From Candidatus Poribacteria bacterium (GTDB lineage: Bacteria; Poribacteria; WGA-4E; WGA-3G), in assembly GCA_965205025.1 (NCBI GenBank), contig CBDBFU010000021.1, forward strand, positions 1 through 64,000: DNA of 64,000 nt. The letters run 5' to 3'. This document shows, one piece after another, positions 1 through 64,000 of this stretch; position 1 is the stretch's first letter; each line of letters opens with the position of its first letter. Under the pieces are notes generated by a model, which was given only the letters and a program-made list of their open reading frames with translations, had not been told where the DNA came from and made no database searches. The position numbers were made by a program, and so were the translations under genes.

Positions 1-451
1 TTCCTGTAATCATCTCAGGTGTCCAATCCGCATCGGGAATTGCAATTACTTGAGCTATAGCATTCTGGTTATCTAATGGCTCTAAAAATAGACCTTCTCC
101 CTCTACCTCATCAAACACTTGCCACCTTACTCTTGATACTGTGTAATTCAATCCTTTAGCAATTTCTATAGGAGAATTAGTTGATGATACATAAGATAGA
201 TGAGTAATGGGTAAACGATCATCAATACAACCAATTTGTTTTATGAATCGTTTCTTATTTGGTTGAATAGATTCTGTATATGCGGCATGTGAACTATAAT
301 CTCGTTGCCATAGAGATTCACGGTTATCTTTGGAGGATATAATGGCACGACTGACATAATTGTCAAGATCCTCAACCATTTGTGTAGCAAGATCCTGATC
401 CAATGTTAATGCTTCTGTACCTTTTAATACTTGATTCTCTTCATTTGACAT
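1..451 (-). CDS. N-terminal part of a large protein, probably an alpha/beta-hydrolase (dienelactone hydrolase-like); runs off the window
   Basis: Manual translation from ATG 451 (MSNEENQVLKGTEALT...RVRWQVFDEVEGEGLFLEP...IAIPDADWTPE) is open to position 1. Family call is from resemblance only. Confidence 0.55.
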   Translation of the reverse strand, partial: MSNEENQVLKGTEALTLDQDLATQMVEDLDNYVSRAIISSKDNRESLWQRDYSSHAAYTESIQPNKKRFIKQIGCIDDRLPITHLSYVSSTNSPIEIAKGLNYTVSRVRWQVFDEVEGEGLFLEPLDNQNAIAQVIAIPDADWTPEMITG

Positions 452-503
452 AGTAGTTCTCACTTATATTATGCTTAACAGGTATTTGATAATAGAAAAT
501 CAA

Positions 504-1691
504 CTAAATGACACTATCTCTTCGTAGCATTTCTATATCGTTTTCATTAAAATCCAAGAAGTTCTTCAATATCTCTTCTGTATGTTCTCCTAAAGACGGA
601 GCAGGTTTGTCAACATTTCCTGGAGTTTCAGATAATTTGATTGGAACGCCTGGTACTTCAACTACACCTGTTAGTTGATGTGCAACCTTTGTAATCATTT
701 CTCTTGCTCTTACCTGTTCATGATTAACAACTTCCTCAATGGAATTTATCGGTCCGCACGGTACACCAATCCTACCTAAAGACTCTATCCATTCATCAGT
801 CGTATGTAAACCCATTATCTTTGATATGATTGGATATAATTCTGAATGGTTTACTGTTCTATCTGCATTACTACAAAACCGATCATCAGATATTAACTCG
901 GTATGTCCAATATGTATACAGAATTTCTCCCATAGTGAATCATTACCAATTGCAATAATTATATATCCATCAGATGATTTATATGCTTCAAATGGTGTAA
1001 TAACTGGATGTCGTGTCCCAAGTGGTTGAGGAATCTCTTCAGTTGCAAAATATCTAACAATGGCATTCTCTAATACTGCTACTAAGCTATCTAACATAGC
1101 AACATCAACCATTTGTCCTTTACCTGTTTGGTTCCGCTGATGTAATGCAGATAGTATACCTATAGTCGTAAATAGAGCAGCAGTGATATCACTTATTGAT
1201 GTACCCACACGAACTGGGGGTCTATCCGGTTCACCAGTAATACTAATTATACCTCCCATACCTTGTATTATCATATCGTATGCCCCCTGTTCTGATAACG
1301 GCCCAGTTTGACCAAAACCTGAACATGCTGCATAAATAAGAGAAGGATATTCAACCGATAAAGATTCATAATCCAAACCAAGTTTCTTCATTGTTCCAGG
1401 TCGATAATTCTCCATAAGAATATCACACTGGCTTAACAGATCTTTAAATATCTGTTTACCTTGATTACTCTTTAAATTTAGAGTTACACTCTTTTTACCT
1501 CTATTGATACTCATAAAATATAGACTAAACCCGTTTTTAAATGGACCGAAGTTCCTTGATTCATCACCTATACTGGGTTGCTCGATTTTTATAACTTCTG
1601 CACCAAGATCAGAAAGGATCATTGTTGTATAGGGACCTGCCAGAACACGTGTTAAATCTAAAATCCTTAAACCGGATAATGGACCAGACAT
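504..1691 (-). CDS. CoA-transferase family III (CaiB/BaiF)
   Basis: PLSGLRILDLTRVLAGP, GAEVIKIE, NRGKKS, ENYRPG, SGFGQTGP motifs. Start moved to ATG 1691, which has an AAGGA SD. Confidence 0.93.
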   Translation of the reverse strand: MSGPLSGLRILDLTRVLAGPYTTMILSDLGAEVIKIEQPSIGDESRNFGPFKNGFSLYFMSINRGKKSVTLNLKSNQGKQIFKDLLSQCDILMENYRPGTMKKLGLDYESLSVEYPSLIYAACSGFGQTGPLSEQGAYDMIIQGMGGIISITGEPDRPPVRVGTSISDITAALFTTIGILSALHQRNQTGKGQMVDVAMLDSLVAVLENAIVRYFATEEIPQPLGTRHPVITPFEAYKSSDGYIIIAIGNDSLWEKFCIHIGHTELISDDRFCSNADRTVNHSELYPIISKIMGLHTTDEWIESLGRIGVPCGPINSIEEVVNHEQVRAREMITKVAHQLTGVVEVPGVPIKLSETPGNVDKPAPSLGEHTEEILKNFLDFNENDIEMLRRDSVI

Positions 1692-1825
1692 TTGATTATC
1701 CTTAAATTGGTAAATAGGTTGCTTTTCTGAGGTGGGAGTGATAATATGAAACCATCCCATATAGTAGCAGCAATCAGATACGATGTCCAAATGTTTATTC
1801 TAAATTTTCACATCCTTTTAGGAGC

Positions 1826-2908
1826 TTGATCATGGATAAATTAAAAATTGCACATATTGGAACAGGGAATCGTGGGTCAAATACCTACCTACCAATCATT
1901 ACCAAATTAAATCATGATTTAGAACTTGTAGCTGTATGTGATGTTCACCAAGGAAGAGTTCAAGAACAAGCAGACCAGTATAATGTTCCCGGTTTTACAG
2001 ATACGGAGGAAATGTTAACTCAGATAAAACCTGATATCTGCTCTATTGTCATTACACCAAGTAATAATCACATTCCAGGTCTATTGTGTTCTCAATATGG
2101 TGTGAGTTATTGTACAGAAACTCCAATTAACACTAATCTAAAATTAGCCGATAAGATGATTGAAGCAGCTAACGAAAATGGAACAAAACTGGAAGTAAAT
2201 GAGAATTACTACCGAAATCCATCCGAAAGAATAAAACGACAGTTAATTCTTGAAGGCATTTTTGGAAAAGTTAATGTAGCATATAACGATTTTCGTGGGC
2301 ATGGTTACCATGGTATCGGTCTCCTCAGAAGTTATGTCGGTTTTGATAATGAACCTGTCCAAGTTTACGGATTTCGAAAAGGATTTAGTGTTCAAGATCA
2401 TGTGTGGAGAAAAGGTCAACCTAAACGCAAAGAGGAAGATTGGCAACATTCTGTTATAGAGTTTTCTGATGGTGCTGTAGGAATTTTCAATTTTACGAGT
2501 TTATCATACGGTTCTCCACTACGTGGATTCAATGGAACAAAATTCTATGCTGAACGCGGCATGTATTTCCGGGACGAAGCAGTGATCTTAAATGATGATG
2601 CAGACACTCAAATACCTATTACTATCACACGTAGAACAAACAATGTTGATGGTTATGAAACACTCGCTGCACTTGTAGCAGATACTACTCCTGAAGTGGT
2701 ATGGGAGAATCCTTTGAAAAACTATCCACTAAGCGATGGAGAGATTACTGTAGCTTCTGAATTAATGAGTCTTGTAAATGCAGTTCGTAACGATACTGAA
2801 CCTGAATATGGTGCATATAACGGACGAAAAGACCGAGAAATAGATGTGGCAATGTCTATGTCATGGAAAAACAATGGAGCACCAGTAACCTTTCCATTTG
2901 ACTACTAA
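1826..2908 (+). CDS. Gfo/Idh/MocA family oxidoreductase
   Basis: N-terminal IGTGNRG Rossmann motif, LVAVCD, ETP in place of EKP; GGAG SD. Confidence 0.85.
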   Translation: MIMDKLKIAHIGTGNRGSNTYLPIITKLNHDLELVAVCDVHQGRVQEQADQYNVPGFTDTEEMLTQIKPDICSIVITPSNNHIPGLLCSQYGVSYCTETPINTNLKLADKMIEAANENGTKLEVNENYYRNPSERIKRQLILEGIFGKVNVAYNDFRGHGYHGIGLLRSYVGFDNEPVQVYGFRKGFSVQDHVWRKGQPKRKEEDWQHSVIEFSDGAVGIFNFTSLSYGSPLRGFNGTKFYAERGMYFRDEAVILNDDADTQIPITITRRTNNVDGYETLAALVADTTPEVVWENPLKNYPLSDGEITVASELMSLVNAVRNDTEPEYGAYNGRKDREIDVAMSMSWKNNGAPVTFPFDY

Positions 2909-3172
2909 TAGACTGTCCACGGAACTTGTATTGATAATATTCTTCTGTAAGAGCGATCTCGCGAAAACCATTTCATCATCCCAGTAGAGTGATTACCCAA
3001 TGAATTCATGGGAAGATCTTAATGGAATTCATACTTGGAATGCTTAAATGGTATTCATACCGTTCATTCCTTGATTCCTTTTTTTATAATATTTAAAAAA
3101 TATGAAGAAAATACCCATCACTAACAACTAAAATACAAATATCACAAAAACAGAAAAGCATATTAAAAATAT

Positions 3173-3200
3173 TTCTCAAAATGAAATATATTTATACAAT
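3173..3200 (+). promoter_or_regulatory. Putative sigma70 promoter in repeated module A (copy 1)
   Basis: TTCTCA-16nt-TACAAT; homologous to the better TTGTCA-17-TACAAT at 43370-43398. Confidence 0.4.
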
Positions 3201-3543
3201 ATTATATTAACACTTTAGAAGACAGTTTTGACATATTCAGATATAACAAATGATGACTATCTATAGGAATGATCCTACTTACGAAATTTTATATACGTCA
3301 AATATACATACCTTTTTAATGGTAAGGAATGTCAAAATCTGAAAGGAATACAGAAGCACAAATCACACATTTTAGAATTTCTTATAAAGTCAATTCAAAG
3401 TGGAGTAAAGTCAGTCTATGACAGGCGTTACAGGGGTAATTTACACCAATTTCAATGTCACACTGTGTGACAAAAAGTGTAACTTTTTTCATGTTTTCGA
3501 TGCATAGAGAATGCAACAACAACACGATCTACTGTCTGAGTAT

Positions 3544-3612
3544 TTAGGATTAAATGTCTGGTTTTATACACTGTTTTTTGTCTGCATATTAGGATTAAAT
3601 GTCTGGTTTTAT
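3544..3612. repeat. Two identical 24-bp direct repeats TTAGGATTAAATGTCTGGTTTTAT with a 21-bp spacer
   Basis: Copies at 3544-3567 and 3589-3612. Confidence 0.9.
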
Positions 3613-3814
3613 GCTTTTTTAACAATCAGAAATATCAGTTATTGAAGTGTATATTCAATACCAATACAAGAACTTTACACCCGATCTTCGAATTGCCAAC
3701 ATAGGAGCATTTTAGGTGATAATGGTATATTCATAGGATTTATGGAAACTATCCAGAAGATTTATAATCAGATGAAAACCGAAGATGCATTTCATTCACA
3801 CGTTTGTTAAACTA

Positions 3815-3913
3815 TAATTAACATATGTGATTCATGGAAAATTGGTATACTTAAAATTATAAACCCTTATAGAACAAGGGTTCGTAAAATTGCTCCGTGA
3901 AGGTTTCCGTGAA
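3815..3913. repeat. 99-bp structured repeat D (copy 1)
   Basis: 8 mismatches in 99 nt against 44607-44705; central AACCCTT..AAGGGTT hairpin; outer TTCAYGGA..TCCGTGAA arms. Confidence 0.92.
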
Positions 3914-4209
3914 AGTGCAATCATCTCAATACGATAAATATTAACACTTTTTCCATTCACAATATCCATACATCTAATATTAATTATGAAATGGACAGAT
4001 GAATGTCTCAATGCCATAATGGAGTTGAGATATATGCAAATGAACAATAATTGAGAAAAATATTGATATCCAGATTCAATTGCATACATTTGCAGGATAA
4101 TGTTGAGTGCCAAAAACTATACACACCCGGTCAAACAAATTCCTTGTTATCAATATGGATTTGGAGTATACTATTTCATTGATTTTGTCCTAATGGAGGC
4201 ATTAAAACA

Positions 4210-5100
4210 GTGAAGTCTTTTCGAATAATTTTTGCATTTATACTAATTCTATTATTTAACTCACTTATTCAAGGTAATGAGTTATCAGATTACTATTTTC
4301 CTGATAAACTTGGTAGTTTTTGGGTATATGAAGACCATGATGGAAATGAATTTACACGGTTCGCTACTGAAGAAATAAACATTGATGACAAGACATTTCG
4401 TGCTTTTTCATACGAACCTGCAATAGAAGATTGGCAAGACTATAAGTACATAATGCATCCATTTTTATATCAAGTTAGTGATGAATGGATTTCTCTATAT
4501 GTTGGTAATGATTTAGAAAATGCTACAAAATCAATAGTTAGCAATAAACTGGAGGAAGTTATTGCAACAATGCGGCAACAGATGGTCGAAAAACTGCCAG
4601 ATGGAATAAAAATGGAATTTGATTATTCTGTCCAACCTAATGCCCAGGATTATTTCTATCTAATGCCAATTTCTGTGGATAAAAATGATGATTGGATAGC
4701 GATGGATCTTCAATTAAGAATAGTGTTAAAACTTGATATTCAAGGAATTCCTATCGAAATACCTGAGGAGCTAAAATCAGTATCAGCAACTACTAATTTG
4801 GTAGAAACTGGTTCTATTGTTGGAACTGAATCTATTGAAACAAAAGCAGGAATATTTGATGATTGTCTCAAAATACAATATAACATAACAGCAAAAACAA
4901 ATACATCCCTACCACCAGAATTCAAACAATTATTACCAGATCAAGAAACCGGAGGATCTACTACAACAATTTGGATAGCTCCAAACGTTGGTATTGTAAA
5001 ATATATGAGAGAAGAAGATAATACTGATGTTGTAGAAACAATGGAATTAATTAATTACGAAATAAAAAATGAAAACCCTGAAACATCTAATGAAAAATAA
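4210..5100 (+). CDS. Secreted hypothetical protein (paralog 1)
   Basis: Signal-peptide-like N-terminus, GGAGG SD; shares FPxxxGSxWxYxD, AGxFDxCxKIxY and TTIWxAPxVGIVK with 5254-6201. Confidence 0.8.
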   Translation: MKSFRIIFAFILILLFNSLIQGNELSDYYFPDKLGSFWVYEDHDGNEFTRFATEEINIDDKTFRAFSYEPAIEDWQDYKYIMHPFLYQVSDEWISLYVGNDLENATKSIVSNKLEEVIATMRQQMVEKLPDGIKMEFDYSVQPNAQDYFYLMPISVDKNDDWIAMDLQLRIVLKLDIQGIPIEIPEELKSVSATTNLVETGSIVGTESIETKAGIFDDCLKIQYNITAKTNTSLPPEFKQLLPDQETGGSTTTIWIAPNVGIVKYMREEDNTDVVETMELINYEIKNENPETSNEK

Positions 5101-5253
5101 ACAGATTCTATATAATTACCGTGAAATATTGGTGCCATGGATTTACTGAAATATACCACACCTACAATGGAATGAGAGAATACATGAAATGAGACAATAA
5201 TTTATAGAAATGGTATAACATAATATTAACAATCTAAAATACTAATTTAAATC

Positions 5254-6201
5254 ATGATTAAAAACATATATATAATTGTCTTATGTATAATGTTGAATAC
5301 ATCGTTTCTTTTTGCAATGAGTCCTGTTGAATCTATATTCCCTGTTGATATAGGTAGTTATTGGCTTTATACAGACCAAAATGGAAATGAATTAATACGT
5401 CGTGTTTCTGAAGATAAAGAAATTGATGGTAAAAAGTATAAGTCATTTGAATATCAACCTAAACTGTCAAATGATTTTGATTTTCGACCTTTGATTCATG
5501 CTACATTATTTAATACAGATAATGTAAAGGTTCTCTTTTATTTATCTAATGAGTTAGAGGATGCAAATAAGAGACGTTTAAAAAAGGAAATGGATATATA
5601 CTCACAATTGGCAAAAAGTTCTTTTGAAGAAATATATCCACCTGAATCTGGTATTACAATAGATATAAAATATGAAATTGATATAAAACCTGAAAAAGAA
5701 CTTACAGTAATTGATCTTTTAGTTCCGGTTCGTAAGGAATGGGATGTAACGACTACAGAAATAAAGATAAAGATAATACAGGATATTAAAGGATTACCTG
5801 ACTTTGGGGATGCAATTGATAATCCTGAATCTGTTATTACACTTAAAATTACACAAACAGCAAAAACGCTGGGTCCAGTTAATGTGGTTACCCCCGCTGG
5901 AGTATTCGATTCTTGTAGTAAAATCGAATACAATACTAAGACTGAAGTGAAATCTGACAATATTTTAACTCCTGAACTAAAAGCAGGTGAAACAACTACA
6001 ACAATCTGGTATGCACCACATGTGGGAATTGTGAAAATACACCAAGAATCAAATAAAATCTTTCTGAATATTTTCGCTGATAGTGAAATGGTTAAGAATA
6101 CAAAATTGGGTAATGAGATTAAAGAAATCATTTCTCCTACAATCATAACTTTAGTGTTAAAGAAATATAAAATCAATTCACCACATATGGAGGATAAATG
6201 A
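5254..6201 (+). CDS. Secreted hypothetical protein (paralog 2)
   Basis: Same motifs as 4210-5100; ATGA overlap with hemB. Confidence 0.8.
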
Positions 6202-7175
6202 GTTTCTTTCCACACTATCGTCCAAGAAGAATTCGGGCAAATGACAATATTAGAAGACTTGTTAGAGAAACTCAATTATCAATTGATGATCTTATCTATC
6301 CTATGTTTGTAATACATGGACAGGATACTGCTATTGAAATCACATCTATGCCTGGGTGTTTTCAATATTCTATAGATAGATTAGTAATTGCTGCTAAGGA
6401 ACTTAGCGATCTTGGCATTCCAGCAACAATTCTGTTTGGAATCCCAGAGAGTAAAGATTCTATCGGTTCCGAAGCTTATGATAAAAACGGAATCATTCAA
6501 CAAGCTGTTCGGGCAATAAAAGATTCAGTACCAGATTTACTTGTCATTACGGATGTTTGTCTATGTGAATACACGGATCATGGTCATTGTGGCATAGTTG
6601 AATCTGGTGATGTAAAAAATGACGCAACTATTGAATTACTGGTAAAAGAGAGTATATCCCATGCACATGCTGGGGCGGATATAATTGCCCCATCTGATAT
6701 GATGGATGGAAGAGTAGGAACAATCCGAAAGGCATTGGACAACAACGGATATGAAAATATACCTATAATGGCATATTCTGCAAAATATGCGTCAGCATTT
6801 TACGGTCCCTTTCGAGAAGCTGCTGAATCTGCTCCACAATTTGGTGATCGCCGTACCTACCAGATGGATCCTGCAAATACTGATGAAGCAATACGAGAAG
6901 TTCATCAAGATATTCATGAAGGGGCAGACATCGTCATGGTCAAACCTGCGTTATCATACTTGGATATTATCACACGCGTAAAATCGGAATTCAACATGCC
7001 TGTTGCAGCCTATAATGTCAGTGGTGAATACGCAATGATAAAAGCTGCCGCTCAAAATGGTTGGATAGATGAAAAACGGGTAGCATTAGAGGTATTAACA
7101 AGTATAAAACGTGCTGGGGCTGATATGATTCTAACATATTTCGCAAAATCTGTTGTGGAATGGATTAATGAGTAA
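6198..7175 (+). CDS. hemB: Porphobilinogen synthase
   Basis: [14 protein letters not shown] Zn site, [23 protein letters not shown]. Confidence 0.98.
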
Positions 7176-7268
7176 ATTAAATATTCTTGTTCTATCAAGA
7201 ATAAAAAAATAGATGATTGAGAATAAGATAATTGTTATAAGCTCATCAAATTATTAGGAGGTATAAAT

Positions 7269-8552
7269 TTGGAGTGTAGTAAATCTCTCTCTGAATGGAA
7301 TAAATCACAAGAAATTATACCCGGAGGTGTCAACAGTCCTGTCAGAAACTTTAGTAAAGTAGGAGAACACCCAAGGTTTATTGACCATGCAAGAGGGTGT
7401 AGGATATTTGATGTTGATGGAAACGAATATATAGATTATGTGGCATCTTGGGGTCCTCTAATATTAGGACATTCACATCCAGTTGTTGTACAGGCAATCA
7501 TAGATGTGGCATCCCGTGGTACAAGTTTTGGAGCACCTACACCTTTAGAAACTATACTTGCACAGATTATTGTTGATGCCGTTCCATCAATAGATAAAGT
7601 ACGTCTTGTGAATTCTGGTACTGAAGCAACAATGAGTGCGATCCGTCTCGCAAGGGGGTATACAGGACGGGATAAGATTATAAAAATTGATGGATGTTAT
7701 CATGGACATGTTGACTATCTATTAGCTAAAGCAGGGTCTGGTGTGGCAACATTCGGTCTGTCTGATAGTGAAGGTGTTCCAGAAGATATCGCACGCAATA
7801 CTCTTACTGTACCTTTCAATAATGCAGAAGAAGTGAAATCAACTATAGAAGCAAATTCAGATGAGATCGCATGCATTATCCTTGAACCAATTATGGGTAA
7901 TATGGGTATTATTCCACCAAATGATGGATATCTAAATGAAATAAGAGAAATCACTGAACAACATGGAGTGGTTTTAATATTTGATGAAGTAATTACTGGG
8001 TTTCGTGTGGCTTATGGTGGTGCTCAATCCTATTATAATGTCACTCCAGACATGACATGTTTAGGCAAGATAATAGGAGGGGGATTACCAGTAGGTGCTT
8101 ATGGTGGTAAAAAAGAAATAATGAGTTGTGTTGCACCAGAAGGGGATGTATACCAAGCCGGTACATTATCTGGAAATCCATTAGCTGTAACAGCAGGGAT
8201 TTCCACATTAAATCTTCTTTCTGAACCAGGAGTATATAAAAAGCTTGAGACCAAAGCTGCTGCTCTTGCTGCAGGATTAGAAGAAGCTACAAACAAAAAT
8301 GGGATTGATGCGTGGCATAGTCGTGTAGGATCAATGTTGATGTTTTATTTTACAACAAAGACTGTTATGGATGCTGATGATGCACGTACTGCTGATACAG
8401 ACCGTTTTAGAGATTATTTCTGGGGATTAATCGAAAAAGGAATCTACATCGCTCCATCACAATTTGAAGCAGGTTTTGTATCATTAGTCCACTCAGATAG
8501 AGATATTCAAAATACAATCGAAGCAGCAACAGATGTGATTTCACAACTATAG
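7269..8552 (+). CDS. hemL: Glutamate-1-semialdehyde 2,1-aminomutase
   Basis: PGGVNSPVR, NSGTEATM, FDEVITGFR, GKIIGGGLP. Confidence 0.98.
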   Translation: MECSKSLSEWNKSQEIIPGGVNSPVRNFSKVGEHPRFIDHARGCRIFDVDGNEYIDYVASWGPLILGHSHPVVVQAIIDVASRGTSFGAPTPLETILAQIIVDAVPSIDKVRLVNSGTEATMSAIRLARGYTGRDKIIKIDGCYHGHVDYLLAKAGSGVATFGLSDSEGVPEDIARNTLTVPFNNAEEVKSTIEANSDEIACIILEPIMGNMGIIPPNDGYLNEIREITEQHGVVLIFDEVITGFRVAYGGAQSYYNVTPDMTCLGKIIGGGLPVGAYGGKKEIMSCVAPEGDVYQAGTLSGNPLAVTAGISTLNLLSEPGVYKKLETKAAALAAGLEEATNKNGIDAWHSRVGSMLMFYFTTKTVMDADDARTADTDRFRDYFWGLIEKGIYIAPSQFEAGFVSLVHSDRDIQNTIEAATDVISQL

Positions 8553-8816
8553 TTTATATTAAATCACATGAATGACATAGTCACATCATTGCTAAGGTTC
8601 TTAACCATACAAAAATCTAAAGATAGATTCGGTGATACAATCTGAAAAGAAATTACGGAATTACATGTATAATGATTAAAAGGTTGAATAATTAAGTTAT
8701 TCTAAAATTGATCCTTTAGTTGTTTGCAAACATTTATTGATCAAATATGTTCCTTAGCATACAGTCCGATTATAGATCTGTTGATCCAATCGTTAGTATG
8801 TCTTGAAAGGTAATGG

Positions 8817-9797
8817 ATGTCCAGGTTTGATGATATAGTAAGTTTAATTAGTGATGACCTAATTGCTGTCGAATCAATTCTAACTGAAAATACTACAAGT
8901 GAATATAGTTTCGTAGACATGGCTGTTCAACATGTTGTTGAAGGTGGTGGCAAACGTCTACGTCCCATCCTTGTTGTTCTTTCAGCAAAAGCAAGCGGTT
9001 ATGAAGGAAGGGATGCTCATCTACTTGCAGCTGTTGTTGAACTCATTCATGTTGCATCACTTGTCCATGATGATGTACTTGATGAAGCAACGATTAGACG
9101 GGGTAGAGAGACTCTACAGACCAAATGGGGAAATAAGGTAGCAGTTCTTGTTGGGGATTATCTACATGCACGCGTACTTTCTATGTTAGTGTCACGACAT
9201 GCTGATGATCCTGCAATGGATATTCTTGCAGATACCACTCAGGCAATGTGTGAAGGTGAAGTTATCCATGCATATAAAAGTGGGGATTTCGATATTTCTG
9301 AAGAAGAATACCTAAAGATAATTAGTTTCAAAACTGGGAAACTAATTGCCGCATCTTGTACACTTGGGGCACAACTTGGATCCTTAGATAGTCAAGGTGT
9401 CAAAGCATTCACCTCTTATGGAATACATATTGGTGCAGCTTTTCAAATGGTAGATGATTTACTCGATTTTGTGGAAGACACAGAGAAGATTGGTAAAAAT
9501 GCATTTGGAGATCTACGAGAAGGGAAACTTACATATCCAATAATTTATACGCGTAAGGTGTGTAATCAAGATGAGAAGAAGATTCTTGAAAGAGTATTAG
9601 ATCCTGAAACAAATGAATCAGAAGCAATTACGTTTGTTAATTCACTATTTAAAAAGTATAATGTTGAGGATCACTGTTTAAAAATCGCCCAAAATTATGC
9701 CGATAATGCAAAAGCCACTTTGTCATCAATCACAAAATCAAAAGAACTTACTGCACTTCTCCAAATCGCAGATTATGTAGTCTCACGTGACTCATAA
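8817..9797 (+). CDS. Trans-polyprenyl diphosphate synthase (IspB/HepT-like)
   Basis: GGKRLRP, HDDVLD..RRG, FQMVDDLLD, DLREGKLT. Confidence 0.95.
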   Translation: MSRFDDIVSLISDDLIAVESILTENTTSEYSFVDMAVQHVVEGGGKRLRPILVVLSAKASGYEGRDAHLLAAVVELIHVASLVHDDVLDEATIRRGRETLQTKWGNKVAVLVGDYLHARVLSMLVSRHADDPAMDILADTTQAMCEGEVIHAYKSGDFDISEEEYLKIISFKTGKLIAASCTLGAQLGSLDSQGVKAFTSYGIHIGAAFQMVDDLLDFVEDTEKIGKNAFGDLREGKLTYPIIYTRKVCNQDEKKILERVLDPETNESEAITFVNSLFKKYNVEDHCLKIAQNYADNAKATLSSITKSKELTALLQIADYVVSRDS

Positions 9798-9937
9798 ACC
9801 TATAACATAACTACCACTTATTAATTTTTTATTCACTAATTGAAATAGCATTTGTTGAAAATACTTATGGTTATCTGATTTGAAGTCAATTAACCTTTAA
9901 CTACTAACCAATAACCTTTACGGATATATATTGATAG

Positions 9938-11137
9938 ATGTTTTATCCAGCGTATATAAATCTTCAAAATCGAGAATGTTTGGTAATTGGTGGAGGAGTT
10001 GTTGCTGAACGTAAAGTTGTTTCTATGTTGGTCAGTGGTGGTAATGTAACTATTATCAGTCCAAGAAGTACTGAATTAGTTATACACTTAGCAGAATTAG
10101 GCACGATACGTTGGTTAAAAAGAGATTTCAAAATTGGTGACACAGATGGTTTTTTTTTAGTTTGTGCTGCAACTGATGAAACAAATATTAATACGACAGT
10201 TTACAAGGAAGCGACTGAACGAAATAATATACGATTGGTTAATGTTGTTGATGTTATCCCACAATGTACTTTTGCAGCTGCATCAGTAGTGACTGATGGT
10301 AAAACCATGATTAGTATCTCTACAAGTGGTTTAAGTCCTGCAACAAGTCGTCGAATTCGAGAGTACTTCGAAGATGAGCTAAATGTCTCATCACTATATA
10401 CTCTTGGGTATACCAATGAGAAACCCACACATATTGAAAATCAGAATCTACCATATCCTGTCTATTTGTTAATGGAGAATCGAAACTGTGTTGTAATATA
10501 TGATGAGATATCAGACGCATTAATTGATAGGGTTAATCTCCTTATAAATTGTGGTGCTAATGTTGAACGTATGAGATCTCAAGATGCGATAGGATTAGAC
10601 TTTGAAGATGTTTTTCTTATACTTACTTCAGATGATAACTTAGTAAGTTCATATAATACAGAGGAAATTGGATTTCTATATGAAAATATTAGCAAGCCAC
10701 ACAACGGTTCATTCCATACTCCTAACATAATCACTGATGATAACTTAATTATTAGTATTTCTACATATAACAATGATGAAAGTAAGAGGACTCGGGAACT
10801 TTATGATGCTATTTCTAAACAATTCGACAACAACGGCTATGGAAGTTTTATAGATTTTCTTGGTAAGATTCGTCCTACAATATTAAATAGGTTTAATTCA
10901 TCCAAAGAACGAGCTGACTTCTTTGAAAACCTTATTAATTATGTAGAAATAAACAATGATTTCCATAATATTAAGGACCAGATGTTACAGGAAAAAGAGC
11001 AGAAACCAAAGAAATGTTGTCTTCGTTTATCCGATATAAACTGTACAAATGAATGTCTTTTCAATTGGATTCTTCATGGAAAAACTCAACAAGCCACAGG
11101 TCTTGTTGAGTTTTTCTTAAATACAAATAATAGATAG
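9938..11137 (+). CDS. Precorrin-2 dehydrogenase/sirohydrochlorin ferrochelatase (SirC/Met8-like) with internal tandem duplication
   Basis: YPAYINL..LVIGGGVVAERK, NVVD, ISISTSGLSP; second degenerate copy YPVYLLM..IISIST. Confidence 0.85.
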   Translation: MFYPAYINLQNRECLVIGGGVVAERKVVSMLVSGGNVTIISPRSTELVIHLAELGTIRWLKRDFKIGDTDGFFLVCAATDETNINTTVYKEATERNNIRLVNVVDVIPQCTFAAASVVTDGKTMISISTSGLSPATSRRIREYFEDELNVSSLYTLGYTNEKPTHIENQNLPYPVYLLMENRNCVVIYDEISDALIDRVNLLINCGANVERMRSQDAIGLDFEDVFLILTSDDNLVSSYNTEEIGFLYENISKPHNGSFHTPNIITDDNLIISISTYNNDESKRTRELYDAISKQFDNNGYGSFIDFLGKIRPTILNRFNSSKERADFFENLINYVEINNDFHNIKDQMLQEKEQKPKKCCLRLSDINCTNECLFNWILHGKTQQATGLVEFFLNTNNR

Positions 11138-11150
11138 ATATACTCTTTAT

Positions 11151-11990
11151 ATGAACTTCTTATTTCTTGTCACTGTATTACTATATTTAGCTACAACAAT
11201 TTTTCATGTACTTTATCTAACCTTGGGTGAAAGAAGTGATGCAGTGAGTATACGATCCAGAATACAATTGATTGCATTTTGGATGACAATTCTGGCATTT
11301 GTTCTATTAACACTTTTCATTATACTTTGGTGGATAAATCAAGGATATTTTGCAATAACCAACTGGTCAGATTCTATTGCTTTTTTGGCGTGGACTATAA
11401 CTCTCGTATATCTCATTATAGTGCGACTGACGAAACTTCGAACATTGGGAAGTTTTGTTATGCCAGTTGCATTTATATTTATTCTGATTTCTTATAGTTT
11501 TTCTGGAACAACATCCCATCGTTCTGAATTATTTACGACAAATTGGGTTATACCCCACATAATACTTATCATTTTAGGATATGCAGCATTTATAGCAGCC
11601 TTTGGCTTTGGATTAATGTACCTTATCGCAGAGAAGAAAATCCGTGAAAAAACACAGACAATTTTCTATAACATTTTACCACCATTAGATGTTGCAGATG
11701 ATCTTGGATATATATGTATTCTTCTTGGTGTAATTCTACTTTCTATAGGTGTAATAGTCGGTTCATTCCTACCTACATATCTTGAAGATTTACCTTGGAA
11801 TTGGTTTGATCCTAAAGTAATATCCACATTAGTGACTTGGTTAATCTACGTTGTACATATTTGTATTAGACAATTCTGGGGATGGCGTGGTAGAAAAACG
11901 GCATTTTTATCTATACTTGGATTTCTTGCGGTTTTATGTACTTATGTCGGTATTGATCTTACTCTTGATAGCCTGCATGAATTTCGATAA
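11151..11990 (+). CDS. ccsA: Cytochrome c assembly protein CcsA/HemX family
   Basis: Multi-TM protein; WNWFDPKV, GWRGRK, conserved His residues; directly upstream of hemA. Confidence 0.85.
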   Translation: MNFLFLVTVLLYLATTIFHVLYLTLGERSDAVSIRSRIQLIAFWMTILAFVLLTLFIILWWINQGYFAITNWSDSIAFLAWTITLVYLIIVRLTKLRTLGSFVMPVAFIFILISYSFSGTTSHRSELFTTNWVIPHIILIILGYAAFIAAFGFGLMYLIAEKKIREKTQTIFYNILPPLDVADDLGYICILLGVILLSIGVIVGSFLPTYLEDLPWNWFDPKVISTLVTWLIYVVHICIRQFWGWRGRKTAFLSILGFLAVLCTYVGIDLTLDSLHEFR

Positions 11991-12006
11991 TAGAATCCTC
12001 CCTATT

Positions 12007-12035
12007 TTGACATGAATACTATGATGTGGTATAAT
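12007..12035 (+). promoter_or_regulatory. Consensus sigma70 promoter for hemA-hemC-cobA/hemD
   Basis: TTGACA-17nt-TATAAT with TG extension. Confidence 0.8.
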
Positions 12036-12082
12036 TTACATAATTAAATTGATTTAAATTCTTTATCTATTTTTGTGATAGA

Positions 12083-13384
12083 ATGAACAATATTGTATCT
12101 ATCGGGACAAGTCATCATATAGCTCCTATTGAATTTAGAGAGAAATTAGCTTTTTCCGATGAACAACTCATTGAATCCCTCCATAATTTACGTAATTCAT
12201 ATCATTTAAATGAAGCAGTGATCTTATCTACTTGTAATAGAGTAGAGGTATATGCTGTTGCCAACCCACAAATGACTACAGAATCACCAACAAAAACTCT
12301 ATTAGATTTTCTTTCACACTATCATCGTATTGGTGTAGATATACTCAAGAAATGGAGCTATTTACATGAAAACATTGAGTCAATACAGCATCTTTTTCGT
12401 GTCACCTCAAGTCTTGATTCTATGGTAGTTGGTGAATCTCAGATATTAGGTCAGGTTAAGGAAGCCTATGATATTTCTCGTTCCGCTGGAGGGTCTGGTA
12501 CAATCTTAAATCGATTATTCACGAAAGCATTTAGTGTGGGAAAAAGAATACGGTCTGAAACAACAATAGCTTCAGGAGCAGTATCTATCAGTTATGCAGC
12601 AGTAGAACTCGCAAAAAAAATCTTTAATACATTACAGGATAAAACAGTTGCTATCATTGGTGCTGGTGAAATGAGTGAACTTACTGCTAAGCATTTGGTT
12701 ACGAATGGTGTTTCTAAGGTTATAGTTGCAAACCGTACTTTCGAACGCGCCGTTAAACTTGCTGAGAAGTTTAACGGAACACCGGTTTCTTATGATGGGG
12801 ACCTAAGTTTCCTCATTGATGCTGATATTGTCATTAGTTCTACAGAAGCACCTAACTACATAATACAACGAAAACCACTTGCTGAGATTATGAAGAAGCG
12901 AAAACATCAATATATGTTTTTGATTGATATCGCTGTACCAAGGGACATTGAACCAGATGTGAGTAAAATTAATCATGCATTCCTCTATAATATTGATGAT
13001 TTAGAAGCAGTGGTTGCATCAAATTTAAATGATCGACACGAAGAAGCTAATCGGGCAGAACAGATAGTTACTGAGGAAGCACACAGATTCCATAATCAAT
13101 TACAGATACTGGAAGTAAATCCTACCATTAAAGCACTACATCAACAATTTCAAGATATAGCAGATATTGAGCTTCAAGAATGTTTAAATTTAACGAAGCT
13201 ATCTAATTCCCAGGAAGCTGCAATCACTTCAATGGCTCATGCAATAGTGAAAAAGCTACTTCATCATCCTGTACAGAACTTACGTAGCTCTGTAAACGAT
13301 GGTAATACAGATCATAGTCAGTATGTTTATGCCTTAAAACAACTGTTCGCATTAGATGAGAAATATGATAAGGAACAGGAATGA
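12083..13384 (+). CDS. hemA: Glutamyl-tRNA reductase
   Basis: LSTCNRVE, LDSMVVGESQILGQVK, IGAGEM, DIAVPRDI. Confidence 0.98.
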   Translation: MNNIVSIGTSHHIAPIEFREKLAFSDEQLIESLHNLRNSYHLNEAVILSTCNRVEVYAVANPQMTTESPTKTLLDFLSHYHRIGVDILKKWSYLHENIESIQHLFRVTSSLDSMVVGESQILGQVKEAYDISRSAGGSGTILNRLFTKAFSVGKRIRSETTIASGAVSISYAAVELAKKIFNTLQDKTVAIIGAGEMSELTAKHLVTNGVSKVIVANRTFERAVKLAEKFNGTPVSYDGDLSFLIDADIVISSTEAPNYIIQRKPLAEIMKKRKHQYMFLIDIAVPRDIEPDVSKINHAFLYNIDDLEAVVASNLNDRHEEANRAEQIVTEEAHRFHNQLQILEVNPTIKALHQQFQDIADIELQECLNLTKLSNSQEAAITSMAHAIVKKLLHHPVQNLRSSVNDGNTDHSQYVYALKQLFALDEKYDKEQE

Positions 13385-14307
13385 CCTCATCAATTACCAT
13401 TGGTACCCGTGGTAGTCAACTCGCTCTCTGGCAATCCCAATTTATAAAAAATAAAATTAACAACCTATATCCTAATCTTGATATACAGCTAAAGATTATC
13501 AAGACAAAAGGTGATACAATACAAGATCGTTCTTTAGTAGGATTAGGTAAGGGTGTTTTTACTAAAGAAATAGAAATTGCATTAATTGATAAAGGGATTG
13601 ATTTAGCTGTCCACAGTTTAAAAGATTTACCTACAGAAGTACCAGAAGGGCTATGTATAACAGCTATTCCTTCGCGCGAAGATCCCCGCGATATACTCAT
13701 TACTGAAAATAACTTAACATTATATGATTTACCTACAGGGGCAAGAATTGGCACTACAAGTCCTCGCAGAAAGGCTCAACTGCTTCATTTACGTTCAGAT
13801 TTAGAGGTAGTAGATATACGAGGAAACGTTGATACACGTATTAATAAACTCAATAATACTGATATTGATGGCATTATTCTTGCTGCCGCTGGAATTAAAC
13901 GGCTGCAAAAGGAATATTTAATTACACAGTATTTTGAAATTGATCAGATAGTCCCCGCTGTAGGTCAGGGAGCGTTGGCTATACAAGTACGTGAGAACGA
14001 TACTGACATAATTAATATATTACAACCTATCAATGATACAAAAGTATCTGCTGAGATTTCTGCAGAACGTACCGTTTTAAAAGCTCTCGGTGGAGGCTGT
14101 CAATTACCTATTGGTGCTTATGCAGATTCAAATGACAATGAACTATCACTAATTGCATCTGTATGTCATCCTAACGGAGCCTACTGTATTATTGAAGAAT
14201 ATTCAGGAAAATTAAAGAATGCTATTGACATAGGTAATATTGTAGCAGAAAAACTACTGAAAAATGGGGCAGATAAATTACTATCCATCCAAAGTAACAA
14301 CCAATGA
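13381..14307 (+). CDS. hemC: Hydroxymethylbilane synthase
   Basis: IGTRGSQLALWQ, AVHSLKDLP, IRGNVDTR, GGGCQLP. Confidence 0.98.
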   Translation: MTSSITIGTRGSQLALWQSQFIKNKINNLYPNLDIQLKIIKTKGDTIQDRSLVGLGKGVFTKEIEIALIDKGIDLAVHSLKDLPTEVPEGLCITAIPSREDPRDILITENNLTLYDLPTGARIGTTSPRRKAQLLHLRSDLEVVDIRGNVDTRINKLNNTDIDGIILAAAGIKRLQKEYLITQYFEIDQIVPAVGQGALAIQVRENDTDIINILQPINDTKVSAEISAERTVLKALGGGCQLPIGAYADSNDNELSLIASVCHPNGAYCIIEEYSGKLKNAIDIGNIVAEKLLKNGADKLLSIQSNNQ

Positions 14308-15839
14308 ATAATTCTTTAAATAAAAATCAAGACGGAATAGTATATATAGTGGGTGCAGGTCCTGGTGATAAGAAGCTGATTACCATAAAGGGGTTAGAAT
14401 GTCTTCATAAAGCAGATGTGGTAATTTATGATTTATTGTTGAATGAAAAACTTCTTGAATATTGTCCTCAGCATACTCAGATCATAAAAGCTCCAGATCC
14501 AAGAACTCAAGCAAACCGTCAATCAGAACTAAACAGATTACTAATTAAATATGCCAAAGCAGGAAAAAAGGTTGTTAGGTTAAAGGGTGGTGATCCGTTT
14601 ATCTTTGGACGTGGTGGTGAAGAAGCTATGGCATTAGTTAACGAAGGACTTCAATTTGAAGTAATCCCGGGTGTCACATCAGGTATTGCAGCAGCCGCTT
14701 ATGCTGGAATTCCTGTAACACATCGGAACTATGCTTCATCAGTAGCCTTTGTTACCGGACATTCTGCTGCCTTAAATCCTGATTCAAATATCAATTGGGT
14801 TAGTCTGGCAACAGCAGTAGATACACTCGTGATATATATGGGTGTAGGACATCTAACTCAGATAGTTGATCGTCTAATTGAAAATGGTAGAGATAGAAAG
14901 ACACCTGTCAGTTTAGTTAGGGTTGGTACTACACCTCATCAGGTTGTCGTACAAGGAACACTTGCAGATATTGTTGTTAAGACACAAGAAATAGAATTAA
15001 AAAGTCCAGCAGTAATAATAATCGGTGAGGTGAATAGTTTAAGAGAACACCTTCAATGGTTTGATAATAAACCATTATTTGGGAAACGGATTCTTGTTAC
15101 TCGGGCTCAATCTCAAGCAAGTGAATTTGCAGATATTTTAGAGAACTATGGTGCTGATGTGATTCAATTTCCTACAATAGAGATTGACCCAATTGATTTG
15201 GATATTACATTACTACCTATCCCAAGACAATATCATTGGATAATCTTTACGAGTGTAAATGCAGTGGAAATATATTATAAAAGACTTAGGGATAAGGGGT
15301 TGGATTCAAGAGCTTTCAGTCATAGTAAAATATGTGCTGTCGGATCTAAAACAGTTGAATCATTAGAAAGAATAGGTATTAATCCAGATTTTATCCCTAC
15401 TCAATCAAGTGGTTTAGGAATTGCATTAGAAATTAAAGACATAAAAGATAAGAGAATACTTCTACCACGGGCAAAAATAGCTACCGAGGAATTACCTGAT
15501 TCCTTGAAAGAAAAAGGGGCAATTGTAGATAATTTACCACTATACCACACAGTGAAAGTTTTAAGTGAAGATAGTCAATTAATTAAGAATGAGCTATTAA
15601 AAGGAAACATTGATATGGTGACTTTCACCAGCTCTTCAACAGTAAGGAATTTTCTTGATGTGTTTCCTAAAATCCAATCAACTGACTTATTTAAGAATAC
15701 AAAGGTAGGTGTAATAGGACCTACAACAGCGGAGACTGCTAAAAAATATGGTGTTAAAGTGGATGTTATAGCTGATGACGCATCTATTAAATGTTTTGCT
15801 GATGCAATTCTGAATGAGTATAATGAACCAATAGTATAG
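14304..15839 (+). CDS. cobA: Uroporphyrinogen-III C-methyltransferase / uroporphyrinogen-III synthase fusion (CobA-HemD)
   Basis: VGAGPGD, RLKGGDPFIFGRGGEE, then ILVTRA, IFTSVNAV, FTSSSTV. Confidence 0.95.
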   Translation: MNNSLNKNQDGIVYIVGAGPGDKKLITIKGLECLHKADVVIYDLLLNEKLLEYCPQHTQIIKAPDPRTQANRQSELNRLLIKYAKAGKKVVRLKGGDPFIFGRGGEEAMALVNEGLQFEVIPGVTSGIAAAAYAGIPVTHRNYASSVAFVTGHSAALNPDSNINWVSLATAVDTLVIYMGVGHLTQIVDRLIENGRDRKTPVSLVRVGTTPHQVVVQGTLADIVVKTQEIELKSPAVIIIGEVNSLREHLQWFDNKPLFGKRILVTRAQSQASEFADILENYGADVIQFPTIEIDPIDLDITLLPIPRQYHWIIFTSVNAVEIYYKRLRDKGLDSRAFSHSKICAVGSKTVESLERIGINPDFIPTQSSGLGIALEIKDIKDKRILLPRAKIATEELPDSLKEKGAIVDNLPLYHTVKVLSEDSQLIKNELLKGNIDMVTFTSSSTVRNFLDVFPKIQSTDLFKNTKVGVIGPTTAETAKKYGVKVDVIADDASIKCFADAILNEYNEPIV

Positions 15840-15891
15840 GCATGAATCTTTCCATAATTTTCCAACCTACAGTATTTTACTTTATCAAGAA

Positions 15892-17385
15892 TTAGCTTAA
15901 TACTTGCCAAATTGGTTCTGCCCCCTCCACACCTACAAGTTTCTGATCTAAACCTCCATGGAAATAGGTTAGTTGATTAGGATTTATTCCAAGTTGATGT
16001 AGTATTGTGGCATGTAGGTGTCGAACATGAAACGGATCTTTGACTGCTGCACTACCAAGCTCATCAGTTTCACCAACACTAATACCACCTTTTATACCTC
16101 CACCAGCCATCCACATAGTGAAGCCGTATGAATTATGATCTCTACCTGTTCCCTTGGCATATTCTGCAGTAGGTTGTCGTCCAAACTCACCACCCCATAC
16201 AACAAGAGTTTCATCAAGTAGTCCCCGTTGTTTCAGATCAATCAGTAATCCAGCAATAGGTTTATCAGTAGATTTTGCATGTTTGTTGTGATTTCTTTCA
16301 ATATCCCCGTGGGCATCCCAATTATCATCATTATGTGCACCACCTGAGTAGATTTGAATGAAACGAACACCCCGTTCAACAAGTCGTCTTGCCAAAATAC
16401 ATTTTGTACCGAAATCTTCTGTTTCTCTTTCATTTAAGCCATAGAGCTGTTTGATATAATCAGGTTCATCTGTCAAATCTACTGCTTCAGGTGCAGTTGA
16501 CTGCATTTTATATGCTAATTCATAACTGGATATTCTGGCAGATAAGTCAGTATTGTCAGTATGTTTGGATAAATGTGTTGTATTAAATTCCCTCAAACAG
16601 TCCAGTAATCTTCGTTGTACACCGTCGCTCATATCATTTGGTCTGTTTAAATTTAGAATAGGTGTACCCTTAGAGCGAAAAACAGTTCCCTGATAAACAG
16701 CAGGCATATATCCACTACTCCAGTTTTTAGCTCCACTTATTGGACCACCTGTTCTGTCAAGCATAACAACATATCCAGGAAGATTCTCATTTTCACTCCC
16801 AAGACCATAATTTACCCATGACCCTAATGATGGATGTCCACTGATAACACGGCCAGCATTCATCATTAACATGGCAGACCCGTGAAGTGGTGAATCTGCT
16901 GTCATTGACTTAATAAATGCTATATCATCAACACAAGTTGCTACATTAGGAAATAAATCCGATACCCACTGTCCAGATTCACCATACTGTTTGAAATTCC
17001 ACTTCGGACCGACAATTCTACCTTTCGATTTTTCACCCCCTCGACCTTTCGTCTTAACATCAACTGTCTGATCATTAAGTTGAAATAGCTTTGGCTTATA
17101 ATCAAAAGTATCTACATGACTTGGTCCTCCATACATAAATAAGAAAATGACACGTTTTGCCTTTGGGGTAAAATGAGTTGGTTTTGGTGAGAGAGGGTTT
17201 ATATAAGGTGTAATACTATCTGCTGCAACTGCTTGCGATGATAAAAACCCATCTGTAGATAACAAACCAGTGAGTGCAACGGATGCAAACCCACCTGCTA
17301 TATTTCCAAGGAATTCACGACGGGTTTGACCGCAGAATTCTCCTGTTGATTTTTCTCTACTCTTTATCTTAGATCCTTTGTCCAT
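15892..17385 (-). CDS. DUF1501 family protein, Tat-type leader
   Basis: TRREFL, FMYGGPSHVDTFDYKP, ARRLVERGVRF, WGGEFGR. Confidence 0.92.
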   Translation of the reverse strand: MDKGSKIKSREKSTGEFCGQTRREFLGNIAGGFASVALTGLLSTDGFLSSQAVAADSITPYINPLSPKPTHFTPKAKRVIFLFMYGGPSHVDTFDYKPKLFQLNDQTVDVKTKGRGGEKSKGRIVGPKWNFKQYGESGQWVSDLFPNVATCVDDIAFIKSMTADSPLHGSAMLMMNAGRVISGHPSLGSWVNYGLGSENENLPGYVVMLDRTGGPISGAKNWSSGYMPAVYQGTVFRSKGTPILNLNRPNDMSDGVQRRLLDCLREFNTTHLSKHTDNTDLSARISSYELAYKMQSTAPEAVDLTDEPDYIKQLYGLNERETEDFGTKCILARRLVERGVRFIQIYSGGAHNDDNWDAHGDIERNHNKHAKSTDKPIAGLLIDLKQRGLLDETLVVWGGEFGRQPTAEYAKGTGRDHNSYGFTMWMAGGGIKGGISVGETDELGSAAVKDPFHVRHLHATILHQLGINPNQLTYFHGGLDQKLVGVEGAEPIWQVLS

Positions 17386-17433
17386 ATTCTAATCTCCAAT
17401 TAATGTGAATTTCAATATGAAAATAAGTATCAA

Positions 17434-20331
17434 TTAATCCAAATATATAAATTCATTTAGATTTAATGCCAACAAGGCAAATCTATTTAGTGCTACTTCG
17501 GAACAAATATTTTCATATTCTTGAAGTTCATTAATGAATTGTAATGCACGTTGTGTTTCAGATTTATTTGGTTCGCGGCATAATACCATCCGTAATCCAA
17601 ACTCAACTTGATCTTCAACGGTAACTCCACCTTCCCAACGCATTCTATTAGCAAAAGCAACAGCTTGTTCATTGTAGAATTTACTGTTTAACATAGTTAA
17701 TGATTGTGTTGGGACTGTGGTTGAAAAACGGACAGGACATGATGAGTCAGTATCAGCTTGATCAAACTGATTTAAGATCGGAACAAGAAGTGAGCGTTTG
17801 ACTTTTACATATACACTTCTTCTGTTTGCCTCATCAGGTGGTGATTTCCCCCATGCGTTTCCTGGTCTTGAAGCAGTAGCCAATACTTCCTGTGGAACTT
17901 CTGTAAAGATACTACGTCCACCCATTTTTAGATTTAGATTTCCAGTAACTAATAAGACTGAATCTCTTATTTCTTCGGCAGTTAATCGTCTCATATCGAA
18001 TCTCCAAAATGTGTTATTATTTGCATCATGTTGGAGGTAGTCCGGATTATTCTGTGATGACATCTGGTATGTATTGGATGACATAATCAATTTATGTAGA
18101 GCCTTCATTCTCCAACCAGATGATATGAATTCAGAAGCAAGCCAGTCAAGTAATTCCGGATGTGTTGGTTTAGTGCCTAACTTTCCAAAATCATTTGTAG
18201 ACCTAACTATACCACGACCAAAATGGTAATGCCAGATACGATTAACTATAACACGTGCTGTCAAAGGATTCTCATCACTTGCTATCCACTCTGCAATGAC
18301 ACGACGTTTTCCCGATGATTTTTTGTCTTGATTCTTTTCTGGTATATCAACTGAAGTTGGATTCAAGATAGAAGGGAATGCAGGTTTTACTTCACGACCA
18401 ATAAGTGATGGATTTCCACGACGGAGTATATGAGTTGGTGTTGGGTCTCCTTCTGTAATTGCTAAAGCCTGGTGATCATATAAAATACGTTGCCGTCGTC
18501 GTTCATCACGTTGTTTTCTAACCTTATGATACTCTTCAACCAAGGTTTTCAATGATTCATTTGACTCGATTTTTTCATTATATGTATTAAGTAATTTTCC
18601 AAAGTTTATTGAAGCCGTTGAGGAGAGTGGCTGCTTTTCAAAGTTAGATCCAGACCATAAGATTGAAAGTTGTGGTTTATCATTATCTATGTTTATATAT
18701 TCAATTCTAATAGATAACTCACCAGATTTAAGTGTGACTTCTAAATCTCTATTCCCAATGAGATCTGCTACTTGATACTCATTTATAATCAGTCTACAAG
18801 ATCCTTGTAAATTTACATGAAATGTATATGTTGATTCCTCTGGAACTGTCAACCTCCCTTCAAAAACCAAACCGATGTACTTCTTTCTACTTGCTGGTGC
18901 GAGTGATAGTAGGTTATTAAATACATTTCCATCCGCTATTAGATTAAGACTATCAAGATTATTTGGAATATTCTCCATCGGTATATGATAGAATCGATAT
19001 GTTAGATCCTTAATGGGTGACTGTTTTGTTTCTGGTGCTATGGGTTCTTGAATCAGCTTTGATAATTCGATTTTTATATTTTCTTGCAATGGATAAAGTT
19101 GATTTTGAAACTGTTCATCTGCTAATCGTTTTTCAAGAATCAGTCTATCACGTTCTGCTTGTTGCTCAGGTGTTCCAATATCAACAAGTGTTCCTCTATT
19201 ATGTGGAATTATGTCATGAAAAAATGCAAGAAAACTGTAATAATCACGGGTAGAAATTGGATCAATCTTATGGTCATGACAACGGGCACATCCAATAGTC
19301 ATTCCCAACATTACTTGCCCAGTGGTAGATACAATATCATCCAAATAATCGTATTTAGCAAGTTTACGATCAGCAGGTTCATCGTCCCATACACCAAGTC
19401 GATGGAATCCTGTAGCTATTATTGTATCGGTGGTTACTGTGTCAAGTTCATCTCCAGCAAGTTGTTCCTTGATAAATATATTATAGGGTTTATCTGTATT
19501 AAATGCTTTTATGACATAGTCTCGATATCGCCATACATACGGTTTATCTGAATCACGTTCATAACCGTTGGTTTCTGCATAACGGACAAGATCAAACCAG
19601 TGACGTCCCCATTTCTCTCCATATCGAGGTGATCTCAAGAGTTTATCTATTAGTTTTACGTAGGAATCAGGTTCGTTATTATTTACAAATGCTGCTATGG
19701 CATCTGGAGAGGGTGGTAATCCAGTAAGATCGTAATATATTCTACGAATCAGTGAATGTTTGTTGGTAGGTGGGGCAGGTGAAAAACCGTGTGATTCGAG
19801 TCTTGAGAGAATAAATGCATCAATTGGATTTTTAACCCAATCATTGTTCTTTACTTTAGGTATTTTAGGACGTTCTAATGGTTTATATGCCCAATAATTA
19901 TTTGTGGAGTGAATAATAGACTGATTCTCTATTCTTTGTGATGGAAAAGGGAGACCAAGTTTAATCCATTCATAAAATACTTGGAGTATTGAATCATCTA
20001 ATTTTCCATCAGGAGGCATTTGTGCAGTTTCTTTTCCATAACCAACCATATCCAAAATGAAACTCTCATCTGGTTTTTCAAGAGTGACTGCTGGACCATA
20101 ATTTCCTCCAACCAAGATCTTATCTCTACTTGTTAATTCGAGTCCACCTTCTATCTGTTTATCAGCACTGTGACATTTAAGACAATGCGTTTCAAGTATA
20201 GGTCTTACTCTTGAAGTATAAAAGGTGATCTTTTCTTCTTCATTTAACTCATTAGCGTTGGAATTGTAATTTAATAGGAAAATAGATAGAAAAAGTAATA
20301 AACGTATACATAGATGATATGGATCTTTCAT
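17434..20331 (-). CDS. Planctomycete-type cytochrome c / DUF1549 / DUF1553 (PSD1) protein with PA14-like insert
   Basis: CLKCH and CARCH heme motifs, NPIDAFI, RYGEKWGRHW, THPELLDWLA. Confidence 0.92.
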   Translation of the reverse strand: MKDPYHLCIRLLLFLSIFLLNYNSNANELNEEEKITFYTSRVRPILETHCLKCHSADKQIEGGLELTSRDKILVGGNYGPAVTLEKPDESFILDMVGYGKETAQMPPDGKLDDSILQVFYEWIKLGLPFPSQRIENQSIIHSTNNYWAYKPLERPKIPKVKNNDWVKNPIDAFILSRLESHGFSPAPPTNKHSLIRRIYYDLTGLPPSPDAIAAFVNNNEPDSYVKLIDKLLRSPRYGEKWGRHWFDLVRYAETNGYERDSDKPYVWRYRDYVIKAFNTDKPYNIFIKEQLAGDELDTVTTDTIIATGFHRLGVWDDEPADRKLAKYDYLDDIVSTTGQVMLGMTIGCARCHDHKIDPISTRDYYSFLAFFHDIIPHNRGTLVDIGTPEQQAERDRLILEKRLADEQFQNQLYPLQENIKIELSKLIQEPIAPETKQSPIKDLTYRFYHIPMENIPNNLDSLNLIADGNVFNNLLSLAPASRKKYIGLVFEGRLTVPEESTYTFHVNLQGSCRLIINEYQVADLIGNRDLEVTLKSGELSIRIEYINIDNDKPQLSILWSGSNFEKQPLSSTASINFGKLLNTYNEKIESNESLKTLVEEYHKVRKQRDERRRQRILYDHQALAITEGDPTPTHILRRGNPSLIGREVKPAFPSILNPTSVDIPEKNQDKKSSGKRRVIAEWIASDENPLTARVIVNRIWHYHFGRGIVRSTNDFGKLGTKPTHPELLDWLASEFISSGWRMKALHKLIMSSNTYQMSSQNNPDYLQHDANNNTFWRFDMRRLTAEEIRDSVLLVTGNLNLKMGGRSIFTEVPQEVLATASRPGNAWGKSPPDEANRRSVYVKVKRSLLVPILNQFDQADTDSSCPVRFSTTVPTQSLTMLNSKFYNEQAVAFANRMRWEGGVTVEDQVEFGLRMVLCREPNKSETQRALQFINELQEYENICSEVALNRFALLALNLNEFIYLD

Positions 20332-20651
20332 ATTCTACTCCGTGATCTACTCATTTATGGAATTGTCTTTCAAAACGTAACAGTACTAATGTAATATAGT
20401 TACATTTTCTCTTCAAATTGTATGAAATTCTAATTCCTTGAGATATTCATTTACATAGAATTGCATTATAATATCATAATTATTAAGAAATTGTTATGTA
20501 ATCCGTATAATTACATGACTGCTCATTATAAAAACCTTTAGAATTAAAATATTAAATGGAATTTGGAGTAAATAATATTTAGTTTATTCAATAAAACATC
20601 ATATCAACTTCTATAAACATCACATTAATATTTACGTCATATTATATTACC

Positions 20652-20797
20652 TAACGCCAGTTTGATAATAAAAAATGTCAGTTCTATAAACAGTATTTTG
20701 TCCTGAGGACTGCCTTTGTAGCACAAACTTTCCAGTTTGTGCAATTCGGTGTGAACTAAAAATTCGGGGTACAATGTGTCTTATCAAACTCACGTTA
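20652..20797. mobile_element. MITE-like element with 17-bp TIR (TAACGYSAGTTTGATAA) enclosing a GTAG REP
   Basis: TAACGCCAGTTTGATAA at 20652 and TTATCAAACTCACGTTA ending 20797; REP GTAGCACAAACTTTCCAGTTTGTGC at 20718-20742. Confidence 0.7.
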
Positions 20798-20851
20798 TTA
20801 CCTACATTAATTATATACAATTCAGATTAGCTGTTCAGAAGGGTATCAACT

Positions 20852-22615
20852 ATTCGCAGTTTATTCGGTTTAAAAAAGTATTTTATTAGATATAAATACG
20901 CTATATCATTTAGTTTTCTTCTAATTATTTTAACGAATGGTCTCCTACTAATTAGTCCAAAGATTCTTCAAGTAGTTGTTGATGAGTTGAATGAAGGATT
21001 CACGAATCCGGACCTTACAGTGACTAAGGGTCGGATTTTCTTTTTTGCACTCCTGATTTTTGGGGTTGCGTTGGTTGGTGGAATTATACGTTTTATACAA
21101 AGAAGAACTATCCAAGGGGTAGCAAGACAGATGGAATTTCATCTTCGGGCGGATTTCTTCCTTCATCTCCAAAAACTCTCTACCTCATTTTATGATAATG
21201 TTCGAACTGGTGATTTGATGACACGTGCTACGAGTGACCTAAATGCTATCAGAATGGTCCTTAGTAATGCAATTATGTTTTCAGTAGATGCATTAGTGTT
21301 GTTTGTAATGGTACTTGTGATAATGTTAGATATAGATACAAGACTTACCTTATTTGCACTCTTACCTTTTCCTGCCCTTGCTATAATAATTCGATTACTG
21401 GGTAGACGTCTTCATGCATACTATGAGAGAATTCAAGATTCATTCTCAACATTGAATACCAAAGTTCAAGAAAACTTGTCTGGTGTTCGAGTTGTCAAAG
21501 CATATACACTTGAGCAGAATGAAATAGCACACTTCAAAGAATTAAACCAAGAATTTGTAAACCGAAATCATAGACAGATACGACTCATGACTTTTTTCCT
21601 CCCACTTTTTCGATTCTTACCTGGAATTGGTATAGTTATTGTATTATGGATGGGTGGTTTACATGTTATTGAAGGTAAGATAACTCTTGGAGAATTTGTT
21701 GCATTTCAATCATATTTGATGATGTTAGTACGTCCGATGATAATGCTTGGTTTTATCGTCAATACTTTTGAACGAGGTGCAGCATCAATGGATCGAGTTA
21801 ATGAAATTCTTAATGAAAAGCCAGATATTTATGATGGTGAGAACGTAAATTATAGGATCAAAGACATAAAAGGTGAAATCGAATTTAAAAACTTGAATTT
21901 TTCTTATGATAATCAGACACAAGTATTAACAAATATCAATTTGAAAATCCCACAAGGTACAACTCTTGCTATTGTTGGAGGAACTGGATCAGGTAAATCA
22001 TCACTTGTTAATCTAATTCCACGCATTAGGCAAGTTGAACGAGGTACTGTATATATTGATGGTATAGACATTCAAGATATTCCATTGAATACTTTACGAT
22101 CTAACATAGGTTTTGTAGAACAGGAACCTTTTCTATTTTCTGACTATCTAAGAAATAACATTGCTTATGGGGTTGAAACACCTAATGATGATGATATTAG
22201 AGCTGCTGCACACACATCGGATTTACTATCACAGATAGAAGAATTCCCGGATGGCTTACGTACTTTTCTGGGTGAACGGGGTATTACCATCTCAGGAGGA
22301 CAACGTCAACGTAGTGCACTTGCTCGTGCCATTTTGATTAAACCAAAAATACTAATTCTCGATGATGCATTCGCAAATGTTGATACACAGACAGAAGACA
22401 CAATTCTTACAAGACTAAAAGATGTTATGAAGAATCGTACAACAATTATTATTTCTCATAGAATTTCTACTGTAAAAGCTGCAGATCAAATCATTGTACT
22501 AAATGAAGGGAGTATTGTTGAATCTGGTACACATGAGGACTTGCTTGAAAATAAAGGTATGTATGCAAGTATCTATGAAACTCAGCTATTGCAGGAAGAA
22601 TTAGAGGAATATTAA
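20852..22615 (+). CDS. ABC exporter ATP-binding/permease subunit A; probable ATT start
   Basis: GGTGSGKS, ISGGQRQR. Frame extends upstream of the called TTG 20987 with a first TM helix (IRSLFGLKKYFIRYK...); GAAGGG SD 8 nt before ATT 20852. Confidence 0.9.
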   Translation: MRSLFGLKKYFIRYKYAISFSFLLIILTNGLLLISPKILQVVVDELNEGFTNPDLTVTKGRIFFFALLIFGVALVGGIIRFIQRRTIQGVARQMEFHLRADFFLHLQKLSTSFYDNVRTGDLMTRATSDLNAIRMVLSNAIMFSVDALVLFVMVLVIMLDIDTRLTLFALLPFPALAIIIRLLGRRLHAYYERIQDSFSTLNTKVQENLSGVRVVKAYTLEQNEIAHFKELNQEFVNRNHRQIRLMTFFLPLFRFLPGIGIVIVLWMGGLHVIEGKITLGEFVAFQSYLMMLVRPMIMLGFIVNTFERGAASMDRVNEILNEKPDIYDGENVNYRIKDIKGEIEFKNLNFSYDNQTQVLTNINLKIPQGTTLAIVGGTGSGKSSLVNLIPRIRQVERGTVYIDGIDIQDIPLNTLRSNIGFVEQEPFLFSDYLRNNIAYGVETPNDDDIRAAAHTSDLLSQIEEFPDGLRTFLGERGITISGGQRQRSALARAILIKPKILILDDAFANVDTQTEDTILTRLKDVMKNRTTIIISHRISTVKAADQIIVLNEGSIVESGTHEDLLENKGMYASIYETQLLQEELEEY

Positions 22616-22627
22616 AGGAAAATATAG

Positions 22628-24429
22628 ATGTTTGGAATGGGTGAACTTTACGAATATAGTGAAGAGGAACAGGACCTTGGTAAAGTATATGACAGGGTTC
22701 TGATGAAACGTCTCATTGAATACCTAAAACCATATAGTTGGCAATTGGTATTGATTAGCTTCCTGATGGTTGGGGGTACACTATCTCAATTAGCTGTTCC
22801 GTATCTGTTGCAAATTGGGATAGACGAATATATTACACCCAGAGATTTAGAAGGTTTGAGAACTATTGCTTTATTTATGATAATAGCCTTAATTGGTGAA
22901 TTTGTATTTAGGTATTTTGAAGAATACCGAATGCAAATGATTGGACAACATGTAATGCAGGATCTACGGCATAGACTATTTACTCATTTACAAACCCTTG
23001 ATGTACAGTATTTTGATAAGAATCCGGTCGGCAGACTCATGACTCGAGTGATGGGAGATGTCCAAGTTCTCAACGAACTCTTTACATCAGGTGTAATCAC
23101 TGTCTTCTCCAACCTTCTAACTATATTAGGTATTATGGTTGCTATGCTTATGTATAACTGGAAACTGGCATTAGTAACATTTACAGTTCTCCCTATTATT
23201 TTTATATCAACACTAATTTATCAGATATATTCTCGGCGTGCATTCCGAGAACAAAGAAAACAACTTGCCCGGATCAATGCATTCTTACAAGAAAACATAG
23301 TCGGTATGACAACTATGCAATTGTTTACACAGGAACAGCGAAGTTATCACCGATTTAATGAACGGAATCGTAGATTTTTGGCTGCAAATTTACGAAGTAT
23401 CTTCTATTTTTCTATCTTTTTCCCATTGATAGAGGTTACTGCTTCTTTAGCAACTGCGGTTATAATCTGGTTTGGTGGTGGACAAATAGTGCAAAGTGCT
23501 CTATCTTTCGGCGAATTAGTTGCGTTTATCACCTATGCTGCCCGTTTTTTCTGGGCCTATTAGAGAACTGAGTGAAAAATACACTATTTTTCAGAATGCA
23601 ATGGCTTCTTCAGAACGTATATTCCAACTACTTGATACTGATCCGACTATCATTTCAACTGTAGAAAATAAGAATATTAAAGAATTAAAAGGTGATATAG
23701 AATTTAGAAATGTATGGTTTGCATATAATGACGATGATTATGTATTAAAAGATGTCTCATTTACTGTTAAACCAGGGGGAAAAAGTAGCCCTTGTAGGAC
23801 ATACAGGAGCAGGTAAAACATCAATTATAAATCTGTTATGTAGATTCTATGATATAAACAAAGGACAGATATTAATAGATGGTGTTGATATTCAAAATAT
23901 GAATATTGAAGAACTACGGGGAGCGATCAGTATTGTTCAACAGAACATATTTCTATTTTCAGATACAATTGAAAGAAATATAAGTTTAGGTGATACATCA
24001 ATCACATCACAACATATACATAGTGCGTCAAAGGATGTTAACTTAGATAGGTTCGTAGAGAAAATGCCAAATGCCTACAAGACAGAGATTAAGGAAGATG
24101 GTGGAGGATTGTCTGTTGGTCAAAAACAGTTGGTCGCATTCGCTCGTGCTTTAGCTTCTGATCCGAGTATTCTTATTCTTGACGAAGCTACCTCAAGCGT
24201 AGATACAGAAACTGAAATTCTAATTGAACAAGCACTAAATCGGTTAATGGAAAAAAGGACCTCTGTAGTGATTGCTCATCGTCTATCAACGATTCAAAAT
24301 GCAGATAAGATAATTGTCATGCATAAAGGTGAGATACGTGAGTCTGGTACACATAATGAACTGTTACAAAAAGGAGGAATATATCACAGGTTGTATCAAT
24401 TACAATATAAAGGACAAGAAAAGAAATAA
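22628..24429 (+). pseudogene. ABC exporter subunit B, split by two +1 frameshifts (likely sequencing errors)
   Basis: Three consecutive ORFs join if one G is removed at 23553-23555 and one at 23775-23779; [21 protein letters not shown]. Confidence 0.88.
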
Positions 24430-24446
24430 GTTGAAATAAAATCTTT

Positions 24447-25175
24447 TCAGTTAGTAATTAATCGTCTCAATGGTTTCTTTTCTTCTTTTTCAAAGTATTT
24501 TATTGCATTTTCAAGAGATTCCTTTGAGAAATGTTGACCATATTGTTTTATAAAATCTACCACTATACTTTGATCTATCTTTGATATCTCACGTAATAAC
24601 CATCCAACTGCTGTCTTTGCAAATCGTTCTTCTCTTTGAATGAGTATGGAATTTGATTCTAAGATCAAATGTGTATATTGGTTTTCTTTGTTGATATTTG
24701 TAAATGCCACGACAGAGCATCTTGCTTGCCATACATTCTCAGCAGTATTCCATTCTGATATTGCTTTAGCACATTCCATCCCATGAACTTTGATCATATT
24801 TCTCAAGACTCTCGTACAGAACCAATCACATACACTCCAATCATAGATCAATTCTTTCTTAAAAAGAATCTCAAATTTTGATAGTAGAACAGGGAAATCG
24901 AATTTGTCATATAAATATAACTGTAGAAAAAGTATACCTGAGAATTTATCTTCTGCATAATCTTCTTCAAAGAAATAGAGTGCCAATTCTAACTGTTCAT
25001 TAAGTGAAAATTGTTCTATGTTTTCTTCTCTATACCATTCTTTCAATTCACTTCGTATTGTAGGTAGTTCGACACCTCGGTATTTGGAATTATGCTTAAT
25101 ATAATTCTCAAACCAAAGCTTCCTTTTTTCATTAGCATGTTTATCTAAACGGGTCTTAAGTTTTTCTATCAACAT
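24447..25175 (-). CDS. DNA alkylation repair protein (AlkD-like)
   Basis: GVELPTIR, WSVCDW, TAVGWLLRE. Confidence 0.85.
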   Translation of the reverse strand: MLIEKLKTRLDKHANEKRKLWFENYIKHNSKYRGVELPTIRSELKEWYREENIEQFSLNEQLELALYFFEEDYAEDKFSGILFLQLYLYDKFDFPVLLSKFEILFKKELIYDWSVCDWFCTRVLRNMIKVHGMECAKAISEWNTAENVWQARCSVVAFTNINKENQYTHLILESNSILIQREERFAKTAVGWLLREISKIDQSIVVDFIKQYGQHFSKESLENAIKYFEKEEKKPLRRLITN

Positions 25176-25243
25176 TATACTTACCTTGAATTACATATTA
25201 TAAAATTTGGGACAAGTTAACATTAGAAAATTTTGAATAGGTG

Positions 25244-27163
25244 TTAATGCCAAACAATATAAGTTGGTATTTTTAATACTAAACCTATTAAACTCCAAAC
25301 ACAACCAAGAGTATAATCCCCCAATATTAAACCCAAGAAGAATGGAACTGCTTGCCTATATAATTTAACTCCACCTATTTTAAGAATTGTTGCTTTAGCC
25401 AACCAACTTAAGAATATAGTAAACCATAATCTTCCCATACCTGTACCACTGATGAGGACATAACCCCCAGGATGTAAAGGCCACCATAAAAATCGAGTCT
25501 TCATTATCATTAGGAATATGGTGAACAGAAAACTCGATCCAATTACTCCAAGTTCAGGGACAGCAGTATCGCGTGGATTTACCAACCAAGTTTGTAAACG
25601 ATTGAATGTCTCCCATCCCATATACACTATCCATCCACGTGCTTTACTTCCTGCACCCATATCATATAACACATGTAAATATGCCCAAAAAGTAATTACT
25701 ATACCTCCTACGATAGCGAGAATCATGCCGATAAGGAGTTGTCGATATCCAATTCTACTTCTTTCAGCCAATCGAAATGCTTCCAATTCACTTGGTGTTG
25801 GGTGTGCTCGAAAACATCTTACAAATGGATAAAGGAATGTTAAACCAGTTAGATTTCCCAAACCTAATCTACGTGTACCAAGTCCTAATACCATTGTACG
25901 TCCTGGATCAACAAGTATAAGTTGATGTAATGGTGGACCAATTTCTGCTCGAATTCGGGTAATTCCTATAATCATAGGGAAATAAAGAATAAAGAATAGA
26001 CTAATTGCCCAAAAAGTCATACCCATTTGATAACAAAAGAAAAATAGAAATAATAAACCTACAACAAATAAGCCTGTAGCTGATCTGTATCTCATAGGTT
26101 CGCGTGAATCGTCTGGTAAGGATTGACCTATTCGTGGTGGTATACCAAAGACTTTACGGATGATCCCACCATAATAACGCCTACCCATCCACAATGGGAT
26201 ACATCCAAAGGCAATCCACGCGCCGGTCTGTTGTTCAAGACCATAGATGTTTCTTGCCCCTATCATATCTGTAACGATTAACTGTATCCGGGATAGAAGC
26301 CAGAAAAACCAACATGAGAATGAGAGATCAAGCGGTGTAAAGAACATCAAACCGATACTGAATGGGTAGAACGAAATGTGAATTGAACCCATTGCACTCC
26401 ACGGTTTTGAGCTGAATTGACCAAGATTCTTATTCCTTATGGGTAAGGAAGGAATATCTGGGAATAGGAAACTTAATCCATTCAGTAGTTCAGCACTGCC
26501 TGCAATGGCAAATCCGAGCCACATCCATGGTGAACTAAAGAATCTTTTTGGATTGGTTGTCAAAGCTAATGGTAACTGTACAATGGGATAATTTAATCGC
26601 TCATTTTCTGTCCACTGTTTACGGAGGAATATGGTAACTGATAACAGAGTAAGCCAAAGTGCAATTACAAAACTTGACCATGCAACGACTGGTAGAATCC
26701 AGGCATTTAAGGTATTTGGATTATATAGAGATGAATCTCCATTGTAAAATCCTTCCAGTATACGAGGATTCTTGACTGCAATCCAATTTGGTAAGTTATT
26801 ACCAAAAAGAGATAACCATTCATTTTCTGGTGTAGCAAATTGAAATGTATGAGCAAGGACAGGTATAAGATACCCCATCATAGTATGTCCACTAAGTGTT
26901 GATACCATCACAACCATTACATATATGGTTTGCAGGTCTGCCGCGGACATTGCTAATTTAGGAATGAATTTCTGAAATAGAAGATTGAGTAATACAAAAA
27001 CGAGTAATGTAAATACAGCATTAAAAAACAGAGAGGCAATAGTCAACTGTGTTGAGTGCCACACTTCAGTTCCCATTAAACACCAATAACTATTGAAGGC
27101 AACCAGTAGTAATCCTATTAATAGTATGTGTGGCTTAACACGTTGTTGTGTTCCTTTAGCCAT
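25244..27163 (-). CDS. Large polytopic membrane protein (DUF6785/DUF6784-like putative transporter)
   Basis: LRKQWTENERLNYP, WWPLHPGGY, PFFLGLILGD; many TM segments. Confidence 0.75.
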   Translation of the reverse strand: MAKGTQQRVKPHILLIGLLLVAFNSYWCLMGTEVWHSTQLTIASLFFNAVFTLLVFVLLNLLFQKFIPKLAMSAADLQTIYVMVVMVSTLSGHTMMGYLIPVLAHTFQFATPENEWLSLFGNNLPNWIAVKNPRILEGFYNGDSSLYNPNTLNAWILPVVAWSSFVIALWLTLLSVTIFLRKQWTENERLNYPIVQLPLALTTNPKRFFSSPWMWLGFAIAGSAELLNGLSFLFPDIPSLPIRNKNLGQFSSKPWSAMGSIHISFYPFSIGLMFFTPLDLSFSCWFFWLLSRIQLIVTDMIGARNIYGLEQQTGAWIAFGCIPLWMGRRYYGGIIRKVFGIPPRIGQSLPDDSREPMRYRSATGLFVVGLLFLFFFCYQMGMTFWAISLFFILYFPMIIGITRIRAEIGPPLHQLILVDPGRTMVLGLGTRRLGLGNLTGLTFLYPFVRCFRAHPTPSELEAFRLAERSRIGYRQLLIGMILAIVGGIVITFWAYLHVLYDMGAGSKARGWIVYMGWETFNRLQTWLVNPRDTAVPELGVIGSSFLFTIFLMIMKTRFLWWPLHPGGYVLISGTGMGRLWFTIFLSWLAKATILKIGGVKLYRQAVPFFLGLILGDYTLGCVWSLIGLVLKIPTYIVWH

Positions 27164-27893
27164 CTGCACCTCTACTTATATGTTGTAATGCAGCATGTAA
27201 GACTTTATCGTTATCATATTCTGAAATTGTATTTTCATGGATTGATTCATCTGTAAGAGACTTGAGTTCTCTACATAGAATTGGTAGGGTACGAATTACA
27301 TTATCAACGATTGTAATACTTGCCTGTTTTGCTGTACGTGACAAAGGATTCAAATCAATTGTTATGACCTGCTTTCCCATTTTTCTCAAAGCTTCACATC
27401 TATCCCCATCTTCAAGTGGAACGAATACAACATCAGCTTTATATATCCCAATTGGATTAACAAACCGACGATTCGAATCAATAAAGTTAAGTTGGGTATC
27501 TTTGGTTGGCATAAGTACATTAGATGCACCATTTTCTATTAAATGATCACATATTCTCTGTTCTCTGCCATCTTCTGTGTGAAATATATTTACTTCAAGT
27601 GGGGCATTGAGTAGTTTGGCTAATTCTATCAGTTTATCTGGAACTAAAGCTGCAACGTTTCCATTCACAGATATTACAGGATGGATAGCATGTTTTAGCA
27701 TAACAACAGCAGCTTTAATTGCGCTTATAGCAAAGGAATGTGTTTTTTCATCAAGAAGATAATCAAAGGCTTCTCCACGTCCATGTGCAATGAGACCATG
27801 AACAGAAGTTATACCAATCTCAACACCTTTCACAATCTTATCGCGTAAGCTCAGTGATAAATAACGAGGGTGGGTTTTGGGAACATCACTCAC
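27156..27893 (-). CDS. Archaeal-type 4-phosphopantoate--beta-alanine ligase (phosphopantothenate synthetase, COG1701)
   Basis: HPRYxSL, GLIAHGRGEAFDYL, ISVNGN, VPLEDGDRxEAL, IDLNPLSRT. Confidence 0.92.
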   Translation of the reverse strand: MSDVPKTHPRYLSLSLRDKIVKGVEIGITSVHGLIAHGRGEAFDYLLDEKTHSFAISAIKAAVVMLKHAIHPVISVNGNVAALVPDKLIELAKLLNAPLEVNIFHTEDGREQRICDHLIENGASNVLMPTKDTQLNFIDSNRRFVNPIGIYKADVVFVPLEDGDRCEALRKMGKQVITIDLNPLSRTAKQASITIVDNVIRTLPILCRELKSLTDESIHENTISEYDNDKVLHAALQHISRGADG

Positions 27894-28181
27894 AATTGAT
27901 TCACCAATGTATTTTTAGTCTATTATATATACACAGTGATATGTTTTCAAGATTATTAGGAATACTACCAGATGCATTCAATTTTTCGAATATATTTACT
28001 TTTTGATATCAATATTTAGATAATTTGACTGTTATTACATTATCTGTTACAATAACGAAGATAAATGAATTAGATTTGAATGTTTTCTTACAAGATTACG
28101 ATAAAACCTTTTAATAGAAAAGAGTCGGCAAATGTGTTACAAAGATAGATTTTATTAACGATTGTTAAGGGGAGAAGAAAA

Positions 28182-29344
28182 TTGAAAGAAGAAAATATTG
28201 ATAAGAAAGAGAGTTCATCTGAGGAAATATCACATCCACCAGATAATGTAGCAGAATCTACTATTCAAAATTCAACTTCTCACAACCAATTACTGCACCA
28301 ATCTCTTGACGCCTCGATTCAACAACGTTTAAATGAGTTTAGAAGTCAGTTTGCTGAGGTACAATCAACGTCTACGAATAGACTCTTATTTATAATATGT
28401 ATAGCATTATTACTATTTATAATCCTAATTCCAATAGTAGTAGTATTTACAGGTTATCTTGTATATAACGAGATTGATGATGTTAGGAAATCTGCCCTTG
28501 TATATGTTAAGAATGCTGAACAGGAAGCAATTAAAAGCTGAAACCCAAACGAAGCAAGCTGAAGAATACCTGAAGGAAATCGAAAAATTTCATACACAGT
28601 TAGGTGATATAATCGGTGAATTTACAAGTAAAGATTTCACTAATCCTAATAAGGTTGAAATTATCAATAATTCAATACAGGATATTAAAGAATAATCCAG
28701 TAATTTCACTTGAAGAGAAGTCTATAATAGAAGCCTATAAATTACAGAATGATGGCAATTTAACACAAGCAATTGACAAGTGGAGATCTATAGCGAATAT
28801 TGCAATGGGTGTAAATAGTGAGTTAGTATCACGAGCCTTTTTCTCTATTGGATATCTACATTCACTACAGGATGAAAATGATCAAGCTCTTTCAGCTTAT
28901 GATGAAGCAATAAAGTTAAATCCAAATTTCGTTGATGTGTATTCCAGTCGTGGAATAATTAATCACAGGCTTGGTAATTTCAAAGAATCTTTAATAGATT
29001 TTGATACTGTAATTCGTTTAGAACCGGAGTTAACAGAAGCATACATCAACCGAGGAACAGTGAAAAGATCTATGGGTGAATTTCAGGATGCTATTGAGGA
29101 TTATAATGAGGCAATCCATCTTGATCCAAATTCAGTAAATGCATTAACCCACAGAGGAATAGCAAAAAGCGCATTGAATAAACATCAACAAGCAATTTCG
29201 GATTTTGACGAGGCAATTCGATTAGATTCAAGCTATATAGATGCCTATATCAATCGTGGTTCTGCAAAGAGAGCATTGGGTATGAAAGAAGAAGGAAAAA
29301 AAGATATAGACATTGCTGTTGAATTATCTAAACAACAACTATAA
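28182..29344 (+). pseudogene. Membrane-anchored TPR protein split by two +1 frameshifts
   Basis: TM helix, coiled coil, then TPR repeats (AYINRG..DYNEAIHLDP). Removing one A at 28533-28536 and one at 28687-28689 joins the three ORFs. Confidence 0.8.
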
Positions 29345-29434
29345 TTCATGCTGAGAATTACCGTGAATACCTAAACGGGATTCATGCCATAGATTTGGTT
29401 GATACAAAATTGATTTCTTACTGATTTCAATATA

Positions 29435-29695
29435 ATACCATTTCTAATTGAAAATGTCTCTTTTTTGTACCACAAACTTTATGAGGCTTAAGTTTTTAAA
29501 TTCGGCAATTCCCATTTTCCCAAACTTGGTAGGTTCGGTTTCCTAACCACGGGGAATGCTAAATAGCATTCATACCGTTGAACCGAATTTCTAACACATT
29601 ACCGAATTATTATTTTAATCTTCATTCAGTTTGTGACCTGATAAATGACTACCATAATAACCGCCTAATGAGACAATAATTTATAGAAATGGTAT
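29435..29695. mobile_element. Nested composite repeat (TIR > REP-A > TIR > TIR > REP-B > hairpin)
   Basis: ATACCATTTCTA/TAGAAATGGTAT ends; inner symmetric layers listed in findings. Confidence 0.8.
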
Positions 29696-29770
29696 AACTT
29701 CTATCGATTTTTACGTTTAATTATAAAGAGTTTTTAAGATATTAGTACAAATGATCATTTAAGTTATAGG

Positions 29771-30172
29771 TTAAAGTGGTCTACCAAAACATAACATGTA
29801 CCCATTGTTATCCTTCAATTCAAATGTACGTAAATTATCTTCAGTATCTTCAAGATGTTGGTTGAATTCGACACCACGGGACTGATACTCCTCATATAAT
29901 ACATCAGGATCTGCAACCCAAATAAACGCATCCCACAATGCCCATTCATGTCTGGTATGGTTTGGAATTGGATGGATGTATTCGGTTATTGCTTTGAGTA
30001 ATATTCGAATACTATCTCTACTAATGATTCCAAAAAATGGGTCAGGATCATTTTCTGGAAAAACGAAATCTGTCTTGAAGCCGAGTTTTTCATTATAGAA
30101 CTTTAAGGTTTCAGATAGATTATCTACTATGAAAAATGGTGCGATTTCATTCAGCGTCGTGGTCTTTTCCAT
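29771..30172 (-). CDS. VOC/glyoxalase/bleomycin-resistance family protein
   Basis: FYNEKLGF, RTFELKDNNGYMLCFG. Confidence 0.88.
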   Translation of the reverse strand: MEKTTTLNEIAPFFIVDNLSETLKFYNEKLGFKTDFVFPENDPDPFFGIISRDSIRILLKAITEYIHPIPNHTRHEWALWDAFIWVADPDVLYEEYQSRGVEFNQHLEDTEDNLRTFELKDNNGYMLCFGRPL

Positions 30173-30273
30173 AAGGATACTCCATTAATTCAATTATAGA
30201 AAATGTAACTATTTCATGATTAATACGGTTTCATACCAAACTACAAAATCATATAGAATCATAGGGAAATATC

Positions 30274-31242
30274 ATGTCAATTCTACGCTGGGGAATTCTC
30301 GGATGTGGTAATGTTGCAGAACATAAAGGTGGTCCTCCACTATATACTGTGGATGATTCGGAATTAATTGCTGTGATGAGACGTGACCGTTCTGAAGCAG
30401 AATCCTTTGCAGAAAGGCATGGGGCAAAGAAATATTATACAGATATAGACAAATTACTTTCTGATGATGATATAAATGCAATTTATATAGCGACACCACC
30501 GTATCTGCATTGTAATCAGACAATCCGTGCAGCACAATCTGGAAAACATGTCCTATGTGAAAAACCTATGGCAATGAATGTTGAAGAATGTCAACAGATG
30601 ATAGATGCGTGTGAAAATGCTGGTGTAGCATTAATGGTTGCATATTATCGTAACCATTACCCAAATATAGAAAAGATGAAATACCTGATGGATGATGGTA
30701 GAATTGGTGATGTTGTATTAGCACGAGTAAGTTGTACTTCATACTATAACCCCAACCTTGCAGATTTGAAGAATTGGAGGATAGATCCAAAGATTAGTGG
30801 TGGTGGTGTTCTAATGGATATTGGTAGTCATCGGATTAGTTTATTAGAGTATCTAATGGGTGAAATAGAGACTGTTAGCGGTATTGCTGAAACGGTTAAA
30901 TCGGATTTACCAGTTGATGATTCAGCTATATTTACACTCAGGTTCGTTAATGGTACACATGCTGTGGCTAATATCAACTGGAATGTTGGAGTATCGAACG
31001 ATTCGGTTGAAGTCTTAGGAACAGAAGGAAGTCTAAAATCTACACCGCTAAACTCAGGAAACCTTACTATTCAAAACAAATCAGAAGGTATTGTGGATAT
31101 GTCTCAAGTACCATTACCTTATACACATACTGGTCTTGTTTATGACTTTGTAAACCATTTAAAGACAGGTGAGTCGATTCGTTGCTCAGGAGAATCTGGA
31201 TTAAGAACTAATAAAGTTATCCAAGATATTATGTTATCTTAA
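30274..31242 (+). CDS. Gfo/Idh/MocA family oxidoreductase
   Basis: WGILGCG, IYIATPP, HVLCEKP, GGGVLMDIGSH. Confidence 0.93.
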   Translation: MSILRWGILGCGNVAEHKGGPPLYTVDDSELIAVMRRDRSEAESFAERHGAKKYYTDIDKLLSDDDINAIYIATPPYLHCNQTIRAAQSGKHVLCEKPMAMNVEECQQMIDACENAGVALMVAYYRNHYPNIEKMKYLMDDGRIGDVVLARVSCTSYYNPNLADLKNWRIDPKISGGGVLMDIGSHRISLLEYLMGEIETVSGIAETVKSDLPVDDSAIFTLRFVNGTHAVANINWNVGVSNDSVEVLGTEGSLKSTPLNSGNLTIQNKSEGIVDMSQVPLPYTHTGLVYDFVNHLKTGESIRCSGESGLRTNKVIQDIMLS

Positions 31243-31510
31243 CCCAAGTTGCTACTTAATAGTTTTAAGACATGGAAAACTGTCTTGAATGAAATAATTC
31301 TGGTAGTCAGCCAATATTTGTAGTGTGAACTTCAAGCTTGCATCATAAAGATGCACAAACTGAATGAGGATTAAATAAATATTTCGGTAATTCTAATTTT
31401 CCCAAACCCGGTAGGTGCGGTTTCCTAACCGCACTGGATTTTTCCCCAAAATTACCGATTTAAAAAATTAATCTTCATAAAGTTTGTGCTACAAGTATAA
31501 ACTTGGGTTA
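31240..31510. mobile_element. Nested composite repeat with TAACCCAAGTT/AACTTGGGTTA ends
   Basis: Perfect 11-bp terminal IR; holds the same inner layers as 29435-29695. Confidence 0.8.
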
Positions 31511-31530
31511 TCATATATCTGAATGAAGGA

Positions 31531-32685
31531 TTAATTGGTTATTCTTTTTGTTTCTAATGTTAACCATTCGCCATATCCTCGTGGCATCTCATCTGGGGGT
31601 TGTAATTCATTTTCTTCTCTCCATCTGAGTAAAGGATGTGTTCTGTTTTCCTGGGGTAGATTGACTCTTTCTCTATATGCTGCAGACTCAAAGATGCCCA
31701 TCATCATCTCAATGATATGTCGTCCTTCACTCCCACTACAAGTGTGTTCTCTACCTTCATCTAATGCATTTACATAATCTTCAACGAACCAATAATCGTC
31801 CTGTGAAGCACTACTCTTTGGATCGTAATGTTCAGGGAAAACAAGATCTAACGATTCCCATTTGTCATTATTACCGTCAGGTAAGTAGTGTGGTGTTGGT
31901 AAAAGCCATGCTCCGGCACTCTTCCAGAATAGTCGTCCTTCTGTTCCGAATAATTCCATTGAATAAGCATTTGTATCCATAGTGTTAAAGCGATGTTGTA
32001 ACAATGTCCCTGTGACATTTCCTTCGTATTGGAGTGTGGCAGTTATATATTCCCCTGCTATTGTTCCCATACCACTTGGTGATGGCACAACATCCTGAGG
32101 TGAAATCGGTTTTCCTCCTGTAGTTAGGTGTGCTGCTACACTAACACATTTTCTGCCAAAATGTAGCATGTTATTCAACATATGAGTGCCAATATTCATC
32201 AAACCATAACCACCATAATAACCTTTACCACTCCCATACATATACCGTAATTCACCTATTTTTCCTTCGTTATATGCACGAGATATAGCTTGCATAGATG
32301 AACCAACTCTCCCTTGATGATGTACAGCAACCTGAACTCCTTTCTCTTCTGACTTTCTTAATACATCATCGGCTTGTAATAGGTCAATACACATCGGTTT
32401 TTCTACTTCAATATGGACCCCGTATTCCAATACACGCATACATAAATCGTAATGAAATTCTGTTCCTGTTGGGATAGCAACGATATCCGGTGAAGAAACT
32501 TTAATCATTTCATCTAAATCAGCAAATCTTGATGAAACGCCTACTTCATCCCCTAATGTATTCCTTCGTTCCTCAATTAAATCACAGAGAGCGACTATCT
32601 CAGTACGTGGGTGTGCATGGTATGCCCGTGCTGCAGCAGTTCCTCTTCCTCTACAACCTAATATTGCGACTCGGTATATCTTCAT
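31531..32685 (-). CDS. Gfo/Idh/MocA family oxidoreductase
   Basis: VAILGCRGRG, VEKPM, LMNIGTH. Confidence 0.9.
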   Translation of the reverse strand: MKIYRVAILGCRGRGTAAARAYHAHPRTEIVALCDLIEERRNTLGDEVGVSSRFADLDEMIKVSSPDIVAIPTGTEFHYDLCMRVLEYGVHIEVEKPMCIDLLQADDVLRKSEEKGVQVAVHHQGRVGSSMQAISRAYNEGKIGELRYMYGSGKGYYGGYGLMNIGTHMLNNMLHFGRKCVSVAAHLTTGGKPISPQDVVPSPSGMGTIAGEYITATLQYEGNVTGTLLQHRFNTMDTNAYSMELFGTEGRLFWKSAGAWLLPTPHYLPDGNNDKWESLDLVFPEHYDPKSSASQDDYWFVEDYVNALDEGREHTCSGSEGRHIIEMMMGIFESAAYRERVNLPQENRTHPLLRWREENELQPPDEMPRGYGEWLTLETKRITN

Positions 32686-32736
32686 AGGTATAATCCTTGT
32701 ATGATGACTCTTAATTGTATTTCCTTAATTGTAATA

Positions 32737-32765
32737 ACTATAACAAATGCAGATAGTTATGTCAA
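32737..32765 (-). promoter_or_regulatory. Putative sigma70 promoter for 32685
   Basis: Minus strand TTGACA-17nt-TATAGT. Confidence 0.6.
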
Positions 32766-32795
32766 TTTACAGAATTAATAATTTATATCTAAACA

Positions 32796-32926
32796 ATATC
32801 ATTTCTAAATAGGTTTATCCCCTGATTAATTGTTATGCATGACTTGAAATACTACACAAACTGGAAGTTTGTGCTACATTAAAGAGATTCTATTAATGAG
32901 ACTTTAATTATTACCATGAATGGTAT
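32796..32926. mobile_element. ATACCATTTCTA-family MITE-like element containing REP-A
   Basis: Homologous to 50023-50140; contains CACAAACTGGAAGTTTGTGCTAC. Confidence 0.7.
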
Positions 32927-33816
32927 TACTTCCTATGGGAAAGATAGGTTGATAATGCAGTATCAAACGGGGTTGTAGTATCAATTTGTACATAGTCAAT
33001 CTGACTGGAACCGCATCCACGTCGGTAATTCTGTATGAATTGGTTTAACCCGTTTAAGTAGTCTGTCTTTAGTGAATCAGCCTGTGTTGAGAGAGTTTGT
33101 CCGTTTTCCATATCCCGAAATATAACGGAACCATTGTATGGAAAGTTAATTTCTGCATGATCAAGCAGATGGAACACAATGACTTCATGCTTCTGATGAC
33201 GTAGATGTTTTAATGCAGAAATAACTTGTGAAGGTTCATCAAGTAAATCAGAAATGACGATCACCAACCCCCGTCTAACAATCCGTTTTGCAAGTTCATG
33301 AAATAGAGTACTTAATTTGGTTTCTTGTCCTGGAGTAGCGTTTTCCAATGTATTCATTATTGCCCGAAGGTGTTTGGCAGTTCCTCTGGGTGGGATATAT
33401 TCTGTAATATCGGTATCAAAAAGTGCTAATCCAACTGAATCCCGCTGCTTTAGCATAAGGTAGGCAAGTGAAGCAGTAAGATAACAACCATATTCAAATT
33501 TGGTAATTGATGAATCAGTATGTTTGAAATTCATTGATGCACTTGTATCTAATAGAATATAGGCTCTTAAGTTTGTTTCCTCCTCAAATTTCTTAATATA
33601 ATATCTATCAGATTTTCCAAATACTTTCCAGTCAATGTATCTAATTTCATCACCTGGCATGTATTGTCTATGTTCTGCAAACTCAACACTGAATCCTTGA
33701 TAAGGACTCTTATGTAGTCCAGTTACAAATCCTTCAACGACTAGTCTCGCGACCAGTTCCATTCCTCCTATTCTTGATAACGTTACAGGATCTAAGTATT
33801 TATGAGTAGTTTGCAT
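32926..33816 (-). CDS. DUF58 family protein (MoxR-associated, vWA-like)
   Basis: GFSVEFAEHRQYMPGDEIRYIDWK, LLDTSASM, VISD. Confidence 0.93.
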   Translation of the reverse strand: MQTTHKYLDPVTLSRIGGMELVARLVVEGFVTGLHKSPYQGFSVEFAEHRQYMPGDEIRYIDWKVFGKSDRYYIKKFEEETNLRAYILLDTSASMNFKHTDSSITKFEYGCYLTASLAYLMLKQRDSVGLALFDTDITEYIPPRGTAKHLRAIMNTLENATPGQETKLSTLFHELAKRIVRRGLVIVISDLLDEPSQVISALKHLRHQKHEVIVFHLLDHAEINFPYNGSVIFRDMENGQTLSTQADSLKTDYLNGLNQFIQNYRRGCGSSQIDYVQIDTTTPFDTALSTYLSHRK

Positions 33817-33843
33817 ATTTTCTGATTATGATTGAATTAAAAG

Positions 33844-33878
33844 AAAACTCGTCCATAAAAGACTTATGGACGAGTTTT
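33844..33878. terminator. Intrinsic, possibly bidirectional terminator
   Basis: Perfect 15-bp stem AAAACTCGTCCATAA / TTATGGACGAGTTTT just downstream of the 33889 stop. Confidence 0.8.
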
Positions 33879-33888
33879 AAGAGTATTT

Positions 33889-35787
33889 TTACATTCCCAT
33901 CTGATTCATCATCATGAAAGTTTGAATCAACTGTTGAAAATCACCAAGAGTAATTAACAGGTTTCCACCGATTCCATCATCTTCAACTTTAGCAGAAACA
34001 CCGATGCTATATGTTTCAGGAATACCCATTAACATACCTGATATCATCTCCAATTCAGCGCCGCCTTCCGGCATTGTCTTTGCAGCTAATTTCATGACAT
34101 TTTTGATAGCATTAAGTGGTGATAAGCCAATGAATAAGTTATTCTCTGTACCTAACTTATCAATTAGATTCTGATAACTTGCGTTCTCTCCGACATTTTC
34201 AACTAATTGAGCTTTTCTATCTAATGCTTCCTTGATCTGTTCAGGAGATCCTCCAGCAAAATAAAGGTAACCATCCGAAATTGCATAAGCCATTTGCCAT
34301 TCCTGGGGAAAGAGTCCATGCATTTCTGGTGGAACATCTACAAAAGCTGAACCGAAATTAGGGAAAACGATACTATTTATCTCAACACCATTATGTACTA
34401 AAGGAGTACCTTCATAAACTCCATCATAGATAGCTATTTGTGGAGAATCACCCAGTGCAGATCTCATAATCTCCATATTCTTTTCAAGATTTGTCATAAG
34501 GTGTTCTTTAAAATATGTGATAACGGGTGCTTCATCCTTTAAACCTACTATGGAAATATAATCAGGAATAATGCTCTCACTAATATTCATTGAGAAACTC
34601 CATTCCTCTTCCAAGGCATCATTAACTGCTTCCAACTGTTTAGCGACTTCATCCATATGTGCTGATATATCAGGATCTTGTTCAGTTAATTCTTCTGTAA
34701 GCATATTCATCCAAGATAACGAAAGTTTTGTGAGGAATGTTGAATCACCTTGAAAACTTCCATTAATGAGCGTATTATTGGGTAAGTCATTTAACAAGGT
34801 TAATTCATTTGGCATGAATTCGTTTAATATATCTTGTATTTTTGAATCACTCTTGAATTGGAGGAATGGGGATAATTGTACATCAGTTCCATCTATCTGA
34901 AGTGTTGCCATAAAAGACTTAGAAGATTCAACGAAGTCCATGAATTGATCTAAGGATGCTCGTATAGTCAAACCTGAATTAGCAGATGTGGGATCACTTT
35001 CAAGAGTATCTATGATAGAATCTACTTCCATTTTCAATAGTTCAATAAATTGTTCTATGATAGTTTCAAGATTAATATAAACGGCTAATTGATCAAATCC
35101 ATTTATAATGTTTCCAATGAAAGATTTATAGTCCGGATGATTAACTATTGTCGGAACAGTACCTTTAGTAATATCAATTACATTTTCACAGACTTCTGGA
35201 AGTTGAGAAAAAACAAGTATATTATCAATAATTAGGAAACTACCACTTTCATCTGCAGATGTCCAATATGAGACACCATTATATTCTTTGGGTTCTCCTC
35301 CATCTGCTTCTGCTTCTATAACCTCTATCATCGCATCTGGATCGGTCAAATGGACAGCAGCAGAAATAAAAAATGGGTCTAAACTGTTGAAAAAAACAGC
35401 GAAATCCTGCTCAATATCTAACCCAATTTCTTCTAATTCAGATAAACTGGTAAAACCAGCCCCAAAGGACTCTGCGAGGATCTGTGCAAGTAATTCTGGA
35501 GATACTCCAATTTGTGGAACTAACATTAAAGCAGCATTATTTATTTTATTATCTAAATCCTTCAGACTGGGACAATATATGACTCCTAATGAAGTATCAG
35601 GAATTAGATTTAATACACTATTTTCTGCTACACCCTGATCGGCAATATCAGTTTTCGGTTGAAGTGGATCTGAATTCTCTTGGTCTGATATTTGTGCTAT
35701 CAATTGAAGATTTACACTTACAACAGTAAATAGTAACGTTATAATGAATGCAAATGATTGTTGTGTGAAGGATAGTTTCTTTTTCAT
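33889..35787 (-). CDS. Secreted acidic hypothetical protein (DUF3352-like architecture)
   Basis: 632-aa ORF, signal-like N-terminus, AGGAGA SD; family is a weak resemblance. Confidence 0.7.
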   Translation of the reverse strand: MKKKLSFTQQSFAFIITLLFTVVSVNLQLIAQISDQENSDPLQPKTDIADQGVAENSVLNLIPDTSLGVIYCPSLKDLDNKINNAALMLVPQIGVSPELLAQILAESFGAGFTSLSELEEIGLDIEQDFAVFFNSLDPFFISAAVHLTDPDAMIEVIEAEADGGEPKEYNGVSYWTSADESGSFLIIDNILVFSQLPEVCENVIDITKGTVPTIVNHPDYKSFIGNIINGFDQLAVYINLETIIEQFIELLKMEVDSIIDTLESDPTSANSGLTIRASLDQFMDFVESSKSFMATLQIDGTDVQLSPFLQFKSDSKIQDILNEFMPNELTLLNDLPNNTLINGSFQGDSTFLTKLSLSWMNMLTEELTEQDPDISAHMDEVAKQLEAVNDALEEEWSFSMNISESIIPDYISIVGLKDEAPVITYFKEHLMTNLEKNMEIMRSALGDSPQIAIYDGVYEGTPLVHNGVEINSIVFPNFGSAFVDVPPEMHGLFPQEWQMAYAISDGYLYFAGGSPEQIKEALDRKAQLVENVGENASYQNLIDKLGTENNLFIGLSPLNAIKNVMKLAAKTMPEGGAELEMISGMLMGIPETYSIGVSAKVEDDGIGGNLLITLGDFQQLIQTFMMMNQMGM

Positions 35788-35838
35788 ATTATTTCTCCTT
35801 GGGAGAGGATCGAAAGCATCCTCTCTTATAGACTGTCC

Positions 35839-36924
35839 TCATTGGTTTTTTGTTATTAATTGTTCTAATTCTTGTATTTCAGATAAAGATGTCAAAACAC
35901 TAATTTCAACTTCATAATGTCGTCGACCACCAGGTTCGATATGTTGCAATGTACCTTGTTCTCGTTCATCTGCTCTCCCGGAAACTTTACAGTTTGACGG
36001 TTCCAACCCCATAACATAGGATCCTTGACCACACAATTTCCATTGTATAAAATGTGGGAATTGTGTTTTATGATATCTAACCGCAATTCCGATTCCTTGT
36101 TTTTTATTAAATCCACGATTTACAAGTGCTACACGAATATGGTTATCAACATCAGGTTCCATTTCGTGAAAATAAACTTGTTCCTCGACATCTATTGTTG
36201 GGGGTTCTCCGATATTATAGTTATTAAGGTTATTTTTGGCAGGTTCATCTCGGGGAGTTATTTGGGTTGTAGGAGAAATTAATTCACTTCCATCTGCAAG
36301 TATTGGGTATCCGATGTTAATATGGAATAGATACATATGAGGACATTCCTTATACCCTAAGTTTTCAACGATATCTTCAATGTGAATCTTTTTTGAACCT
36401 AATTCTGTCCAAATTCGTCGTGTACGGCACAAGTGTTCTCCTAATGCTGTTGTTTCAGAAACTTTACCTTGTGCCCATAGAATATATCTGTCCCCTTCCC
36501 ACCTACTATCTACCCATACATTTTTTGCTGGAATATGAGAGACTCTACCGTGTAATCCAAGCTCTTCATCGTTATCTGTATTTGGAGGACCAACCTGTGT
36601 CATTCCGCATGTGGTCAATAGACCACCATAGAAACCCCGCAACCAACCTAATCCACTGGGTTCATAAAAGGAAGCTTCAACATCACCAGTACTTGATCGC
36701 CAACATAAAGGAATACCATTATAATCAGCAAATGATATATCCATTCCACGATTTGGGAGGACTATGAAATTTAATCCTGAACCTGTTCTGAAACCGATTG
36801 CATCTGTTCCTTTTTCATTTCCATTTGAGAGTTGATAAGTCTTGACTTCGGCGACTTGTGATATGTCCCCTATGTGGCGAAGTAGTTGAACTCTATCATA
36901 AGTTTCACCAAAAATATTAATCAA
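35839..36924 (-). CDS. Aldose 1-epimerase family / DUF4432 protein
   Basis: RGMDI, GGLLTTCG, GLHGR, HINIGYP, GLEP. Confidence 0.88.
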   Translation of the reverse strand: MINIFGETYDRVQLLRHIGDISQVAEVKTYQLSNGNEKGTDAIGFRTGSGLNFIVLPNRGMDISFADYNGIPLCWRSSTGDVEASFYEPSGLGWLRGFYGGLLTTCGMTQVGPPNTDNDEELGLHGRVSHIPAKNVWVDSRWEGDRYILWAQGKVSETTALGEHLCRTRRIWTELGSKKIHIEDIVENLGYKECPHMYLFHINIGYPILADGSELISPTTQITPRDEPAKNNLNNYNIGEPPTIDVEEQVYFHEMEPDVDNHIRVALVNRGFNKKQGIGIAVRYHKTQFPHFIQWKLCGQGSYVMGLEPSNCKVSGRADEREQGTLQHIEPGGRRHYEVEISVLTSLSEIQELEQLITKNQ

Positions 36925-37115
36925 TTAAACTTCTCCTTAATAAGTACAATTGTGTATGATGTGTAAAGGCATTATAGCATATATCACCTAAGTATTACAA
37001 GAAGGATATATCATTAGGCTGTGTAAAGTTTTTGGCCTATAGACGTCAATTTAGTGAAATAGTATGTTTTAAGATTGTTTGAGTTGACAGATAAGAAATG
37101 ATAGATAATTTTATT

Positions 37116-38282
37116 TTATATCGCAGTTCTCAGAATTTCTGCAGCCTGATTAATAACCTTTAATTTTTGTATTGCTATTTCTGTTGTATTAACTGGTCTA
37201 TCAGCAAATGTTCCAAACCCACAATCTGGATTAAGGTATATCTGTTCAGGGATACGATGTTTCAATACTGATTTTACTTTATCGACAATAAACTCTACAG
37301 TTTCAACATGTGTTGTTCTTGGATCAACCACACCAAGACCAATTTCTTTATCTGATGGTAGTTCAGATAAGACATCAATGCTACCTGCTCGTTCTGTCGC
37401 ATATTCCAATACGAATTGTTTTATCTTCATCTGACTAAAAAATGGAATTAAAAGATCATAAGATCCGCGAAGAAGTACATCTTCTTGTTGACTCCAATTT
37501 CCTCTACACACATGTATTGCAGTCTTGATTTTATCATCGAATCCATCAATAACACGATTAATGAGTTCTACAGCAAAATTGAGTTCTTCTTCTGGACTAC
37601 TCTTTTCAGAAAGCGCAGCACACATAAATGTATGGGTTTCATGTGGACCTGTAAATGCTACCTCTGTCAATACAGGTTCATCAAATTGTACATAATCACA
37701 TCCAGCATCTTTTAACTCTTGTAATTCCTGTCGTAGGATACTGACAACATCATCTCCTAATGATTCTTTATCTGGGTAAAAGTCATACGATAACTTCTTC
37801 ACCCACATAGACCTTGTAAGTAGGTATGGACCAGGGAGTGTAACTTTTATTGGCTTGGAGGTATGTTGTTTTAAGAATAAATAGTCATTCAACACAAGAT
37901 GTGTTGTTCGTTCTAATTTTCCATCAACCACGGGATTCTTTAGAGCAAAAGCCGGTACATCAAGGGCATTGAGTAATTGTTCAAACGCAGCTTTGTCCTC
38001 AACATAATCCAGCATTTCTGCCAGAGTCATTAACCGAATTCCATCAATACATCCAGTAATAAATGAGTAGAAATTATCTCTGCGTTGTTCACCATCACTG
38101 ACAATATCTACTCCATTATCTTCTTGTATTTTAAGACTTTCTAATACAGCATCATCAGCGATAGTATTAAAATCTTGGTCACTTATACGACCTTTTCCTC
38201 TATCTCTAAGTGCCCGTGACACAGTCTTTGACCGTGGCATACTTCCAACTACAGTTACGGGAAATTGTGGTAAGTTATTCAT
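37116..38282 (-). CDS. Cobalamin-independent methionine synthase II family, core-only MetE-like Zn-thiol alkyltransferase
   Basis: VVGSMPR, SDGEQRR, VQFDEP, Zn ligands HVC..LEY..NPDCGF; 388 aa, no N-terminal folate half. Confidence 0.9.
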   Translation of the reverse strand: MNNLPQFPVTVVGSMPRSKTVSRALRDRGKGRISDQDFNTIADDAVLESLKIQEDNGVDIVSDGEQRRDNFYSFITGCIDGIRLMTLAEMLDYVEDKAAFEQLLNALDVPAFALKNPVVDGKLERTTHLVLNDYLFLKQHTSKPIKVTLPGPYLLTRSMWVKKLSYDFYPDKESLGDDVVSILRQELQELKDAGCDYVQFDEPVLTEVAFTGPHETHTFMCAALSEKSSPEEELNFAVELINRVIDGFDDKIKTAIHVCRGNWSQQEDVLLRGSYDLLIPFFSQMKIKQFVLEYATERAGSIDVLSELPSDKEIGLGVVDPRTTHVETVEFIVDKVKSVLKHRIPEQIYLNPDCGFGTFADRPVNTTEIAIQKLKVINQAAEILRTAI

Positions 38283-38415
38283 TGTTGATTTACCTTTCTC
38301 AAGTCAGCTATTAAATTGTATTCTATACGAGTTCCACTGGAAAGTTTGTGGTACAAGGTAGTAATTTGGATTATTCTAATTAAAAATGTTAAATGTTATG
38401 ATTCTGTTGCATAAC

Positions 38416-38638
38416 TTATTGATGAGAGTTGAGATCTTCAATGATCTTTTCAAAAATTACAACCTGCTGCAGTAGTTGCACCAAATACTGCAGCAGGTTG
38501 GACAATCTCACATAATCGCCACCTATCTATTCCTTCTTGGTTGAGTATGTTTTCCAGATCTGGCATGCTACTTGATGCAAACCCCAATCCCTTCTCCTTC
38601 TGAGTAACCCTGATTGTCTTATATTCATACTTTTGCAT
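38416..38638 (-). CDS. DUF4177-like small protein with an apparent frameshift near 38463
   Basis: KYEYK..LNQEGIDRWRL; removing one base gives ..VVIFEKIIEDLNSHQ*. Confidence 0.6.
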
Positions 38639-38656
38639 CTGGTGCTCCGTTTTGGA

Positions 38657-39145
38657 TTATGATAAGTAAGGACGTCTGTCTATATAGTAAACAAGATGTC
38701 CTTGATTTTCACTAAAACCGATTGAGTCATAAAATGATTCTTCACAGTTTTCCACGATGTAACCTGTGATGAATGTTGCTCCCATTTTCTCTAATTCATT
38801 GATGAGCACTTTCCCTAATTTATAACCAACTTGTTCTTCATCAGCTTCAATCAGTGATCCGTTGTTGTATTTTGATTTACTCCCCTGATACTGCACATCT
38901 ATAGAAAATTCCATAATATGAGCAGAAAGTCCATCAAAAGTTGCGCGGGCAAGTCCAATAATTTCTGTCTGAATATAAGCGGCAATTATGAGATGTTGAT
39001 GTTCCAGTATTCGCGAGGCAACCTCTTTCCCAAATCCTACTTCACATATATTATTCTTTTCATAAAAAGTGAATAGTTCATCAGGAGTGATATTGGGATT
39101 TACAATGACTTCTATTGAGTCTTTAATTTTGTTTGTCTTATCCAT
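38657..39145 (-). CDS. GNAT-fold acetyltransferase-like protein
   Basis: IIGLARA, IDVQYQG, ESFYDSIGF. Confidence 0.75.
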   Translation of the reverse strand: MDKTNKIKDSIEVIVNPNITPDELFTFYEKNNICEVGFGKEVASRILEHQHLIIAAYIQTEIIGLARATFDGLSAHIMEFSIDVQYQGSKSKYNNGSLIEADEEQVGYKLGKVLINELEKMGATFITGYIVENCEESFYDSIGFSENQGHLVYYIDRRPYLS

Positions 39146-39204
39146 TTGACATTTTTAGTTACATACAATAACTGTAATAATTATAGTTTATATCAACAGA
39201 AGGG

Positions 39205-40998
39205 TTAAAGTGTCTTGTAATAATCGCGTATTTTATACGATATTAATTGTCTTCTTTCGTTTAAAAATTCTTCATAATTATCTGCAGTAATGGATTCCAT
39301 TTCATCAGGAATACAATGTGATTTCAGATTTTCACGTAATTGTTCTAAATCTCTAATACCACCTAAACGTAATCTACCGTTTTGACATTGTTCAATTACT
39401 TCAGAGAAGTAATTTTTTGGTGGTTTTGCTTTAATCGCTATATTAATTTCACTCTGCATGACGACATAGTTTGCAATTTGATTGTAGCTGCTTTGCGTAT
39501 AACCATGATTCTGTAAATACTTCTTTGGAAAGACATGGTGGATATTTGACTGACCTTCAAGTAGAACTTGCACTGTTAAATCCTTTGAGAGGAATCCTTT
39601 ATCATTTCTCTTAACTTGACTCGCAAGAAAAACATTAAAATATGGACTACTTGCTACAGAGGTTTTTAATCTTAAAGGGAAACCAACATTCCAGAATGTA
39701 TCGGAGAGATCTGAATTTTCAATATCTCTTAAAACAGATACTACACCTGATTCATTAATTAATCGAATGTCCGAATCAAACACTGTTTCAGAAGATCCAG
39801 TATACCTTGCAGTTAACACAGACATTACAAACCAGCGTCTAACAAATGACTCAATTTTTGCATCATCTACTTTTTGTTTTCGTAGTGTCAAATATAATAT
39901 ATACGCAAAATTGGCAGTGTTCTTGGATTTTATCATTGAGGAAGTTATAAAACCAGCAGAACGTAAAATCATTATGAATCGTTTAAAATTTGTCTCATTC
40001 ATAAAATGAAATACACTGTTGTTAAGTCTTTCAAATGAATCTTCTGCTATTGAATCTTCAAAACTGCGAGTTTCAAAATTACGTCCTGATAATAAAGCAA
40101 CTAAGTCACTTAACCTTCCTCTTTGAAATTCAGTGGTAAATGTAACTCTAAGCATATCAGTATAAGAAGGATCATATAGGTCTTCTCTCTCATGTCTAAG
40201 CCATTTCATAGTATTAAAGTATTCAGTGTTATTGAAGCTTTCATCTTGACTTAGGACATTGTAAGATTCTGGAGAAACTGCAAGATTGCAAAAGTAATCA
40301 ATACACTTTCGGAGTAAATGACCATCATATCGGTCATTAGCCGCCATCTTAGACATAACAAAATCCGAAGTATTCAGAGAAACCCCTTTTGAATTAATTC
40401 GAACGAAAATTTCAGTTACAGTATCGATTTTTAATTCAGACTTTAATTCAATTAAACCTATATTATTAAATAGTATATTCTTAAGACGTAAAATTCGATC
40501 ATCAATTATCTCTGTTTTCATCTCTGGATTAACTAAACAATAGTTATCAACTAATTTTCGCATACTTGTTTCTGGTTTAAATACTTCAGAAATATCTTGT
40601 ATCCATTCTTGATTTTTTTGAATAGCGGCGTTTCTTACTTCAAAGATCTTATCTCCAGGATGAAAAGAAATTATAATTCGTTTCTGCGTGTAGTTTTTGT
40701 TAATAATATGTTTACCAGATAATGCTGCAAGAAGCGCAATTACACGTTGTTGTCCATCAATAAGTATTTTCTTACCAATAGACTTCTCTCCATCTTTTAG
40801 TCTAATATTTGGTGTGATCCATGTTATTAGGTAACCTACTGGATATCCTGAATAGAGGGAATCAATAAAATCACGGACTTGAGCAGAATTCCATACAAAA
40901 GGTCGTTGAATCTCTGGAATAGCGATTTCTTCTGAGTCATCCCATGATAATAAATTTTGAATTGTAGTTTGTTTTACCTCGTAAAGTTGTTTTTCCAT
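39205..40998 (-). CDS. DUF262 + C-terminal HNH (GmrSD-like type IV restriction endonuclease)
   Basis: IPEIQRPFVW, LIDGQQR, FVRINSKG, HHVFPK..NQIAN..N. Confidence 0.88.
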   Translation of the reverse strand: MEKQLYEVKQTTIQNLLSWDDSEEIAIPEIQRPFVWNSAQVRDFIDSLYSGYPVGYLITWITPNIRLKDGEKSIGKKILIDGQQRVIALLAALSGKHIINKNYTQKRIIISFHPGDKIFEVRNAAIQKNQEWIQDISEVFKPETSMRKLVDNYCLVNPEMKTEIIDDRILRLKNILFNNIGLIELKSELKIDTVTEIFVRINSKGVSLNTSDFVMSKMAANDRYDGHLLRKCIDYFCNLAVSPESYNVLSQDESFNNTEYFNTMKWLRHEREDLYDPSYTDMLRVTFTTEFQRGRLSDLVALLSGRNFETRSFEDSIAEDSFERLNNSVFHFMNETNFKRFIMILRSAGFITSSMIKSKNTANFAYILYLTLRKQKVDDAKIESFVRRWFVMSVLTARYTGSSETVFDSDIRLINESGVVSVLRDIENSDLSDTFWNVGFPLRLKTSVASSPYFNVFLASQVKRNDKGFLSKDLTVQVLLEGQSNIHHVFPKKYLQNHGYTQSSYNQIANYVVMQSEINIAIKAKPPKNYFSEVIEQCQNGRLRLGGIRDLEQLRENLKSHCIPDEMESITADNYEEFLNERRQLISYKIRDYYKTL

Positions 40999-41141
40999 AT
41001 TCTCTCCTTGGTAATTCCATAATTCTCAATAAACTGATATAAGAATACCATTATATCAACCAAGTATGTTGATATCTAATTTGGCTATTTAAGTACCAAC
41101 GTTTTTTGACCAAATTTAGAAAATCATGTATATAATTTACA

Positions 41142-41489
41142 CTAATATACTGATGATACATTATTATTGAGAATTGTCATTATCTTTGGATTAAATTTCT
41201 TGAAAGCAATTAATTCTGCTGCCTTTAATCTGTTCTTATTTTTAAAACTATCATGCAACCACCAATGAATTGCTGAGATTTTCTCAGGGTTCAATGATGT
41301 CGCTGAAGCCCCCATTGTTACACTGCTATCTTGTCTAATAGTATGTTGTATTATACGATTATGTAAATTTGTACTTGAACCAACATAAACTACTTTACCT
41401 TTATTATCATATATTACATAAATTCCAGGCTTGTTACTACTCACTTCACTTAGTGTAAAGTCAATAATATTATCCCTACTATTCTTCAT
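41142..41489 (-). CDS. GIY-YIG nuclease family protein
   Basis: PGIYVIY...VVYVGSSTNLHNRIIQH. Confidence 0.8.
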   Translation of the reverse strand: MKNSRDNIIDFTLSEVSSNKPGIYVIYDNKGKVVYVGSSTNLHNRIIQHTIRQDSSVTMGASATSLNPEKISAIHWWLHDSFKNKNRLKAAELIAFKKFNPKIMTILNNNVSSVY

Positions 41490-41498
41490 TCCAAATCC

Positions 41499-42239
41499 TT
41501 ATATCACACGTAATTCCACATTCATATTTGTGTCTTGTGTAAGTGTATTTGTAACTGGGGAAGCACCCAATGTCTCCTGCCATAGTTTTTCTAATACTTC
41601 ATCATCCGCATCAGAGGCGACATAGAATGTACCAGTAATCTCTTTAAAACCACTATGACCATTTTGTTCTGTACCTAAAAACACAAAGATGTTATCTATC
41701 TGACCACTTAATGATATTTCTAATTCATCAATTTCAATTTTTTGTTGTGATGCTCTAATCTGAAACCCCATTGCTAAACAAGAACCGAGTGCCCCAAGGA
41801 CATATTCTACTGCACTTGGTGCTGCATCACGGACATCGAAACTTGCTGGTTGTCCAACTGACCATGAATGATTTCTACAAAATACTTTAGCTTGTAATCC
41901 ACCATCCCAATGAATACGCGTCTGCCATCGATAATCACGTGCTTGTTCAAAAGCAGTATTGGCATCTTGTTCATCTTCACCACGTTGAACAAAGTACTTA
42001 TTGTGTTCTGTAACCGACCTCCACCCGAGATAAGGATTTTTTGTCATTCTACACCATGCCGGCAGATCTTCTTTTACACTTATCTCAGTACTCCTAATTT
42101 CAAGCACTTCACCATCTGGAACTTGTTCCATTGATTTCCGAATTAGAAGAAGTAAGCCGGAACCACAATCAAGATTTCCACCTTCACAAATGTGTTGAGT
42201 GTTCAGTGAGTCTGGGGCAATTATATCTTCTTCACGCAT
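41499..42239 (-). CDS. TusA/SirA-OsmC fusion protein
   Basis: GGNLDCGSG..EDLPAWC TusA domain; PSAVEYVLGALGSC..SPV OsmC domain. Confidence 0.88.
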   Translation of the reverse strand: MREEDIIAPDSLNTQHICEGGNLDCGSGLLLLIRKSMEQVPDGEVLEIRSTEISVKEDLPAWCRMTKNPYLGWRSVTEHNKYFVQRGEDEQDANTAFEQARDYRWQTRIHWDGGLQAKVFCRNHSWSVGQPASFDVRDAAPSAVEYVLGALGSCLAMGFQIRASQQKIEIDELEISLSGQIDNIFVFLGTEQNGHSGFKEITGTFYVASDADDEVLEKLWQETLGASPVTNTLTQDTNMNVELRVI

Positions 42240-42510
42240 AGATTTATTCCTGAGAGGTGTCTTAAAAAAGTCTAAAATTTATTGAATATGAATACTGGGG
42301 TCGAAGTGCAATTTCGGTAGGAGTAAATGCTGAATGTTATCAATATAAAGAAGGTAACCCTCCCCATAGACATATTCTATAATAGCATAGTAGACTATAG
42401 TTAGTGATCCTATACCAAGTAGGAAGGGAAACCTTATACTTATAATTGGGATTCAACTGATCCCAATTGGATGTTTCTGCATCTATTAGCAGGAACTCCT
42501 TTTCCAGTTG

Positions 42511-42870
42511 TCAATAGGTAATAGAGGATCCACCGGTGGTAAGAAATTCAACTGCTTTTGCCCCACCAACAATTAAGGCTCCGTCTACAAGATTATTTTC
42601 ATCAAGGTTACGCTTTTTAAAACAGGGTGAACAAACCCAAATTATACCACCAACCTCAACAAAGTCATCCATCAGTTGTTTTAAGGGTGCAAAACCATCT
42701 TCATGAATATCATCTGAATACCCATTCTGACTTAGGTGAACACCTTCAGTACTGAGAAAAATTACAGTTTCAATACCTGAGGCAACAGAAGCATTCGCAA
42801 CGACAAAACCGACAGTTGCTTTATCAGTATTGTCTTGTGCGTGCGTAATGCTTATCATCAACTTCGACAT
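42511..42870 (-). CDS. DsrE family protein
   Basis: IFLSTEGV, WVCSPC, IVGGAK; ATG 42870 overlaps the TusA stop (TAATG). Confidence 0.88.
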   Translation of the reverse strand: MSKLMISITHAQDNTDKATVGFVVANASVASGIETVIFLSTEGVHLSQNGYSDDIHEDGFAPLKQLMDDFVEVGGIIWVCSPCFKKRNLDENNLVDGALIVGGAKAVEFLTTGGSSITY

Positions 42871-43133
42871 TAGGAAGCTGCTCCTTTCTTTATAAGAAAA
42901 TAGGCATTGTCTTCTCCGCAACAATCCGCGAGAAGTTCATTGCCTATCATATTACACCATGCTGCTATATCCACAGGTGCTCCTGGGTCAGTAGCATGGA
43001 CTTGTACGATTTGTCCTGGTTCCATAGATCTCATTGATTTGAGCAATGCTATGATAAGGTCTCCACACCCAAGATCACCAAAATCAAATTCGGCATCTGG
43101 GTTGATACCAGGAAGAATTATATTATTTAACAT
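42870..43133 (-). CDS. TusA/SirA family sulfur carrier
   Basis: FDFGDLGCG, ATDPGAPVDIAAWC. Confidence 0.88.
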   Translation of the reverse strand: MLNNIILPGINPDAEFDFGDLGCGDLIIALLKSMRSMEPGQIVQVHATDPGAPVDIAAWCNMIGNELLADCCGEDNAYFLIKKGAAS

Positions 43134-43168
43134 AATTCAATCATATCATATCAAAGCCATTTTGTCAA
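43134..43168 (-). promoter_or_regulatory. sigma70 promoter giving a probable leaderless tusA mRNA
   Basis: TTGACA-17nt-(TG)TATGAT-6nt-ATG, no SD. Confidence 0.72.
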
Positions 43169-43183
43169 CGATTACAAAGATAC

Positions 43184-44357
43184 GGGTGTGCAAAGTTTTT
43201 AGCATTAATTTACGTAATAGAAACGGATCAAATACATGTTCTTAATATAAACTGTATCAAATTCTAATTTCACACTTTTTCCATGAGACTTAAAATAAAA
43301 TGAAGAAAACATAAACATATAACAACTAACACATATATATCACAATAACATAAAATAAATTAAAAATATTTGTCATAATGCAAATAAAATGATACAATAC
43401 TATATCGTTCACTAATTATATACAAAAGCTAACACATTACTTGGAAGATACGAAATATTGTTTATGCCGTGAGAGTGTAACTCTCTTCTAATTATTTTGG
43501 CTAATTATTTACGCTTCTAAACTTTATGCCATATTCAACCAAATCCACTATCTGGAAAATAGGAAAATCTATGTTAGAATTACAACTAAAACATTCAGAA
43601 TTATCGCCTTTTGAGAATCGTTCTCAAAACATATATAGCCAGAATCTAAATAAGCAGATTCAGAGGAATATCAATGCGAATTCAACCGAATATTTTTTTA
43701 GTTTTTCAAATTTTAAAATTTTACTCCGATTAATCAAATCCTTTGTTATCCCAATCCACAACAGGGTTTTCGGCTCATTAAAAAGTAATTTCTTAAAAAG
43801 CAACTCAAAAAACTTGAAAAACTTAAATAACTCAAAAAACTTAAAATTAGACCGACTTCAAACAATACAGACTATCATACACACCAGAAAACTACACTGT
43901 ATCTCATTACTACGAAACGTCCATACAGATATAATTCTCTTCATAGAATTGGTGTTTCCCAATCCGTTAGTTCAAAATATAGAAAATACTAAGATCAAAG
44001 AATCCTCTAAATCTATGATTTATGAAATATGTTCCAATACCTTGTCAAAATCACAGGATAAGATATTTAACATTCAAACGATTCCAAATCAATGTACAAA
44101 AAGAAAAGTAAAAGACACAAAATTCAACCCCCACTTTATAATTTTTACAAATTCTTGTAACCTTAAAAAGTGGCTCTAAACCCAGTGTAGTACTGATGGG
44201 ATAGAGGTTTTACCAATGTTACACCATGTAACGAAAAGTGTAACTTTACTCAACATATTGATAGCATAAATATTACTATTGTGAAAAATGAAAAACTGTA
44301 AACTATAACCTAATAACCCTATGATCGTGATATTCATGCCAAAAACTTTACACACCC
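43184..44357. mobile_element. 1174-bp non-autonomous element bounded by 21-bp TIRs
   Basis: GGGTGTGCAAAGTTTTTAGCA (43184-43204) and TGCCAAAAACTTTACACACCC (44337-44357), 19/21 match; no transposase recognised. Confidence 0.6.
43370..43398 (+). promoter_or_regulatory. Putative sigma70 promoter in repeated module A (copy 2)
   Basis: TTGTCA-17nt-(TG)TACAAT. Confidence 0.55.
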
Positions 44358-44476
44358 TTTTGAGAATTATAGTTTATTCTTCACTACTATAATTTTGACA
44401 ATTCTATTTCAGAGGGGTAACTAAGAATCTAATGATAAGTCTATTTTTTGGAGTTTTGTATATCAAAAATACCGTC

Positions 44477-44884
44477 CTCCAGCGGGGTACTATGTGTCTA
44501 TTGAAAACAATATCGGAACAGTCTGGCACTCCAGCGGAGTGATATGTGCCAATACACTTCGTATGAAAAACATATTAGTACTTTAAAACACACTTAGGTT
44601 ATAGTGTAATTAACGTATGTGATTCACGGAGAATTGGTCTACTTTAAATTATAAACCCTTATAGAATAAGGGTTCGTAAAAATGCTCCGTGAAAGTTTCC
44701 GTGAATGGAATTGTGGATTTCTCAATGGTATATTAACAAATACAATAGTTTAGACAATTCTTATCCATGTTGAACAAATCAGGAGAATCCTACAAAAATA
44801 TCGCACTCAGGCGGAGTGCTAAGTCTATAGAATACATATCAGTACATTCTCGCACTCCAGCGGAGTTCTATGTCTATAGAATAC
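44477..44884. repeat. Two tandem pairs of GCACTCCAGCGGAGTG hairpin repeats
   Basis: Copies at about 44477, 44526, 44803, 44852 with about 49-bp period; inverted pair at 62682-62746. Confidence 0.8.
44607..44705. repeat. 99-bp structured repeat D (copy 2)
   Basis: 91/99 identical to 3815-3913. Confidence 0.92.
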
Positions 44885-44999
44885 CTATTGAAGTAAATTG
44901 ACTTTTCCGAATGCTAATAATGTAAACCAATCAAATAGAATTGGTATAATTTTGAGTTGTCTGAGTCGCGGATTACGCGGAGGAGAGGGAAATATAAGA

Positions 45000-45024
45000 G
45001 TCGGGAATCGGAGTTCCCTCCTAC
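45000..45024 (-). repeat. GTAG-type REP-C
   Basis: Reverse complement GTAGGAGGGAACTCCGATTCCCGAC; relatives at about 50142 and 54236. Confidence 0.7.
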
Positions 45025-45148
45025 AGAAGAGACTAATGAATAAATTGATGTCTATGTTGACAAAACTATACACACTCACGATCTGAAGATGTGGGTTAGG
45101 TGTCATACATAACCAATTTTAATCACTAAATTTATTGAGAATGTAAGC

Positions 45149-46024
45149 TTATCGTTCTAACCATCCCGGTAAAGTAATTGTCTCAGATAATTTCCATGCT
45201 GTATAAAACAGAGATGAAGTCCACCGTACAGCTTCCTTAGATCTGTCTTGCGTAAAGTCGAAGAGTTCTTTACTTGGCGCCTTAAGTTTCTGGTAATCTT
45301 CAACTAATTCATAAACTCTATCAACATGACTAAATCCATCCTGTATTTGTTTAGTTATTGCTGGTAATAGTTCTCCTACCTGTTTAACACTTTGATTTTT
45401 GGCAAGTTCCGAAGGATTTAACTTCATGATTTCAATGGATGAATCTACTTTTTCATGAATACCTCTATGAAGGATTGTCCCATCCTCTTGAACTATCCCG
45501 TCAAAATGGATAGTCAAATGCAAAGGTTGGCACATATCTTGTGCATAATGTGCAAGAAAACCTGCATATAGATAACATTTATACCGAATCATTGTGTTAT
45601 CTGGCCATTTTCTATATTCCGCGAAAGCGATTGCTAACCGTTCAGTCCATTCTGCCACAGCATAAGGTAAAAATCCAACCTTGCTTGGTACAAGATTCAT
45701 CTCAGCACAGAATTTAATAAAGGCATTTCTGTCTGTAGGAATTGGATTATCCTCTATGAGTTCAAGATCAAAGTAATGTTCTCCATATTCAGCTATCCGT
45801 GCATTTGGCATATTACTGTTTTTTGAAATATCAGGATCGTAGGCACTATGTGCAATCATCTTCTCTGCAGTGACAGATCTGAAGAATTCAGGCATTTCAT
45901 CAGGTAAGGTTTTTATAGTAGCTTGCGTGAGTATGTCATGTCCACCACCCCACCAAGCAAAAGCGGGTGTAGTGATAAATAAAAACAGGAGAAAAACAAT
46001 TGTATAGATACGTTTCATATTCAT
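45149..46024 (-). CDS. Secreted S1/P1 nuclease / Zn-dependent phospholipase C fold protein
   Basis: AFA-WWGGGH mature N-terminus, HYFDLE, HYAQDMCQPLH, IHE. Confidence 0.8.
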   Translation of the reverse strand: MNMKRIYTIVFLLFLFITTPAFAWWGGGHDILTQATIKTLPDEMPEFFRSVTAEKMIAHSAYDPDISKNSNMPNARIAEYGEHYFDLELIEDNPIPTDRNAFIKFCAEMNLVPSKVGFLPYAVAEWTERLAIAFAEYRKWPDNTMIRYKCYLYAGFLAHYAQDMCQPLHLTIHFDGIVQEDGTILHRGIHEKVDSSIEIMKLNPSELAKNQSVKQVGELLPAITKQIQDGFSHVDRVYELVEDYQKLKAPSKELFDFTQDRSKEAVRWTSSLFYTAWKLSETITLPGWLER

Positions 46025-46041
46025 CCTTTCAAAATGTTAAA

Positions 46042-46998
46042 TTAGTCTAATGTAAGATATTCTCCAGAATCTGTATCCTGCCATTTAAATTGAAGTTCAG
46101 TTGTTTCATGTGGTTTGAATGGAATAGCAACAGAATCAACGGTAGGACCAATTATATCAATATCATTTAGATCTGCAGTCCCATACCCTAATTCAGTTGC
46201 ATAGTGGAATAATCCAATTTCTAAGGGTTCAAAACCCATTGCCTTAGAAGTTACAGCGTCGGCAGCAAATACATCACCACTTGAAACAGCAATACCAAGT
46301 TGAACAGAATCTGAACCGCCTGGGCCATTTCCTTGTAACCCCAATGTACCATCAACTACTGCTATATCAGGTTTAAGGTAACGTGAGAGTCTAAGTAAAT
46401 TTATGTTTAGTGTCTGTGCTTCTCGAGGTAGTTCTCTATCTGCATGACTGAGATAACCGTGCATTTTGATTCGATCATCTTTATGTATAGTTCCCATAAT
46501 CATGTTCTTCATTGCAAGGGTTACAACCCCAGCATCATGCGTCTTGGCAATTGCAACGGAAATGGTACAGGGACAGTCAAGTACGGTTTTTGGCATACGG
46601 ACTGTTTCTTCAGTACGTCCAGCCAGAAACACCTTAGTCTGTTCCCACTCAGTTTCGGTATGTAAATCAATTAATTTAATAGGTATATCATATTCTGCTT
46701 GTAAAGCTTCATAACCAAATACTTGGAATGCTTCCCCAGAAAAAGATTCATTTGCGCCTTCGGCAATGATAGCTTCTTTTGGTGGATTCGGTGTACTTAA
46801 TAGGAAATCCAAGGTTCCACGTATAGCATCTACATGTGATGATGCGAGCTGGTTTGTATTTGATAAGAAATTCGGTTTTAATAAAACTTGTTCTTGTACT
46901 CTCGGTGTAATGTCGTCACGAATATTATCTAATGATTGGTAAACATTAGATCTTCTTCTTCCTGTCTTTGCTAAACCAACCTTCGTAGAGTTACTCAT
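46042..46998 (-). CDS. DUF362 family protein
   Basis: VLLKPN, AKTH..VTLAMKN, VVDG..GNGP, AADAV. Confidence 0.85.
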   Translation of the reverse strand: MSNSTKVGLAKTGRRRSNVYQSLDNIRDDITPRVQEQVLLKPNFLSNTNQLASSHVDAIRGTLDFLLSTPNPPKEAIIAEGANESFSGEAFQVFGYEALQAEYDIPIKLIDLHTETEWEQTKVFLAGRTEETVRMPKTVLDCPCTISVAIAKTHDAGVVTLAMKNMIMGTIHKDDRIKMHGYLSHADRELPREAQTLNINLLRLSRYLKPDIAVVDGTLGLQGNGPGGSDSVQLGIAVSSGDVFAADAVTSKAMGFEPLEIGLFHYATELGYGTADLNDIDIIGPTVDSVAIPFKPHETTELQFKWQDTDSGEYLTLD

Positions 46999-47047
46999 AC
47001 TTTAAATCTCCTCAGAATTAATAGAGATGTTTTGGGATAGTAAAATT

Positions 47048-47932
47048 TCATTTACTACCTAATATAGGTCTTAAAAATCCGTTATGTTTATCTAATAGAT
47101 TGCTTGCCTCAGTTTGGTTTATTCCTTTTTCAATCATAACTATCGCCGTTTTAGCACTTCCTTCAGCCAATTTTAATGTCTCTTGAGCGACTTGTGAATC
47201 AACACCGGTAATTGACTGAACGATTCGTATACTTCTTTGAATTAATTTTGAATTAGATGCATGAACATCTACCATCAAATTATTATATACTTTCCCAATT
47301 TTCACCATTGAAATCGTAGTAAGCATATTGAGAATGAGTTTTGTTGCTGTACCAGCCTTTAACCTTGTGGAACCGGTGATAATTTCAGGACCAACTATTG
47401 GTGTGATGAAGTGATTAATATATTCTTTCAAGTCATTTGATGGTGGTACACAACTGAGTAGAATCGTTGTGGCATTGAGAGAATTGGCTTCTTTTAATGC
47501 TCCTAATACAAAAGGAGTCCGTCCACTTGCTGCAATACCTATTAAGACATCATTAGAGGAAATACCATGTTCTCTTACTTCATAAGCTCCTTTATCTGGA
47601 TTATCTTCTGCTCCTTCAATTGAATTTCGTAATGCTTTATCTCCTCCAGCGATGATTCCTTGTACCATATCTGGGATTGTACTAAAAGTCGGTGGACATT
47701 CAGATGCATCTAACACTCCAAGTCGACCGCTTGTTCCCGCTCCAATATAAAATAGTCTACCACCGTTATTAAAAGCCTCAACAATCAATTCTATAGCGAA
47801 AGTAATAGCAGCTGATTCAGCTGCCACTGCATCAATAACTACTTTATCCTCATGATTGAATATACTAACAATCTCAGGAATAGTTTTTATGTCAATATCA
47901 ATGGACTTTGAGTTTTGTTGTTCGGTAATCAA
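47048..47932 (-). CDS. murQ: N-acetylmuramic acid 6-phosphate etherase
   Basis: GAGTSGRLGVLDASECPPTF, GSTRLKAGTATKLILNM. Confidence 0.97.
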   Translation of the reverse strand: MITEQQNSKSIDIDIKTIPEIVSIFNHEDKVVIDAVAAESAAITFAIELIVEAFNNGGRLFYIGAGTSGRLGVLDASECPPTFSTIPDMVQGIIAGGDKALRNSIEGAEDNPDKGAYEVREHGISSNDVLIGIAASGRTPFVLGALKEANSLNATTILLSCVPPSNDLKEYINHFITPIVGPEIITGSTRLKAGTATKLILNMLTTISMVKIGKVYNNLMVDVHASNSKLIQRSIRIVQSITGVDSQVAQETLKLAEGSAKTAIVMIEKGINQTEASNLLDKHNGFLRPILGSK

Positions 47933-47942
47933 AAGATGTAAT

Positions 47943-48869
47943 CTAATTACAGGAAGAATTTCTATAGAAGTATGATTTTGCTAAAAGTATTGCACCATCA
48001 ACTGGATCATTTATTGGAAACATTACAGAAATATTATCTATTTTTTCATATAATTTATATTTCAGGTTATCAGAAAATAGCCTTTGATGAATTAGGTTTC
48101 CACCATTCAGGACAATATTAATTGTATCCTTGAAAGTAGCTTGTCTTATTACTGACTCAATTGCACATACCAGTTCATCAGTCGCAGTTTCAATAATGTC
48201 AATTGCAGTCCTATCCCCGTTTTCCATTCCTTCAAATACAGCATCTGATAGTTGAGCAATTTCATTTCGTTCTGCTGCATGTACCCACCGTATCAATTGT
48301 TTTGGATCTTCGAGATTTAGTTGAGTAAGATATAATTCTGTTAATATGGTTGATGGCTGTCTATAATCAGACGCTTTCGCAACCGCTTGAAGTCCCTTGA
48401 TAGCAATGTCATATCCACTACCCTCATCCCCAATGAGATAGCCCCAACCTCCAGCACGAAATTCATTTCCTTGTGAATCAATTCCGTAGACAATTGATCC
48501 TGTTCCTGAGATGACGATTATCCCTTCTGGTTTACCTATTCCTCCAACCAATGCGATATGTGCATCGTGTGTTAGTATTCTCTGTGTTGTGATTTCAATC
48601 TTATCACAGATTTCATTGATTACTTTCTTGTCATCATCACGACCTAATCCTGCCATCCCAATACAAATGACAATGTCGTCATGGGTGCGATCTATCTGTG
48701 AAGTAAGAGTTTTTATTATATCATTTAATACTTGTTGTGTAGTTTCAACCCCAACGACATGATAGTTAGATGGACCATTATTTATCTTAGCAATTTCTTC
48801 ACCTTCGGTAGTGGTTAATACTCCAACCGTTTTCGTTCCACCCCCATCAATACCTATGATATAGTCCAT
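47943..48869 (-). CDS. BadF/BadG/BcrA/BcrD family N-acetyl-sugar kinase (MurK/NagK-like)
   Basis: GIDGGGTKT, ISGTGS, GGWGYLIGDEGSG; adjacent to murQ. Confidence 0.9.
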   Translation of the reverse strand: MDYIIGIDGGGTKTVGVLTTTEGEEIAKINNGPSNYHVVGVETTQQVLNDIIKTLTSQIDRTHDDIVICIGMAGLGRDDDKKVINEICDKIEITTQRILTHDAHIALVGGIGKPEGIIVISGTGSIVYGIDSQGNEFRAGGWGYLIGDEGSGYDIAIKGLQAVAKASDYRQPSTILTELYLTQLNLEDPKQLIRWVHAAERNEIAQLSDAVFEGMENGDRTAIDIIETATDELVCAIESVIRQATFKDTINIVLNGGNLIHQRLFSDNLKYKLYEKIDNISVMFPINDPVDGAILLAKSYFYRNSSCN

Positions 48870-49037
48870 TTTAATTTTAGCTTTGTCAGAAGCAGTAGTA
48901 ATGAAACTACAATGAATATATGTTCTCTACTTATGAGAAATGTGTTTTAGGTTGACATATCTTAGTGAATAAGTTACAGTAATTTATCATAAAATATACG
49001 ATAAAATCAATCATTTAATCGGATTGGGAGTTAAAAA

Positions 49038-50000
49038 ATGCCTCGTAAATTCTACATCTTTGTATTAATATTCATATCTGTGGTGTATTTAGGTTGTTCG
49101 AATGATTCATCATCAATTGTATGGAAACAGATTGATAGTGGAACAGAAGAACATCTATTCAGTGTCTATTTTTTAGATAAGAAGAATGGATGGGTATCTG
49201 GGGATGACGGTTTAGTCTTATCCTCATCAGATAGAGGTAATACATGGAATCAAAGTGAAACTAAGAGTGGGTTAACAGATACATTAACACGCGTGATGTT
49301 TTTAACTCCAAATAATGGATGGCTTGTAAGTAGGGGAAAGATACATTATACCAGTAGTGGTGGTAGCACATGGGGACTACAACATCAGATTCGTTCTGGT
49401 TCAGCTCAACCACCCGGTATATTAGATTTACACTTTGTAAATTCTGCTGAAGGTTGGGCAGTTGGGGGAACCGATGGTAAAGGAGTTTCAACTATCCTAC
49501 ATACGCATAATGGCGGAACAAGATGGGAGAAAGTAGCAAATCCTTCTGACAAGCATTTATGGGGAGTTTATTTTGTAGATTCAAGTTATGGATGGGTTGT
49601 AGGGGAGATGGGTGAGATATTACATACAAAAGATGGTGGAAAACAGTGGATTCGTCAGATAAGTGGTGCTGAACAACCTTTATTTAAAGTCCATTTTACA
49701 GATTTATTAAATGGTTGGATAGTTGGCACAAATGGATTAATTATACATACTTCTGATGGTGGCAGTAAGTGGAATCATCAACAGTCTAATATTAAGCAAA
49801 GTTTACGTGATGTTTTATTTCAGAATGAACAGGTTGGATGGGCAATTGGTGAAGAAGGTCTGATATTACACACGATGAATGGTGGGGAAACCTGGAATCC
49901 ATATCCATCCCCAACCACCAAAAACCTTCAAGACATATTTTTTTACAATAATACTGGGTGGATAGTAGGTGAAAAGGGAACGATTCTCATGGGTAAATAG
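49038..50000 (+). CDS. YCF48-like beta-propeller lipoprotein
   Basis: Lipobox YLGC; repeated GWxVG..G.ILHT.DGG..W. Confidence 0.88.
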   Translation: MPRKFYIFVLIFISVVYLGCSNDSSSIVWKQIDSGTEEHLFSVYFLDKKNGWVSGDDGLVLSSSDRGNTWNQSETKSGLTDTLTRVMFLTPNNGWLVSRGKIHYTSSGGSTWGLQHQIRSGSAQPPGILDLHFVNSAEGWAVGGTDGKGVSTILHTHNGGTRWEKVANPSDKHLWGVYFVDSSYGWVVGEMGEILHTKDGGKQWIRQISGAEQPLFKVHFTDLLNGWIVGTNGLIIHTSDGGSKWNHQQSNIKQSLRDVLFQNEQVGWAIGEEGLILHTMNGGETWNPYPSPTTKNLQDIFFYNNTGWIVGEKGTILMGK

Positions 50001-50022
50001 CGTGAAGACAAACATAAGTCTG

Positions 50023-50140
50023 TTATACCATTTCTATAAATGTCTATCCTATGAAGAGTTATTATGCATGTGATAAAATACTGCACAAACTGGAAGTTTA
50101 TGTTACATTAAAGAGACTATAATTATCAGAAATGGTATAA
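50023..50140. mobile_element. TTATACCATTTCT-family MITE-like element containing REP-A
   Basis: Perfect 13-bp TIR TTATACCATTTCT / AGAAATGGTATAA. Confidence 0.75.
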
Positions 50141-50215
50141 AATCGGGATCGGAACCCCCTTCTACAAAGAGGTTAATGCTTAAATTGACACCTATGGTTT
50201 CTATACTCGTCTCCC

Positions 50216-52492
50216 TTGCCCTCGCATTCACAAACCAACACATACGCTCACTACTACACTTTCAGGCTTTCTTCATCACAGAGCGTCACCATTGATCTGG
50301 AGTCCACCACCCCAAGTGATAACTACCTCCACCTCTACAACTACAGTTCTGGTCCGACACACCGAGCAGGCACACAGATCACTACTGATGATGATAGCGG
50401 CGGCAACCAGAATGCCGGTATAACACGGAGCCTTTCTGCATCACAATCCTATACCATTCAGGCAAGACCATTCTCAAGCACCACCGGTTCCTACACGCTC
50501 TCCATTGATCTTGCAGGTGTGACGCCTACCCCTACCCCGACACCGACACCAACTCCAACCCAACCAACCCAGCCGACCTGCTCGGCAACAACGAGGTCAA
50601 ACTGCGCTCTCTCAGAAACCACCTACGGCAACTCAAGCGGCTACTGCAACACTGCCTACGGCGACTGTCTCTACACCTGCAGCAATGGTTCATGGTTACG
50701 CACTGATAACTCCTGTACCAATACCCCTCCTCCTGAACAATCCTGCGGCTATACCGTCTCCTCACCGACTATTACAACGAGCGACCGCACCTGTACCGCC
50801 AGTCCGTATGAAGAAAAGCAAACCGACAGATGGAAGTATGTCTATCAGTATAGAATAGACGGCAATTGGCAGAGCAGCGGCACATTTGGCGATCTTAATA
50901 ACAATCAATCCTATACCATATCAGTCCAGCGGGCAAGACTTGAAGGATCCCACTGTTCCTCAGGCACCTGCAATGACAGCGGCAGGTGTGCCGGCAATGG
51001 CTGCACTTATGCCACCACCCCGCTGAGACCGACGGCATCTGCCGGTGACAGAACATGCACGATAAGTCACGCTGATGACAGTACCACTGCTAATGGTGTC
51101 TCTATCTACACCTATGAGTATCGCCAACAATATGGCACTGCCCAATCAAGCAGTGTGTTTACCGGCCTTTCAAACGCCAGCACCTATTATTTCCAGGTCC
51201 GCCGCAAAAACAACAGCGGCTCCTGTACCAGCTGGTCATCGTGGTCTACCGCAGTAAATTGTACTCCTCGCGATTCCAACAGTACTTGTTATAGTACCAG
51301 AAGACCGCAGTGGAGTACCAACTACGGCTGCCCGACGAGTGGTAAAAGCTACCAGTGCGGCGAAACCAGACCAACCAAAGTTTTCGCTCCCTGCATCACC
51401 GGATTAGACAGAAACTGCGCCGCGGTTGACTGCTCCACCCTCAGCACACCACAACCAAGTAAATCGTGCGGCTGTTGGGTAAGCAATTCTGCCTCCTGCA
51501 CCCCGAAACCCCCAACCCCTGTTCATGGCGGTTGGCGTCATCCCCCCGCAGAATCTGAAATTCCCTGCGGTGAGACCAAAACCTCAGAGTGTGACAACCC
51601 CGAACCAGCCAACGGCGGCAACCAATGCCCCACCAGCACAAAACAGACCAGAGTCGGAACGAAGTGCCAAACAAAGGCTGAGACATGTCAGGATGACGGG
51701 GAGGGAGGAAAAGAATGTAGGAGTTCAGATCCTCCCCTTTGCAACGCCAATAAATGCGGCTGTACCAATTATTTAAGCAAATACTGTAGTACCGTTACCC
51801 AAAACGGACAGGAAAGGGATGCTGTAAAATACTGCTTCTGTAGGATAGAGAATAATCAATGTGTAAAGGCCTGGAAAAATAAGACGATATGTGGTGATAA
51901 TGAGAGCTGTGCTAATCCTAAGAATTCCGACGCTTTCTGTGCTGCTCCCGGCAACTGTCCAACCCTCAATATCCCCACTGGTGGAGGTTGTCCCGCAGGA
52001 GAAGACTTCACTGACGAGGAAGATTCAGACACACACTACAAGTGGTACTGTGGTAGCACCAAATGTTCTGCTGAAAAAGGCTGCACCTCCCACACCGACT
52101 GCGGGGACTCCGAGTACTGTTCCGTCTGTAATATAAGAGGAGAATGTTCCGGTCGTGGGAGCTGTGAATCGTGTACCTGGGGAACAGAATGGTGTGAGGA
52201 CAATGCAATTAAACAGGCATGTAAAACAGGCATGGTGCTTGGATTCGGAGGAACAGGAAGAAAGCGGAAGTCGGACTCCTGCTCAGGTGACAAACCATAC
52301 TGTAGGCAAGGGGAATCGTACTGTACAGCGTGCAGGACTAATAACGACTGTTCCGGATCAACACCCTATTGCAGAGGGAAATGGTGTAACGAATGTACTA
52401 CTGACAGACACTGCCTATTAAAATCAGCGGCAAACCGCTACTGCGTAAAGGGTTCAAACGGTCAGCGCACCTGTGAGCGCACACGACAATAA
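50216..52492 (+). CDS. Cys-rich surface protein, probably 5'-truncated: PPC-like domain, PT linker, FN3-like segments, TSP1-like repeat, CxxxxDC repeats
   Basis: YYTF.L..VTIDLES..DDDSGG..GSYTLSI; VHGGW..CG..ECDNPEPANGGNQC; no signal peptide or SD. Confidence 0.75.
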   Translation: MPSHSQTNTYAHYYTFRLSSSQSVTIDLESTTPSDNYLHLYNYSSGPTHRAGTQITTDDDSGGNQNAGITRSLSASQSYTIQARPFSSTTGSYTLSIDLAGVTPTPTPTPTPTPTQPTQPTCSATTRSNCALSETTYGNSSGYCNTAYGDCLYTCSNGSWLRTDNSCTNTPPPEQSCGYTVSSPTITTSDRTCTASPYEEKQTDRWKYVYQYRIDGNWQSSGTFGDLNNNQSYTISVQRARLEGSHCSSGTCNDSGRCAGNGCTYATTPLRPTASAGDRTCTISHADDSTTANGVSIYTYEYRQQYGTAQSSSVFTGLSNASTYYFQVRRKNNSGSCTSWSSWSTAVNCTPRDSNSTCYSTRRPQWSTNYGCPTSGKSYQCGETRPTKVFAPCITGLDRNCAAVDCSTLSTPQPSKSCGCWVSNSASCTPKPPTPVHGGWRHPPAESEIPCGETKTSECDNPEPANGGNQCPTSTKQTRVGTKCQTKAETCQDDGEGGKECRSSDPPLCNANKCGCTNYLSKYCSTVTQNGQERDAVKYCFCRIENNQCVKAWKNKTICGDNESCANPKNSDAFCAAPGNCPTLNIPTGGGCPAGEDFTDEEDSDTHYKWYCGSTKCSAEKGCTSHTDCGDSEYCSVCNIRGECSGRGSCESCTWGTEWCEDNAIKQACKTGMVLGFGGTGRKRKSDSCSGDKPYCRQGESYCTACRTNNDCSGSTPYCRGKWCNECTTDRHCLLKSAANRYCVKGSNGQRTCERTRQ

Positions 52493-52590
52493 TAAATGCC
52501 CTACCGGTTATAGTTGTAGCAGGATACTTAGGAAGAAGTGGTGTAGTAAGTGAATTCTGCCGTCTTCCGACCGCACCCTACCCACAACCG

Positions 52591-52869
52591 CTATTTAGAA
52601 ACCTTCGGCAACCACGAGTTACACAACGACTCCAGCAAATCCGAGCCCGCGAACCCCGCGAGCAACGCCACCCGCCAATCGCCGTCAGTCAGCACACCCG
52701 CCACCCCGCCGACAACCACCGCCAACAGCAAGGAAAACAGCAGCTTCACCAGCTCAAACGGCTCCTTATCCCGCACCACATGTTTAGAAACACCCACCAA
52801 CCCCCGCACCAGCCCCCCGACCGCGCCGGGAACAACAGCAAGAGCAATAAACGAAGCATCAAAACTCAT
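52591..52869 (-). CDS. Small 3-TM membrane protein
   Basis: GAVGGLVRGLVG...LLAGFAGSDLLE; likely start MSFD. Confidence 0.65.
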   Translation of the reverse strand: MSFDASFIALAVVPGAVGGLVRGLVGVSKHVVRDKEPFELVKLLFSLLLAVVVGGVAGVLTDGDWRVALLAGFAGSDLLESLCNSWLPKVSK

Positions 52870-52941
52870 ATACACACAGTATACCACTACTGTGAAAAAG
52901 AAACCGACTTCTGCACAGTGCCGTCACTAGGTATACAAAAG

Positions 52942-52967
52942 AAACGAGCAACTTTCGTTGCTCGTTT
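52942..52967 (-). terminator. Intrinsic terminator
   Basis: AAACGAGCAAC-TTTC-GTTGCTCGTTT, followed by T-rich tail on the minus strand. Confidence 0.75.
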
Positions 52968-52982
52968 TAAGATCCAATATAA

Positions 52983-54190
52983 TCAATCATACTGGTTGGC
53001 GAGATACTTCTGGCACCACTTGAAACGGTTGGGGGCTCTTTTTTGTATCCCACCACCCAAAGATTCCTCTCCGACCATTCCAGTTTCCAGTTTCCAGTAC
53101 ATAGCACAGAATTCGGCGGCGTTCTCAAGTAAATCTGACTGGTAATAGTCACTCTGATCAAGCGTTCCCAGCCAATCTTTGCGCGGGATTTCTTGCAGAT
53201 CCTTTTCCCATGCCACTTTATAGGCCTCACCCTCAGGAGTGTTGCTCCATTTCCAGGCACGCCAACGACCATCGCCATGTAGCATAGCAACTGCATGTTG
53301 CCGCGCATGGGCGAGTTCGTGCATAAGGGTACTGTAATAAATTTTACCCCTGTCTTGAAGGGGGGGTAGACTCTAATAACAAGACCTCCGTAAGCCCCTC
53401 CTGGTACCCATGCCGAATCAGATGACTGATCAGCCATTCTATACAAGAGGTCATAGGGCAGTTTCTCACTCTCCAAAATAAAACGAACCGCGTCCGGCCA
53501 CCGTAATCCCATCAAGATAACACCGGGAGCATTGCCAAGACCTTCGCGTTCCTGGTATGCCGCATTGAAGACCTCATTTGGTCTTAAGTGTTGCAGCGCC
53601 GTTGGACGAGAACGGGAGACGATTACCTCTTTTGGCTCAAGGTACTGTCGCTCCACACGAAGGTGAAGCTCGTTCCCTGCCACATCTTCAAAGAGATAGT
53701 AACCGCCCTCATCGGTGACGACTTGCTCCCCTGTTCTCGGACCATTTGTTATGGTCACAAGTGCCTCTGAAACAGGCGCCACATAGTCAGCCATAGCAAC
53801 CTGCCCAACAAAATCCTCAGGGTTACTCTCCGGCGGCGCGTATTCTCTGTAAGGACCGGGAAAATCGAGCACCCATGCCGAAGGCGGTAGAATATCCGCT
53901 ATTGCCACACCCCGGAAATATTCTTGTGTTACCGGTTCTGCTGGCTCCGGCTCCGGCTCCGGCTCCGGTTTTTCCTCTTTTTTCGGCGGATCCTTAGGAT
54001 CCGGCTTCTTCACCTCACCGACCGATGTTATCGGTCCCGTCGGATCTCCCGGCTTCGGCTCAATAACTTCACCTCCACCGCTTATCACATCCCCAACTAT
54101 GTTTTGCTCGTTACAACCAGTAACAAGGACACTACAGAGAACAACAATTGCGAAGGATATCGCTGTCGTTATTGTATATCTTTTTATCAA
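52983..54190 (-). pseudogene. Lipoprotein with Pro/Glu linker, carboxypeptidase-regulatory-like domain and HExxH metallopeptidase domain, frameshifted near a C7 tract
   Basis: GGAG SD + TTG 54190, lipobox LVTGC; one extra base at 53360-53366 joins the frame to MHELAH..ENAAE. Confidence 0.75.
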
Positions 54191-54325
54191 TGTATAATCT
54201 CCATGGCTGCTAAAGGTCATCTGGTATAGCATTTGATTCGGAACTCCTCTCCTACAGAAGAGAAGATTGGAGAACGGAATTCACTTCTATCCAAAAACCT
54301 AATGCTTAAATTGTCTCTTTATGAG

Positions 54326-54697
54326 TTACAATAGTTTAACTACCCATGTTGACAGACATGCCACTAAGCCTAAAATTAGTATCCAATTTCGTGTTTTATT
54401 AGATAAACTTTCCCAAATATATATTGTCTTATTTGGAAAAAATGCAACACACAACGCAAGTCCAATTAGTATAAAAGCAAAAGGATTGAACATATAGGCT
54501 TGCAAAAAATTCCCTTGCGTAATTGAAAGACATGCACGTGTCATTCCACACCCAGGACACGGTACGTTAGTAATTGAATGAAATAGACAAGGAATCAATG
54601 AGACCTGTTCTGGAACCAACCCAACCCAAGCGGAATAAATACCTACCCCGAACAATCCAATTATAAATACACGTGCCAGATTCTTATGGTTAACCAT
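54326..54697 (-). CDS. DUF2752 family membrane protein
   Basis: PCLFHSITNVPCPGCGMTRA. Confidence 0.88.
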   Translation of the reverse strand: MVNHKNLARVFIIGLFGVGIYSAWVGLVPEQVSLIPCLFHSITNVPCPGCGMTRACLSITQGNFLQAYMFNPFAFILIGLALCVAFFPNKTIYIWESLSNKTRNWILILGLVACLSTWVVKLL

Positions 54698-55076
54698 CTG
54701 TTGTGTCCCCATATAATCTATTTATCTGGTATTGTTGTATTGCTAAAGATGCTATTCCAATACCAAAAATTGCTAATAATACACATATAATTGGTAGGTT
54801 ATGATCATGTAATATATCGTTATTACTTTGTATCTCATTAATCCCACAAGCCATTTTGTATTCATAATATATTCCAAAAATACCACAAGTGAGAAATGAC
54901 AGTATTAACCATAGCCAAAAAGAGTAGTCATTTCTACCTAACCAGACATTTAATGTATCCATCTGTTTATATTGCCAATAGAGACCGTATATTCCACAAG
55001 TAATAATTGTAAGAAGTATCCCAACTAATATACTTCGTCTGCCATCAGCTTCAGGATATGGATATTGATTTAGCAT
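54690..55076 (-). CDS. DUF4234 family membrane protein
   Basis: Duplicated LxxxTCGIYGxYW motif. Confidence 0.85.
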   Translation of the reverse strand: MLNQYPYPEADGRRSILVGILLTIITCGIYGLYWQYKQMDTLNVWLGRNDYSFWLWLILSFLTCGIFGIYYEYKMACGINEIQSNNDILHDHNLPIICVLLAIFGIGIASLAIQQYQINRLYGDTTDG

Positions 55077-55103
55077 ATTAAATTCCTTTTAATTGTATTG
55101 TAT

Positions 55104-55216
55104 TACCATTTCTAAATAATGATTACCCATTAGCACTTGAAGAAACCCCCTAAATCCCCTTATCAGGGGGACTACTAAGAGTATTCATAATAGGAACTAT
55201 TTAAATAGAAATGGTA
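55104..55216. mobile_element. TACCATTTCTA-family element with a different core (CCCCCTAAATCCCCTTATCAGGGGGACT)
   Basis: TACCATTTCTA / TAGAAATGGTA ends; core at 55146-55173. Confidence 0.7.
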
Positions 55217-55289
55217 TAATGATGAATTCTACCAGACATTTATTCTTCAACTTTTAGAATTCTGAAATCAATGCCTGGTATTTTCAAAT

Positions 55290-56339
55290 CTATTTACGTG
55301 GTAATTGCACAGTGTTTGGTACAATTATTTCCCCTGCAATAATTTTCTGTTTTATCGTTTCGACCTGGTTTACAATATCATCAGTAAGACTCAATTGATT
55401 ATGTTCGTCTAAAGTATAGTCCACACCACCACCCTCAATACCGATAAAACGGATTCCTGGTATGAACATCCCGTTTACTGTTTCGTTTATGATTGTCTGT
55501 ACAGAGGAAGATATCCCTTTAACCATGCTTGTTAATACTATTCCAGGAGCGAGATGATTGCCATTTGAATCCACCCAAATGATATATTTCATTTGTTCTT
55601 TTGCTGCTTCAAGTACTCCTTGTCCCGAACCTCCTGCAGCAACATATATTACATCCACCCCATCTTCATATAAAGTTAATGCTATCTCCTTTGCTTTATC
55701 TGGTTGATTAAATCCAGTTACATCATCACTTATGTAGTTGACATATACTTGTATATCTTGATTAATTTCATGAATACCTGTGATATATCCTGCTTCAAAT
55801 TCGCGTATCAATGGAACATCAACTGCACCTACAAATCCAATTTTATTTGTCTTGGTCTTCAATGCTGCAATTGTCCCAACCAGAAAAGATCCTTCGTTTG
55901 ATTTATAGTTAACAGAAGCAACATTTGGTAGATCAATTGCTACATCAAAGATAGCGAATTTCACATTAGGAAATTTTGGTGCTACAGATTCAAGTATTGA
56001 TCCCATTTGGTATCCTGCAGTTAGAACAAGATCTGAATTTTGTGCTGCTTCACTTAATATCATTTCGGTGGCAACAGGATCCTCTTCCATGCCGTTTACT
56101 TCAGTAAGGTTTATCCTCAGTTCCTCCTGTGCTTTTTGGACTCCTATGTGAAATTCAGTACAGTATGCAGCAAATCCAACACAGTCATTTGGGTATACCA
56201 TTGTTACCCGAATGGAATCTGGTTTTTCTTGAGATATAATATCAGTTGAAACGACATTCTGTACATTTTCACAACCATTTAAAATAGTTAGTCCTAATCC
56301 AATTAAAATAAGTAAAATAAAAATGCATCTTGTGATCAT
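55290..56339 (-). CDS. BMP family ABC substrate-binding lipoprotein
   Basis: Lipobox LNGC; EGSFLVG, IGFVG, AAGGSGQG. Confidence 0.9.
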   Translation of the reverse strand: MITRCIFILLILIGLGLTILNGCENVQNVVSTDIISQEKPDSIRVTMVYPNDCVGFAAYCTEFHIGVQKAQEELRINLTEVNGMEEDPVATEMILSEAAQNSDLVLTAGYQMGSILESVAPKFPNVKFAIFDVAIDLPNVASVNYKSNEGSFLVGTIAALKTKTNKIGFVGAVDVPLIREFEAGYITGIHEINQDIQVYVNYISDDVTGFNQPDKAKEIALTLYEDGVDVIYVAAGGSGQGVLEAAKEQMKYIIWVDSNGNHLAPGIVLTSMVKGISSSVQTIINETVNGMFIPGIRFIGIEGGGVDYTLDEHNQLSLTDDIVNQVETIKQKIIAGEIIVPNTVQLPRK

Positions 56340-56450
56340 GTTTACTCCATTAAATAAGAAATATAAAGAATAGAATTATTGTATATTCTAAAACTAAAGA
56401 ATCATCTTAAATATATATGAATTCATGTAATGTCAAATCGAAAATACATA

Positions 56451-56912
56451 TTATAGGTAACATTGATGGTAAATCTGATAAGGGTTAGTAGTATATACTC
56501 TGTAAATGACACGTCCAGAAAAATCAACCATATCTTTCATTCTATCAGATACTGCAGGATTGGTGATATGCTGTAGTGCAGATTGACGAGAAATCCATAT
56601 TGTCTCTAAACTTTCATCACTTGTCTCTAATTCTCCTGAGAGATAATCCCCCAAAAAGCCAAACATTACCTTGGTTGGAGATTTTATATTAGAGTAAATA
56701 CCTACCAACGAACCGATTGAAGCATTAATACCAGTTTCTTCTCGCACTTCTCGGATCAAAGCATCAATAATATTCTCACCTTCCTCAACCTGTCCACCCG
56801 GAAATTCCCATCCACGACGAGGACTTTTTATTAGTAAGATATTTCCATCTGGATGTCTGATTAATCCTGAGACAGCAACAATATGAGTAGGGTGGTTCAT
56901 AGTTGTTTCCAT
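56451..56912 (-). CDS. NUDIX hydrolase
   Basis: PGGQVEEGE..ALIREVREETG. Confidence 0.93.
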   Translation of the reverse strand: METTMNHPTHIVAVSGLIRHPDGNILLIKSPRRGWEFPGGQVEEGENIIDALIREVREETGINASIGSLVGIYSNIKSPTKVMFGFLGDYLSGELETSDESLETIWISRQSALQHITNPAVSDRMKDMVDFSGRVIYRVYTTNPYQIYHQCYL

Positions 56913-56973
56913 ATATAGATAGAATTATGAATAAAAGGATAGTTAATGGATATGATTACAGTATGAAGAAATA

Positions 56974-58593
56974 TTATATACCTATTGCGTATCCATCGCG
57001 TCTTGGATCAGCGCCACCCATGAATGTTCCCTCTTCAGTATCAAATGCAATTCCGTGTCCACCGCCAACGGTTGCAGTCCAATCAGGTAATTCCTCCACA
57101 TCGTGTCCACGTGCAATCAATGCTTCTCGGATAGCCACAGGAATCCGTCCTTCCATGGCAACATGTGTTCCTGGATTGATTAGACGAATCCGTGGAGCTT
57201 CAATAGCAGCCTGAATATTCATTCTGTGCTCAATTAGGTTTAAAACCATCTGGAGTGTAGTCTGTAGGATTCCGTGACTACCGGGTGTGCCGATAGCAGC
57301 AAAGGGTCGATCTTTCTTCCATACCTGACATGGTGCCATACACATCTCAATTTGTTTATGTGGACCAATTACATTTGGACTGTCTGGTTCTCTATCAAAC
57401 CAATACATAAAATTATTTAAGAACATGCCTGTATTTCCAAGTATTGTCCCTGAACCAAATGGTTGACCAAGACTTTGTGTTACTGCCACGATATTTCCTT
57501 CAGCATCTGCAGTATCAAAATGTGTTGTACACTCCGTCGTCCAATCATCAGCGATTATCTCTCCTGGTAGTTTATCTTTTGTCCAACGTTCGCCGCCACT
57601 GATTGCAGCAGTTTCAGAAATTCGATCACGTAATGACTGTGCATGATCTTTAGATAAGAGTTTTTGAATGGGAGGGTTGGGTGTAGGTGCATATTCTGCA
57701 CGATCCGCACTTGCAAGTTTAATTGCTTCAATGAGAAGATGTAGATATTCTGCTGTATTATGTCCGAGATTACGCAGGTCGTCGTTTTCAAGAATATTGA
57801 ATGTCTCAAGATATTGGAATCCAGAACATGGTGGTGGCGGACAGAAAATCTTATAATCTTTGTATTCAATAGATAATGGATCTTGCCATTCTACCTTAAA
57901 GTCATTAAGATCTTTTTCCGTGATTAAACCATCATTTTCTTTAGAAAACCTTACAATTTCTTTAGCTATGTCACCCTTATAAAACACCTCAGTTCCACCT
58001 TCAGCAACCTTTCTAAATGTATCCGCTAAATCCTTTTGTATCAATAACTCTCCAGGTTTAGGTGTTCTACCCCGTGATGCTATTACTTCATCAGCTCTCT
58101 TTGAGAAATACGATTGTGCGCCGGCAATAAAATCAGCATTTTTAACTGTTACGGCATAACCATTCTCAGCTAATTCAATAGCAGGTGTAAAGACATCTAA
58201 AATGTCCATACTACCGTATTGTTCTAATAATGCTAACCATCCACCACAACCACCAGGAACCATTCCAGAACGTATACCAATCTTTTGTGAATCTTGTGTT
58301 GGAAAGGCATCAAGTGTCGCGTTATATGGAGCAGTTCCTAAATAATCAATCACATGGTGTATCTTATCTTTTGCACTATAGAGAAGGATATACCCATTTC
58401 CTGCAATACCAGACATATAGGGTTCAACTACATTTAGCGTAGATGCAACAGCAATTGCAGCATCAAAGGCATTTCCCCCAGCAAGAAGCATCCGAACCCC
58501 TGCCAAGCTTGCAAGAGGATGAGCACTTGTAACCATACCACGAGTACCAGTTACAGTAGATCGATGTGTTAAACCATGTGATGGGAATGCCAT
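56974..58593 (-). CDS. ggt: Gamma-glutamyltransferase family protein
   Basis: GGNAFDAA, TTHF nucleophile, GTPG, GGADPRRDG. Confidence 0.93.
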   Translation of the reverse strand: MAFPSHGLTHRSTVTGTRGMVTSAHPLASLAGVRMLLAGGNAFDAAIAVASTLNVVEPYMSGIAGNGYILLYSAKDKIHHVIDYLGTAPYNATLDAFPTQDSQKIGIRSGMVPGGCGGWLALLEQYGSMDILDVFTPAIELAENGYAVTVKNADFIAGAQSYFSKRADEVIASRGRTPKPGELLIQKDLADTFRKVAEGGTEVFYKGDIAKEIVRFSKENDGLITEKDLNDFKVEWQDPLSIEYKDYKIFCPPPPCSGFQYLETFNILENDDLRNLGHNTAEYLHLLIEAIKLASADRAEYAPTPNPPIQKLLSKDHAQSLRDRISETAAISGGERWTKDKLPGEIIADDWTTECTTHFDTADAEGNIVAVTQSLGQPFGSGTILGNTGMFLNNFMYWFDREPDSPNVIGPHKQIEMCMAPCQVWKKDRPFAAIGTPGSHGILQTTLQMVLNLIEHRMNIQAAIEAPRIRLINPGTHVAMEGRIPVAIREALIARGHDVEELPDWTATVGGGHGIAFDTEEGTFMGGADPRRDGYAIGI

Positions 58594-58595
58594 AA

Positions 58596-58880
58596 TTAAC
58601 TCCTATTTAATACTTTTAATAGTTGATTCCACCCTAATGACCATAACAATCTTCTTTCATTAATGTTATGTTGACAAAGTATCTTGTTATCTATCTCAAT
58701 TACGGGAATATTATCCTTATACTTAGTAAATAAACCCATATTCTTAGTAATGTCAATTTCTTCAATCGAAATATATGACAATTTAGTTTTGATTCTATCG
58801 ATAACTATTTTTGCTTTATCACAGAGTTCACAGTCTGGTTTTGTATAGAAGTGTAGGTTAATCGGTTCAGTTTTCAACAC
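58596..58880 (-). CDS. Glutaredoxin-like (DUF836) protein
   Basis: YTKPDCELC, IPVI. Confidence 0.82.
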   Translation of the reverse strand: MLKTEPINLHFYTKPDCELCDKAKIVIDRIKTKLSYISIEEIDITKNMGLFTKYKDNIPVIEIDNKILCQHNINERRLLWSLGWNQLLKVLNRS

Positions 58881-59151
58881 GGTACCTGCGATAGAAATAG
58901 ATGTTTAGCATGAACAGATTAGATATTCAATAGGTAATGATTTCAATTCAGGAAAGGATATTGAAGGTTGATAGAAAATATCCTGTAATATTCCTCCAAT
59001 CCCTATATGAGTTTAGCACAAGGCACTAAATTTAGCACTTACTTTTCACATGAACTAATATGTGAGGTATGATAGAATCACTATCAACACAAGGTTTTAT
59101 TAGCAATTAATCAACTATGAAAACAATCAATAGAATTGTGGAGAAGATAAT

Positions 59152-60135
59152 ATGAGACTTGCACAATATGGTATTTCACATGACCATGCCTCTGGGAAAG
59201 CACGTGTGATGAAAGAGAGTAATGAAATTGAGTTTGCTGGTGTTTATGAACCATCAGATGAAGTGAGACAGACCCTTGGTAAAAGTGACACATACGATGG
59301 TGTTTATTGGTTTGAATCTAAAGAAGAAATGCTTAATGACGAATCTATAGTCGGTATTGCTGCACAAGGACGTGTATCTCAGAATCTTACCTTTGCTCGT
59401 GAGATTCTTGAACATGGAAAACACGTGTGGTTTGACAAACCCGCTGGAGATAATCTTGAAGAATTTAGAGAAGTGTTAGAGATGGCACAAGAAGATGAAC
59501 TACACGTCCAACTCGGTTATATGTTTAGATACAATGCAGGATTTCAGTTTATACTTGATTGGGTAGAATCAGGTAAACTCGGTGATATTTTTTCAGTCCG
59601 TGGAAGAATATCCTCTGGTCTTTCAAACGACAGTCATTGGAAACGGTGGGATTCCATTGGTGAACATTCAGGAGGAATAATGTTCATACTTGCATGTCAT
59701 CTCACAGATATTATTGTTGCTTTGTTGGGACGACCAACCTATGTGACACCATTTAGTCGACACGATGGTCATGATGTTCCTTGGTATAGAAACAATACAG
59801 CAGCAGTGTTTGAGTATCCAAGAGCATTAGCAATTCTTGAATCTACGGCATTAGAGATTGATTCAGGTAAAGCAAGACGATTGGAAGTATATGGAACCCG
59901 TGGTAGTGCGATTCTTGAACCACTTGAACCACCATCTCTACGGTTATGTCTTGATAGTGATCGTGATGGATTTGTCAAGGGATGGCAGACTGTTCCTGTT
60001 GAACCTCGACCACGTTATGTAGAAAGTCTACGTGCATTTGTTGCTGATATACGGGGTGAGAAATCTCCTGATCGGTCATTGGAGCATGAATTTATTGTAC
60101 AGGAGACGGTTTTGAGGGCAGCAGGGATAATGTAG
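59152..60135 (+). CDS. Gfo/Idh/MocA family oxidoreductase
   Basis: HVWFDKP, LGYMFRYN, GGIMFILACH. Confidence 0.88.
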   Translation: MRLAQYGISHDHASGKARVMKESNEIEFAGVYEPSDEVRQTLGKSDTYDGVYWFESKEEMLNDESIVGIAAQGRVSQNLTFAREILEHGKHVWFDKPAGDNLEEFREVLEMAQEDELHVQLGYMFRYNAGFQFILDWVESGKLGDIFSVRGRISSGLSNDSHWKRWDSIGEHSGGIMFILACHLTDIIVALLGRPTYVTPFSRHDGHDVPWYRNNTAAVFEYPRALAILESTALEIDSGKARRLEVYGTRGSAILEPLEPPSLRLCLDSDRDGFVKGWQTVPVEPRPRYVESLRAFVADIRGEKSPDRSLEHEFIVQETVLRAAGIM

Positions 60136-60178
60136 TTTGAAATGTAAGAACAAAATAGACTACTTATTCAAGTTTGTA

Positions 60179-60206
60179 GTAGGTTCGGTATGTTAACCGA
60201 ACCTAC
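60179..60206. repeat. REP-B hairpin GTAGGTTCGGT..ACCGAACCTAC between convergent genes
   Basis: 11-bp perfect stem; same family as 29529 and 31411. Confidence 0.8.
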
Positions 60207-60227
60207 ATTCTAATGTTGTGGAAGCCT

Positions 60228-61667
60228 TTATGTAAGGATATCCCGTACAACATGTCCGTGGACATCTGTAAGACGGAAATCTCTACCTTGGAAACGGTAA
60301 GTCAATTTTTCATGATCAATTCCTAATAGATGTAACATGGTAGCGTGGAAATCGTGTACATGAACGATATTTTCAACAGCGTTATATCCTAATTCATCTG
60401 TATTTCCATAACTAATTCCACCTTGGACACCACCACCTGCCATCCACATAGAGAATCCTTTTATGTGATGATCACGTCCACTTCCTTGAGCCATAGGTGT
60501 TCTTCCAAACTCTCCACCCCATATTACTAAGGTATCCTCTAACATTCCGCGTTGTTTTAAATCATTAACTAATGCAGCTGTTGCCTTATCAACATAACCT
60601 GCAGTTGTCTTAATAGCATTTTGTATTCCACCGTGATGATCCCAACCACGGTGATAAAGTTGTATGAAACGTACACCACGTTCAGCTAATCTCCGAGCAA
60701 GTAGGCAGTTTGATGCATACGAACCATCCCCAGGTTTGGCACCATACATATCAAGTATGTCTTGTGGTTCATCAGATACATCAGTTAATTCTGGTACACT
60801 TGTTTGCATTCGGAAAGCCATCTCATATTGATTAATGCGTGTGGCAATTGTAGGATCATCAACAGTTTCATTCAGAATGTTATTTAATGATTGTACTGTC
60901 CCTACAACATCTTTCTGTTGTTCTGAAGAAACCCCATTTGGATTAGAAACATAATGAACAGGATCACCAGTTGAATGGAATTGAACTCCCTGGAATTGTC
61001 CTGGGAGAAATCCGCTATGCCATTGTCGGTTTGCTATCGGTTGATCTTGACCACCGCCAGACGAAATGAGAACAACATACCCGGGTAGGTTTTCATTTTC
61101 ACTCCCTAGACCATAGAGTAGCCATGAACCCATGCTGGGTCTACCAGATATTGCAGTTCCAGTATTCATGAATGTATGTGCAGGATCATGGTTAATTTGT
61201 TCTGTTTTTAATGAGCGTATGATACAAATATCATCTGCCAGACTACCAATATGTGGAAATGCAGAACTCATTTCCTGTCCTGATTCACCATATTTCTTAA
61301 ATTCATGTGTTGGACCAAGACATTTGAGTGCATTTGCTTGTCCTTGTAGTTGTGCAATCGGCTGTCCTTTAGTGTATGACATAGGCATAGGTTGTCCATG
61401 CATTTCAGCAAGTTTAGGTTTGTAATCCAATGTCTCTAAATGTGATGGACCGCCTGCCATACAAAGATGTATAACCCTTTTTGCTTTTGGAATAACATGT
61501 GGCTCGGTTATAATTCCTTTCCACTGTTCGATCTTTGGAGCTGCACTTATAAGTGCTGGTGACAACAAAGATGCAAGTGCTAATGAACCGATTCCACGGA
61601 CTGATTTTCCTAAGAACGTACGCCTTGTTAGTTGAAGTTTTACCTTTTCATTGATATCTAATGACAT
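60228..61667 (-). CDS. DUF1501 family protein, Tat-type leader
   Basis: TRRTFL, MAGGPSHLETLDYKP, WGGEFGRTP. Confidence 0.92.
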   Translation of the reverse strand: MSLDINEKVKLQLTRRTFLGKSVRGIGSLALASLLSPALISAAPKIEQWKGIITEPHVIPKAKRVIHLCMAGGPSHLETLDYKPKLAEMHGQPMPMSYTKGQPIAQLQGQANALKCLGPTHEFKKYGESGQEMSSAFPHIGSLADDICIIRSLKTEQINHDPAHTFMNTGTAISGRPSMGSWLLYGLGSENENLPGYVVLISSGGGQDQPIANRQWHSGFLPGQFQGVQFHSTGDPVHYVSNPNGVSSEQQKDVVGTVQSLNNILNETVDDPTIATRINQYEMAFRMQTSVPELTDVSDEPQDILDMYGAKPGDGSYASNCLLARRLAERGVRFIQLYHRGWDHHGGIQNAIKTTAGYVDKATAALVNDLKQRGMLEDTLVIWGGEFGRTPMAQGSGRDHHIKGFSMWMAGGGVQGGISYGNTDELGYNAVENIVHVHDFHATMLHLLGIDHEKLTYRFQGRDFRLTDVHGHVVRDILT

Positions 61668-61802
61668 ACTTGATACCTCCTATTTATATTTTGCCTTCAC
61701 AACAGTGTGCGAGTTTGATTAACGTATCAAAAGATTCTGCGTGGATTTAGGGAATGGTTATTACTGTTTATACCCAACTCACGTTAATCGTATGTATTCA
61801 TA

Positions 61803-62174
61803 TTAAAATCCTTCTACAACAAACTTTATTACTTGGTATATTGGCCATTGAAAAATAAAATATAATAACCAAACGAACCCAAAGATAAATAGAAAAAATC
61901 CAATGAATGCAGCTTTTGGACTCTTTTTTAACTTTGAAGCGAATTCCTCATCCTCTATATCAAGGGAATCATTCTTGGCATGGATAGCAACTTTTGACCC
62001 CACCCATATACCTGCTAATATTGAAATTATTAATGTTAGTCTGAAGAAACCACGTTTCCAATTGATTTTCTTGTCTTGGTTCTCTGAATTATCATCAGTA
62101 AATTCGTAATAGATACCGGTACCTATACCTATTATTACAAATATAATTCCAAGCAGTATTAAGTTCTTCCCCAC
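61803..62174 (-). CDS. Hypothetical membrane protein
   Basis: Three hydrophobic segments; AAGGA SD. Confidence 0.6.
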   Translation of the reverse strand: MGKNLILLGIIFVIIGIGTGIYYEFTDDNSENQDKKINWKRGFFRLTLIISILAGIWVGSKVAIHAKNDSLDIEDEEFASKLKKSPKAAFIGFFLFIFGFVWLLYFIFQWPIYQVIKFVVEGF

Positions 62175-62256
62175 GAGATTGTATTTCCTTATGGTTGTAT
62201 CAAATTTTAATTTTTAATATCTGCATAGTACTCTATACAAGCAAATCTTTGAAATA

Positions 62257-62541
62257 TTATGCTAATTTTGATCTACGGTTTCGCATATAGGTAATTATTA
62301 CATAAGGTATCCATATCAGGACAATAGGTAATACTACTGTTAATAGTAAGTCAAAGATCATTGACATTACATAAGAAAAATCTTTGGGAATAAAAACTCC
62401 TGCAATATCTCTTTTTTTAACGTAATATAACTGACGGAGATGAAAGAAAACCATCGTATGTTTTACAGTTGTTACTAAAATTACAAAAGATAGGATTAAT
62501 GTAAAAAAGAAGTAGACTCTTAGATATATATTTGATCTCAT
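62257..62541 (-). CDS. Hypothetical membrane protein
   Basis: Two hydrophobic segments. Confidence 0.5.
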   Translation of the reverse strand: MRSNIYLRVYFFFTLILSFVILVTTVKHTMVFFHLRQLYYVKKRDIAGVFIPKDFSYVMSMIFDLLLTVVLPIVLIWIPYVIITYMRNRRSKLA

Positions 62542-62681
62542 AGTATTCTGTTCTTAGAAGAGAATTAACCTGATGTCGGTTTAAAAATCATCAGTTTCAA
62601 TAACATTTTATTCCTACTTACATCGGTTTTGATTAAATCCTATTCTGTTAAGACAACGCAAGTTGCCCTATTTACCACATA

Positions 62682-62746
62682 GCATTCCGCTGGAGTGCGG
62701 GATGTTGGTATAACTTTTTCTATAGACATATCACCCCTCTGGGGTG
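62682..62746. repeat. GCACTCCAGCGGAGTG-family tandem pair (inverted orientation)
   Basis: GCATTCCGCTGGAGTGC ... CTATAGACATATCACCCCTCTGGGGTG. Confidence 0.75.
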
Positions 62747-62846
62747 GGAAAGAGTCTGAAAAATCGTGTTGAAACTACCAAAATCCATTAGAAACAAATT
62801 AGGTTATGATAACGCGCTTACTCGTTATCGGAAAAATCTATAAAAA

Positions 62847-64000
62847 TTAATATCGTGTTATTGTTTCATGTAGATTTAAAATCACACGCGCTACGGAAGT
62901 CCATGCAGCATGTTCTGGGGTATCTATACCTTGAATTTGTGGTGCCTCGCCAGTAGATATGAGTTGATTTGCTGATTCTGGATTCTGAGCAAATTGCATT
63001 TTGTGCTTTTCAAACATTCCAGTAATCAGTTCTAATTCGTTAGGATTTGGTAATCGAGATAGAGATTGTTTATATGCCCAATTAATACGATCCTCTGGTG
63101 TTTCACCACCCTCTTTAATGATTCGAGCTGCATACATTCGAGCTGCTTCAACATAGGTTGGATCATTAAGTAATGTCAATGCTTGCATAGGCGTATTAGA
63201 TGAAGCTCGTTCTGCAGTACATTCTTGTCTACTTGGGGCATCAAATGCCATCATACTTGGATGAAGGAATGTTCGCTGCCAATGTGTGTATAAACCTCGT
63301 CGATATTGACTTTCACCTTTATCATGTACATATTTACGTTTTGGGAAGTTCAGGTTTGAGTAATATCCTACAGGTTGATAGGGTCTGACACTTGGACCTC
63401 CAATTTTATCTTCAAGTAAACCACTGAGTAATAATGCATTGTCTCTAACAATTTCAGCATCTAAACGCCAGTTAGATTGACGTGCAATGAGTCGATTGTA
63501 TGGATCTTTTTCCTGCAAAACATTATTGTGTTTTGAAGATTGACGATACGCATTTGAAGAAACAAGTAATTTTACCATGTGCTTAACATTCCACCCGCTT
63601 TCCATGAATTCAACTGCTAACCAATCAAGAAGTTCGGAATGTACAGGTGGTTCACCTTGAGCTCCAAGGTCATCAAGAACACGAGAAATACCAGTTCCAA
63701 AATAGAGTGCCCATAGACGATTAACAAATGTACGTGCTGTTAGAGGATTCTCTCTTGAAACAACCCATTTAGCAAGATCCAGTCGTGTAGAACGTCTGTT
63801 ATTTATACCGAGATCACCCATGAATTCAGGTATCATAGGATCAACTATATCCCCTGAATCGTCTAACCAATTACCTCTCGGTAGAATCCGTGTAGTACGA
63901 GGTTGAACAGAAACAGTCGTTAGAGAATATGGACTTTGTGCCCTTATCTCCGCTTTCCTTTTTTCTAATGTAGCAATCTCATTTCGGATTCCATCCAGCG
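62847..64000 (-). CDS. C-terminal part of a DUF1553 (PSD1) protein; start lies beyond the window
   Basis: NPLTARTFVNRLW, HSELLDWLAVEF, NTPMQALTLLND. Confidence 0.92.
   Translation of the reverse strand, partial: LDGIRNEIATLEKRKAEIRAQSPYSLTTVSVQPRTTRILPRGNWLDDSGDIVDPMIPEFMGDLGINNRRSTRLDLAKWVVSRENPLTARTFVNRLWALYFGTGISRVLDDLGAQGEPPVHSELLDWLAVEFMESGWNVKHMVKLLVSSNAYRQSSKHNNVLQEKDPYNRLIARQSNWRLDAEIVRDNALLLSGLLEDKIGGPSVRPYQPVGYYSNLNFPKRKYVHDKGESQYRRGLYTHWQRTFLHPSMMAFDAPSRQECTAERASSNTPMQALTLLNDPTYVEAARMYAARIIKEGGETPEDRINWAYKQSLSRLPNPNELELITGMFEKHKMQFAQNPESANQLISTGEAPQIQGIDTPEHAAWTSVARVILNLHETITRY

Follow-up and report, generated by a model that had tools for sequence, protein, structure and literature searches.

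The repeat examined here lies in a 426-bp spacer between two convergent open reading frames (28616-29344, plus strand; 29771-30172, minus strand) of a Candidatus Poribacteria bacterium (assembly GCA_965205025.1; 5.66 Mb in 33 contigs, about 38% G+C, 95% complete). The window, that is, the whole stretch of DNA analysed, comprises 64,000 nucleotides of contig CBDBFU010000021.1 (C21:1-64000; other contigs are cited in the same form). The nested symmetric repeat occupies 29433-29697, a total of 265 bases. Single-stranded folding of 29425-29705 gave -35.3 kcal/mol, compared with -18.5 +/- 3.3 for 200 shuffles preserving dinucleotide content (z = -5.1), and 0 of the 200 matched the native value. A BLAST search of the genome with 29380-29750 returned 670 matches at E <= 0.1, with starts clustered at 29433/35, 29464/71, 29481, 29501, 29550 and 29598, and ends clustered at 29480, 29548, 29581, 29635 and 29695/97. 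In the same genome BLAST, sequence outside 29425-29700 is single-copy. The clustering of the endpoints within single-copy surroundings demonstrates a mosaic of dispersed repeats and rules out a chance palindrome.

An earlier note on this DNA had described six symmetric layers nested around a REP. All of the inverted pairs it listed are present, to within a few bases, but they reduce to three insertion units (A, B and H) and two REP modules (REP-A and REP-B), listed in Table 1. The two outermost layers both belong to one 119-bp element, A. The fourth (TTCGGCAATT / ATTACCGAA) is a portion of the ~27-nt terminal inverted repeat of B, common to the full-length insertion sequence (IS) described below, and not a layer of its own.

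Table 1. Repeat features of the window, with the sequence content or the comparison that defines each.
Feature	Position	Strand	Content	Basis
A left target duplication	29433..29435	+	TAA	identical 3-nt flanks in 43/53 paired A copies
MITE A left arm	29436..29480	+	terminal repeat TACCATTTCTA 29436-29446; GTAC head 29467-29470; REP-A 5' stem CACAAACT 29471-29478; loop bases TT 29479-29480	empty A copies read uninterrupted ...CACAAACTTTCAGTTTGTG...
MITE B, subfamily B1 with H, 145 bp	29481..29625	+	ends ATGAGGCTTAAG... and ...TTAATCTTCAT	
REP-B 5' part	29529..29548	+	GTAG head 29529-29532; stem GGTTCGGTT 29532-29540; loop TCCT 29541-29544; AACC 29545-29548 opens the 3' arm	
H, 31-nt hairpin repeat in REP-B 3' arm	29549..29579	+	ACGGGGAATGCT-AAAT-AGCATTCATACCGTT	
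REP-B 3' arm remainder	29580..29584	+	GAACC	B copies aligned with vs without H
MITE A right arm	29626..29694	+	loop TC 29626-29627; REP-A 3' stem AGTTTGTG 29628-29635; terminal repeat TAGAAATGGTA 29684-29694	empty vs filled copies compared
A right target duplication	29695..29697	+	TAA	flank comparison of A copies
Second B-type MITE in the window, 115 bp	31364..31478	+	REP-A-type hairpin tip: GCACAAACT-GA[B]AA-AGTTTGTGC	
Degenerate H copy	3036..3075	+	GGAATGCTTAAATGGTATTCATACCGTT...	

BLAST chaining followed by arm pairing recovered 53 copies of A in the genome, comprising 27 empty copies of ~119 bp, 24 with an insert of 99-148 bp, and two with larger inserts of 936 and 1590 bp. The copy in the window measures 259 bp filled and 119 bp empty. 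Empty copies have the form T(A/T)A-TACCATTTCTAATTGAAAATGTCTCTTTTTTGTACCACAAACTTTCAGTTTGTGACC...TAGAAATGGTA-T(A/T)A, and the 43 copies with identical 3-nt flanks carry TAA (26), TTA (15) or TGA (2). The TAA flanks of A are a direct duplication, outside the inverted repeat. The REP-A hairpin within A, CACAAACT-TTC-AGTTTGTG, has a 3-nt loop and a GTAC head in front, and no copy without REP-A was found among the 53. All 24 B-type inserts occupy the identical position in the REP-A loop. The filled site reads ...CACAAACTTT[ATGAGG...CTTCAT]TCAGTTTGTG..., and compared with the empty loop TTC it has gained the element and one T; in the window, the T at 29626 is the duplicate of the T at 29480. The inserts represent at least five classes: B1, B1 inverted, B2, B2 inverted and B3. 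The central hairpin of B2 differs from that of B1 by compensated changes and that of B3 is different (GTAGGGGCGGGG...), while B1 and B2 each exist both with and without H. A comparison of the A parts of filled and empty copies revealed private substitutions only, with no clade by insert type. Independent, repeated insertion at one loop of A is the simplest reading of this pattern.

The ends of A are not restricted to this family. With one mismatch allowed, the genome contains 702 matches to the 11-mer TACCATTTCTA (350 on the plus and 352 on the minus strand), and ends of this type form 138 inverted pairs spaced 100-279 bp, indicating that they are common to several MITE families. Tourist-type MITEs of PIF/Harbinger and IS5-like elements have short terminal inverted repeats and a 3-nt TWA duplication, and A is like them in both respects. 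The search for an autonomous partner covered A-type ends paired up to 4 kb, with ORFs inspected inside 15 pairs, and found no A-end pair 300-4000 bp apart that encloses a repeated transposase with those ends. A-type ends were likewise found around 0 of 22 transposases checked (21 of the 40 DDE_Tnp_1 matches and the sole DDE_Tnp_4 match). Several candidates were rejected as partners. The only multi-copy ORF inside A-end pairs belongs to a 916-bp IS630-type IS that is a guest inserted in an A-like MITE, and the IS5-like IS at C8:13.6-14.7 kb and C12:335.5-336.6 kb is also a guest within an A-like MITE. The DDE_Tnp_4 remnant at C14:125414-125539 has no genuine A ends around it, and the DDE_Tnp_4 ISs of related genomes end in TATTAGACATTATATAA, not TACCATTTCTA.

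A search requiring both B ends, each within one mismatch, yielded 123 B-type elements genome-wide: 116 MITEs of 99-181 bp and seven full-length IS copies. About 97 of them are situated elsewhere than in family A, and a B copy lacking the central REP was not encountered. The full-length copies, one of which lies at C12:421736-422976, are seven pairs of B-type ends 1241-1244 bp apart, enclosing a single ORF of 384 aa that matches the NCBIfam IS630-family model NF033545 at 181.7 bits (cut-off 100) and Pfam DDE_3 at 80.6 bits, plus N-terminal helix-turn-helix domains. The terminal repeats of the IS and of B1 are identical at 24 of 27 positions on the left and 23 of 27 on the right. B is a cut-down relative of this 1241-bp IS630-family insertion sequence; its IS630 assignment rests on the full-length transposase and the shared ends, without the TA hallmark. 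The IS ends include AATTCGGTAA / TTACCGAATT, identifying the supposed fourth layer as part of the terminal repeat, and the extended terminal repeat of B in the window (29481-29509 / 29598-29625) takes it in.

The centre of B is occupied by REP-B, which in the window is interrupted by H. Among 46 aligned B copies, H is absent from 15, the difference being exactly 31 nt (113-114 bp vs 143-148 bp). Copies without H read GGTAGGTTCGGTTTCCTAACCGAACC, that is, GGTAGGTTCGGTT-TCCT-AACCGAACC, a GTAG-led perfect 9-bp hairpin. The central hairpin had been thought to have inserted with duplication of AACC, a duplication that does not exist: H is a clean insertion between ...CTAACC and GAACC..., H-free copies read CTAACCGAACC at this site, and since the H-free form already contains AACCGAACC, nothing was duplicated by the insertion. 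The window copy and the H-free copies have GAAC where most copies of B with H have GATT, which makes the window copy the closest to the primary product. In a few aligned B copies H lies elsewhere in REP-B, in the loop after GGTTTCC or after GGTAGG.

H itself is present in 237 oriented copies with the consensus CCGGG-GAATGNN-loop-NNCATTC-ATACCGTTGATTC. Of these, 51 are located at TAACC^A of REP-B, 20 in the REP-B loop and 13 directly after the GTAGG head (in a verified case, C12:35789-35917, with the rest of REP-B behind), while 44 stand in tandem behind another H and the remainder elsewhere in the genome. The relative of H that had been proposed near 3038-3065 is confirmed as a degenerate copy (Table 1).

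Both REP hairpins occur well beyond A and B. A REP-A-type pattern gave 294 matches over both strands, corresponding to ~147 unfilled hairpins, with TGTAG (80) or TGTAC (55) heads, and a further 59 REP-A hairpins are filled by B; A-type ends are present on both sides of 94 of the 294 matches and on neither side of 172. The REP-B sequence GTAGGT[TG]CGGTT has 245 genome occurrences, 120 in a B-type context and 125 in other repeated contexts. The range of these contexts indicates that both hairpins are modules common to several repeat families. The earlier note would have counted it against its reading if the layers never occurred apart or in other combinations; the parts are found alone and in other combinations genome-wide, so its claim of nesting stands on that point.

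To define hairpin-tip insertions, complementary flanks of at least 6 bp were required to start no more than 6 nt from the element. By this definition, perfect complementary flanks enclose 110 of the 123 B-type elements, compared with 1.9% of 5000 random positions, so that nesting is far above chance, as had been suspected. In 89 of the 110, two bases on each side are unpaired (2+2 geometry). The inner stems of the hosts are of 26 kinds: 59 are of REP-A type, about 26 of H type and four of REP-B type, with three of the remainder belonging to the RAYT-flanking REP type described below and the rest being single examples. Six of the seven full-length IS copies are in H-type hairpin tips, as judged by their flanks. 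Complementary flanks of B outside A include ATAGGCACGG...CCGTGCCTAT, GAACGCC...GGCGTTC and TTCTGTGTGTA...TACACACAGAA. Thirteen elements lack a stem of 6 bp or more; eight of them have 4 bp or fewer, mostly with a truncated or imperfect hairpin on one side. B with H is also found in the tips of other H hairpins (C15:82036, C4:7735 and C31:28421), and B in the tips of REP-B hairpins. The nesting graph is therefore cyclic, without a fixed order, contrary to the ordered system that had been envisaged.

Comparison of the flanking bases revealed the duplication of a single loop nucleotide on insertion. Identical bases stand on either side of the element in 87 of 91 2+2 sites, counted on an earlier and looser element set than the 123, and the other four read T/A. 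TA target duplication is absent for B, the empty loop TTC containing no TA (27 empty vs 24 filled copies of A). Redefining the ends of B, with the terminal A and T dropped or kept, never gave 2-nt direct-repeat flanks.

The same behaviour was observed in other genomes. Relatives of the transposase were found at 59 loci, all in assemblies of Candidatus Poribacteria bacterium. We examined 56 loci with transposases 68-84% identical, 54 of them with both ends. Hairpin tips host 52 of these 54 full-length IS copies, all from other Poribacteria assemblies, and 45 show the 2+2 geometry, with equal flanking bases in 44 of the 45. In one assembly most hosts are GGTAGGCGCGGTT-type REPs, and five IS copies there have hybrid flanks (TG|CA), the pattern that inversion between copies inserted in opposite orientations would give. 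The acceptance of at least 26 different stems suggests that this IS630-type element reads structure rather than sequence. We infer that the transposase itself may recognise an extruded hairpin or cruciform, or else a two-fold symmetric, bendable site. Where an HUH nuclease had been named as the agent of nesting, the main agent is an IS630-family DDE transposon. Literature searches found no published description of IS630 insertion at the tips of hairpins, stem-loops, palindromes or REPs and no work on MITEs in the phylum Poribacteria, and on nested bacterial MITEs they found general reviews only. The targeting of REPs by ISs is already known as a kind, and the unusual point is the target choice of an IS630-type element.

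We also examined the relationship of the hairpins to RAYT genes. A tblastn search with the RAYT proteins of relatives identified a RAYT-like gene at C13:281577-282242 (minus strand, 222 aa), whose best model is NF047646 at 66.7 bits, below the cut-off of 80, with Pfam Y1_Tnp at 21.2 against a cut-off of 23. Arrays of GTAGCGTAATCTTCCAGATTGCG, GTATCACAATCTTCCAGATTGTG and GTAGCGTAAACTTCCAGTTTGC flank it both upstream and downstream. These REPs are relatives of REP-A with a few compensated stem changes, not the exact REP-A of element A, and REPs of this type also serve B as hosts. The Pfam Y1_Tnp search of the genome returned three near-identical genes on C27, which the IS200 model fits best (85 bits, vs 32.7 for the RAYT model). 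Arrays of their own, with units of ~50 nt (GAGTCCCGTAGGGACGGAATGTCTATAGCA), flank these genes; REP-A, REP-B and H do not. No REP-B-flanked RAYT was found in this 95% complete genome by Y1_Tnp profile and tblastn searches.

Related genomes commonly contain RAYT genes with scores of 121-123 bits. In one of them (G017, locus L060), a RAYT scoring 122.8 bits (cut-off 80) has GTAGGTTCGGTTTGTAACCGAAC REP-B on both sides, inverted, and REP-B also adjoins RAYT genes in three others (G002, G018 and G012). Across the genus, GTAG- or GTAT-led hairpins lie no more than 650 bases from the centre of the locus at 20 of 25 RAYT loci examined, including 18 with GTAGG-led REPs. H was found beside a RAYT at only one of the 25 loci (L062), on one side and at a contig end, and an 80% identical orthologue of that RAYT is flanked by different, GTAGGAGGGGAT-type REPs. 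With a single locus showing H beside a RAYT, a link between the two was rejected. The proposal that the GTAG-led hairpins here are RAYT-type REPs has support for REP-B, which flanks RAYTs in relatives, and may also hold for REP-A, close relatives of which flank a RAYT-like gene, but does not extend to H. Judged by these neighbourhoods, RAYT (HUH tyrosine transposase) genes appear to be the partners of the REP families that include REP-A and REP-B.

A short history would account for the locus. The 119-bp MITE A, carrying the GTAC-led REP-A, entered a TAA and duplicated it, as the comparison of copies shows. The 145-bp MITE B entered the exact centre of the REP-A loop, duplicating the middle loop base, which the empty and filled copies also show. 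Going by the pattern across copies, B arrived with its cargo of a central REP-B and H; before that, in some other B copy, H had moved into the 3' arm of REP-B, giving rise to a B-plus-H subfamily that then spread. Two insertion events, A and then B1 with H, suffice at this locus, or one if the composite moved as a unit, in place of a six-layer build-up. The corresponding spacers of the closest relatives measure 96 bp (G004; flanks 91-92% identical) and ~13 bp (G018; flanks 86-87% identical), and contain none of A, B or H, though they are too diverged to align as a base-exact empty site. In contigs from public runs, the joints 29478>29625 and 29548>29580 were observed in several runs, and other genome copies could supply them. 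One contig of run X2 passes from 29338 to 29750 through 96 other letters with many differences, identifying it as the allele of a relative, and no contig bridging the repeat was found in the two runs containing the locus.

The structure is real nested selfish DNA, and we consider it likely that the whole account holds, with A at TAA, B in the REP-A loop, an earlier entry of H and hairpin-tip targeting by the IS630-type element. Its most serious competitor, which we judge unlikely, is a single composite MITE in which A, B and H amplify together through the ends of A, so that only one insertion took place here. About 16 near-full-length copies of 84-97% identity with different flanks would fit such a unit, as would the A/B junction, identical in all of them. 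A fixed unit does not fit the 27 empty copies of A, the ~97 of 123 B-type elements residing outside A, or the occurrence of H alone; nor does it fit a family A that hosts five classes of B in both orientations at one spot and in which the A parts do not cluster according to their insert. Dispersed copies undergoing homologous recombination or gene conversion could also generate combinations without targeted insertion. REP-B with H, joined by an identical junction in several unrelated contexts, is what conversion might leave, and the TG|CA flanks of the five IS copies in the other assembly resemble inversions. Conversion leaves unexplained the precise central position of B in 26 unrelated hairpins, together with the duplicated base, as well as the full-length IS copies at hairpin tips in other genomes, and we consider it quite improbable.

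The model of the earlier note, in which every layer is a REP-type element moved by RAYT/TnpA-REP HUH nucleases recognising hairpins, seems to us barely more credible than conversion. The REP-A-like arrays at the RAYT-like gene, the REP-B copies flanking RAYT genes in relatives and the 20 of 25 genus loci with GTAG- or GTAT-led hairpins (18 GTAGG-led) all speak for a RAYT connection. B, however, is bounded by long terminal inverted repeats and has a full-length parent of the DDE (IS630) type. A has terminal repeats and a 3-nt duplication, neither of which is an HUH signature; H occurs at one of 25 RAYT loci, and a different REP accompanies the 80% identical orthologue of that RAYT. Least probable of all is a foldback selected for its structure, for example as a terminator, RNA stabiliser or structured ncRNA, despite its strong fold and its position between the 3' ends of convergent ORFs. 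No Rfam family matched at threshold (the sole match in 28000-31500 lies elsewhere, E = 0.73), identical parts occur in dozens of unrelated places, and the composite is missing from the orthologous spacers in two close relatives. The composite is most likely without cellular function.

The insertion history preferred here can be set against known systems. Elements of the IS630/Tc1/mariner family insert at TA with TA duplication and are widely used genetic tools, and Stowaway elements are plant MITEs of this kind. B is like the family in its DDE_3 and helix-turn-helix domains, its ~27-nt terminal repeats and its high-copy short non-coding derivatives; it differs in gaining the element plus one base, in a loop without TA. 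Elhai and colleagues reportedly described in 2008 small dispersed repeats (SDR) of Nostoc punctiforme that occur alone, in tandem or inside other repeats. H is similarly a hairpin repeat of very small size that occurs singly, in tandem and within other repeats, without a known mobilising enzyme. It differs from the Nostoc SDR in phylum and sequence, in its length of 31-40 nt with a conserved 3' tail ATACCGTTGATTC, and in the concentration of roughly one third of its copies at three set sites within a single REP family.

Bacterial MITEs of IS630/Tc1/mariner elements include Correia and RUP, named in PMC2817692. REP-targeting ISs listed in the accessible portion of PMC1525189 are IS1397 and ISKpn1 (IS3), IS621, ISPa11, ISPpu9 and ISPpu10 (IS110), and ISRm22 (IS4); the families named in that portion (Tobes and Pareja 2006, PMC1525189) are IS3, IS110, IS4, IS256 and IS5, and IS630 is mentioned 0 times in it. 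As far as that portion describes them, these ISs resemble B in inserting repeatedly inside REPs and splitting each REP into flanking halves, and B differs in being IS630-type, in using at least 26 stems, and in its loop-centre position with a one-base duplication. GTAG REPs and RAYTs are well described in the available parts of PMC2817692 (Nunvar 2010), PMC3116915 (Bertels and Rainey 2011) and PMC3733652, and the last of these, as far as available, reports REPs within other palindromes (Di Nocera 2013, PMC3733652). Compared with the REP/RAYT/REPIN systems as portrayed in those parts, the hairpins here are alike in being GTAG-led, ~25 nt long and present in more than 100 copies, with a Y1/HUH gene flanked by inverted or arrayed hairpins; the difference is that REPs here sit at the centre of terminal-repeat MITEs and serve as landing pads for a DDE transposon.

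In the proposed mechanism, the IS630-type transposase would integrate at the tips of hairpins of any sequence, attacking both strands symmetrically about the dyad, so that an odd-sized loop would yield a one-base stagger. REPs tied to RAYTs would provide most of the landing-pad hairpins, and the symmetric nesting of the parts would follow from new palindromic elements settling on the dyads of older ones. A bolder proposal, which we advance tentatively and rate at somewhat below even, is that a Poribacteria clade of IS630 elements has switched from TA to DNA shape, and that HUH and DDE systems feed each other. Any extruded hairpin or cruciform would then be a target, with integration on its dyad and a stagger of one base, and the palindromic MITEs left behind, carrying new REPs, would act as fresh pads and build ever longer intergenic foldbacks.

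For annotation, the message is that this stretch is selfish DNA, neither a gene nor a regulatory RNA. The locus offers a worked case of REP/RAYT elements interacting with DDE transposons. Hairpin-tip targeting would account for the long foldbacks filling Poribacteria spacers, and it is testable, with a transposase of 384 aa, defined ends, and 123 natural sites plus 54 copies elsewhere. A hairpin-tip clade with a one-base duplication, if true, would mean that members of this superfamily can come to choose their targets by structure instead of sequence.

Outside the window, the genome carries an insertion sequence (IS) of approximately 1.47 kb encoding a 464-aa DDE_Tnp_1 transposase, present as 11 full-length, near-identical copies. 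A GTAGG-led REP hairpin adjoins one end of this IS in 10 of the 11 copies, and is either REP-B, the hairpin at the centre of the B MITE (GTAGGTGCGGTT, nine copies), or the variant GTAGGTGCGATT (one copy). Either REP-B serves as a target for this IS, or REP-B is carried by it. The copy on contig C26 has REP-B on both sides and lies within a B2-class element, itself within the MITE A, and this locus is thus a four-level nest.

A further IS630-type IS of approximately 916 bp, with ends TATAGTGAC..., is unrelated to the parent IS of B. About 11 copies were found in the same genome, one of them within an A-like MITE. This IS probably uses a frameshift, since two ORFs flank an A-run. The terminal repeat TACCATTTCTA is common to several MITE families, forming 138 inverted pairs with spacing of 100-279 bp genome-wide, and additional copies of A-type ends occur in the window. 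The hairpin repeat H directly follows another H in 44 of its 237 copies in this genome.

Representative coordinates of repeats, insertion sequences and Y1 genes (C, contigs of the same assembly).
Feature	Location
DDE_Tnp_1 IS, ~1.47 kb, example copies	C26:41990-43400; C12:181631-183041; C9:199690-201100
IS630-type IS, ~916 bp, example copies	C28:257395-258410; C15:430743-431658
A-type end copies (TAGAAATGGTA region)	window, 5188-5219; 50022-50140
H units, head-to-tail array, 27-nt period (CGGGGAATGCTAAATAGCATTCATACC)	C2:166615-166780
IS200-like Y1 genes, three near-identical, 162 aa	C27:72631-72975; C27:86996-87340; C27:53137-53481
Region of the RAYT-like gene, 222 aa, between REP clusters	C13:281100-282500

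Among full-length relatives of the parent IS of B in another Poribacteria assembly, five copies (L135, L150, L155, L176 and L177) have hybrid flanks, combining the left half-loop of one orientation with the right half-loop of the other, as expected for inversions through recombination between IS copies.

Each IS200-like Y1 gene has a GTAG-containing repeat on both sides, arranged in tandem arrays of ~50 nt, with the downstream array in inverted orientation; the layout of these loci is RAYT-like, yet the protein scores as IS200. The RAYT-like gene is single-copy and divergent, with an N-terminal extension, and the BIME-like clusters on either side of it contain three REP sequence variants in 12 or more copies. 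In genus relatives, many RAYT paralogues (loci L069-L113) are each paired with their own GTAGG-led REP family (GTAGGAGGGGAT, GTAGGAGCGATT, GTAGGAGCGACC, GTAGGCGCGAT, GTAGGCGCGTTT and GTAGGTGCGAT); RAYT/REP pairs appear to have radiated within the genus.

Follow-up and report, generated by a model that had tools for sequence, protein, structure and literature searches.

A GC-rich accessory gene cassette of probable horizontal origin between host repeats in a Poribacteria genome

Introduction

Small integrase-less genomic islets occupy variable slots between conserved genes and are distinguished by atypical GC, GC3 and tetranucleotide use, by their presence in one species while the nearest relatives hold other content at the same place, by accessory genes for surface proteins and by insertion-sequence debris at their borders. 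The 4-kb island described here, located in a window of 64,000 nucleotides from a contig of Candidatus Poribacteria bacterium (assembly GCA_965205025.1), resembles such islets in each of these respects. It departs from them in showing no tRNA target, integrase or att site, in being accompanied by a second, diverged copy within the same genome, and in belonging to a cassette that stays GC-rich in several AT-rich genomes.

Two kinds of described repeat elements are also relevant to this locus. The element next to the left edge of the island resembles IS630-family MITEs in its size (118 nt), perfect 13-nt inverted repeats, approximately 200 copies and ends nearly identical to those of a full element. 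The elements directly flanking the island resemble the REP/REPIN elements served by RAYT-type transposases, being short, hairpin-prone, intergenic, present in many copies and lineage-specific. To our knowledge, the mobilization of gene-sized DNA has not been reported for known REP systems, and the present evidence also argues against it.

Among characterized proteins, the closest comparison for the putative peptidase of the island is with PPEP-1, PPEP-2, PPEP-3 and the lethal-factor fold (MEROPS M34), with which it shares an HExxH motif, a downstream invariant Glu and export from the cell. In a report on these enzymes (PMC8610288), the genes for the substrates of PPEP-1 and PPEP-2 are described as lying immediately next to the protease gene and pointing the opposite way. 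Unlike PPEP and lethal factor, the protein encoded in the island has no similarity to them at the sequence level, carries an added lipoprotein anchor and a transthyretin-like domain, and belongs to a family found solely in Poribacteria-type genomes.

Results

Between 50.2 and 54.25 kb the GC content rises from about 0.36 to 0.52, with values of 0.47-0.55 at 50250-54249 and 0.30-0.41 in the flanks when calculated in 500-nt windows, which bears out the original prediction of a climb to roughly half across 4 kb. The genome background averages 0.385 (SD 0.036, 99th percentile 0.481; 22,530 windows of 1 kb), and GC3 is 0.47-0.68 in the island ORFs against a host mean of 0.296 (SD 0.055; 2041 long ORFs). 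The tetranucleotide profile of the island correlates with that of the host at 0.12, while random 4-kb host pieces have a mean correlation of 0.915 and a 1st percentile of 0.654. It does not match the background DNA of the g9 genomes (r 0.29), and the closest profile is that of a cassette in genome G079 (r 0.77), even though the proteins are only about 30% identical. When the two halves of the island were considered separately, each was an outlier (correlation with the host of 0.07 and 0.16). The best taxonomic matches of the two halves differed, as did their divergence from the paralogous copy, so the predicted bipartite structure holds in part.

Considering its GC3, its tetranucleotide use and its absence from the two closest relatives, the 4-kb island is foreign DNA, as had been proposed; the tree described below gives further support. 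Atypical composition combined with absence from close relatives, on which classical integrative genomic islands are recognized, was thus found here. The lack of an integrase was also confirmed, since none of the five island ORFs tested matched an integrase or transposase in Pfam. The nearest genes for mobile-element proteins lie elsewhere in the genome, not within or beside the island. No tRNA or tmRNA was found within 44000-60000, so there is no tRNA target at the island, and no Rfam match reached the gathering threshold within 48000-56000.

Table 1. Features of the island and of its immediate surroundings, in coordinates of the window
Feature	Coordinates	Strand	Description
ycf48, native left flank	49038..50000	+	Ycf48/BNR-like lipoprotein; Pfam PSII_BNR E 3.1e-47; GC3 0.26
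IS630-type MITE	50023..50140		About 118 nt; perfect 13-nt terminal inverted repeats TTATACCATTTCT; adjoins left repeat
Left REP composite	50141..50198	+	Singlet: one REP-C remnant, 14-mer linker at 50174-50187, tail ACACCTATGG
Short frame	50176..50295	+	Signal-peptide-like start (MLKLTPMVSILVSLALAF...); three-frame translation
ORF1	50216..52492	+	758 aa; weak PPC domain, Pro/Thr linker, FN3-like and Cys-rich modules; GC3 0.52
ORF2	52591..52887	-	98 aa; small Gly-rich membrane protein; GC3 0.68
Terminator-like hairpin	52942..52967	-	11 pairs; directly after ORF3
ORF3	52983..54232	-	Lipoprotein; Pro/Glu linker, CarboxypepD_reg-type beta-sandwich, C-terminal HExxH (HELAH) domain
Right REP composite	54238..54313	+	Doublet: two REP-C remnants, 14-mer linker at 54300-54313, no family tail
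DUF2752 gene, native right flank	54326..54712	-	Membrane protein; Pfam DUF2752 E 1.5e-16; GC3 0.29

The reading frame of ORF1 opens directly after a stop codon inside the repeat and has a TTG as its only start, in agreement with the prediction that the first ORF begins without a signal peptide right after the left element. Because neither a signal peptide nor an ATG is present in frame, the 5' end of ORF1 is damaged. The short frame listed in Table 1, which starts at an ATG within the 14-mer in a different frame from ORF1, may correspond to its displaced signal peptide. ORF1 has a high content of Cys, Thr, Gly and Pro (GC2 0.61); its C-terminal 330 aa are 70-73% identical to a second copy of the cassette on contig C9, and over 460 aa it shares 30% identity with a full-length protein of 1086 aa bearing an N-terminal membrane anchor in another Poribacteria genome. 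No relatives of ORF1 were found in JGI metagenome contigs (69 pattern matches, 0 confirmed), the Atlas scores of its C-terminal half (0.75-0.76) carry no weight, and the consensus scan listed no promoter-like site at the left REP linker.

ORF2 is 90-92% identical to its C9 counterpart and has 17 homologs with 56-91% identity; in genome G061 the ORF2 homolog adjoins an ORF3 homolog. Nothing above threshold was obtained for this family in Pfam, NCBIfam or PHROGs. Matches below threshold, to CrcB, YabQ and a holin PHROG (E 0.087), and an Atlas feature search returning unnamed, partly viral clusters of ~100 aa (score 0.94) are to be taken as leads only. The terminator predicted near 52942 corresponds to the hairpin in Table 1.

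ORF3 is broken by a 1-nt frameshift in a 7-base homopolymer (53360-53366), and its true start is likely the TTG at 54190, preceded by GGAG, an arrangement shared with the C9 copy, where the paralog is intact (420 aa). The two copies in this genome have diverged with a dN/dS of 0.13-0.22 and a dS of 0.59-0.91. Among 31 sequences, H309, H313, Q316 and E374 are invariant and E310 is nearly so, and E374 would act as the third zinc ligand. In the AlphaFold model (mean pLDDT 83), the top structural neighbors of residues 247-420 (approximate limits) are Certhrax, anthrax lethal factor, PPEP-2 and PPEP-3 (4fxq, 1yqy, 6fpc and 9g0j), with rmsd 3.7-4.8 over 143-158 residues and Z 7.7-8.7, a Z level that the search tool deems common for unmatched models. 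Foldseek gave no match at E <= 0.001, no protease family for ORF3 was found in Pfam or NCBIfam, and the family profile retrieved no protease from the PDB sequences at E <= 10 apart from a chance-level IrrE row. Based on the fold similarity, the HExxH domain is predicted to have a lethal-factor/Pro-Pro-endopeptidase-like fold and to be a putative metalloprotease, which, by analogy with PPEP-1 and PPEP-2, may cut the neighboring surface protein at its proline-rich linker. A profile search of viral_contigs revealed no relatives of the ORF3 family, and none of the 71 pattern matches obtained there was confirmed.

The slot that harbors the island lies between genes that are native to the lineage. 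The ycf48 gene has orthologs with conserved synteny in all 31 genomes searched (own genome counted), and the DUF2752 gene has orthologs in G018 and G004 that are 83-85% identical. The order murQ-nagK-ycf48 / DUF2752-DUF4234-BMP-nudix-ggt is common to G018, G004 and G008, and the slot itself is occupied by a low-GC gene for a binding protein in the two closest relatives, G018 and G004, a gene that has no ortholog in this genome, and consists of about 50 bp in G008; the content differs yet again in other members of the genus. None of ORF1, ORF2 and ORF3 was found in G004, nor were ORF2 and ORF3 in G018, where the search covered these two ORFs. Native synteny runs on at both sides of the island on one contig. 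Homology with G004 ends just before the MITE, and the block specific to this genome starts at the MITE's outer border and reaches 12 nt beyond the right 14-mer; since this block includes the repeats, repeats and island could have arrived or rearranged together. In G018, the slot contains one end of a MITE and a tandem array of REPs with a related linker, AAGTTGACNCCTATGG.

The second copy of the cassette, on contig C9, is placed among native genes and has 81-84% nucleotide identity to the copy in the window. The homology between the two stops at about 54215, inside the repeats, and the flank repeats fall outside the unit common to both. Next to the C9 copy, Gfo-OMT-lectin is conserved in relatives on one side; the genes of the other side were absent within 9-10 kb upstream of the Gfo ortholog in 3/3 relatives, which places this copy at a synteny break; no clean empty site could be shown for it in these three relatives. 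In another Poribacteria genome, the same convergent gene pair constitutes a 4.4-kb GC-rich island (0.53 vs 0.40). The ORF3 family was found in 23 of the 151 genomes of the order (g1, 5/37; g9, 12/60; g6, 5/20). In the ORF3 tree, both copies of this genome are sisters (100/99) and are nested in a clade of g9, a GC-richer sister genus (100/100), away from the other copies of genus g1, which is polyphyletic for ORF3. No close donor copy was found in the sampled genomes, the best ORF3 match outside this genome being 62%. The best explanation traces the cassette, or as a minimum the protease gene, to a sister genus of Poribacteria with a GC-richer gene pool. No such islands appeared among the matches listed for the literature on horizontal transfer and GC content in Poribacteria.

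The identical 14-mer (TAATGCTTAAATTG) predicted next to REP-C remnants at both flanks was confirmed by exact copies, each enclosed in a match to a profile of the repeat family (nhmmer, 50136-50198 with E 1.9e-15 on the left, aligned with 13 other exact-14-mer copies; 54259-54321 with E 1.5e-11 on the right). The genome contains 14 exact copies against 0.19 expected from base composition, an excess that is due to a dispersed repeat family (82 profile matches, 104 REP-C core matches and 151 14-mers with <=2 mismatches) and not to anything special about the two flank copies. Exact copies number 10 in G004, the nearest relative, 1 in G126 and 0 in G018, G079 and G099. A 5-pair hairpin is present in the left composite (50145-50158), and the right composite stops 12 nt short of the stop codon of the adjoining native gene. 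Composite pairs on the same strand, 1-10 kb apart, occur in at least eight other places, and the pair 44995/50136 brackets native genes. The genome also carries three Y1_Tnp (PF01797) genes on contig C27, for which both a RAYT and a plain IS200 type are conceivable. The flank repeats are ordinary host-lineage repeats, and the 14-mer is the conserved linker of the family and not an attachment site.

The MITE, which the original prediction did not mention, has 106 blastn and 201 nhmmer matches in the genome, and its ends match those of an IS630-family element on C9, which has HTH_32 and DDE_3 domains, at 12 of 13 positions. It occurs at the left end of the island only, the profile match nearest to the right end being 3962 nt away, so the island is not a composite transposon. 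A MITE-bounded cassette was likewise rejected because the same transposable element is not found at both ends.

Discussion

The island is an islet of the ordinary horizontally acquired kind. With a probability of roughly 0.75, we interpret it as a horizontally acquired accessory cassette in a genus-variable slot between convergent native genes, whose edge repeats are the host's own. The cassette encodes surface proteins, namely a large Cys-rich secreted protein, a small membrane protein and a putative lipoprotein metalloprotease, and is present twice in the genome, with the window copy decaying, ORF1 being without an in-frame start and ORF3 bearing the frameshift. We infer that the DNA was acquired through recombination in the variable slot, without a dedicated integrase. 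The MITE and REP composites are mobile repeats of the host that were already in the slot or settled at the new gene-free borders.

The original prediction considered an assembly chimera through repeats to be the main alternative. An assembly chimera or a binning contaminant would mean that DNA from a co-occurring, GC-richer genome had been joined into this contig through shared repeats. The assembly consists of 33 contigs and its contamination is estimated at 4.3%, the left native contig of another assembler ends inside the high-copy MITE (at 50133), and the depth in run X2 reaches 42 at 50301-51577 against 12-22 in the flanks. However, an independent contig from run X1 (53858-55166) leads from ORF3 across the right repeat and on into two native genes without a single difference, and a further one (50111-51577) crosses MITE, repeat and island, settling the left join up to the high-copy MITE, as far as these short-read contigs reach; runs X1 and X2 come from one study and may be data used for the genome assembly, and in run X3 next to no sampled sequence words were present. 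None of the listed runs containing this DNA is recorded as RNA. The continuous native synteny, the diverged copy amid native genes on C9, the host-lineage-specific repeats abutting the island and the similar cassette island in another genome also argue against an artifact, which is largely refuted and, in our view, highly improbable. It is also quite unlikely that these are ancient resident genes, not recently transferred, whose GC is kept by selection or by amino acid composition. This reading would agree with the resemblance of the island tetranucleotide profile to a G079 cassette of such distant proteins, with the amino acid composition and GC2 of ORF1, and with the dS between the ORF3 copies, which is higher than for orthologs of this genome and G004 (0.27-0.38), but the GC excess extends to synonymous third positions, no copy of the cassette was found in the nearest relatives, and the copies of g1 are polyphyletic with those of this genome nesting in g9.

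Capture of the island at or by the repeat system, as originally predicted, would mean that recombination between REP composites brought it in, or can excise it, with the crossover in the 14-mer linker and the repeats as a landing pad. Exact 14-mers stand in direct orientation at both edges, and the island is the only one of 61 raised-GC segments with composites at both ends, in the same orientation; given that such a repeat is found within 400 nt of only 1.3% of random positions, this two-sided contact is not trivially due to chance. Moreover, the G018 slot already has its MITE end and REP array, so the island may have landed in such an array; in G008 a weak REP doublet is found some 330 nt away from the ORF3 homolog; and a contig of run X2 departs from the window sequence exactly at 54238, the start of the right repeat. 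Nevertheless, the flank copies belong to differing subtypes and both are nearer to copies on contig C3: over the 35 nt upstream of the linker, the left composite is 83% identical to a C3 copy and 66% to the right flank (rank 11/13), and the right composite has its best match at C3:183930-184003 (84%), to which it is 76% identical over 72 nt vs 35% to the left flank copy. The left composite is complete with its tail, which fits poorly with a single composite split by an insertion, and the ends of raised-GC segments show no general enrichment in repeats (6/122 vs 4.6% of random positions). Only one of three cassette copies is bracketed by linker repeats, as the C9 and G079/L028 copies have no such flanks, and this variant of the 14-mer belongs to the recipient lineage, with one chance-level match in the genomes searched from the donor-like genus. 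With flanks that are host-native, not closest kin, outside the shared unit and absent at the other copies, this part of the prediction was not supported, and we regard capture by the repeats as unlikely.

Returning to the horizontally acquired cassette, a more tentative possibility, to which we give somewhat less than even odds, is that the protease, surface-protein and membrane-protein genes form a self-contained module that moves repeatedly between Poribacteria genera, keeping its GC-rich make-up, by an unseen vehicle. This is likelier than a role of REP linkers as points of cassette uptake. It is very doubtful that the 14-mer linkers of the host serve as recombination points taking circulating Poribacteria cassettes into REP-rich intergenic slots; if true, a family of repeats generally regarded as selfish would also provide a site for gene acquisition. 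In this repeat-laden genome, matching repeats on both sides of an island are not evidence of a mobilizing mechanism, a caution that applies to other stretches of the same genome. Overall, the cassette pairs a Poribacteria-type family of putative lipoprotein proteases with a large Cys-rich surface protein, and its exchange between genera sharing sponge hosts may bear on the attachment of symbionts to the host matrix and on their detachment from it.

Composition and Gene Content of the Island

The composition of the GC-rich stretch at about 50.2-54.25 kb is foreign at synonymous sites. GC rises to roughly half, as originally described, with values of 0.47-0.55 over 50250-54249 against 0.30-0.41 on both sides (500-nt windows), in a genome of 5.66 Mb and 33 contigs that averages 0.385 (SD 0.036; 22,530 windows of 1 kb). 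GC3 is 0.52 in ORF1, 0.68 in ORF2 and 0.47-0.51 in ORF3, compared with 0.20-0.29 in the neighbouring genes and a host mean of 0.296 (SD 0.055; 2041 long ORFs). Moreover, in 4-mer usage the island correlates with host DNA at 0.12 and its halves at 0.07 and 0.16, whereas random 4-kb host pieces average 0.915, with 0.654 as their 1st percentile. The largest compositional anomaly of the genome is found on another contig (C15:412000-457700), where raised-GC segments (0.46-0.50) extend over about 45 kb.

Features of the island, its edges and the second cassette copy on contig C9
Feature	Position	Strand	Description
14-mer, left edge	50174		TAATGCTTAAATTG, exact
Signal-peptide-like frame	50176-50295		MLKLTPMVSILVSLALAF; ATG within the 14-mer; frame different from ORF1
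ORF1	50216-52492	+	758 aa; weak PPC domain, Pro/Thr linker, FN3-like stretch, Cys-rich modules
ORF2	52591-52887	-	98 aa; small Gly-rich membrane protein
Hairpin	52942-52967		terminator-like, 11 pairs
ORF3	52983-54232	-	lipoprotein; Pro/Glu linker, transthyretin-like (CarboxypepD_reg) domain, C-terminal HELAH motif
Homopolymer in ORF3	53360-53366		7 bases; 1-nt frameshift
14-mer, right edge	54300		TAATGCTTAAATTG, exact
Second cassette copy	C9:163251-165974		81-84% nucleotide identity
IS630-family element	C9:166431-167479 (L001 7432-8480)		HTH_32 + DDE_3 in two overlapping frames

The genes show signs of decay. The ORF1 frame begins right behind a stop codon within the left repeat and has TTG as its sole start, from which we infer that its 5' end is probably damaged; the signal-peptide-like frame extends into the island's first 30 nt and could be a displaced leader of ORF1, or else the repeat may have produced it by chance. 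ORF3 is interrupted by a frameshift in a G/C run of a length (7 or more) that occurs just 11 times genome-wide, and the length of this homopolymer is reproduced by a contig of sequencing run X1 from a different assembler. This could reflect slipped-strand switching of a predicted surface protease or a fixed pseudogene. The hairpin agrees with the predicted terminator near 52942, and the predicted absence of an integrase was likewise borne out, since none of the five island ORFs matches an integrase or transposase in Pfam. Additionally, searches for tRNA genes within 44-60 kb and for Rfam families within 48-56 kb came back empty.

Contiguity of the Assembly

An assembly chimera, the main alternative in the original prediction, is largely excluded. 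Logan contigs were compared from two runs of one study, X1 and X2, which contain 97% and 82% of the sampled words and are possibly the source data of the assembly. One X1 contig (53858-55166) spans ORF3, the right repeat, DUF2752 and DUF4234, crossing the right junction with 0 differences, and another (50111-51577) spans the MITE, the left repeat and ORF1. The contig from the native left side stops inside the MITE at 50133, and thus these contigs do not settle the left join. An X2 contig covering the 5' half of ORF1 (50301-51577; 0 differences) has a depth of 42 vs 12-22 in the flanks, an excess that is unexplained or speaks against the non-chimera reading. A 495-nt contig of the same run matches 53858-54238 only, diverging exactly at 54238 for its remaining 114 nt, and, together with the depth excess, suggests that the island may also occur in another context in that community.

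The Slot and Its Flanking Repeats

The gene order murQ-nagK-ycf48, DUF2752-DUF4234-BMP-nudix-ggt is conserved in the two closest relatives, G018 and G004, and in G008, and the island is an insertion in a slot of variable content. The interval between ycf48 and DUF2752 holds a low-GC gene for a 401-aa Peripla_BP_6 protein in G018 and G004 and measures about 50 bp in G008; no ortholog of that gene was found in the genome studied here (best match 38%). Homology to G004 ends at about 50018-50022 and restarts at about 54327. ORF1, ORF2 and ORF3 were not found in G004 (99% complete), nor were ORF2 and ORF3, the two genes searched for there, found in G018 (90% complete). Among the ycf48 loci compared in nine relatives, two carry the binding-protein gene, one has DUF2752 adjoining ycf48 and one has it about 850 nt away, while five have no DUF2752 within the roughly 1.5 kb examined. 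In G018, the second-nearest relative, the slot (L012 5743-5960) contains a single MITE end and, after it, a tandem array of four REP units that all carry the linker AAGTTGACNCCTATGG; since G004 lacks this MITE end and array, repeats turn over quickly in the slot.

The identical 14-mer reported at both edges was recovered exactly, and it had been taken as a mark of capture at or by the repeat system. Exact copies of this sequence number 14, spread over 10 contigs, against 0.19 expected; there are 35 copies at up to one mismatch and 151 at up to two. The composite profile gives 82 matches in the genome, seven of them on C21, the contig whose first 64 kb form the window. A tail such as ACGCCTATRG stands behind the 14-mer in 12 of the 14 copies, among them the left flank copy but not the right. 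Upstream of the linker, over 35 nt, the left copy agrees to 83% with a copy on contig C3 and to 66% with the right one, which ranks 11th of 13 in likeness to it; over 72 nt, the right copy agrees to 76% with C3:183990 and to 35% with the left one. The flank copies are therefore not products of one duplication, being nearer to C3 copies than to each other. In the relatives, exact 14-mers number ten in G004, one in G126 and none in G018, G079 and G099. The 14-mer occurs in G004, yet none of its copies lies in the contig with the slot, and the flank repeats are therefore lineage-native and arrived in the slot once the lineage had separated from G004.

In favour of the original prediction, the double flank is rare: among 61 raised-GC segments, this island alone has composites no more than 400 nt from each end. 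Furthermore, the MITE end and the REP array with its related linker are already present in the slot of G018, and the island may therefore have landed in an array of this kind. Segment ends in general show no enrichment, as a composite, REP-C core or MITE lies within 400 nt of 6 of 122 ends vs 4.6% of 5000 random positions. At least eight other places have two same-strand composites 1-10 kb from each other; one such pair (44995/50136, the first at 44995-45056), 5.1 kb apart, flanks native genes. An inverted doublet of the same REP composite family lies at C21:87921-88022, and the genome has three Y1_Tnp genes. With flanks that are unlike each other, lineage-native and outside the unit shared with the C9 copy, capture by the repeats was not upheld, and they are incidental host elements.

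Second Copy of the Cassette

The C9 copy retains intact ORF3 (420 aa) and ORF2, and ORF1 as its C-terminal 316 aa only, the truncated gene being abutted by an IS630-family element whose ends match those of the roughly 200-copy MITE family at 12 of 13 positions. The two copies are homologous between about 51400 and about 54215, which places the flanking repeats outside the shared unit. The divergence between the copies is mosaic, and to this extent the original description of the island as bipartite stands: dS is 0.59-0.91 for ORF3 (dN/dS 0.13-0.22) vs 0.095 for ORF2 (dN/dS 0.50) and 0.235 for the ORF1 C-terminus (dN/dS 0.72). For scale, orthologs of this genome show dS of 0.27-0.38 vs G004 and 0.43-0.76 vs G018. 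Because the ORF3 value exceeds that for G004 orthologs, the two ORF3 copies seemingly split before the species separated from G004, which lacks them. This early split is consistent with two separate introductions from related donors, or with a single old one and losses in other lineages, and its timing could be blurred by faster synonymous change during GC decay. The ORF2/ORF1 part looks to have been homogenised later.

Distribution and Predicted Function of the Cassette

A collection of 5.8 billion proteins contains 45 members of the ORF3 family, the named ones being Poribacteria, and the family occurs in 23 of 151 genomes of the order (own genus g1, 5/37; GC-richer sister genus g9, 12/60; genus g6, 5/20), with none found in the 14 other genera among those genomes. 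In a tree of 31 rows, from which two rows of a named MAG duplicating G015 were left out and in which the window copy was translated across the frameshift with X, the two copies are sisters (100/99) inside a g9 clade (100/100), and the remaining g1 copies form two separate groups. Background GC near the g9 and g6 homologs (0.43-0.52) is close to that of the island. Eight ORF3-family matches lie at separate places on a single contig of a g9 genome (G100:C1), a local expansion of the lipoprotein family.

ORF1 matched partial proteins only, in three other g1 genomes of the 151 searched, and PPC domains only in the 5.8-billion-protein collection (coverage 18% or less). ORF2 has 17 homologs (56-91% identity), and one in G061 (g6) is found about 200 nt downstream of a same-strand ORF3 homolog. 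Another homolog, P0062 (76% identical), bears the source label Candidatus Kaiserbacteria, which means either that the small membrane protein is shared across phyla or that binning went wrong. At locus L028 of G079, a 368-aa ORF3 homolog faces the gene of an ORF1-like protein that is full-length (1086 aa) and carries an N-terminal anchor; the pair forms a 4.4-kb island (GC 0.53; background 0.39-0.43), adjoined by a 370-aa ORF that, from its sequence, we take to be a putative IS605-type TnpB.

Across the 31 ORF3-family sequences, H309, H313, Q316 and E374 are invariant and E310 nearly so. The AlphaFold model (mean pLDDT 83; disordered linker at residues 25-72) gave no Foldseek match at E <= 0.001. 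In an all-against-representatives structure search, transthyretin-like domains ranked on top for residues ~129-250, and Certhrax, lethal factor, PPEP-2 and PPEP-3 for residues ~247-420, at Z values of 7.7-8.7, which the tool flags as common; no sequence-level link to the lethal factor/PPEP folds was found. PPEP-1 and PPEP-2 belong to the M34 enzymes, are secreted, and act on surface proteins encoded by an adjacent, oppositely oriented gene (PMC8610288). ORF3 and the ORF1-like gene share this arrangement, and, given also the Pro/Thr linker of ORF1, we consider it possible, if rather doubtful, that they represent a protease with its surface-protein target. Overall, the island is a genuine accessory cassette, acquired horizontally and now partly decayed, that resides in a variable slot of this genome.
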